From Stylophora pistillata (taxonomy: Eukaryota): a DNA stretch of 64,000 bases. This document shows positions 1 to 64,000 of the stretch, piece after piece; positions within the stretch are counted from its first letter, which is position 1; each line of letters opens with the position of its first letter. The notes under the pieces were generated by a model, which was given only the letters and a program-made list of their open reading frames with translations, had not been told where the DNA came from and searched no databases. Made by a program: the position numbers and the translations under genes. The stretch lies in NCBI RefSeq assembly GCF_002571385.2, contig NW_019217832.1, positions 77,427 to 141,426 of the forward strand, written 5' to 3'.

Positions 1-666
1 TACACGTCAACTTCAATTCACACCAAGTTTTCGGTGTTATGTACTTATGTAATTGGCCGCATTTTCAACTTTTAATTAAAATCAATTAACAGCTTTACCT
101 AATTGACTGTTAAGCCGACAAATGAAAAAAAAAAAAAAAAAAACCTTGGGATTCTAAGCATTTATGAGCAATTAAGAAGTGTTTTAATTCGTCATTTAAC
201 TTCGATGAAACAATTTCGACGTTCCTGTTTTCAACACCACTTCTAAATCTCTTCCACCACCTCTTAACATCGCTGTGGCTACATTAACATTTCAAATTCT
301 ATACATTCTGTCTCTCGGAAATAATGTTTATACAAGTTTGTACAGTGGTATTGTTTACAAATAATATACCTTTTTTGAATAGAAATTCATATTAAACCAT
401 ATACATCTGAATACGATCGCTGTTTCCTTCATAAATACAATCCCTCCATTGCTAACAATACGAAATGAAGATACAAAAAATATTTACTACTAATACGATT
501 TACGCATCCGTGACTGAAATCGCATTAATTATTCTTCAGTAATTTCCTTTCCGTGGACAGTTAATTGTCAGGTAACTTTGTATTATTAAAATGCTGTGCA
601 CGCATGCATGTACGTATTGAGATTTTGTTTCTTGAGGCAGAACAATAACGAACACCAGTTAAATAA

Positions 667-12611
<11,945 letters not shown>

Positions 12612-13660
12612 CTATTCTAATACCCATCATTTGAAATTATTTAAACCTGACGCGCGCTAAGCATAGCAATCTTTGTACCCGCTGAGAGCCTGGCACGAAT
12701 CTATCCAAATGACACACCAGCGGCACCGTAAATGTAAAATATGGATTGTGGAACAGAAGATCACAGACGACGCAAAACGATTACGACTATGCTGAGAGCA
12801 TCCTACCAAAAGCATTAACCTTGGTTGTATGCAATTATAAGAGGAACCGTTCTTTGACCAACACGCTCCATGCATTTCTGCCCTCATGAAACCACTTTAA
12901 TTTACATTACGAATTATAAAAATAGACCTGATGACAAATTACACACTCATAGACACTCTACATTGTTTTTTTTCCCATATTCCACCCTACTCTTTTTTTT
13001 CTTTATTTATTAGGGTTTTCTGTTGTTGTCCACTTATCTGTTTGTAAACGGCCCCAAATCTACTTCAGACTACATTTGTTAAGCACCATGAGGAAATAGT
13101 AACTCTGAAATTGTCAGAGAGAAAATACTCTCGATTCAACAGGCTTTGCTGCGCTCCTGGTAATTTCTCCTCACATTGTTCGTTGCACTCTGGTTTTTTT
13201 TTCCCTTTTTTTCGTGAGGGGGAAACCTATAATTTGCTCAGTTAGTCAACTATATAATGAGAAAGGTTCTGATGAATGTATTTATGTTTTTTGTAACCTT
13301 TGAAGCTCAAAGACTTTTGGAAGCAATTGCTCCAGAAATGTATAAAGCACTTACAGCTATTTTTTGTGAAGCATATTAGTTTGAGGAGTCCTAGCTTATT
13401 TAATGATATCTAAGAATCATTGCCTTGAATTCTTCAATGTTTGTTGGTCATTGCTATCACAAATTCAAAGACTTGTGGTGTCTAGCCTTATGATTGCCCT
13501 GTGTTGGTAATCCAAAGTCAACAGGCAGCCCATGATCAAGCTAGAAAGCCTTCTCTTAAACTCTCTTCATTATTTCTAGACAGTTCTCTTGATGTTGACC
13601 ACAACTGGCTATCTCAGCTCATTTGCGATACATCCCAGTGACTAGGGTCATGGAAGTACC

Positions 13661-16600
13661 TCATCCAGGCTTTCCTGGTTTTCTAAATTTAGCTTGTACA
13701 AATATCCTTGGAACATCAACTCCTTCTTTTTTATTAACTGTCCTCCTGTGAGCATAATCACTGACTAATGTTTCAAATCCAGCCTGGTGGAAAAGCTTCT
13801 CAACCAAATCTGTGAAAGCAACACAAGGGAAAAAAAAAACATTGTGACAAGGAAATAAACTTTCTCAATAATTCTTACTATAAAAAGGTTACCAACCATA
13901 GAAGTTCTAGTAAGCCCCTTCCTCTAAAGAGACCTCTCTCTGAGGGTTCCCTTCTCTATCAATTCCTCCCTCACTTATACACCTGCCTCTTTATCAAGCC
14001 CCCTCTCTAATTACTCCGCTACTCTAGAAATTCAAGTTTCAAATAGGCCTTCCTTCTCTAAATGAGCATCTTCTTTATTGAGCTATGTTCTATATTATTG
14101 GAAAACTCAGTACCTAGCAAGGGAATTCCAGGTAAAATTGCATGTGAAAACTGATATTGTACCTCCCCTTCTCTATCAAGTCTCTCTGTCTAACACATCT
14201 CCCTCTCCAATAAGCCCCCTTTCCACAAAGTACCGCTCTCTATTAAATCCCCATTCTTTACAAAACCTCCCTCTCTAATAAGCCCCCTCTCTAATAAGTC
14301 CCCCTCTCTATTTTGCCTCTCTGTCTAAAACATCTCCCTTTCTAATAAGCCCCCCATCTAAGAAGTACCCCTCTCCATTATATCCCCTTCTCTATAAAAC
14401 CTCCCTTTTTGATAAGCCCCTATCTAATAAGTCTCCCTATCTAATAAGTCCCCCTCTCTATCAAGTCCCCTTCTCTATTTTGCATCTCTAAAACATCTCC
14501 CTCTCTGATAAGCCCCCTACCTAAGGAGCACCCCTCTCTATTAAATCCCCTTCTCTAGAACTCCTCCCCCTCTGATAAGCACCCTGTCTAAGACGTCCCC
14601 CTCTCTATCGAGTTCCCTTCTCTATTTTGTCTCTCTTTCTAGAACTCCTCCCCCTCTAATAAGCCCCCTGCCTAAGAAGTTCCCCTCTCAGTCAAGTTCC
14701 CTTCTCTATTTAGTCCCTCTTTCTAGAACATCTCCCCCTCTGATAAGCCCCCTGTCTAAGAAGTCACCCTCTCTATCAAGTTCCCTTCTCTATTTTGCCT
14801 CTCTTTCTAGAACATCTTCCCCTCTAATAAGCCCCCTGTCTAAGAAGTCCCCCTCTCTATCAAGTTCCCTTCTCTATTTTGCCTCTCTTTCTAGAACATC
14901 TTCCCCTCTAATAAGCCCCCTGTCTAAGAAGTCCCCCTCTCTATCAAGTTCCCTTCTCTATTTTGCCTCTCTTTCTAGACCATCTCCCCCTCTAATAAGC
15001 CCCCTATCTAAGAAGTCCCCCTCTTTATCAAGTTCCCCTCTCTATTTTGCCTCTCTTTCTAGAACATCTCCCCCTCTAATAAGCCCCCTGTCTAACTAAG
15101 TCCCCCTCTCTATCAAGTTCCCTTCTCTATTTTGCCTCTCTTTCTAGAACTCCTCCCCCTCTAATAAGCCCCCTGTCTAAGAAGTCCCCCTCTCTACGAA
15201 GTTGGCTTCTCTATTTTGCCTCTCTTTCTAGAAGATCTCCCTCTCTGATAAGCCCCTTGTCTAAGAAGTCCCCCTCTCTATCAAGTTCCTTTCTCTATTC
15301 AGTCTCTCTGTCCAAAACATCCACCTCTCTGACAAACCCCCTCTCCATTGAGCCCCCTCTCTAATAAGCCCCCTTCTCTAATAAGTCCCCCTCTCTAATA
15401 AGCCCCCTCTCCAATAAGCTCCCCTTGCTGCAATGCCCCCTTCTCCTTCAGTTATCGACAAGTTGTCATAGAGGAAACACAAGCGAAACAGAATTTTCTT
15501 TTAGAAATAAAAGTAAGAGGGACAACAAATAAAATTTGAATTTAGGAAAAGGACAAGGATGATAAGAGGACTTCAACTTACCTTTTGAAAAATAATAAGC
15601 TCTGGTGCCATCTTGTCTGACATAAAAGTTAACTGACAGCTTGTTAGCAGGACTAAATCTTAACATGGCGTGGTCGTATAACCCATAATCACGAAAGAAC
15701 AGCAATCCACCTGGCTTGAGAACCTTGTTTGGATGAAAAAAATATTAAATAATGGTAAAAATTAATGTTCTATTGTGTCGAAGTTTACTGTGTGTGTGTT
15801 GTCCTTACCAAGCTGCAACAGAAAAAACTTAAGAAGATCAAGCCAGGCCTTTTTCATTTTGTCCGTTTAGTTATTAAAGTTACTGTCACCTCAGAAACAA
15901 GTAGACAGTAAACATACAAGCCACCGGTGCTGCAGGAGAACACTCATATGACCCTGGTAAAACTAGTTTGATGTCATAAAACTAACTGTTTACTTTGTGG
16001 GTGACCTATGAGAAGAATGTTTGATAAATTAATGAGAGCAATCACTAAAGTTTACTTTTTTACCTGTATTATATTATGAAGAACAGTCAACATTTTATCT
16101 GGATGGACAGCAGACAGGACAAACACCAAAGTTGCAATGTCCACACTACATTTTAACACATGGGACTCCAAAGCATCCACTGTTAGGTCACAATGGAAGG
16201 CATTTACTTTTTCTTCACTAAATGTGGGATGTTCCTTGACAAAAGTCAAACAAAATTTCTTGACAACAGTACATGAGAAGGGATGATAAGGGGTTATCAA
16301 ATCCAGGGCTCAACACTAACTTTTCAACTTACTAGCCAAGTGGCTAGTGACATTTTATATGTTACCACAATTTCAGTTTGTTTACTAGCCAAACTGGCCG
16401 GTGGAAATAAAAAACCACTAACAAAGCTGAATTTCTACTGGTCTGTGGCTTGTAGGCTACTGTTAGTGTCACGCCCTGAAATCTGTCAATCAGTGTTATT
16501 TTTTGGTGCAATCCATCAAGGCAACGTTATTTGGGTTGAATCTGAATTACCAGACATTCCAAGCTATGATTGTACGGCACAAGTAAATATATGCTCATTG

Positions 16601-18095
16601 GTACAATGGAGGAACAATAAACCTTTTCCCTCTGCCATCAATGGAGTGTAAACCATTAGAATTCTAAAGAGTACACTAACCATTCCCACATTGTCATCAA
16701 ATTTGCTAAAAATTCTTACCTTCACAAAATCAATGGCTCTTTTTGAAAAATCACATGCATGAATGAAGAGATTTGGGATTTCCTCAAGTAATGGGTAGAA
16801 CAGATTTCCAACTCCACATCCAGCCTCCAATAAAACTTTGCTTGTATCAATATCTGACTTGAGTTCAATAAAGAAAAATTCCTTTCAGATTTGGAAAGCC
16901 ACCATAGCTTCTCATGGATCAACCAATGACTTTCTCTTACAGGGCTCGACATTAATGGTAGCCACAGACTAATAGAAATTCAGTTTTGGCTAGTGGTTTT
17001 CAATTTCTATGAGCCAGTTTGGCTAGTAAACAAACTGAAATTCTTGTTAGTAACATCTAAGACAACACTAGACACTTGGCTAGTAAATTGAAAAGTTTGT
17101 GTCGAGCCCTGTCTAATCAATCTCATACAGCCTACCCCTAGTATGGGTTAACCAAAATAACTGATGCTACTTAAACTTGGCCTGCACCAACCTCTTAGTG
17201 AGAGGTGAGGAGTAAATGTTAATGAGTGGGGGGGGGTGGAATAGTAGGGTCATTTTGCAAGATGAATGAGAGAAGACTGTTATAATTCCCTATTTAATTC
17301 TCCCAATTTTTTTTTCATTCATCCCCACGTGACCTGTGCCATCTGAAAACAAAAAACAAAAAAAAACAAGCATATTCTTCTTTGAATTGAATCAGATTTC
17401 CCTCTCCCTGTAGATGCAAGTTTTAAATGGATGATGACAGTTATCTACAATAGTATTTATATTCCCTAACAAAGATTTGTGATTGGTCAAAAAAATTCTC
17501 CACACTCTTGCAGAGTGAGATTCAAAATCAACACCAGCCATGCTTGGTGAACTTACTAATTCTGCATTTTATTTGTTCTTACTTTGAGTCCTCATTGCTT
17601 CCTTATGGACCCTTGTGACATTTTCCTTTATTGTGATTGGCTATTGTGCTTTATTTGGTTCCTCTATTGTGATTGGCTGTTGGGATTTGTGCTTTCTTTG
17701 GTTCCTCTATTGTGATTGGCTGTTGTGATTACTTTGGTTCCTTTGTTGTGATTGGCTGACATGGTTTCTTAGGTTTGGCTTTAACAGCACTCATTCTACA
17801 TTCCCTCTATTCCACCACAAATAGATACAACCCTTATCGTATTTTTTTTAATTTAGCATAACGTTCTTACCTCACTATTTCTACCGTCAAATAACAGCTC
17901 TTTAAATTCTGCAGTGGTCCAGTGTCTGTCTTTGAAAAAGTTTGTGGCGTTTCTCTTATAAAATAAATCCCAATTTTTTTGGGCTTCTTTTTCTAGCTTA
18001 TTCTGCTTAAATTCTGACACGATCTTGCTATCGTCATCAAGTTTTTTCTTCTCGTCTTCTGTAAGGACACGAAAATTAATAACTTCGTCCGCCAT
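13661..18095 (-). CDS. METTL6: tRNA m3C methyltransferase METTL6, 274 aa. Exons 18095-17871, 16857-16720, 16234-16064, 15723-15582, 13809-13661
   Basis: EKEAQKNWDLFYKRNATNFFKDRHWTT; SAM motif I LEAGCGVGN; HACDFSKRAI; FVLSAVHPDKM; VLKPGGLLFFRDYGLYDHAMLRF; FYVRQDGTRAYYF; TVNKKEGVDVPRIFVQAKF. The frame is continuous over 825 nt. Confidence 0.95.
13895..15445. repeat. Minisatellite of ~17-bp units (ctctaataagccccct-like) with an 84-bp higher-order period in its core, in METTL6 intron 4
   Basis: tctctattttgcct recurs at 14787, 14871 and 14955 (84-bp spacing). The flanks decay into 17-bp monomers. Confidence 0.9.
16304..16478 (+). mobile_element. ~175-bp MITE with CAGGGCTCGACA-type terminal inverted repeats (copy A)
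   Basis: Ends cagggctcaacact ... agtgtcacgccctg, with aaatc on both flanks. It is the reverse complement of copy B at 16940-17111; a truncated third copy lies at ~47300-47437. Confidence 0.75.
16940..17111 (-). mobile_element. ~170-bp MITE (copy B, inverted relative to copy A)
   Basis: Ends cagggctcgaca ... tgtcgagccctg (12-bp perfect TIR). Internal ccagtttggctagtaaacaaactgaaatt is the reverse complement of the matching block in copy A. Confidence 0.8.
17626..17760. repeat. Four degenerate tandem copies of ~35 bp containing TTGTGATTGGCT (reverse CCAAT box) in METTL6 intron 1
   Basis: ttgtgattggct is repeated four times with ttggttcct spacers. Confidence 0.7.
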
Positions 18096-18212
18096 TACTA
18101 ATGTTAACAACCGCTGACTGACGTAAGTATTTCCCATAAGGGTTTGCGAAACGGAAGTTAGTATCCCATAATCCACCACTTACATGCAAGGGATCGCGCT
18201 ACGAAAGTCAAC
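18096..18212. promoter_or_regulatory. Putative bidirectional promoter, METTL6 (-) / SUMO (+)
   Basis: Only 117 bp separate the two inferred ATGs. The interval contains a CRE-like TGACGTAA (~18119) and an ETS-like CGGAAGT (~18152). Confidence 0.7.
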
Positions 18213-20811
18213 ATGTCGGAGGAAAATAAGGTAATTTGACTGAACGAGAATTCTTTCTACATTTTACAAGTTATTTAAATCCTAGGGAATTTATATAAAA
18301 TTTTTTTCTCTTAGGAGGTAAAGCCCGAATCGGAACACATCAACCTGAAAGTGATGGGTCAGGTAAGCCGCCACTGATTTCGTTGTTCTGGTGTTCAGCG
18401 TGGAACCGCGGTGCTAGTTTATACCCTCGAAAGAAAATGACGTTGAAAACCTTCCTCAAGGAAGATGATTTTTCTCATATTATTGGTGGCTCGGGATAGG
18501 TTTGGGTTCAACTATCACGGTATTGATTGCAAATTGAGACTACACCGTCGATCTAAGTACATAAAAAACTCTAGTGAGAACAAGGAATTTGAAATCTACT
18601 TTAACTTCCTACACTACGGCTGTTACACTTTCGAAATCCTTCCCATTTTACCAGAAAAATGGCGCGTTTTTCGATATTCGAAACCGTTATGATTTGGTTT
18701 CCTGGAACGGTACCGATGTCCCGTGCTGTTTTGTTGATAACTGTGATTTGTGTATATTGTGTTCTGTGGCGGGAAACGCAACACACGTGCTTGTGTCGAT
18801 TCGTAAAAGGCCACTCTGATGTTCCTTTCGTTGCAACTCTTTCACTCGACGAGCTTGTCTTTTTGCTACACAGGACAACACAGAAGTACATTTTAAGATC
18901 AAGAAAACCACCCAACTAAAAAAACTCAAGCAAGCATACTGCGATCGCCAGGTTTGACAGTCTCGAATCAAACATTCTCGCTATTGTGCTTGTGCTTAGT
19001 CATTTATGTGCCTACGTTGGTTGTCATATTTCCACGCTGTTGTCGTAAATTTAGATTGATGATCATTTCCTTTACTCTCATGAACTTTACATTTAATAAG
19101 GGGGTGACACTGTGGGGAGATATAAGAAGGGTTGATTCATGTATTTTTGTAAACGTAAACAAAGGTAGCTTTTACAAAAACGTAGATTTCTCAAATTAAA
19201 AACTATAACTACAAACAGTAAAGAACAGTAGAGGGAGGTGCAAGTTTCTCGACTGATCAGAGCAATTGTAGACCAAAATTCCTGTGTCATGTTTGACACT
19301 AAATTGAACTTTCCTCTTTTTGTAATTACTTCATACTTCTCTTAACCAGAAAAATGAACATATCATCATTAAAATGTGCTGTTCTTAATAGGAAGGCCTG
19401 TAATAAATACAAATTTACCATAAAGAAATCTACAGTCAAACTTTGATTATAAATAAACCTATCAGCATTGAAAAATGATGGTCTTACAGGAAAGCTTGTA
19501 ATAAAGTTTAAAACCCAGATGCACTATCAAGAAATATAGGGTCAAACCTTGATTTTTGGGATATGTAAGGACTGCACTGATTAGTTTGGATAATGGAAAA
19601 TAAATGGCCCGACAATAAAACTAAATACGTATCATTTAAATCTTACCAACATCATTTGACATCAAACCAAAATACTGAGGTAAATCAGTTTGTTTCAAGC
19701 TGGTAAAGTTTGTGCATCACTACTTCTGTAATTCTTGGAAGCTGCATTAGCAAAATAGTGACAACATTGCTTTGTCTTTGCATCTATGTTAAACGCTTCC
19801 TAAAAGATTCACCAGCTTTGGAAAGTGGAACAAATTCAGTTCCAACTGGACTTTCTCTATGCCTGCTTTGTTTGATGGAAAATAGTTGTTATGGATCTTT
19901 TAGTTATGTTCTGTTTGTCTGTTTGTGTGAGAGCCTGAACAAACCGATTTAAAATTGGTGATATTGTAATCGCCCTTGCCAAGATGCCCTTGAGGAAAAA
20001 ATGAAAAATAATGGATCTCAAATTTGATTCATTAATATTCATTCAAAAAATGTGATCAGAGATGCAAGTCCAGATAATGAAAAATCAGGATAACCAAGGT
20101 CCAGATAATTGCAGTTTGACTGTATCTGTTAAAAGTTTAAACTTATACATTTTCAAAGATATGATCACACTGAGACAATAACAGTTTCTTAGTATTTAGC
20201 CAGCAAATGGTACATGTATTGTGAATTCATGCTAAGGGATTTGTTGTCTTCTTTTTTCAGGGCGTACCTCTTAATTCACTTCGGTTTCTTTTCGATGGCC
20301 AGAGAATAAACGATGATCAAACTCCAAAAGATGTAAGTATTAGAAAACATTTTAAAGATGGTTTTGAAGATCAGATCTCTCCATAAAAAATAGCTGAAGT
20401 TACATTTCCCTCCATGACATGGCTATCACCCTTTTCAAAATTGAAGGTTGCTCACCATTTGACACCCAAATATATTTTAGCTCAGAGAAACCCAATTTTG
20501 GTACTGGATATGGATTGATGAAAATTTAATCATGAAATAACATCAAACTATGCTATTAATTAAGGTTTTGGCTAATTTTGCTATAAGACATTTTCATTGC
20601 ATTGTTTTCTCTACATATATTTTTGGTAGAAGATTGATTGTTTTTGTAGAGAAAGTCCAACAAGTGTGGTGACTCCTGACTTAAATTCACTACTCTTGTG
20701 ATCAACATGTGATGTTTTTCTCCTATTACAGTGATTAATTTTTTTTTGCAGCTCGAAATGGAAGACGACGATGTAATCGAAGTTTACCAGGAACAGACGG
20801 GAGGGCGATGA
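18213..20811 (+). CDS. SUMO1: Small ubiquitin-like modifier (SUMO1-like), 91 aa. Exons 18213-18230, 18315-18362, 18874-18951, 20261-20332, 20752-20811 (absent from the ORF track)
   Basis: Spliced product [91 protein letters not shown]. All introns are GT-AG, phase 0. The SUMO call is firm; the paralog label is less certain. Confidence 0.93.
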
Positions 20812-21241
20812 ATTTTATCCAAAGCTTAACAGTAACATCCATATAAGTTTGTTTTGTTCTCCTGCAGCTCAAAGGATATCATATTTCGACTTTTGTTCAA
20901 TAGACAGGGTTCATTCTGAATAACCAAAAGGTTGCTTTTTATGAATGGGACTTTATGCATAAACCAGCATTTTATATGTCAACCACTAATATGCATAAGG
21001 GACTTGTTCTGATTAGTTTTGTTTCTTTTTGTTGTGAATAGTTTCAGACATTTTTTCCACTTCCATTTATTTAGAATTGTCCTTTTATAATTTGTTAGTT
21101 AAGTGTGCAGTGCGTCTTTATAAAATCAACAGCTTAGAATCATTAAAGTTGTTCTTTCAATTATGTTTTGCTCTCTCTCATGGGAACAGATTCCCAAAGT
21201 AGAGGAAATCACATGAACACAAGTGTGTCATGATTTGACCC

Positions 21242-21869
21242 TTAACCCATTAATAGCTGCAGCTTTTGTGAAAAACTGTGTTTTGAAGCTAGGCAAGCAG
21301 ATTTTGGGTCACTGTTGTGGTTTTAAGAGCTCAAACTTACCACTAACTCATTCATAGCTTGTACACTCGAAGGCCTTTCAATCCAAATGCAAAATGGCAG
21401 CCTGAAAATCTCGGGCAGGCGCTTAAAGCAAAATTTCGAGATAGTNTTTGGGTTGAAAAGTAATGCCCCACTTACGACTTTTACTTTTCTCTCTTTCTCC
21501 TGCCCTTTTTTTCCCCTTTCCTTGCCTGAAGTTTCTCCTCACTTGCTGGAAATTTAGTAGGCTTCATTTTGGTGTAGAGATTTTTTAGGAAACTACTCAT
21601 TATTTTCAAACCATATGCACAGAAAGGTAGGTGGGTAATGTAACAAGATTTTCGTACAGATTTTCAGGTCAAAGTTACATGGTTTTTTGGCTATTTCTCC
21701 AATCTCCTTCACTCAATTGCGCTCATTCTGGTATCGTTAGTAAGATATTTTCAACCTGTTGAAGTACGTGCTCAAAGTCGTGCTCCAGGGTTAAAAGTGA
21801 TGACGTCACAAGGAGTAGAAAGGGTGTGGTTCCACATGGGCGCTTACGGGTGCACTGGTCAATATGTTA
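21242..21869. mobile_element. Possible non-autonomous DNA element with TTAA-bounded imperfect TIRs
   Basis: Starts ttaacccattaatagctgca and ends tgcactggtcaatatgttaa (imperfect inverted match); no ORF. Confidence 0.35.
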
Positions 21870-22129
21870 AAACCCCTTTTAATTCCTCCATGAAATAGTA
21901 ATGCTGAATCATTCTTGAAGTTCTTGAGGATAAAGGAAATGATTGCCAACCCAAGGTTACCTGCTTTGCCGCTTGCATGATTTCTGCCCCATGCTGCTTC
22001 TTTGTGTGTGACTGCTTGCATATGTGGTCTGGCAATCTGTCATGGCCATGTCACTTAAGTCATACGAATGTTCACCGCTATCCCAGCATTTCCATTTGGC
22101 AAGCCCAGTTATCAGCTTAACATATAATC

Positions 22130-22945
22130 AGTGCAATGAAATATATGAGGTTCATGTATTTTGAACTGCGGTATTAGATACGTATGATGCACGATCCTCG
22201 CAGTAGATAGCGATATTTAAGCAATAGCGAAAATCAGACCTGAAAAAAAATCAGGCCTGTATGGGATTCGAACCACTGACCCCTGCGATACTAGTGCAGC
22301 GCTCTACCAATTGAGCTAACAAGCCAACTGGGAGCAGGCCGTTAAGTTGATTCGTAATAAACCCGTGAAAGTGATAAATNNNNNNNNNNNNNNNNNNNNN
22401 NNNNNNNNNNNNNNNNNNNNNNNNNNNNNNNNNNNNNNNNNNNNNNNNNNNNNNNNNNNNNNNNNNNNNNNNNNNNNNNNNNNNNNNNNNNNNNNNATTT
22501 ATCACTTTCACGGGTTTATTACGAATCAACTTAACGGCCTGCTCCCAGTTGGCTTGTTAGCTCAATTGGTAGAGCGCTGCACTAGTATCGCAGGGGTCAG
22601 TGGTTCGAATCCCATACAGGCCTGATTTTTTTTCAGGTCTGATTTTCGCTATTGCTTAAATATCGCTATCTACTGCGAGGATCGTGCATCATACGTATCT
22701 AATACCGCAGTTCAAAATATATGAACCTCATATATTTCATTGTACTGATTTATCACTTTCACGGGTTTATTACGAATGAACTTAACGGCCTGCTACCAGT
22801 TGGCTTGTTAGCTCAATTGGTAAGAGCGCTGCACTAGTATCGCAGAGGTCAGTGGTTCGAATCCCGTACAGGCCTGATTTTTTTCAGGTCTGATTTTCGC
22901 TATTGCTTAAACAGCCCTATCTACTGCGAGGATCGTGCCTCATAC
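22130..22945. repeat. tRNA-derived ~250-bp repeat units: one copy on - (22130-22379), an N-gap (22380-22496), then two tandem copies on + (22497-22745, 22747-22945)
   Basis: Each unit has GGCTTGTTAGCTCAATTGGTAGAGC...GGTTCGAATCCC..ACAGGCC (A and B boxes, AGT in the anticodon-like loop) followed by a T-run. The copies on either side of the gap are near-perfect reverse complements. Confidence 0.85.
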
Positions 22946-24234
22946 TTAACATATAATGGCTTCCATTTTGGCCCTTATTCTTATGAAGCCAATACACCCC
23001 CAGTCCTCCCCCCTTCCTTCTGCCTTAGAGCTTCCTGCTTGGAAAATGCAAATTCTGATAAGTCCATCGGGAAATTTCTGCAAACTTGTATAGAAGAAGT
23101 TCATACCTGCAAAATCAACTTCTGCCTTAATTATATTTCACCTACTATTCCAACAAAGTATCTTCAAGGTAGTTGCACTGTTTGCCTCAAGTGGTGAAAT
23201 TTATACCTCCTATCTTTAACATTATGGTCTATAATCAGAGCATTTCTCCTGGAAAGGTTTAGAATTTCCCAATTCTTTGTTGGGAGGGCTGGAGAGCAGC
23301 TCTTCCCCCCACCCCAGGTTAGCAGGTACAGCTAAATTTACAGATATCACACTGCTGTTTTCCATTTTACTTTATTTCTTTAATCAAATCAGATGCTTTA
23401 AACAATGAAATATTTTAAATTTCACCTTAAGTACACTTCTACATGTACTACCTATGCTGTTTGAAAGTTGTGAAAACTGGACAAAATAGACTTCACTCCG
23501 TTTCAGCCTGTACAATATCTTTCCTGTTTTCCTAGCTGTTTATTTCAACCCATTTTAAACCAAACAAATATTTTAAGAAATAATGATTCTGTAGAATGCC
23601 AGGAGTTTTTCAGGGTTCAAGAGACAATCCAAAGTATTTGTTTTGCTACAACACAAACTTAACTTACAAAAATTAATGTTAGATGAAGAAGCTGTGAGAA
23701 CAAAGTTATTTTGCAAGAATACCTGCAATAGGTCCAATTAAACAAAAAACTGGCAAAGTATCTTGTAATAGCTTGGGATTTTTCACCATCGTAAGCAGAT
23801 TAACCTACCTACTGATATGCTTTAACTTCAACCTGAACATTTCCCAAGTAAACAGTATTTAGATTCAATGTCACAGATCCTTTGAGACTGTTGGCATAAA
23901 TCCGTTTATAAAAATTAAAATACTACTACAATTTCTGTGCTTGTTCTTTGTGAGTAGCAGATTATCTCCAGCAAAACTGGAAAACAAAAGTAAAACCATT
24001 TCTGCACGAATTGTTAAGCCTGGATTCCACCATCACGTTTAATATTATCTCTGCAAGATTAAAAGAAAAGCTTTTGTATTATTTAGAAAGCAGTCATATT
24101 GGAAAATATTATAAGTTTATTTTGTCTGCTATTTGGTAACACAAGCAAACAGTTCTGCCCTGGTTGTTTTTGTACAAGCTAGAGAGAATCATAATTTGAT
24201 TCAAAGATGGAAAATTTGTCTATAACTTTTTATG

Positions 24235-24650
24235 TGGAAAGATGTTTTTCGTCCAGTCACGAGCATAGGACAAAGAAAAAATTCTGAGTCCCTATGAGGA
24301 ATTCGGATTTTCGCACTCCAGTGCTCTACCATCGAGCCACAGAGACTGATGAGCAACGCCCATTACAAAGTTCATATCTGACATGCATTCTTCATACTGA
24401 TAGGATTGGCAATGTTGAAAGCGTCATGTTTTTTGTAAAGAATAAGAAAGATGGTAAGTTTTGACCTTGGTAAAGAAATATACAAAGATGTTTTTCATCT
24501 GGTCAGAGTGTGGAAATCCAAAGGTCTGAGATTCAATTCCTCATGGGGACTCAATTTTTCTTTTGTCCCATGCTAGTGACTAGACAAAAACATCTTTCTA
24601 TTATATTTCTTTACTAAGCACAAAACTTACCATCTTTCTCATTCTTTACA
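24235..24650. mobile_element. Inverted pair of SINE-like repeat fragments
   Basis: gaaagatgtttttcgtccagtcacgagcataggacaaagaaaaattctgagtccc is inverted against gggactcaatttttcttttgtcccatgctagtgactagacaaaaacatctttc. Likewise aagaaagatggtaagtttt is inverted against aaaacttaccatctttct. Confidence 0.6.
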
Positions 24651-24883
24651 AAAAACCTTTAATGTGATAAGCTGAATTTTACATGCATTCTGATTGGTTC
24701 TTAAGATCTATTGGAGACAGACACATAGTTGACATCGCCATTAACAACAGTTTGCTTTTTCGTCATTCACAACAAATCAAATCCATCTTGTCTTGAGTGT
24801 TAAGAAATACCTCAAAGAGATCATCAAACTGTAGTAAGGGCTTCAGTGACACACTCAGCTCCACTTCACAAGCCACTTTTTTT

Positions 24884-25074
24884 GAACAAATGGTAAACAC
24901 CACAAGTGTACACCATTTAGTTATGGATGCACATGGGAGGTTGCTAAGCATGAAAGAAGTGTATGAGTTGCACGAGGCAATAACCAAGAGCAACTCTAGC
25001 CTCTCTAGTGCTTAGCAAACATCCCAAGTGCATCTATAACTCAATAGTGTACACTGTGGTGTTTACCATTTGTT
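24884..25074. mobile_element. ~190-bp palindromic fold-back (MITE-like) element
   Basis: aacaaatggtaaacaccacaagtgtacac...ttgctaagca is mirrored by tgcttagcaa...gtgtacactgtggtgtttaccatttgtt. Confidence 0.75.
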
Positions 25075-25497
25075 TTCTAACATAACATTGATACATTGTA
25101 GCAAAAGAGCCTTCTTTAATTTAACAAATCCAACATGATCAGAAAAAACAAGTGGGCGTGGAAAACTAGTCTTTACATTTGCTCATGTCAGCAGCATACA
25201 CCCATGGGCAAATGGTGGTCGCTGAATTGACCAATCAGAGTGTACACTTCACTTTGGTTATGTTATAATTGTTCTCATAACATGCTGATGTCATCTGTGA
25301 TCTGTTACTGAACAGACATGTGGCATCATCAAGTGTATTTGCTGAATTTGACATTGGCTCTTAACCAGTTAGCGCATAAGAAGTTCTACAGTTTTGTAAA
25401 AAATGATAAATGTCTATACTTCATAATTCCCTATCTAACAGAACTTGCTTTTAACACCTCTAACAAGAGTACGGCAACAAGTATATATACCTAACAC

Positions 25498-28400
25498 CTA
25501 ATATCCCTTTCGTCTGCCACGAGGTTTCCCTCTACTTCTCCCAGGTCTAACTTTGCCTTTCCTTTCGAGGAGTTCTCTCTTATCAAGACTAAACCATGGG
25601 ATCTCAAATTCCCTGTAGACAAAAAATTCATTCATCCTCTTCACTTCAATGTAAAACTTTTCACAATACTGCCTTACATAATTACTCATTTTTATCACTT
25701 CACTAGCAGCTTGTGCTGCACAAATTCTCTAAATCATACAGCTTTACCAATGATAGTATTACACAGGTCACCTACCTTTCTTGAAATAAGGGAACAGGAA
25801 ACCCAAAGGCTACTACGGGAACTGTGTCAGAAACTTCAACTGCCATCACTAGAGGTTGCAGAATAAAACAACTATTATTCTTAACCCCTAGAGTTGTTAG
25901 AGTGACCAGCATCTCACTTCTCCTTACAATATCACAACTGCATCAACAGAAAGGTCATGAAAATAAAGGAAACAATCCCCAAGTAAAGAAGCTTTTGACT
26001 GTTAAACAAATTCTACTTCTCAACACCTTTTAAAATGTATAGAGAACAGTATGGAGAATATGAATACTGAAAAGGTTTTAGAGAGAAAATGTTGGATTAG
26101 ACTCAGCCTTGGATATAATTCTGGTTTATCTCAGGCTTTTTTTTTTCTGTTGGCAAGCCCACATGAAAATACTCCCATCAAGAAAACTATGCAGGTTAAT
26201 ATCAAACCATGTTCTACTTCCATGAGCTCTTAAACTCCAAAGAGTGACCAAGACAGAACTTCTCCTTACAACATCAACACAATAGCAAGAAAACAGGAAA
26301 AATCTTAATCAAGGGAGGATTGTAGGTTGATCCAATACCAAACTCTCCAAACAAATCTCATGAAAATATAATGGCAGACAGTAACAAGAATTACCAAATG
26401 ATATCTTGGGAGTGAAAGAGTGAATTGTTTCATAATTTTCTACAAGGATGCTGGGGCAATTGATTGTTTTTATTTGTATATGATTACAACAAACATCCAA
26501 AGACAGGTATTGGCAGCCTCATACCATCTTCAGCAGGTGGAAGGAACGATTCAATATTTTTGCAGTCCTCATCTTTACATCCAGATCTTTTCCCTTTCAG
26601 TCGAGCTTCTTCTCGATCTCTATTTTTCTTTTCAAGATTTTGATGTGCTTGCATTGCACGCATGTGTTGAATATCCCATCTTAAATCATGAACAGACAAA
26701 TAGAATTTAATTCTCTAACATCAAGAATTATTTTTAATGTTGTGTTGTGGTAAAGGAAAATATCAACTCTTTGCGCTAGCATTTGAAATTTAACACTGCC
26801 AATTGAGGATTTTGTTGAATGATAAAATTACAAGTACAAAGAATCCCTGTTCACACGAAATCTTCTTACATTCAATTCCCCCTTCTCCCCAAACTTTTTT
26901 TGACTGATATAAATACCAGCAAGAAGGAGAAGATCATTTCAAATGCATTTAGCCATCACCTTTTCCTTCTCCTCTCCTCAAGTTCATGTTTCATATGCCT
27001 TTTTGTAAATACATCATCGTCAGTACTCTAAGAAGAAAAATAGATCAATAATTGACTAAGGTTAACAAAAGTGAACTTACCGAGAACATTGCTTACATTG
27101 AAAATGTGGAGAAAAACCTCTGGCCGGTAAACTAAATTCCGGCTGCACACTCATCTTTCTTTACAGTCGCCATCTGGTGACCTAAAGCCAGCAGCACACC
27201 TGGCGGTTTTATACATTGATCGCTGGGATCAGTGAAAATCACCAGGTGCACCTGGTGCAGCGATTACAATTTTCACAGATTATGGTTATATAAAATTGCC
27301 AATATATCTGACAAGCCAGATATCAACAATTCTATATGCTAATTGCAGTGATCAAATTCACTGCAATCCACAGATTAAATTTACATAAAAGAAATGGTCA
27401 CCAGAAATAGAATGACACACTATACTGCTGACCACAACACTTGCTTGCAATCATTTTTAGAGGTTCATATAAAATCTGAAGGCTAAAGACCCTAACCCCA
27501 AGGTGAAAAACAGACAAGAAATGAAAAATTGTGATTGACAAATATTATATCAGGTAAATATATTTTTTTGTATCTAGAACCTTCAGTAAGCATATAAGGC
27601 AAAGAAAACACAATAACATATTGGGGTTTGGATTAAAGTAGACAAAGGAAAATATCACTAAAATATAAAATACTCTATTAAATAGTAAATCTTAAACATG
27701 CCCAAAAAAATATTAATACACATGCAATAAATACCTCATTGTTCTCTGCTGATGATGAAGATCCTGCTGATTTTACTGATTTTGAATTCCCTGTTCTGAC
27801 TGCTGCAATTTCATTTATTTGCCAGGTAGGAACTGAAAACCAAAGATAGCATTCTTCACCAAAATGACCCTAAGGTACATCACATAGATAATGATCTGCC
27901 AGGCCTTGTGTTCAAAAGTACTTCTCTGAAAATTACCATTCAATATTATGTCCAAAAAAAAAAAAGGGAAGAACTTGAAGAAACCATAAGTAATAAAATT
28001 GTAATAAACTTTAATTTTTCACTTTATCAGTTGAAAAGGTGGTATCATAGTGGTGCAAAGTTCCTTGACCAATGACAGAGAATAGAAAAGCAAAACCACT
28101 GTAATCCTAGATTGATTTAATACTCTTTGACTGTTAAACAAATTCTCCTTATCGGCACCTTAGGAAATGTATAGAGAACAGTATAGAGAATATGCATACT
28201 GATGTTAGGGTGTAAAATGTTTATAACATCATTCAGGGAACAGGTGAAATAAGAGCCCAGAGCAAAATAAAGGTCCCAAACAAGATCCCCTTTTCTTTTT
28301 CCTGCTCTGCAGGAGCTTTCAGATTATAAAGTGCTGTAAACAGACTTAATCGAAAGTTCCTGGACTGTAATTGAATTCTGGATCAAATTTTTCGTTCTGG

Positions 28401-30699
28401 GTGCAAAAACAAGTTGTTACAGTTTACCTTGTACATGGTTTTGAATTCTATCAGAGGCTGAACTCTCAATAGCTTTGTATGGAAGATCCGCTGAGTAACC
28501 ATGCAGGTAAAGTTTTTCTGTTCTTATGTGTGTGTCATAGCTAAGGTCTTCGCACATATGAGAAGTCATGGTCACAGGTGCAGTGGCTGGGACCCGTTTG
28601 GCTCGCATCATTTGTTCTACTGACAAACGACGGCTAAAAGACACAACAAAACAAAAGCCACTTCAAAAAAATGATTAAGATTAAAATTTTATGTCTTCAC
28701 CAGCATGTTGATGTAGACCTGACTAAACCCTGAACATTTGATAGAAATCAGCATTACCCCTGTGACTTCTGATAGACTTCAGCTAGACTCTTCTTTCAAA
28801 TTGTCTTGTATTTGCACGTAAAACACAAGGAGAATTTGAAGTTGTATCAAGAGGCACTAAGGACTTCACTCTGGTACTCCTTCACATGAACTGATTCCAT
28901 CTCTAGAGAACTTACTTATTCTCTGCTGTTCCTTTATTCCTATATTTACAAGAACACTACACTAATTTTTGAGAGACATTACCATTTAGGAGTCACTTGC
29001 TTCACATCCTTTTCTTCCAGAGCTTCCTCATAACCTTCATTGACATCTCTCCTTTTCTTAACTGCCATTCTTCTCTCCAACCGATGCATGCGAGACTCCA
29101 GCTATAACACAGAACATTAACAACAAATGTAATAATCAAACCACAAAAATAAATGAATAACTAGCGAATGGTTTCAACCACAGGCTAATATTTGATTATA
29201 GTCGGATCATCAGGTGAGGGTAGTCTTGTGAATGACTGGTTGTCATTAGTAGCAACTGAAGTTTTGAAAACTCTGAGCAGAAGTCATCATCAGAGTTGAC
29301 TGTACTCTGATTACAACTTCCACCGAGGTTCTCAAATCATTAAGTTCCTAACCTCTGCCAAAAGTCATTTTCTACCCTAACTCATGATCAGCCTAAAAAA
29401 ATGAAAAACTCTTTGACCTGATAAAACATTAGCTGTCTCGTATGAGAATATAGCAGAGTGCATGTGTCATATTTTAAACTAATACTTGGTATAGAACACT
29501 TGGCACCTTATTTCTGTGTAATTTGGAAAGTATGCATTATAAACATGCCCTGCCATACAAACTAATGGGATTTGAGGAAAAACAGTCAAGAGTAAATCTT
29601 TTTATGATTGAAAGCAATTAACCTATATGGGGTTCTGTCCTCGTGTACTGGTTCACAAGAGCCGATACAAAAGACCAAACAATACACAGCAGCTAACCAA
29701 TTACTCCTAAACAAAGAAAGAACAATGGTAATTCCCTTGTGAACCAGTACACCAGGACAGAACCCTATATGGGTATTTTGTTTCTGGTATTATATCAACT
29801 AATAATCCCCTAGCTGACATTTTCCTTTCTTTCCTTGTCTGGTTGATATTATACTGATACTGAATAGTGAAATTCTGTCTACGTCACTCCTGAGAGTTAC
29901 AGAGTTGAAGGGACGCAAAATTAATGGAAAACTTGCATTGTTTGAAATTGAAATTTAAAAGATTCAGTGAGCAGGGAGTGATAATTCTACATATGTTCCC
30001 TAACTAGGACTGCTGAGAGGGCCATTCAGCCCAAAACAACATGAAAACGAAACGAATTGTTCACACAAAAAAATCAATTTAGAGATAATTAACATTTGCC
30101 ATGTGCCAACTTTCGAACGCAACGAATCAATTATTCCACGTGACCTGTTATGGGCGCCATGTTTGAATCTGCACGGAAGCCGCTGACCTCTCCAAAAATA
30201 AAATTTATGCAATTCTGTGTTTTTGCGAGCAAATAATTGAGACGATAAAACTAAAAATTATAAAAACATAACAACATAACTGAGCTTGTACCTGTTCCTT
30301 ATCCAATTTTAGTTGATTAATCTCTCGATCCTTCCTCTGCAATTCTTCTTGTTGCTGTTGAATAAGCTCCAAATGAAGTAACAAAAGCTGACGTAACTGA
30401 GTTACTTGACCAAAAGCGTCCGTTTTATGGTTGCTGCCGTCACAAGCCATTTCTGGCTCTGGAGGCTTATTTAAGGGCACATCAGTGCTGGGTTGAGGCT
30501 GTTCTTTCTGTGTATCACTACTACTGTTGCTATTTTTCACAGCCGTCGAAGATTTCGATCGCAAAACGCGGGTAAACTGGCGTTCCGCTCGTGAGCTGGC
30601 AGGACCGGCCGCCAACTTGTTTCCCAAAAAGGGCGCATCAGTTTTCGTTTGGTTTTGATCCATGTTTCCAGTGCAGGGTAAGTCCGTGGTCATAACCAT
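25498..30699 (-). CDS. MSL1: Male-specific lethal 1 homolog (MSL complex scaffold). Exons ~30699(or 30663)-30292, 29101-28983, 28633-28428, 27832-27735, 27027-26960, 26679-26525, 25848-25776, 25612-25498
   Basis: Coiled coil LRQLLLLHLELIQQQQEELQRKDREINQLKLDKEQLESRMHRLERRM (MSL2-binding/dimerisation region). PEHE domain VPTWQ...STDDDVFTKRHMKHELEERRRKRWDIQ...VPVVAFGFPVP...FEIPW. Junction phases are consistent; the start ATG is ambiguous. Confidence 0.92.
29200..29395. mobile_element. Third, highly degenerate copy of the Penelope/hammerhead-associated fold-back element
   Basis: caggtgagggtagtc...ctgagcagaagtcatcatcagagt matches blocks in 7294-7510 and 11251-11517. Confidence 0.5.
29621..29774. 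mobile_element. ~155-bp MITE-like hairpin with ~40-bp inverted arms in MSL1 intron 1
   Basis: acctatatggggttctgtcctcgtgtactggttcacaag against cttgtgaaccagtacaccaggacagaaccctatatgggt (3 mismatches). Confidence 0.75.
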
Positions 30700-30799
30700 T
30701 TGGCAGATTTTGGTCCACGTTCTCTCGAACACGGCTCTAAAACTGTTTCGTTTCATTCGGGTCAAGAGCAGCCATTACAGCCCTCTGGCAATCCATGTG

Positions 30800-31881
30800 A
30801 CAACAACATGGCGAATAAACACGAATGCGAGGCAGTCGATTCTCTCGAGAGTTACAGATGTCGTTTCCGGTATGACCTGCGGATATTGACGTCTGAAAAA
30901 TTTCTTCTTTTCCACCACTATTCAAGTATGAGCATGCAAAACTGTTGAGCAATAATACAACGTATGCTGCCCAAGCACATTTCGAATTCATTAGCTGACG
31001 AAAGCTATTTACGACAAAATGGCGCTATTTCCGGTAGGGAGGGCTGGGAACGGCTGGGAAAAGTGCCTTGCTTGCGTATTTCCGGTTAAAATTTTCACTT
31101 AAAAAACCCTCTTTGTTTAAATGATGGGGCAAACTTAAACCAAAGCAAGATCAGCTGGTATCTGAAATTTTCTTCGATTCCGATTTCTTTCCTTTTATTT
31201 TTTATCATTCTTATCAAAGAAACACCAAAACATGTTTCGTCATTTATTACTCATGTCATGTTTAGTTGTGAAACTTTTATCGTTTTTGATTCTAGAGGAA
31301 AATTTCACTTTTCCCTTATATTACATTCGAAGCAAGGAGAAACCTTATTTTTCATTCTGCTTTATTTGAATTCTGCGCGATTTCGGGGATAATGAAAATC
31401 TGCTCGCAGGCTGCTATGATTGACGCGCGAGACATGCGCGAAAACAGCCTTCACCTCATTGGCAGTAAAGACTTTTGGATGCGTGTGCGTCGTTTTATAT
31501 ATCCTCCGCGGCCCTCATCTTATGGGATAACAAGCGGTAAATTCCGAGAATTGTGAGATTCCGAGGCCCCTTCGAAAGATTCCGGGGCCCCTTCGAGAGA
31601 CTCCGAGACCCTTGTAAGCCCGGGATCAGCTTTGCCCGAGTTAACAACGTCCAAAGCTGCAAAAATAACTTGTCAGCGGCACCATATTTAACAACATGTT
31701 ATGACCTAGCGACACGCGCGTCCCATCAAGACTTGACGTACGTCTGCCCACTACCATTTTCCGTGTCCAGTTTTCCCGTTTGTTTCACAATCACTGTTAC
31801 ATTGGACTGTCGTTTTTGGAGTTAGAATTCTACTTTACACTTGCCAGTGCTGCATCGCTGGGTAAAAAGGGGAGAACTCAG
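30800..31881. promoter_or_regulatory. CpG-rich divergent promoter region between MSL1 (-) and the membrane-protein gene (+); probable non-coding first exon ending at donor 31881/31882
   Basis: Locally CpG-rich. YY1-like AAAATGGCG at ~31017; three 21-bp repeats at 31555-31615; CAG|GTAATT donor at 31881 and a polypyrimidine-CAG acceptor at 33515, upstream of ATG 33593. Confidence 0.45.
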
Positions 31882-32819
31882 GTAATTTTATATGTAACAT
31901 TTAAACAGAAACTCTTGGAAGACCCTTTGTTGATCAACATGATGCTTGTCGCAGGTCGATGCAGGTGTCATACAAAGAACGAGAAAAATGTCACGAAGGA
32001 AAAAAGAATGAGGATTAGAACATGTTATGAGGTACAGCACTTGCTATCTTGCTACAAATCGGCTGAAGATTTATTTCGAAAGAAGGAACTGAATCAAAGA
32101 TTTTCGTTTGGCACTGAAGCAAGGTTCGATCGATGCATGAATAGTCCTTGAGAATTTGATGTGGTAGACACTTCTGATTAGTCACGTAGTTATTCATACT
32201 TTGAAAGAAGTACGAAACAGAGCAACGTCTTAAGAGGTTTTAAGATCGTAGTCTGTGGTTAGATAGAAATAAGTGAGCTTTCAGTTAATTTGTCCCACAC
32301 CCCCAACAAAGATAATTTCACAGCAAGGCGCGGAAACCAAGTTCTTTTTCCCTTTAACTCCCAAGATCTGGTTGTTAATTCTCATCTCTAGCTGTTACAC
32401 ATTTCCTTGTAAGTATTTTAGGAGAATTTGGTGTTAGATGAAGATAACATTTTCCACCAGATAAGTTAAGAGTATTCTCATTACCTCTTTGCTGGATAAT
32501 GTATGGATATTTCAGAGAGAAGTTACACGTTAATTACTGCTTTGAGTTTAAGGGTTAATTCTTTGAGTTTGGTGTTTGATGTTACGCTTTTTCCAGTACT
32601 TCACACTACTAATGGTGCTTCTTGCCAGAAACACTCTAATTCTTACATTGTTATGTAATAAAGCAGAAAAATTAACACATTTACACCACTAACATTACAA
32701 AGCTTTTTTTGCTTCAAACATAATTATTAGCCAGCTTTGGTAAAACTTACAATATATCTTGAAAATAAGATTCTTTGTGACACTATAACTCTCCAATATT
32801 TTGATTTTTCAACACCCCT

Positions 32820-33272
32820 TAATAATAATAATAATTTGATATTTATATTGCACAAATTAAGATGTGGATATGATCAAATGCTCATCACAACACTTTTCGG
32901 GGGACTTTGGCTGGACTGCATCAGCAGTTTACAAACAATCGAAGGAAACTTATTTGAAGATGCCCCCCCCCCCCCGGCCCCCCAATTCCCAGTAAACAGG
33001 CCAGACCACATCACAGTAATCTCGTGAGTGAGTTCGTTAACGTCCCCTGCCTTAGAACCAAATTAACTAATTAATAGATGCAGGAGACAGGACCTACGGT
33101 TTATTCGTCCTTATCCGAGAAGACTAGAATGTCTATCCATTTCTTGATATTATAGAAAGGTAGTGCATTCTCCTTGGTTATTTTAAAACCTCGAGTGTTG
33201 GTCCGGCTGGGGCTTGAACCATCAACCTCAACCTCCCGCACAACAGTCCAGCGCTCTAACCAAATGAGCTAA
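32820..33272 (-). mobile_element. Near full-length tRNA-derived SINE with LINE-like 3' tail
   Basis: Minus strand: AGCTCATTTGGTTAGAGC...GGTTCAAGCCCC head, a body shared with 8795-9141, and a tail TTGTGATGAGCATTTGA...GTGCAATATAAAT followed by (TAT)n. Confidence 0.8.
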
Positions 33273-33592
33273 AATTTTTTGAAGTTATAGTTGAAGTTAA
33301 CATTGCCATATACAATAACTCGCCATGCAATAATTTCTGATTGTGCAGTGGTATTTTGGATATAAAAAAGGTGAACATAAACGAAAAGCTTAAAATTGGT
33401 CTTCATATTCTAAGAATCATTGTCAACCACAGCTAATAAACTTTCATCTAATCACAACTACAATTTCTAAGATTTCCTTTTGTACTGATGTGTGATCTTT
33501 CTTTTTTCATACCAGGGCCTCCATGATATTCAGTTACATTAAAAAATATTGACAACCATTTGAAAGCTGACAGTGGAATTTACTTCCTTGAG

Positions 33593-36500
33593 ATGTCGGA
33601 AATCGTGGACTGTATTGCTTTCATCGTTCAGAAAGTATGTTGGAGCCTCGGTGTTTGTGTGCTCTTTATTGCCAAACGTTTTGCAGATTTGTTTGGGTTA
33701 ATATTCAACATCCTTGCTTGTCTAACCATTGTGAGACTACCCTTTATGTTGATGCAGTTCTATCACATGGACTCAATGGCCGAATGGCGATATGTGGGCT
33801 TTGTCCACTTTTTGTTCTTTCTGGTAGACATACCATTTATTCTCATGTTCATGGTTATGGTCTTGTTTACTGGGGGATTAATTCTTATCCCACTTGTCCG
33901 TGAATTCAAGGCAGATGTTGAGTTTAAAGATCTCACAAGGAAAGAGTGGGGAATATATGGTCTGAAAGCATTTGAGCTCCATGCAATCATTGGAAAGAAT
34001 TTCTTTCGTCTCATCTGCGACATCTTGTGTGTTCCTTTGGCCATTATTTGTTTCTTCTCATGGAGATGTTGCATTTTTGTCAAAAAACTTCGAGAGAAGA
34101 ACTACAAGTGGAGAGACTTTGGATGGAGAAAAACTTGTATTAAACAATTTTTACAACTCTTGGTCGATATTCCTTGCATTTTGATGGGTATGCTGGTTAT
34201 GATGACATGGCGAGCCCCATTTTTAGTCAGAAATGTGAACGAGTGCCGGATAAGTGGTAAAATATGGAATCTATGGAGATTTAAGGTTTTTCCAGAATTT
34301 ATATTTATTTTTGTTGATTTTTTTTGCCTGTTGCTTTTTGTTTTAACCATAATAACATGGAGATTGCCTTTTTTGGTGCACAAGCTTTACCATGCAGAGA
34401 AAAAACAATGGGAGGTGCGAAAAATCATCGGTGAACAATTTCTGTTGATATTTGTTGATATTCCCTGCATTTTATGTGCCTTTACTGTGTTCATTACCTT
34501 ATGGAGAGTTCCCAACTTTATCAGAAACTGGGAAAGTGACCAATGGAAAACCAGGAAAAACTGTTTCTGTCAGATGGGATTGCTGCTTATCGACTTTGTC
34601 TGTATTCTGTTGTGTTTGGTTGTCATGGTAACCTTGTGGAGATTATACCCTTTAATTTGTGATGTCAAGAAGTATTATTTGAGGCCCCAGAGGGAACGAT
34701 CCTGGAAAATTCGAAAGTCCATTTGTAAGAATATTGCTTTCTTGCTGATAGATTTACCAGCCATATTTCTCTGTCTTATCATATTTGTTACAATTTTGCG
34801 GTTTCCTAAGTTACTGTCCAAGCTTATCCAGTCTGGTAATTTCTTCCTGGAGTTTGCAATGACAGTTTACTACGAGGCTGCCATGTTGGTTGTGGACATT
34901 TTCTTTGTCCTATTGTTTGTGGTTCTGTTCTGCCTCAGGCCCATCCAAAGCTGGGTCCATCTGCTGGAAGACGAGGAACATAAAAAAAATCGCATTCTGA
35001 AGCACTACATGCAGTGGGTACCTGATATCCTAGAGAAGCGCTTCCAGAATCGGAGAGAACTAGAAGGTATCTTTTCTACTTGTTTAAAGAATCGTTCACC
35101 TGAGGTAAAGCTCTGGAATAATCTTCGAACTGTCAATGGAGATTATTTGGAGGAATTGGAATGGATTCGAAACAAAGTGAGAAAATACGAACTCGATGAG
35201 GAATTCGGATATTTGATTGATATGGTCAAATGGTGGGAGAAAAAACGGATACACAAGCTGCTGCGCTTGTACAAATGTGAAATGAATTTTTTGCTCCGCC
35301 GCAATCTCTCCTCTCACAATAACAACCTGGCAAAATTTAGAAACGAGATGTTGCGATATGAGAGTCACGTGACCGAGCAGTATCGCGCCGTTGAAAAGTT
35401 CACCATTCCTAAAGTGCCGCTGTGGAGTGAGGAATGCGGGCTCAAGACGCGCACGCGCAGAGAGACTCAGCAAACTTTGATCGAATGTCTTCCCAGTGGA
35501 CAATTTTTCCTTTTGGTGCTTATACTGTTGAATTTAGCTCTGATTTACCGCGGGCCCGCCTTGTTGAGGAACCTCTGCCAGCGTTGGTATGACCGGAGGA
35601 ACGCAGTGTTGAATTCTTGTAAAGAATATTTTTGCGATCTCGTGACCATGTGTAGAATTGTGTTGGTCTTGATGTTCCTGTATCGAGCGCCTTTCCTGAT
35701 TACCGACATTACAAGAGACATTGTTTTCAAACACAGTTGGCGCGCTGTTCGTGAGACGGTCAAAAGATATCCAGCCATGATCTTAGAGGACCTCGTCCAG
35801 CTGATGCGTTTTTTTCTTAGCTGGGAGAGTGTGCGCTTCGTCTTCACTGCTTTTCTCTTTGGTCTCCTGATGCCTGCGGATTTAATTTTGACCATCATGA
35901 AGTTTTTGTTTTCGAAGGACTGCGCGTATTTCGTCACGGCTGTCTTGTATGTGATTTTCATGGCTTTTCCGTTCCTCATACCGTTTTACATCAGCCAGAG
36001 AATAGACTCTGACACATTGACAGTCGTAATCAGCGCATTCGCTGTGATTTTGTTGATGGTTTTGGTGATAATGGTTGTCCTTTTGCTCAAGCATAGAAAT
36101 CCATCCAACAGACAAATGCACGTTCAAGCAGACGCGCTTTTAATTGAACCAACGCCCTACGACTACGTACGATTTAACTGGACAAACATTCACGTGATCA
36201 TATTTGAAATCGTTGAGTTATTACAGCTGTTAGCGTTAGTGTTCGTGACAAGTGATCTACCGATGCCTGGCGCAGACACTCTTAGCACTGCTTCTCAATA
36301 TTTGCTTTTGAACTTCGCTTCTTTTAATGTGAAGCTGTGGCTGACTTTCTTTATATTCATAGTGTGGTTTTTCTGCTGCGGCGCGCCCGTAATCTTGGAG
36401 AGCGTTCTAGAGCATCTACCCAAGGGATCATGCGCAGGACACATGGGATGGACTTTGTTCTTGTCTCTTTTAGCCAACACCCTGTTTGTAACAATTGTGG

Positions 36501-39176
36501 AGAGTTTCCTTGCCTTTGTAGCCTGCAAGACCAACGATTGCCCTGAGCTTAATGCGACTGTAATCGCGAACATTTCGAGGGGAAATTACTGCGTACCCGT
36601 TGTTCTTATCGAAGAACCTAGCATGGAATGCTGGGAAGGAAGCCATAAGGCCATCGCCTTCCTAGGCCTCCTGGGATTGGTTTGGTACTCGTCCACTGCA
36701 ATCGTTTTTGGGACCAAATATGGCGATGTAGAACACCCGGGCCAGGATTTGAAATTTTCTCCCGCCTACAACATATTCATTAATTTCGTTAAAGCGTTAA
36801 TGGTGGGTGCGGTCGTTTTGGCTGCGGAACATCATATGATCGTGTTGTCCCTGCTACTCGTGGCGAATCTAGGTGCGATTATTTTCACTTTGACATTCAG
36901 GAGGATTTTCAAGTTTCAACTGTCAAATTCTTTGGTGTTGATCATCTGGCGCGCAGTAAGTTTTATTTGTGCTGCCCTCGCAGCTGTGGCAGCTCTTGTT
37001 TCTAAAATAAGAAACGACCCCGACTCTCTTCTACCTCTTGTTATTTTCCTCGGTGGCTGTCTTCTGGTGATACTCGTCGCTCTCATTGCATCAATTTACC
37101 TCAGAAATCGAAGGAGAACTCCCGTAGAAGAGCAGCGCAGAACATTCCGTCAAAAATTACTGTCGTTGGAAACAAAATTGGTTCAGGAAAACTATATGAT
37201 AAACTCTTGGACGAAAGGCCGCGCCCAATGGAAAAGACTGGTGAAGAACGTTTACGAAGCACAGAAAGCTGACCGCTCCGTCTCCCCGTCAGTTTATGCA
37301 CACCTCCAAGTACCAGCCCTTCCATTCCCTCCACCTCCCCTAGAGGAAGGACAGATAGCTGAAGCAGAACCAAGTATTTCAGCTTCCCTTCCCCCTCCCC
37401 CTACTTATGATGATCTGTTTCCCAACATCATGGGACCATACGGTGTTCCTCCCGTCCCTCCACCTCCATATACTGAAGGGATAACAGACGATGCGACTAT
37501 AGACGAGGGGAGAGATGATCCAACCCCCCTAGCACTACCCCCAGAGACTAAAGACGAGTCTGCATCTGGGAGCCAGTCTTCCTCGGACGACTCGGTCACT
37601 ATTACGTTCACAGATGCGGCACTAAACTTGGAAGCTGAACGAAAGCAATTCATTGGATCAGGCACGCATGCCCCACCCTATTACACGGATGAAGAAATGG
37701 TAAGAATGATTTGCTTTAAAAGAAGTCACATTCAATATCGAAAAAAATAGCCTCCATTCGCCGCAAAAATGAACCCGTAAATTTGTCCGCGAACATGATC
37801 TGTTCTGATGCACCCGACGTGAACTGTGAGCTTCGAGGAATTGAGAATAAACATATGTTTTGTGTAATGACAAATAGACAAGTATATTATCACTTCAAGC
37901 TGAAGATATTTTGTTTATTAACCATCATGTATTTCTTGAAACAAGCGGGGAAAAGGTGTTGTCGTTGAAAACGTTTTCTGAGTGGAATGAATGCCTAGCC
38001 TCGCAGTGTTTTCCGGTAAACTTTAATTATCAAAGATGTACTTCTCTTCTTTTTACAACAGCACAACGCTCGCCCATCTTGAATCGACTTTCAAAGAAGA
38101 TTGTGTTTTTTTTTTCCGTCGCAATTTACAGTATCATTTGGGTGAATTCACCTGATAATCTCTAGTTTCAGTGGTGGCATTTTCGATCACGTGACGCGTT
38201 AAGAGTGACCGTGCGGCATACGAAATATTTGTCGAATTTAAAGACAGTCGATTTTTGTGCTGTGCAAAATTAACAGTGAACTAGGTCAGGAAGAATAGAT
38301 TGAAAAACAGTTAAAAAATTCCCACTGATCCTAAGTTAAAACCAAAACATGTTTTTTCTCTAGGACACTCGATATGTGGAGCGGCAAGATTCTGAGGACT
38401 GGAAGCTATGGAATATCAACAGCATGGAGTGCAATGGCACAAATCTGCTGCTCGTGCTGGAAGAGTACATCCATTATTCTGCATTCTCCTTCTCCTTCAT
38501 TCTTCAGCTTCCTCTGTGGCGTTCTGCCGTCAAAAAATGTGACTGGCCTGGCTTGCTGCACTGCCTGACGGTCTTGGAGGGTAGCCTCACTGGAAAGTTT
38601 AACACTCCCACCGGAGTCGATATATCGCAGGCTCACTTGAATGTCCCCATATTTGAGCTTCACCCAGATATTGATACAGAAGAACCGCCATTTTACGAAC
38701 CTGAATCGCGAGATCCCGAAGTAATCCGAGCGCAGTCCGACCGTGAACGATCACGCGCACTCGCCGATGTGAAAAATGTCGGCGAATTCGGTGAACAGTG
38801 GGCCGAGCTTCTCGACAAACTTCTACCTACAAAACCGATTACGAAAAACTGGGTATGGCTTGAAGAGGTAGGTGGTTTCCATGTTTACCTGCGAAGGCCC
38901 ATTGAAGGGACCATAACGGAAGTGGGCCCTAATGGAGTAAAGATGGCTAGGGGAGCCTCGATTGCGCTGCCAAAACATATCCAAGGCACATTGTCAGATA
39001 CTAAAATTACATTTGATAAGGGATACGAGCCTAAAGGGAAAAAAGGGCCCGTTTCTGTTGCTGTTAGTGAGCTGGGACTCGTGAAAATTGATGAGAAACT
39101 GTACGTGACAGCTCAAGGAAAAAAACTGAGGTACGACAAAGCATTGGAAAGTATGAAGACTTTAACGTGGAAATAA
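33593..39176 (+). CDS. Uncharacterised ~1639-aa polytopic membrane protein with tandem hydrophobic repeats. Coding exons 33593-37699 and 38364-39176
   Basis: A 4.1-kb open frame ends at an ATG|GTAAGA donor. The tttttctctag|GAC acceptor at 38364 joins in phase 0 to the 266-aa ORF. About 20 hydrophobic segments; internal repeats; Pro-rich PPxY region. Confidence 0.88.
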
Positions 39177-42100
39177 ACTGTGCAATTTGCGATAGAATTT
39201 ATGCGTGACGTTTGCGTGACGAATGTTTGAAGCCTTACTTAGAAGTGTCATGTAAGTCACGCCTTATGATCCGAGTGTTTGTGACCCGTCTGCGACTGTC
39301 ACCGAAGCAACGAATTTCGCCTTCAAAGGGAGTTGAAATAATTTTTTCCTTTCAAGGGAGTAAATAATCCTTTATTACTTACAGCGGATGACTTCCTGGA
39401 GTAAGTATTAAAATCACGAGGCAAAAGGTCATCTCAATTCCCTTGGGGATTGAACTTTTGACCCTCACACCGAGATCTAATTATTAGTTCTCCTTACTGT
39501 TTACCATAAAATTCTTATAATTTTAGTTCAGAGAATGTAGTATTTGATCAATAAATAAAACCCCAAAGTAATGTGTTTCTTTATTCTCATCACTAGTATT
39601 CGAAAAATGTCTATAGCTCGCCTGTATGTGTCCTAACCAGCAGAAACATTTATGCTGGTAGGAGCGGTAGTCCAAATATGGTAGACTGTTCTTACTATTT
39701 CTTATTTTATCACTTACATTTTTTTTTTCTGAGAAAAATAATGTACAGTAATTTAGGATTTTTAAATAACGCATTTTTTTAGATTTTGAAGACTGGTTCG
39801 CCTAGATTAGCACTTGCTCTCTGTCTGTCGGTCAGCCTAGCTGTAACTTTTATTTTGAGAATAAAGAATAAAATAAAATGAAGATTGTTGTTATTGCGAA
39901 CTCGGCCAGCTTCCTTGAAGGTGTGTATGTGTTCGTTTATCACCGTACCTTCACCTTGGGTATCTCCGACTGTGAGCGCATACTCGGGAGGAATTCGCCC
40001 TTGGGCCTCACCTTGATCGAAAGCAAGGAGAGCACTGCCTCCCAAGTTGTAGAAAATTGTTTGAAAGATGTAGCTGATAATCTTCGTGCGAAACCCTTAC
40101 AACCTGAATATTTCATCTAAAGCAAAGCAAAAGAAATAAAAACGCGCGCTCGTGAGCGCCACGCAAGATGTTTTTTCAAAAAAGCGTGTGTTCTCGCCGT
40201 TTTGTTTCCGTGTCGACCACCAGTTGCTTTTTGAACAAAGCAGATAAAAAAAAAAAGAGATATTTAATGTTTCAGGTAATTCGCGGTTTTACTGGCAGGA
40301 ACGCAAATGTAAACATAACCATGGTCATACTTACATCGTAAGGATTAAATGTACAATTCAGTACATTAGATGAGAGGATTTTAAATACTGCCCTTAGAAA
40401 AATTCTGATCTTAGAATGACTCACTTATCTTTTCAACGAGATTATAAAGGACGGATCATTTCTGAAAAGAAACCCACATTTTTGTTTTTAAATTTGTAAG
40501 GCCACAACAATTCTCAGTACACCTTTTCCCAATGGAGACAATGCCTTTAGCTGCAAATTGACGCTAAATTTACAGTCTAAGTTTCTCCTGAATATCTGTT
40601 ACGCGTCAATCAAGAATGAATAAGTCATAAGTGGGTCTTGATATCTACACAATGAGTGTACGAAAACTTATTTCTTGATCCGAATTCAGCTGTAAAAAAG
40701 GTATGAGCGCGGTCGAAAAATTATTTCTTAAAAAAACTGGCGACGGGTAAAAGTCAAACGAAATTTTTTACTCAGTTTTCATTCATGGTTTTTTTTCTTT
40801 TTTTCTTCAAGACTCACCAGCGACCGATGTTACAGCTGATCCTCTAATAGCTCTCGTGGTGATGTATAAACAAAAACCGGGTCACGCCTCAGATCCCTTT
40901 GACATCGAGCAAAATCAAACAAGACCGAACAATACTCAAGTACAAGACAAAAGAATATATTATCTTTAACATAAATAGTCCAGCTGAAGTTTTTGACCGT
41001 TAACGACTCGCGATTGAAACAGTTTTAAATTTTATTTCAACCTTCACGGGCAAAATGCGTGCGGATCGGTTCTCTGGAGAACATATTTGCAGGCGTTTTA
41101 TAACCGCATTTTGAGCTATAATATTTGCGGTAAGGTCATTTCCTATTCGGAATCGACCTTTCCGGAGAGTGGGTGATTTAGTCAACACTCCAGTTCTACC
41201 AAAACACCTGATGCTAAAAACTTCCCGGAGACTAGACGCTCATTTTGTAAAGACGTCAAGCCAAGCTCGATTCGAGGATTTGAAATATGGGCAAGAAGCA
41301 CCTCGTAACATAGAGGTAAGGCTTTATTGTTTTTTCTCTCTCTTTTGTACTGAAAAAATTGTGTACCAAACAATGAATTACGTACCGAACGAAAGCTTGA
41401 CAACAATTGAACATTTCTTTCTTTTCAAAGTATATCATTCGAACTAATGCAAACAGTGTTTACGGTTAAAAAACCACGTTCATGATCAAGCCAAAATTTT
41501 CCATTTTAAATTTCCTTTTATCCCAACAAAATACAGAAAGTGTGTCACAGATAAATCAGTCTTAGTTCCCGAGATGTAGCAAATATTCTGAGGTGAAAAT
41601 ATAGGCTTAAATATATTGTACAGCACGGCGCAAAATGTTATTAACTTCGCTGTTCGGCCATTCATCCATTGAATTGTTAAAACGTGGGACGCGCTCGCCA
41701 TTTCCAATAGTCTCTTTGTTTCGAGTTTGAATTTTCTTCAAAAGAAACTTTCACCTCCCTCTCTTTTGTTTCTAGACCCCCATCATGAAATTTCTACGAA
41801 TTCTTGAAAATCCGCAAATAATTTTAAGAAAATAATCAATGCTAAAGAGGTTTGGAAATCTTACAAATTGACTAATGAACTTCCTTTATGTAAAAGCTTC
41901 GCGTGTGAAATTAAGTGGAGTGTCAAATTTCGTTTTTTTATTCAATAATTCTTCGGTTTCATTTTTATTTAGTTTTTATTCAGTTGACGTTACAGTTTGC
42001 TTATAGAGAACCAGCGGCTTCTATAAGTGATATTCGTTTTGACTGTCGATACTGATTTACATTTTGTTTGCCGTGTTTCGGCGCTAAATTGCAGGCTGAG

Positions 42101-43889
42101 ATCCTAGAAACACATTGGTTTAACCAATGGAAGCTATGAGCGCAACAGCACATTTACTCCTCATTTGAAACTCAAAAATTCTTTCAAGCTGTACGCCTCA
42201 GCGACGAAATTAATAAGAAATGAAAGATGATGAAATATTGATATGTGTGGTGTAGATATGGCGAGTTTCGGATAGGACTCAAATCTTTTCAGTCTTCAGT
42301 AAAATCTCCCATAACTGCAAGAAGATCACTCAGTATCAACTTTCAGTGGCTTCTTTTAGTAAATAGTAATGTAACACATAGGTAAAAGACAACTAACAGA
42401 AGAGAGATTACAAAAAAAGGGAAAACCACTTGTTGGTTTGCGCTGAGATCTTTTCTTTTTTTTTTTGTTCTTGCGGGAAGTAAACATCTGTCTTTTTTGG
42501 AGAAAACGTAATCAGCAATTTATAGTCACAAATCATGATTTGCATTTGCGTTCAAAAACACTTCTCCCTGGGAGAGGTCAGCAATTTTTGCTGACGATAA
42601 TGGAGTCCGCATATCAGTATATATATTTTTACCGTCCGGCAGGCCAGCAAGGAGATTTTCCTTAGGACTTTATCCAATGCTTCTCAGTTACGGACATGTC
42701 ATATCCGAAACGCCATTTGTTGTCATTTTAACCACGCAGTTCTTCACTCTTTTGTGAAAATCTCTTCAAAATGTTTCCACGTTTTTTGAGCAAATGTTTT
42801 AATTAGGTTACTGTTCAAACACGCATTGACGTCTTTTCCCCCGATGTTCGCGTTACGCCTTCCGAGGCTTAGCAAATGCAATATTTACTAATCTCCGGTA
42901 TTTTTCAAGAAGGGTTGGAAACCAATTGCTTACAATCATGTACCGAAAAAAACAGACGAAACAGCCTTATCAAGGACCAAATTTACATACCACTGGGAGC
43001 ATATAGCGGATGCCACAAGGAAATTTAATTCCAAAGTTTTTATCTTTTTCAGACCGTGGTTAATGATATTTAACATCTGTTTCAAATTGATGTCGTCAAA
43101 CTATTATGCGATATCAAAATATTAAGAAGATGTTGTCAAATGTGGTGGTGATCGAGATATCCTGAAAAGTTCATATTGCTAGAATATTTGTGAAGATCAG
43201 CATTTAATTATGGAGTTCAGACGTCAGTAGACAAAAAAGCGATGAGTTACATGAGTTACCTTACCAAGCAGGAAAGCGCGAAACAAACTGGAGAAATTTC
43301 GAACATAGGACTGTTAAAAATCGGAAATTCCCTCAAAAGAATGTGAATTTTTAAAGGATGTCACAAACATCGTCAGTGTTAATATCCTCGGGAGAAAAAT
43401 AATTAAAGTTGCATTTGCTAAGATTGGCGTCTTCGTCTCAAACTTACCCACCCATCCAACCCCCCCCCCTCCCCTGCACCCGCTTAATAATTCCTGTGGT
43501 CTTCTCGTCTAAAAGCAGCCCTTTCAATGGCTGAAAAGTCCAAGATGCTTTCGACCCATCTTTATCTTATCAGACCTATCATGGGGTATTTCCACTTCTT
43601 GCCGCCTGAAACCAAAATTCTTTAACGACAAGATCGCACAATATTAATCGTCATAATCAACTTGAAGTTGTAAAATGTTACTTATCGCGCAATATAATTT
43701 TGCTCATTTAGGTTCTGGTTGAAAAAAAAAAAAGAAAAAAACTAAACATGCGTTTTCTGAAACAAACTTTAAGTATTATAATTTTCATTGCTGGTAGAGG
43801 ACAGAGACACTTGATTTGGTTAACTTTGTTTTCGTTTTTCTTCAAATCATCTTAAATTTGTTGGAATTCTGTTTGTAAACCTTCCTAAT

Positions 43890-44550
43890 GATATTTCATT
43901 TTTCAGAGGAAGTTTAAGCCCTTGGACCAGTTCTAAACATAAAATAGATTTTTGCTTAATTTCTCAGAAAAAAGTTTTTAAAATTTGTCAGAGGCTTTGT
44001 ACAAACACTCAGAGGTTACTAAATGGCCTTTGTACGTCTGACTGGAAGGGTTGAAATACACACCGATTGAAGAGAAAACACGGAGCCCAGTTATTCCTGA
44101 TAACGTATAAATCATGCTGGGTAATAACTTTCATAACTACTGATGTATTTCGGTTTCTTTCGAACAGCTCGTTATGAAAACTGAAAAGCAAGAGTATTTC
44201 ATTTTTTTTTGAGGAGGTTGAGGCCCTTGAACAAGTTCTAAATATAAAATAGATTTTTGCTTTCTGAGGAGGTTCACGCCCTCGGACCAGTTCTGACCAC
44301 GAAATAGATTTTCGCTCAATTTCTCGGAAATAAGTTTTTAAAATTGGTCTTAAGCTTTGCACAAACATCCAGAGGTTACTAAATGGCCTTTGGAAGGGTT
44401 GAAATACCTCAGATTGTACAGAAAACCCAACCATAAGCTGTTATTCCTGATAACGCATAAATTATACTGGGTGATAACTTTCATAACGTGCTACTGATAT
44501 ATTTCGGTTTTTTTCGTACAGCTCGTTATGAAAACTACAAACACGAGTAC
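43890..44550. repeat. Local tandem duplication (two diverged ~290-bp copies plus a ~70-bp partial copy between them)
   Basis: ggaccagttct...cagaggttactaaatggcctttg...ggaagggttgaaatac...cagctcgttatgaaaact occurs at ~43920-44180 and again at ~44280-44535. Confidence 0.85.
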
Positions 44551-44996
44551 TGGAGAAAACCATCAAATTTGTAACGAATTAAATGTAGCTGTTTGTTTCA
44601 AAGGCCGGAAATGAGAAAGTAAATAGATAAATATATAAATATACATATATAATCAAATAAATATTTGAATAGACTAGACAAAGATATATCAACAACTAGA
44701 TGAATTTGAAAAAATAGTCAACGTTGCAAGGGAAACTGATTTGAGGTCGTTAGCTACTAACTACACCGGTAATACAGCGAATATGGCGGCTGCGAAAATG
44801 CATGGAATCTGTGTCAGTTTGGGTGTAGTAAAATCCCTTCTAATGACTCTTTCACACCTCTGGATTGAAATCAATATGGGTTGGACTGATCACGGTATGT
44901 AAAATGTTATTTGATCCTTTGGAGAGCAGTATGAGTACATGACCATGTCCCACGCGCGAGAATTAGTCCGCGAATTCAGTCGCGTTCGCTGTATGA

Positions 44997-45215
44997 TATA
45001 AAATGTAGCGCAGATTGGAACAGCATCTCTTTGTATTGAACTTGGAGCTAAAGTTAGTGGTCCTAGATGAAATTTTACTTCACTTCTTGGTGTTTCATCC
45101 ACGTTTGATCATCATTGATCGAAGGAGAAGGTAAACACGAGGTTGCAAACGTCGAGGATATGGCTTTACCTAGTTTTCGAAATGAGCTGTTTTGGGGTTC
45201 GCTTGTTTTGAACTG
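44997..45215 (+). promoter_or_regulatory. Candidate TATA box and non-coding first exon of the synaptotagmin-like gene
   Basis: TATAAAA at 44997-45003; consensus donor CTG|GTAAGT at 45215/45216; the first coding exon starts at an acceptor (ctatag|gctATG, 47518/47519). Confidence 0.4.
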
Positions 45216-47521
45216 GTAAGTGTGTTTGTGGATGTTACGTTAGACGATTTGCTTTGTTCCTTATGCAAAACGCAAGGCGTCGTTTACGCTATCATGAGAA
45301 CTGGCCCGTAAAAGGTATACACAACGACTTGTGATGAAAAGCTTAATTTACAATACCCTTGTTTAGAGGTTAAACACGCCACGCTAGAAAATTCAGTGAA
45401 GCGAATAGACCGTTGTTTAAAGTTTTCGGACGTTATAGTTTTGCGTGTCTTTAAAATGACTGCGAGGAAGGCATTTAGATAAACAGCCAGGCAGTCATTT
45501 AGGAGAAATAGTAATCAACACTGAAGACATACTGACACGGGCCGCATATTCCTAACTAGCCTGTTAGGAATTTTCGCGTTAATTTGTTACTATCATATGC
45601 ATTTTTACTGTCTATAATTCGCAAATGCGTGAGTTTTAACCCCTCAGTTTGCTTTCAGTATGCTTCAAAAATTTCAAGAGGGCATTTAAATTTCCTTTAT
45701 GATTGTTTATCTAATACGCATTTTACTATTAGCCATGTTGTAACGATAAATTCAATATCCTTTCTACCTTCTGTTGGCATGAGCGTTCAACTCTGCGAAC
45801 TCCATATTTTCACTGAAAGCAAATTCTTCGGATGGCCAACCAAGTTGGGCTATTTTTAAAATTTTTTTTTCTTAATTTTGGTAATCTAATATTTCTTTTT
45901 CTAGCCTTTTCTTCCGTAATTTTATGAAAAACTTCTGTTATCTTAGCACGCTTGACTGTCCATGTGTTTCAAATTACGCCAAGTTCCACTTCAAGGGCGA
46001 CAAACGGAAGGGTTTCTCTTTTGCTTACAGCATCTTCAAACAATTTTAGGAAGCGGATTTTAAGTGCATTTTCATGCTGAGGGGATATGTGACATCACGG
46101 ACGAGTAGTATTTAGAAATTCGATATGTTCCTTACATACACACAATTGCGTTGATGTTTCCATGCCCACAAAAAATTAAAACCAGCGTCTATAAACAGAT
46201 AAAGATAAGAGGGGTCATTACGCTTTTTCTCTTGTTACACCATGGGTTTTAAGACACGTAGAATACTGTAGAATGGCGTACGCTGAAATACCCTTGAATA
46301 CACCGGCTTTACCCCCATTTTCAAGGAATCAAAAGATAACACTGAGATGACTAGCTACGCGGGTAAAAATCTTCTATTTTATATTTTGTCTGATTTTGTT
46401 TACAATTTTTGTTTCTCCGCGCCACTAGCACAGTGTCTGCTGGAGAACACACACTGCGAGTTAATCTCTGTTGCGTCAAAACATTGTCGTGAAAACGCAT
46501 TATTCTTAGAATTTTTTGCTGTAATATTAACTGTCTATAGATTATACTTTTCTAATAACTTTCCAAATAGCAAACCATAAGAAATTTATGCATTTGAACT
46601 ACTCAATGCTGAAGCTTTGAAGCGTTGGATGACTTCTCAAGCGTGTAATGAAAAGTGCTATAGCATTTTTTAAGAATTGTGCTGTCCAAAATTTCTCAAA
46701 ATGAAAGATTACTCTATACCATTTAAAAATGAGCTTAAAAACTTGTTAATATGCATCCTGTGGCCTTGTGTATAGATTGCATCAATATTTTAAGTGTACC
46801 TCTCAATTCGTTGCAAACACTGATTCAACAAGTTGAATTCAAATTTTCATTCATGCGGTCAGTCCATCACAATCAGTTATAACATCTTTTTTCTACAACC
46901 AGAGGGCCCTTAGCTTGGATTTTCATGACTGCACCGCTGCAAATGAAAATTATTGATGAATTCATTTTTCTACCCAAGCTCTGCACAGCAACGGCGTGAA
47001 ATAGCTAAGTTTTGTGTTGTAAATCCCATTTGACCCCTCTCATTTCCTAACATCAATGTACATATTCTCCATACTGTTCTCCAAATATTTCCTGAGGTGC
47101 CAGCAAGGAGAATTTGCAATGAAGAGCCTTTTTAGTCGGTGATCATTTCCTTTATTCTCGTTACCTTAATGTTTAATTCAAGGGTGATATTGTAAGGAAA
47201 AATAAGATGCTAGTCTTTCTTAGGGTTCAAAGGGTTTATGATGTAGGGGGAGGTCTGGCGCTGGTAGAAACAGTAGTCCCATGAAGCCACCCACAAAACC
47301 AGGACTCGACACTAACCTTTTAACTTATTAGCCAAGTGGCTAGTGATAACTTAGATATTACAATAATTTCAGTTTGTTTACTAGCCAAACTGGCTTAGGG
47401 AAATCGAAAACCACTGGCCAAAAGTGAATTTCTACTAAACTGGAAACACTTAGAAGATAGATACATTCACTTTCTAACATACAGCGTTTATTGAACAACT
47501 TCTTCTTTATTTCTATAGGCT

Positions 47522-59853: not shown

Positions 59854-60894
59854 CGCCTTTTTTGAGCGTCATCAAAGGAAACTCAAAGTTATCACAACAG
59901 CCAATGAGTTCAAAGAGAAACACCTTAAGAAAACCAATGAGAACCCGTAGAAAACGCATGTAACCGGCTCAAAGAGCGGGAAAACGCGCCTTACCAAGTG
60001 GCAGAGTCGTTTTAGTTTTACATCTGATTGGAGGTGACAAAAGGCTTATTTTGGACCAATAATAAAGCGCAGTAAGGCAGAGCTAGAAAACCTCTATAAT
60101 ACCTTGGCCAAATCGAGTATCTGAGGATAAAAAGTTTTGTTTTTGTATGTCTAGCATCGAAGCAAATGCGAGATTCGAACGGACAAAAACAAAGTTTTAT
60201 ATCCCTGGGTACTCAAAATGGCCGTTGAGTAAGAGGTCTCGATGCAGATTACTCGATGCAGTCCTAACTCACGCACATAAATTAGCTAAAGATTGCTCTT
60301 TGGTACACAAAACTTTGAATGTCATGATCAAAGAATGACTTTCCTGTTACTGGCCGAGAGATTAAACAATGAAGCACGAACAGAGATTGGGGCGGAAAAT
60401 TCAAAGAAAAGGTGAGGCGAAGGAATTGTGAGAGTCTTGATTAAGTTGTATTCACATCAAGAAAAAATCTTTTCTTTTATTCGACTCCTCTTACAGGGAT
60501 CAACTCACACGAACAGAAACCATATTGTTAATGAACAAATATTTTTTTTTTACAAGAGAGTTGAACTTCGCTCCCCTTCCTCTTCTGTGGGTTTTCCAAA
60601 TCAATCTGCCAGTACTTGATTGACAAACCCGTAAAAATCGATTATTGGTTACTAAGTTATGAATCAAGAAACACAACACTGTTCAAAGGAACAAAAGACC
60701 GCTGAACAAAACAAACGATACACAGTCTATGAGCCTCACTCTCGGAGTGCTGTGTGGCGCGCTAAGATCAATCTTTTTTTGGCTGTTTTTTTTTTTACTT
60801 GCACGACAGACTTCGCCGAAAAGGAGGATCAGCTCATAGTCTGGTAATTTGTTTACACCAACTAAGTTGAAACTGCCACCGTAAAGAGTTAAAA

Positions 60895-60929
60895 AGCTGA
60901 CGTTTCGAGCGTTAGCCCTTCGTCAGAGC
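60895..60929 (-). ncRNA. Minimal type I hammerhead ribozyme motif within a Penelope-like repeat fragment (~60870-61008)
   Basis: Minus strand GCT-CTGACGA-A-GGGC-TAAC-GCTC-GAAA-CG-TC-AGC: full catalytic core, 4-bp stem II, 3-bp stem I and vestigial stem III. Predicted cleavage lies between 60899 and 60898. Confidence 0.75.
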
Positions 60930-61109
60930 GAAACATTTGCTCAAGTTACCTTGTTACCCCCACCGACGCAGCACGACAGTTTCTTTGGAAACTTACCCAC
61001 TTTGTTCATAGTCTAGTAAACAACAGTCAAATCTAACTATGAAACACCTTTACAAATTAAAATCCCAAAATTACCAACTTGAACTAAAATTGCTTCAAAT
61101 TTGATTTTG

Positions 61110-64000
61110 TTAGCAACTCCACATTAGAGATTTGTGTCTTGTGTGAAATCTTGGTGACCCAGGGCTTGGCCAGCTGGAAAAAAAAGAGTCACATCAGTAC
61201 TACGCTGATAAAATGCCTTGATGGCAGGTAGAGGTTGATGTGACAAAACCCAAAAGAGAGGGGGTGGGAAAGAAAGGGAACAGTGGGGGATGAGGGTAGA
61301 AAAAAGAGGGGGAGGGATAGGAAGGAATGATTCTGGAAAACAGCAAAGGAGGACTAGGTGGGAGGCTAGGAGTAAGAGTTTAACAGAGGAGGGGAATAAT
61401 GCAAAGGGAGAAATGGAGGAATGGGTAAGAGAAGGAAAGAGAAAGAAAGATGAGGAAAGAGAAGGAAAGAGAAGGATGGGCAGGAAGAAAGATACTAGAG
61501 ACGGAGACAAAAGGAGAATGCTGGAGCAAAGGGGAGATGAGAAATGCCGTAGGGAGGAGTGGATAGTAGAAAGGATAGAGGGAGTAGGCAAGGATTGTGG
61601 GAGAGAAAGGGAGGTCAGGACAAAGAGAAAAATCAAGCAATGCAAAGAGGATCAGGGTTAGGGAGGGAGGCGACAAAATAGAAGTGGTAAGGAGGGGATG
61701 GTGAAAAGAATGAGGAGGTATGAGAAAGCATGGGAGGGGAATGACTGAGGGTGGTGACAAGAAACAGAAGGGAAGCAGGAATAGGCACGGAGGGTGGTTA
61801 AAGGGAGGCATGGGGCTATGAAAGAAGAAATGGTAATTAATTAGACAAAAAGAAAGAAAAAAACAATGCTACCTTTGTTGTGCTGCCTCAGAATAAGACA
61901 TAACATGTTCCTTCCATTCTTGGATACAAGGATATTTCACAGAATCAATCTTGGTCTGACCGATGGCAATTAACACATCAAGGTCAAGTTTACTGGGCTG
62001 CAAACTAAAGCAAAGTCATGCTGTCAGAATAGACTATTGTAAGTCAGAGTGATGGGGATATTTGTGTCTTCATGACAGGTTCCATAATTTAAGTGTCTAT
62101 ACGGCCAACAGGGTTTTTATTGTTTTGGTATCTCTTTAACCTGTAAAAAAGCATTCTCAAAAAACAAAAAATTGATTCTGACGCCTCTTCACCCTAAAAT
62201 CGAGCTTTAAAGTTCCCGCTTCGGCCACGCCCAATGAAGTTGACCGCGTAAGGGAAGATTGGTGATGAGTGACGTCATTTCAGGAGCGTCTCGAGTGTCA
62301 TGTTGTTACTTTGCTTGACAAACGCAGTGCTTTTACAACACATCTATCGGGCATATTTATGTCGCCGAAAACTCTTTCCTTACTTAAAAAAAACAGTGAA
62401 ATGAACCCCTGGCGGGATTTGGCGTGTTACTGACTTGACGCCATGACCCATTCTGAACCTAATCTCTTTTTTGCCCCAACTCACGGTCACCTTCAATGGG
62501 TGTGGCCAAGGCGGGAAGTTTAAAGCTTGAATTCAGGGCGAAGACTCATTCAGAATCCAATTTTTAGTTAAGAATACTCTTTTACATGTTGAATACATAC
62601 CAAAACTATAAAAAAAACCCTGTTGGACGTATAGCCACTTTAAAGAACAAATTGCTTTTTGTGTCAAATGTGGTTAGAATTATCTGGCTGGCCAGTTATA
62701 AGTACTACTCAAGGTCCCAAGCAGCAAGCCTGTGCCAAGCTTTTTGTTGTTCAGTAAACACAAGAAAAACAAAAGCAGGTAAACATTGGCAGAAGCATCA
62801 TTTTGCTGGCTGCTGTGACAGCTGCCAAGAAAGGTTTGTGTAACATTTCCCACATTTATATGTATGAACAATTTGGAATAATAATGAAAAACAATGCTAA
62901 TCCAAGTGAGCTGTAATTTAAGCAGCTGTACAGAAGAAGCCTGAAAATAATTCAGGCCTCAGTGTGATTTAAACCTATGCCTCCCAGATAACTGGACTAC
63001 AAAGCACAAATGGGAAGCTGAATGCATTTTTTAGAGGGTACTTCTCTTCTTGAATCTGGAACAGCCTACTAAGCCACTTACCCCTGGATGAAAATGTTGA
63101 CGTTCATATTTTCTGAACCAGCCACATTGACAGATCTCTCTGACTTTGCATGCTCCACATTTCTTTCTCCTGGCACTTTAAAACAGCTCTGCTCCAGAAC
63201 ACTTGAAACTCTAAAATCATCATTTTTAAATCTCTGATCTTCACATGTACACCTTGTAGTCTCAATCACTTCATCTTTAAGGTAATTTTTCCTTAATTCA
63301 GCTGGAGACTGATTCACCACTAATGACTGCAAATCAGTTGAATCCAAATCCTTGGCCGGGATGTCCATTTTGTGTTTCATTAGCATCACTTTGTCTTTCT
63401 TGTCTGTTTGCTCAGTATCAGAAACATCCTCATCTTTGCTCCTCAAGACTTCACCATTATTGCTAGTTTTTTGTTCTTGTAGATTGTATAGCAGCTTTTT
63501 CTTGCACACGATATCCCCTACTACGTCTGTTTCATCTTTCTGGTCACTCAACTCAGTAGAATGGCTTCTGTTTAGGAAATCTTTGTCTGGACTTTCTGCC
63601 AATGAACCATTGAATGTGGGTAGCTTTATCTCAACTTCCTCGAGATGAAGACAAAGTGTTTCCATGCTTTTTCCCAATGTTTTCAATGAAGGCTCTAAAA
63701 GCTCATCTTTCATGACTGCATCTGGAGATGTCCTTAAAACTAGACCATTCCCATCCTTTCTGCTTGAAAATTTCTCCATGATATGCTGTCCTTTAGAATT
63801 CTCTATTTTACCTTTCACTGCAGCATCCTCCACCTCAAAATTTAATTTTTCTGGTTCCATCTTTGACTCTGGAATTTCTTTCTTGTCCAACATGGGAGAA
63901 CTGTCTTCATAATCCAACAAGTTCTTTTTATTAAAACTGGGTAAAGCACCTGCAAAGGCTGTTTCATGTTCCAAACCCCTGTCAGGCAAAATAACTCCAC
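61110..64000 (-). CDS. ANKLE2: ANKLE2 (LEM4) homolog, 3' part only. Exons >64000-63082, 62004-61873, 61173-61110
   Basis: The spliced C-terminus IFIQGLQPSKLDLDVLIAIGQTKIDSVKYPCIQEWKEHVMSYSEAAQQSWPSP resembles the ANKLE2 C-terminal domain as I recall it (F-x-x-G-x-x-PSKLD-x-DVL...P-x-x-x-x-WK...SWPSP). It is preceded by a long acidic low-complexity exon that is open to the window edge. Confidence 0.85.
61245..61830. repeat. ~590-bp purine-rich (G/A on +) low-complexity tract in the last ANKLE2 intron
   Basis: Dominated by gga/gaa/agg runs; it generates spurious ORFs on both strands. Confidence 0.85.
62089..62643. mobile_element. ~550-bp non-autonomous DNA transposon with long imperfect TIRs, TTAA-bounded (Kolobok-like by termini)
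   Basis: ttaagtgtctatacggccaacagggtttt...agctttaaagttcccgcttcggccacgccca is mirrored by tgggtgtggccaaggcgggaagtttaaagct...aaaccctgttggacgtatagccactttaa. Confidence 0.75.

What the first reader, a model, noticed from the sequence alone, without database searches (positions are those of the whole stretch)
33593..39176. Giant orphan membrane protein with a composite architecture (repeat array, TRP-like membrane domain, PPxY tail, beta domain)
Seen: a ~1639-aa protein encoded by just two coding exons (4107 + 813 nt), whereas the neighbouring genes are split into exons mostly under ~250 nt. Its layout is 9 hydrophobic repeats, a ~170-aa charged helical linker, 2-3 more repeats and TMs, a ~7-TM block, a Pro-rich tail and a beta-rich terminal domain. 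Inference: the 7-TM block has EIVELLQLLAL in its first helix, F-x-x-C after a later helix and VLIEEPSMECWEGSH before the next. This pattern recalls the TRP-like/Pkd2-Flc-type membrane domains common in protists and fungi. I do not recognise this combination as any named animal family, so it is the best candidate here for an undescribed channel, transporter or receptor system.
Basis: partly seen in the sequence, partly recalled or inferred. Interest (0 to 1): 0.85.

Follow-up and report, generated by a model that had tools for sequence, protein, structure and literature searches.

The report
Unnamed ancient giant membrane protein family
This is a real, expressed coral gene for a 1639-residue protein that crosses the membrane about 22 times; it has relatives in cnidarians, a comb jelly, a choanoflagellate and several protists, but the family has no name, no Pfam model and no known function, and it is not detectably a TRP channel.

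Summary
Exon 1 (33593-37699) and exon 2 (38364-39176) are open. RNA reads and contigs from four runs join them at a GT..AG intron. An upstream non-coding exon is spliced on at 33516, and the gene is single copy.

- nine Asp-centred hydrophobic units, with D-x-P in every second unit;
- a 150-residue four-helix bundle;
- two more units;
- an 11-helix core carrying a 4-Cys loop;
- three PPxY motifs;
- a 270-residue terminal domain.

"Orphan" is wrong. Full-length relatives occur in Anthozoa, Hydra, Mnemiopsis and the choanoflagellate Stephanoeca. The membrane core alone occurs in Paratrimastix, Diphylleia, Artemidia and Papus. The repeat array alone occurs in Amoebozoa and Anaeramoeba, three times fused to an F-box.

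"TRP-like" is not supported. PF06011 and every other Pfam model fail on 43 family members. PDB sequence and fold searches match only the generic helical bundle.

Best reading: an undescribed, very old eukaryotic membrane protein family. Its core is rich in conserved polar residues and looks like a transporter or channel. Its tail probably recruits Nedd4-type ubiquitin ligases. The function is inferred, not shown. The membrane domains were not fold-searched on their own, and the membrane topology is unresolved.

The parts
32000..32031 (+). 3' end of an upstream non-coding (5' UTR) exon. The donor is AG|GTACAG at 32031/32032. The start of this exon was not determined.
   Evidence: Five RNA reads in X23 carry a 30-nt loose end before 33514. 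That sequence maps uniquely to 32000-32029.
33516..33592 (+). 5' UTR part of the first coding exon. The acceptor is CCAG|GG at 33515/33516, and an in-frame TAA lies at 33539-33541.
33593..37699 (+). Coding exon 1: 1369 codons from the start ATG to the donor GTAAGA.
   Evidence: RNA coverage runs along its length. It is 87% identical to the nearest coral ortholog.
33647..34966 (+). N-terminal array of nine Asp-centred hydrophobic units (aa 19-458). Each unit is a long helix followed by a short helix. D-x-P occurs in units 2, 4, 6 and 8 only, and W/L-R closes each long helix.
   Evidence: The Asp residues are 75-100% conserved in 57 sequences, counting D143 among ungapped rows only.
34973..35422 (+). 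Charged four-helix bundle (aa 461-610).
35456..35728 (+). Units 10 and 11 of the same repeat type (aa 622-712), with invariant R653 and D682.
   Evidence: The HMM built on this region also matches the N-terminal array of relatives.
35729..36112 (+). Core block C1 (aa 713-840): one amphipathic helix followed by three hydrophobic helices.
36155..37117 (+). Core block C2 (aa 855-1175): eight hydrophobic helices. Conserved polar residues are N865, E875, Q878, E936, N1064, K1067 and R1120. A loop at 976-1017 carries 4 Cys and 2 N-x-S/T sites.
   Evidence: This is the block most widely conserved outside animals.
37118..37699 (+). Tail after the last membrane helix: a conserved helix (aa 1176-1235), then a Pro/acid-rich stretch with PPxY motifs at nt 37397-37408, 37460-37471 and 37673-37684.
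   Evidence: PPxY motifs are conserved in the tails of Oculina, Nematostella, Actinia and Hydra.
37700..38363 (+). Intron, 664 nt, GT..AG, phase 0.
38364..39176 (+). Coding exon 2: the 270-residue C-terminal domain plus the TAA stop. No Pfam match.
   Evidence: It forms the C-terminus of the Oculina (77%), Nematostella (55%) and Dendronephthya (48%) proteins. An HMM of it also matches Hydra, Mnemiopsis and Stephanoeca.
39177..39846 (+). 3' UTR, at least about 670 nt. The end is approximate.
   Evidence: The two bridging RNA contigs run 446 and 448 nt past 39400. An AATAAA lies just downstream, at about 39861.

Best explanation
The locus is a single-copy, transcribed, correctly spliced gene with two coding exons and at least one 5' UTR exon. 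It encodes a 1639-residue integral membrane protein with about 22 membrane helices. The protein belongs to an old eukaryotic family that has no name, no Pfam model and no relative of known structure that these searches could detect.

Shown:
- The protein is modular. Eleven copies of one Asp-containing membrane-helix unit are interrupted by a four-helix bundle. They are followed by a conserved 11-helix core, a tail with three PPxY motifs and a 270-residue terminal domain.
- The membrane core is shared with distant protists.
- The terminal domain is found only in the choanoflagellate-plus-animal clade.
- PPxY motifs stand in the tails of four named cnidarians and the choanoflagellate. They were not checked in Mnemiopsis.
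- The repeat array also occurs on its own in Amoebozoa, joined to an F-box.

Inferred:
- The alternating A/B units are antiparallel membrane-spanning helices. They build a long membrane-embedded array, possibly stapled by the conserved Asp of one unit and the Arg that ends the preceding helix.
- The C-terminal core keeps several polar and charged residues inside its helices (E875 and Q878 one turn apart, E936, N1064 and K1067, R1120) and has a disulfide-type outer loop. It is the working part and moves or senses an ion or small solute.
- The cytosolic PPxY motifs recruit WW-domain (Nedd4-type) ubiquitin ligases, which control the protein's abundance or sorting.
For: Gene reality:
- Open frames and canonical splice sites.
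- The junction is seen in four RNA runs, with strand-specific reads.
- A 5' UTR exon is present.
- There is one copy in the 398-Mb assembly.

Family:
- 51 word-seeded hits; 204 representative clusters at E<=1e-3, of which 43 reach E<=1e-30.
- Module HMMs give the distribution of each part.
- In the quick tree of the C2 block, the proteins that carry the terminal domain form one clade with 99% support.

No known family:
- Pfam gives no hit.
- PDB sequence profile.
- Foldseek has no match below E 0.06.

Structure:
- AF2 with 57 sequences gives pLDDT 82.2 and pTM 0.60, all-helical.

Conserved polar residues inside helices are listed.

PPxY motifs are present and conserved in cnidarians.

F-box domains score above the Pfam cut-offs directly after the array in Balamuthia, Pelomyxa and Soliformovum relatives.
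Against: - No functional evidence of any kind.
- The membrane domains could not be fold-searched on their own. A known transporter or channel fold is therefore not excluded.
- Every loop of the repeat array is rich in Lys/Arg. My helix count between the bundle and the Cys loop gives conflicting sides for the bundle, so the topology is unresolved.
- Conserved polar residues in membrane helices also occur in scaffolds and enzymes.
- PPxY motifs are absent from the Dendronephthya ortholog and from the protist relatives.
Confidence: 0.5

Rival explanations
1. It is a divergent member of the TRP-like (Pfam PF06011; fungal and protist Flc/Pkd2-type) membrane channel family.
For: - Language-model features of residues 620-1200 place a cluster in which 25% of members carry PF06011 at rank 3 (score 0.88, 174 of 256 shared features). 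The whole exon 1 puts the same cluster at rank 6 (0.85).
- It has many membrane helices, conserved acidic residues inside helices and a Cys-containing outer loop.
Against: - PF06011 gives no hit, even at E up to 10, on exon 1 or on 29 family members, and none at E up to 0.1 on 10 distant members.
- A six-frame scan of the genome with PF06011 at E<=1 does not touch this locus.
- There is no TRP_N-type lumenal domain. The N-terminus is the repeat array.
- The Atlas scores are below 0.9, which the tool rates as a lead only. The two better-ranked clusters carry no family.
Confidence: 0.08
2. It is mainly a membrane-embedded platform or adaptor for ubiquitin ligases, not a transporter. The Asp-containing helix array recognises or corrals membrane-protein clients. 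The PPxY tail brings in a Nedd4-type ligase, as Ndfip proteins do. In Amoebozoa the same array is wired to SCF ligases through an F-box.
For: - Three PPxY motifs are conserved in the tails of four cnidarian orthologs and, as one PPxY plus one LPxY, in the choanoflagellate.
- F-box domains score above the Pfam cut-offs immediately after the repeat array in three amoebozoan relatives. The same F-box domains are precomputed for two more relatives.
- The array is a separable module that occurs without the C-terminal core.
Against: - PPxY motifs more often mark a ligase substrate than an adaptor.
- The C-terminal core, not the array, is the part most conserved between animals and distant protists, and it keeps polar residues inside its helices.
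- The UBA annotation of the Arcella relative was not reproduced by Pfam.
- The F-box fusion says what the array can be attached to, not what the cnidarian protein does.
Confidence: 0.2
3. It is a force- or membrane-shape-sensing channel built like Piezo: a long blade of repeated membrane units feeding a C-terminal pore module. It is analogous to Piezo, not homologous.
For: The architecture is similar only in outline: eleven repeated membrane units, then a distinct conserved C-terminal membrane block, in a very large protein.
Against: - No Piezo Pfam domain is matched.
- The repeat is a one- or two-helix unit, not a four-helix unit.
- Oligomeric state and curvature were not tested.
- Foldseek found no Piezo chain among its matches.
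Confidence: 0.05
4. The model is an artefact: two unrelated ORFs joined by eye, a pseudogene, or a transposon-derived ORF.
For: An unusually long single exon in an intron-rich genome.
Against: - The junction is seen in RNA from four runs.
- The two parts are joined in the Oculina, Nematostella, Dendronephthya, Hydra, Mnemiopsis and Stephanoeca proteins.
- The gene is single copy.
- There are no stops, and it is 87% identical to another coral.
Confidence: 0.01

Closest known systems
Uncharacterised orthologs: Nematostella LOC5504324, Hydra LOC100200963, Dendronephthya LOC114541091, Actinia LOC116302959, Oculina ACROYT_G024206, Mnemiopsis ACHWQZ_G012073, Stephanoeca EP00041_P036326
   Same: The full architecture is shared: repeat array, four-helix bundle, units 10-11, C1, C2, tail helix and C-terminal domain. 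Identity to exon 1 is 73-76% for Oculina, 48-52% for the sea anemones, 43-46% for Dendronephthya, 35% for Hydra, 28-30% for the Mnemiopsis cluster representative P0048 and 25-29% for Stephanoeca.
   Different: None has a name, a described function or a paper in the searched library. Lengths vary from 1613 to 1784 aa, mostly in the tail.
Amoebozoan repeat-array proteins with an F-box (Balamuthia QOT17_022324, Pelomyxa Pelo_5677, Soliformovum EP01119_P009854)
   Same: They share the Asp-centred membrane-helix unit, repeated many times (6-10 HMM stretches per protein).
   Different: They lack C1, C2, the four-helix bundle and the terminal domain. They carry an F-box right after the array. They are also uncharacterised.
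TRP-like family PF06011 (yeast Flc1-3, fission-yeast Pkd2)
   Same: Both are multi-pass eukaryotic membrane proteins common in protists and fungi. There is a weak language-model feature similarity (0.85-0.88).
   Different: No HMM match in any member tested. There is no N-terminal lumenal domain. The protein is far larger and has the repeat array.
Piezo channels
   Same: In outline only: a giant protein, serial membrane repeats and a distinct C-terminal membrane module.
   Different: No sequence or fold match. The repeat unit is different. From my own knowledge, Piezo repeats are four-helix units and the pore forms in a trimer. Nothing of that kind was tested here.
Ndfip1/2 and other PPxY-bearing membrane proteins (ENaC subunits and others)
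   Same: PPxY motifs lie in a tail next to membrane helices. From established knowledge, such motifs bind the WW domains of Nedd4-family ligases.
   Different: No sequence relation. Ndfip proteins have three membrane helices. Binding was not tested.
Four-helix bundles such as Rex1BD (8j0h) and the cytosolic bundle of ribophorin I (8b6l_O, 6s7o_E)

Membership tests
TRP-like, Pfam PF06011 (Flc/Pkd2 type) | Match to the PF06011 profile at or above its curated cut-off (28.5 bits) | tested here: not met
   No PF06011 hit at E up to 1, up to 10 on 29 members, or up to 0.1 on 10 distant members. The genome scan at E<=1 finds only sub-threshold matches on other contigs.
TRP-like, Pfam PF06011 (Flc/Pkd2 type) | N-terminal signal peptide and lumenal TRP_N/ML-like domain before the membrane block (from my knowledge of the family) | tested here: not met
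   The protein starts directly with hydrophobic helices of the repeat array. No Pfam domain is found at the N-terminus.
TRP-like, Pfam PF06011 (Flc/Pkd2 type) | Shared fold of the membrane block | not testable with these tools
   No solved or held model of an Flc/Pkd2-type protein was available.
Animal TRP / PKD2 cation channels (six-helix ion-transport domain) | Match to the Ion_trans or PKD_channel Pfam profiles | tested here: not met
   No such hit. No TRP or PKD chain is among the listed Foldseek matches.
Piezo | Match to Piezo Pfam profiles or to solved Piezo structures | tested here: not met
   The whole-model fold search is weak for single domains, so fold-level analogy stays open.
Nedd4-ligase clients or adaptors with PPxY | PPxY motifs in a cytosol-facing segment | tested here: inconclusive
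   Three PPxY motifs are present and conserved in four cnidarians. The cytosolic side is inferred from the RNRRR stretch after the last helix and was not tested. The motifs are absent in Dendronephthya.
Nedd4-ligase clients or adaptors with PPxY | Physical binding of WW domains | not tested
   No complex prediction or experiment was run.
The unnamed family itself (cnidarian/ctenophore/choanoflagellate LOC proteins) | Asp-centred alternating units, four-helix bundle, C1-C2 core and C-terminal domain, in this order | tested here: met
   Module HMMs built from A1 match all parts in the same order in Oculina, Nematostella, Actinia, Dendronephthya, Hydra, Mnemiopsis and Stephanoeca. Exon 2 aligns to their C-termini.

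The most novel reading that the evidence does not exclude
The Asp-centred helix array is a previously unrecognised kind of membrane module: a solenoid of antiparallel membrane helices that works as a client-binding platform inside the bilayer. It has been wired independently to two ubiquitin systems, PPxY/Nedd4 in choanoflagellates and early-branching animals and F-box/SCF in Amoebozoa. On this reading the cnidarian protein is a new type of membrane machine that couples a transport-like core to ubiquitin-dependent sorting. It dates to early eukaryotes and has no named bilaterian member.
Probability: 0.15. Interest if true: 0.8.

Novelty: categorically new. Interest (0 to 1): 0.62.

Why it matters
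A 1600-residue protein with about 22 membrane helices has been conserved from choanoflagellates through ctenophores and cnidarians, and its core reaches back to Discoba, Metamonada and CRuMs. It is one of the larger pieces of the eukaryotic membrane proteome without a family name, a structure or a function.

No bilaterian, fungal or plant protein appears among the named hits. That would explain why the family was never studied in model organisms.

Nematostella and Hydra both carry it and both allow gene knock-out, so the function is directly testable. The repeat array, with one buried Asp per helix and strict two-unit alternation, is an unusual design. It could extend the known types of membrane protein architecture.

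If domain-wise structure comparison later places the core in a known transporter superfamily, the finding shrinks to a distant new branch with an odd N-terminal extension.

Tried and rejected
- Pfam on both exons, on 29 aligned members and on 10 short or distant members. Only sub-threshold noise came back (CcmD, EphA2_TM and similar single-helix models).
- PF06011 scan of the whole assembly. This locus was not hit. The five weak matches lie on other contigs and are below the cut-off.
- PDB sequence search with the family profile. The only hit was the designed protein TMH4C4 (6m6z, E 2e-4). I take this as shared membrane-helix composition, not kinship.
- Structure of exon 2 from a single sequence. 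pLDDT was 35.5 and the model is unusable. This used one of the two structure jobs; an alignment should have been supplied.
- Foldseek against PDB with the 1200-residue model. The best E was 0.06, and the rows were alpha-solenoids with TM-scores below 0.1. Rejected.
- VIA wide and VIA second look. Every informative row covers only residues 450-610. The membrane parts were not really tested.
- Exon 2 searched alone for stand-alone relatives. Only anthozoan exon-sized fragments of the same gene were found.
- Two ESM Atlas searches. All scores were below 0.9.
- Literature search for seven locus names. No papers.
I could therefore neither fetch DNA of relatives and cut sub-ranges for a profile search, nor learn the source of the unnamed ENA and Logan hits.
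- A 93-sequence alignment failed internally and was replaced by A2 with 57 sequences.
- UBA domain in the Arcella relative: named by UniRef but not reproduced by Pfam, so it is not used as evidence.
- The spliced 1639-residue protein was never assembled or searched as one sequence. Each exon was searched by reference.
- Topology from Lys/Arg counts and helix parity gave contradictory sides for the four-helix bundle. It is left unresolved.

Full report
**1. What is in the sequence**

The plus strand has an open frame from 33560 to 37750. Its first ATG is at 33593, preceded by an in-frame TAA at 33539-33541. A GTAAGA donor follows codon 1369 at 37699/37700. A polypyrimidine tract and AG precede 38364, where a second open frame of 270 codons runs to the TAA at 39174-39176. 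The intron is 664 nt and phase 0. No other ORF in the 64-kb window exceeds 413 codons. The gene occurs once in the 398-Mb assembly.

**2. Transcript evidence**

Twenty indexed public runs from nine studies hold the stretch 36900-39300. Seven of them are on record as polyA RNA-seq. Several hold 0.71-0.73 of its words, which is the share expected once the intron is removed.

I laid two stranded raw-read RNA runs and two polyA contig sets on 33420-39400.
- There is a single joint, 37698 to 38363, 'skips 664, GT..AG (cut +1)'. This is the predicted 37699|38364 junction.
- The joint is seen in 7 and 7 reads, and in one contig per run (2809 and 2453 nt) that bridges it with 255 nt on the shorter side.
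- Almost all pairs have the first mate on the minus strand, so in a standard stranded library the RNA is from the plus strand.
- Coverage runs through exon 1 and is higher toward the 3' end.
- Five reads carry a loose end before 33514 that maps uniquely to 32000-32029. With the local sequence this gives a non-coding exon ending at 32031 (AG|GTACAG), spliced to 33516 (CCAG|GG).

The gene therefore has two coding exons and at least one 5' UTR exon. The 3' UTR is at least about 670 nt long.

**3. Layout of the protein**

Hydropathy and an AlphaFold2 model of residues 1-1200 built on 57 family sequences (mean pLDDT 82.2, pTM 0.60) agree on an all-helical protein.
- Residues 19-458 hold nine units. 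Each is a long helix of 24-35 residues plus a short helix of about 10.
- Each long helix carries an Asp about a third of the way into its hydrophobic stretch (D32, 79, 143, 192, 242, 289, 334, 387, 435). Each helix ends in W/L-R followed by Pro within two or three residues.
- Units 2, 4, 6 and 8 read D-x-P and the others do not. The pattern is kept in the family consensus.
- Residues 461-610 form a four-helix bundle.
- Residues 622-705 hold two more units, with invariant R653 and D682.
- The core follows: one amphipathic helix plus three hydrophobic helices (716-833), then eight hydrophobic helices (863-1173).
- Between the third and fourth of these eight lies a loop (976-1017) with four Cys and two N-x-S/T sites. 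It probably faces outward.
- After the last helix come RNRRR, a conserved helix (1176-1235) and a Pro/acid-rich stretch with PPTY, PPPY and PPYY starting at residues 1269, 1290 and 1361.
- Exon 2 encodes the terminal 270 residues.

'Beta-rich' for exon 2 could not be checked, because the single-sequence model was useless (pLDDT 35.5).

**4. Relatives**

The protein is not an orphan.
- A word-seeded search with exon 1 gave 51 hits.
- A full HMMER scan of 1.84 billion representatives gave 204 clusters at E<=1e-3 and 43 at E<=1e-30.
- A profile search added Hydra.

Names, with taxonomy checked for two species:
- Anthozoa: Oculina, Desmophyllum, Nematostella, Actinia, Actinostola, Dendronephthya.
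- Hydrozoa: Hydra vulgaris.
- Ctenophora: Mnemiopsis leidyi.
- Choanoflagellata: Stephanoeca diplocostata.
- Metamonada: Paratrimastix, Anaeramoeba.
- CRuMs: Diphylleia.
- Euglenozoa: the diplonemid Artemidia and the prokinetoplastid Papus.
- Amoebozoa: Dictyostelium, Heterostelium, Balamuthia, Pelomyxa, Mastigella, Mastigamoeba, Soliformovum, Clastostelium, Arcella.

All are annotated as hypothetical or carry obviously transferred names. No bilaterian, fungal or plant protein is among the named hits.

**5. Module distribution**

I built HMMs for seven modules from alignment A1 and ran them on all fetched proteins.
- The complete order (array, bundle, units 10-11, C1, C2, tail helix, terminal domain) occurs in all named cnidarians, Mnemiopsis and Stephanoeca.
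- Paratrimastix, Diphylleia and Artemidia have the array plus C1 and C2, but no terminal domain.
- Papus also has the bundle and the tail helix.
- The Amoebozoa and Anaeramoeba proteins match the array only, with up to 13 HMM stretches per protein.
- In Balamuthia, Pelomyxa and Soliformovum an F-box above the Pfam cut-offs follows within 17-34 residues of the last array match.

A quick maximum-likelihood tree of the C2 block (the careful search did not finish) puts the proteins that carry the terminal domain in one clade with 99% SH-aLRT support. Inside it sit a choanoflagellate group, a group around Mnemiopsis that contains most unnamed hits of 28-34% identity, and a cnidarian group that splits into Hydra-like, octocoral and hexacoral parts. 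Exon 2 aligns to the C-termini of the Oculina (77%), Nematostella (55%) and Dendronephthya (48%) proteins. This supports the exon join independently of the RNA.

**6. Tests against known families**

- Pfam gives nothing for either exon, for 29 members at E up to 10 or for 10 short or distant members.
- The family profile finds one PDB sequence, the designed membrane protein TMH4C4 (E 2e-4). I read that as shared composition.
- Foldseek of the 1200-residue model against PDB gives no match below E 0.06.
- The only support for 'TRP-like' is a language-model feature similarity of 0.85-0.88 to one cluster in which a quarter of the members carry PF06011. That is below the 0.9 that the tool treats as more than a lead.

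I therefore reject membership in PF06011 on the features tested. I keep 'some kind of channel or transporter' only as a functional guess. The membrane blocks were not fold-searched on their own, so a known fold is not excluded.

**7. How it may work**

Shown:
- Each unit's Asp is kept in 75-100% of the 57 sequences (D143 among ungapped rows only). R207, R305, R350 and R653 are nearly invariant.
- In the core, N865, E875, Q878, P932, E936, W953, C978, C1013, Y1032, D1052, N1064, K1067 and R1120 are kept in at least 77%, across animals and protists.

Inferred:
- The strict two-unit alternation fits helices that cross the membrane in alternating directions. The Asp near the start of one helix would then lie level with the Arg that ends the previous helix, which suggests a row of buried salt bridges holding a long helix array together.
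- The core has polar residues spaced one turn apart inside helices and a disulfide-type outer loop. It is the part that looks like a solute or ion path.
- The PPxY motifs are conserved in Oculina, Nematostella, Actinia and Hydra, and in some unnamed relatives. By established knowledge they are ligands of the WW domains of Nedd4-family ligases, which points to control by ubiquitin-dependent sorting.
- The F-box fusions in Amoebozoa show that the array alone can serve as the membrane part of a ubiquitin-ligase receptor. This keeps a scaffold or adaptor reading alive.

Unresolved:
- All loops of the array are rich in Lys/Arg.
- Counting helices from the outward Cys loop back to the bundle puts the bundle on the outer side, whereas charge counts put it inside.

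**8. Verdict**

At the family level I rate it categorically new. The caveats are that the function is unknown and that the domain-wise structure comparison remains to be done.

The joined two-exon protein was never built or searched as one sequence. All searches were run exon by exon, by reference.

Noticed in passing
window 32032-33515: A 1484-nt intron in the 5' UTR separates a non-coding exon ending at 32031 from the first coding exon. The region 30001-32000 has raised G+C (0.425 against about 0.37 around it) and may hold the promoter.
   Followed up: partly
window 37797-38274: Low-depth RNA contigs (depth about 3, against 43 for the exons) lie inside the intron in two polyA runs. This is probably unspliced precursor or DNA carry-over.
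   Followed up: no
window 38489: One RNA contig (run X12) lacks 3 nt here, an in-frame length difference in exon 2. Several single-base differences between runs are also listed. These are probably alleles or strains.
   Followed up: no
window 33808: In run X24, 5 of 13 reads (2 start places) carry an extra T behind 33808 in exon 1, which would shift the frame. It is probably duplicates of a read error, because the other runs do not show it.
   Followed up: no
window 14001-16000 and 60001-62000: Strong strand asymmetry in composition: GC skew is -0.45 at 14-16 kb and +0.25 (with AT skew +0.21) at 60-62 kb. The second region is where another first-stage note places a hammerhead-like motif in a probable ANKLE2 3' UTR.
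   Followed up: no
L002 and L003 (G000 contig C212, 161224-161574 and 98140-98490): Two nearby sub-threshold matches to the same part of the TRP-like profile PF06011 (positions 281-394; E 0.02 and 0.13). This may be a tandem pair of distant TRP-like genes elsewhere in this genome.
   Followed up: no
P0085, P0108, P0101 (Balamuthia, Pelomyxa, Soliformovum proteins): About 550-700 residues follow the F-box in these amoebozoan relatives and have no Pfam match. This could be an unrecognised substrate-binding domain.
   Followed up: no

Follow-up and report, generated by a model that had tools for sequence, protein, structure and literature searches.

Does the hammerhead ribozyme motif in the probable 3′ untranslated region (UTR) of a coral ANKLE2 gene cut the mRNA that carries it, or is it a passenger of the mobile element that delivered it? 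The locus lies in a 64,000-nucleotide stretch of the Stylophora pistillata genome (contig NW_019217832.1, positions 77,427–141,426; hereafter the window), for which an initial annotation, made by reading the DNA letters, had proposed that ANKLE2 mRNA may contain a conditional self-cleavage site activated in trans by other repeat-derived hammerhead RNAs. We find that the motif is very probably the terminal-repeat hammerhead of a coral Penelope-like element (PLE), brought into the likely 3′ UTR by one back-to-back insertion and retained as a passenger without useful cutting of the mRNA.

The Motif and Its Host Gene

The minus strand from 60929 to 60896 reads GCU CUGACGA A GGGC UAAC GCUC GAAA CG UC AGC (34 nt), which is composed of a 3-bp helix I, the core CUGACGA, an extra A before G10.1, and a 4-bp helix II closed by a UAAC loop and followed by GAAA; a palindromic ACGU takes the place of helix III, and the UC^ site predicts a cut between 60899 and 60898. 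Both core boxes of the minimal type I class (CUGANGA and GAAA-NN-UH) are present and the sequence matches the descriptor in the supplement of PMC4209133, as are the features of PLE minimal hammerheads: an extra nucleotide after position 9 and before 10.1, a G10.1–C11.1 pair, and a palindrome at 15.2–16.2. The letters thus bear out the intact minimal type I core that had been claimed, and the predicted cleavage position agrees with the one given earlier (60898/60899); the earlier interval of 60895..60929 is correct for 60896–60929, and its position 60895 adds one U. With up to three mismatches allowed, a 28-mer from the motif finds a single site in the window and none in 100 shuffles, so the motif is not a chance sequence. 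Rfam returned no hammerhead match at the gathering score across the whole window and none at E ≤ 10 within 59500–62000; this silence is a limit of the models and does not count against the motif. A loose core pattern was uninformative (14 matches in the window vs 7.3 expected), and the folding z-score of the 56-nt region, −1.37, is not significant.

The identification of the host gene as ANKLE2 is confirmed by a LEM domain in the first exon (Pfam, E 1.3e-12) and an ankyrin repeat in the next, both in DNA neighboring the window, by the name carried by the named homologs among 80 matches, and by tblastn with a stony-coral homolog, which gives eight exon blocks, the last (61175–61113) ending SWPSPGSP...WSC and followed by TAA. 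ANKLE2 itself begins outside the window, about 6.8 kb past its end. As the initial annotation had it, the distance from the stop (61110) to the motif is 180 nt, neither AATAAA nor ATTAAA lies between the two, and the first AATAAA is the one listed in Table 1; a variant hexamer, AAGAAA, occurs at 60980–60985, upstream of the motif and inside arm B of the insertion described below. The gene convergent with ANKLE2 has a GT-AG joint, 59063–59227, that was seen in two of four RNA runs. Our literature search found no paper linking ANKLE2 with a ribozyme.

Table 1. Features of the ANKLE2 locus in window coordinates
Feature	Position	Strand	Evidence
Minimal type I hammerhead motif	60896..60929	−	Sequence; letters match the A. 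digitifera row, Fig. S3 of PMC4209133
Arm A, pLTR 7–104 (hammerhead and downstream part)	60843..60932	−	blastn
Arm B, pLTR 95–162, opposite orientation to arm A	60941..61008	+	blastn, 90% identical to L030
Left 9-bp direct repeat, likely target-site duplication, abuts arm A	60834..60842		Repeat search
Right 9-bp direct repeat, overlaps arm B end by 3 nt	61006..61014		Repeat search
Last ANKLE2 exon, coding part and stop TAA (61112–61110)	61110..61173	−	tblastn, 4/4 homologs align
Penultimate ANKLE2 exon	61872..62003	−	tblastn, GT donor
Large internal ANKLE2 exon, running past window end	63081..64000	−	tblastn, neighboring DNA
First canonical AATAAA after stop, likely poly(A) signal	60476..60481	−	Hexamer list; weak hint from contig ends
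Last exon of gene convergent with ANKLE2, 208-aa frame	59227–59853	+	No Pfam match

A Repeat Family and Its Parent Element

The 397.6-Mb genome contains 507 exact copies of the 30-mer of the motif (248 on the plus and 259 on the minus strand), and 8,645 sites (4,359 plus, 4,286 minus) lie within two mismatches of the 28-mer; reversed-pattern controls gave no match in either search. This density amounts to one near copy every 46 kb; a 64-kb stretch should contain about 1.4, so that one copy is expected in any stretch of this size and a motif in a host 3′ UTR is likewise expected. Within its family of about 8,600 copies, the ANKLE2 motif is an ordinary member. Among 30 copies chosen by their downstream motif, the perfect 34-mer is found in 4, the core is kept in 13, and the motif is present within six mismatches in 20. 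We considered whether genomic copies start at the cut site, as cleaved templates would, and found this idea unsupported: by eye, 28 of the 30 retain sequence upstream of the site. In the fetched loci L001–L030 (near position 1500 of each), copies that do not reach the 3′ end of the element mostly start, again by eye, at most about 10 nt upstream of the hammerhead. Starts just upstream of the hammerhead rather than at the cut site perhaps mark where a short transcript begins or where reverse transcription stopped at the base of the hairpin. The window also contains a decayed copy of the same pseudo-LTR (pLTR) repeat, at 71% identity, at 9590–9691.

Eleven of the 30 exact-motif loci extend upstream into the 3′ end of an element open reading frame. 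A reverse transcriptase (RT) fragment adjoining one copy, used as a query, gave 150 scored matches out of 836 candidates; 10 stretches were fetched in search of a full-length parent, most of them containing assembly gaps, and three have a Penelope-type frame of at least 250 aa, one of these without N. Locus L062 has an open 594-aa frame with an RVT_1 domain (E 1.6e-7; 31.7 bits against a Pfam cut-off of 29.6) followed by a GIY-YIG domain (E 4.5e-4; 20.9 bits, under the cut-off of 22.6). Its translation, read by eye, includes a linker with a CxxxxCxxC motif, a CxxC pair that separates the VIY box from the IYIG box, and two later histidines. Arm A of the ANKLE2 insertion matches L062 about 95 nt after this frame at 80% identity, and a hammerhead lies in the pLTR after the RT/GIY-YIG frame in both L062 and L060. 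Pfam searches with two short fragments, L021 and L008, were of no help. On this sequence evidence, the parent is an RT/GIY-YIG Penelope-like element with a hammerhead in its 3′ pseudo-LTR, and the putative clade label, Neptune, derives from these motifs together with the assignment in Table S1 of PMC4209133. The association of minimal type I hammerheads with Penelope elements, which the initial annotation had stated, is upheld here by this parent and by the published motif of A. digitifera.

A Back-to-Back Insertion

The motif lies within one arm of a back-to-back insertion of about 166 nt (Table 1), the extents of whose arms were set by comparison with 30 fetched copies. Arm A is 87% identical to the natural copy L030, with an 8-nt gap. 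The outer ends carry 9-bp direct repeats; as a control, 1,477 pairs of random zones were compared, and a repeat of 9 nt was reached in 30. The layout recurs elsewhere in the genome: in 13 of 30 loci (among which L009 and L018 are apparently duplicates) an opposed arm is present within 300 nt, and six of the 13 show direct repeats of 9–15 nt at the outer ends, with arms that end near repeat positions 101–105 and 155–162, like those in the window. Separately, we observed in seven loci (L003, L004, L006, L013, L024, L025, and L026, at about 1200–1800) back-to-back arms ending at about 91–105 and 155–162, with direct repeats of 7–15 nt outside the arms.

We read the recurring arm ends as a natural trace of priming at two sites of the element RNA. 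We posit that the element endonuclease would nick both strands about 9 bp apart and that each host end would then prime reverse transcription on element RNA, one near pLTR position 160, close to the 3′ end, and the other near position 103, about 57 nt upstream. Joining of the two short cDNAs would leave opposed arms between the duplicated target bases. A literature search, judged by title, found no paper on Penelope twin priming with inversion, and the ANKLE2 locus offers a tidy example of a Penelope two-arm insertion with target duplication.

Transcription around the Insertion

The stretch is contained in 20 of the 24 sequencing runs listed, several of them labeled coral metagenome, and we analyzed the RNA contigs of four poly(A) runs from three studies. 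Poly(A) RNA contigs from the three studies tile both flanks of the motif and the 5′ junction of the insertion. Four contigs begin at 61175, the splice acceptor, and reach 60942–60949; three of them (777, 1,953, and 2,849 nt) continue off the genomic sequence, as spliced mRNA would. Short contigs span the junction into the motif (60905–60975, two runs listed). Downstream contigs start at 60904–60910 and end at 60457 in one run and at 60296, 60123, or 59945 in the three others. In all four runs the downstream-flank contigs extend 6–12 nt beyond the cut site, which is consistent with uncut molecules. No single contig bridges the cut site with 31 letters on each side in the four runs, because the assembly graph breaks inside the repeat, which is present in hundreds of contigs per poly(A) run (368–906 records, mostly on the repeat). 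The contigs are unstranded and carry no expression level, and contig depth is unable to rank the parts of the gene.

These unstranded contigs, broken at the repeat, suggest but do not prove that the motif is inside the ANKLE2 3′ UTR. The motif is in sense orientation to the gene, as the initial annotation had it, and the contigs tile both flanks, as a place in the UTR predicts, but they carry no strand and break at the repeat itself. No joint skipping the insertion and no empty allele was found in the four runs, so the insertion may be fixed; the assembly likewise has no second allele without it, the flank giving a single match.

Folding and Prospects for Cleavage

For the monomer, the predicted structure is a hairpin of −12.3 kcal/mol, compared with −5.6 kcal/mol for a hammerhead-like fold with helices I and II. 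An active fold within one mRNA is thus not predicted, with no helix III formed and helices I and II reaching a probability of 1.7e-5. Only one helix III pair is possible, so that a second copy of the motif would be needed; without helix III and a partner, CUGACG would pair with CGUCAG across the cut site in the hairpin. In the UTR context, predicted pairing of helix I is below 0.01 and that of the inner pairs of the blocking stem is about 0.6. The double hammerhead is predicted at −9.5 kcal/mol versus −24.6 kcal/mol for two hairpins, which places a trans dimer about 15 kcal/mol above two free hairpins, and its helices are only 3, 4, and 3 bp. Apart from the 71% relic noted above, no partner hammerhead was found in ANKLE2 across the window and 30 kb of neighboring DNA. 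Given that nearest-neighbor energies omit tertiary contacts and proteins, these values argue against activity without excluding it. For a Schistosoma rather than a coral motif, the account in PMC4209133 describes no detected cleavage by a single motif and weak cleavage by covalent dimers and trimers, and its authors suggest that host factors are possibly needed in vivo.

Weighing the Readings

We favor the passenger reading because the motif has 507 exact copies and 8,645 near ones, neither set biased toward one strand, because hairpin folding is favored and the published monomer of this class is inactive, and because the parent PLE frame, the two-arm layout, and the published Neptune motif agree with it. 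Against it stand the perfection of the motif beside a diverged downstream flank (49 of 62 matches to the nearest neighbor, the fourth lowest of 31) and the rarity of the perfect 34-mer among the sampled copies; this copy was singled out by the initial annotation because it is intact. It is very unlikely, in our judgment, that ANKLE2 mRNA is conditionally self-cleaving through a double hammerhead formed by the motif with a repeat-bearing RNA or with the help of a host chaperone. Such a scheme draws on the intact core, on the ACGU palindrome, which permits a 4-bp intermolecular helix III, on the hundreds of repeat contigs per poly(A) run, which mean that partner RNAs may exist, and on the host factors proposed by the authors of PMC4209133 in 2014, but it has to contend with the short helices and the predicted energy deficit of the dimer, with the weak cleavage described in that paper for covalent dimers of the minimal class, and with the lack of a partner copy in the gene or its 30-kb surroundings. 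Copies equally abundant on both strands would also supply competing antisense partners, and the upstream sequence kept by nearly all sampled copies gives no sign of cut templates. The conditional self-cleavage site is accordingly disfavored for a motif of an 8,600-copy family with a core predicted to be sequestered, as is its activation in trans, given the cost of the dimer and the weakness of published linked dimers.

A non-catalytic effect of the insertion on ANKLE2 mRNA, through pairing with antisense copies (double-stranded RNA, editing, or decay) or through a weak poly(A) signal, is also unlikely, if somewhat less so. Repeat-mediated effects on mRNAs are known for mammalian Alu elements, the two arms are 85–97% identical to abundant copies of either orientation, and arm B carries the AAGAAA variant. 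The arms are only about 65 and 90 nt long, however, and overlap by about 10 repeat positions, which leaves no long internal duplex, and the RNA contigs show no clustering of A>G or T>C changes in them, contig depth there being dominated by other copies. The broadest proposal, that coral mRNAs with hammerhead copies form a trans-acting network in which double hammerheads cut host messages such as ANKLE2, we regard as highly improbable. Its trigger would be a rise of element transcripts or of RNAs with the repeat, heat stress being one example, upon which pairs of half-competent motifs would assemble, perhaps with a chaperone. Were trans cleavage shown, the candidate targets of the ribozyme would run to thousands of coral transcripts and amount to a new regulatory layer. 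On the preferred reading, that of a passenger, the finding itself matters little, being a known transposon motif in a host 3′ UTR; its practical value is that hammerhead matches in coral genes need a copy-number check and that Rfam misses this motif.

Other Elements near the Locus

Three near-identical tRNA-like matches occur at 22253–22875 of the window in a back-to-back layout: the plus strand carries two of them, spaced by 251 nt, and the minus strand the third. Terminal inverted repeats bound 56778–57445 and enclose a short internal frame (56950–57288), both seen by eye; this element looks like a non-autonomous DNA transposon. A 274-aa frame on the minus strand at 49571–50395 resembles a LINE reverse transcriptase in its C-terminal part. 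At about 7880–8515 of locus L033 (91878–92513 in coordinates continued from the window), a different hammerhead-like motif lies about 200 nt after a GIY-YIG-like frame, and together these probably represent another Penelope-like family.

Comparison with Known Systems

The hammerheads of the mammalian Clec2 3′ UTRs, as described in the review PMC2950038, resemble the ANKLE2 motif in that a sense-oriented hammerhead core lies in a 3′ UTR, a likely one in the case of ANKLE2; they differ in being discontinuous ribozymes that are conserved across mammals, in Clec2 homologs of several species, and that cause an 80% drop in reporter expression, whereas the ANKLE2 motif is known from its sequence. Metazoan non-LTR retrozymes, on the accounts in PMC7229834 and bioRxiv 10.64898/2026.07.22.740005, are likewise type I with an unstable helix III and kin to PLE pLTRs. 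The former reports over 6,000 type I motifs for A. millepora, of which 1,508 are canonical and all others minimal, and the latter a tendency of rare exonic retrozyme copies in Xenopus toward 3′ UTRs. Retrozymes are characterized in these sources by canonical hammerheads with loop contacts, tandem 220–240-bp units in Acropora, and efficient cleavage, whereas the ANKLE2 motif is minimal and single. We rejected assignment to this class given the single copy, the 3-bp helix I in place of a 6-bp helix with loop 1–loop 2 contacts, and the lack of a second motif in ANKLE2.

The Neptune-clade PLEs described in PMC8557442 share with the family studied here a single frame encoding RT and then GIY-YIG, a cysteine motif in the linker, two cysteines between the GIY and YIG equivalents, and a hammerhead in the pLTR. 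In the insertions described there by Craig et al. (2021), truncated arms are inverted, tails occur on one side, and target duplications vary, and the same inverted truncated arm, extension at one end, and variable target duplication are found in our family; the one-sided extension is about 55–60 nt in the window versus 30–40 bp in that description, and the window copy has no coding part. Minimal hammerheads were defined in PLE terminal repeats by Cervera and de la Peña (2014; PMC4209133), a paper that finds them across genomes, in most cases singly and derived from truncated elements, and whose Table S1 assigns the A. digitifera motif of Fig. S3 to a Neptune element. That motif also lies in the 3′ pLTR, in mostly solo copies from truncated elements, and as given in Fig. 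S3 it has the same letters as ours in helix I, core, extra A, helix II, loop 2, CG, UC, and AGC, the GAAA column being taken separately from the other motif letters. The S. pistillata copy differs from the A. digitifera element in its downstream flank and in consisting of a short fragment with two arms that lies in a host 3′ UTR, and its motif is one already published as a coral Neptune-element hammerhead.
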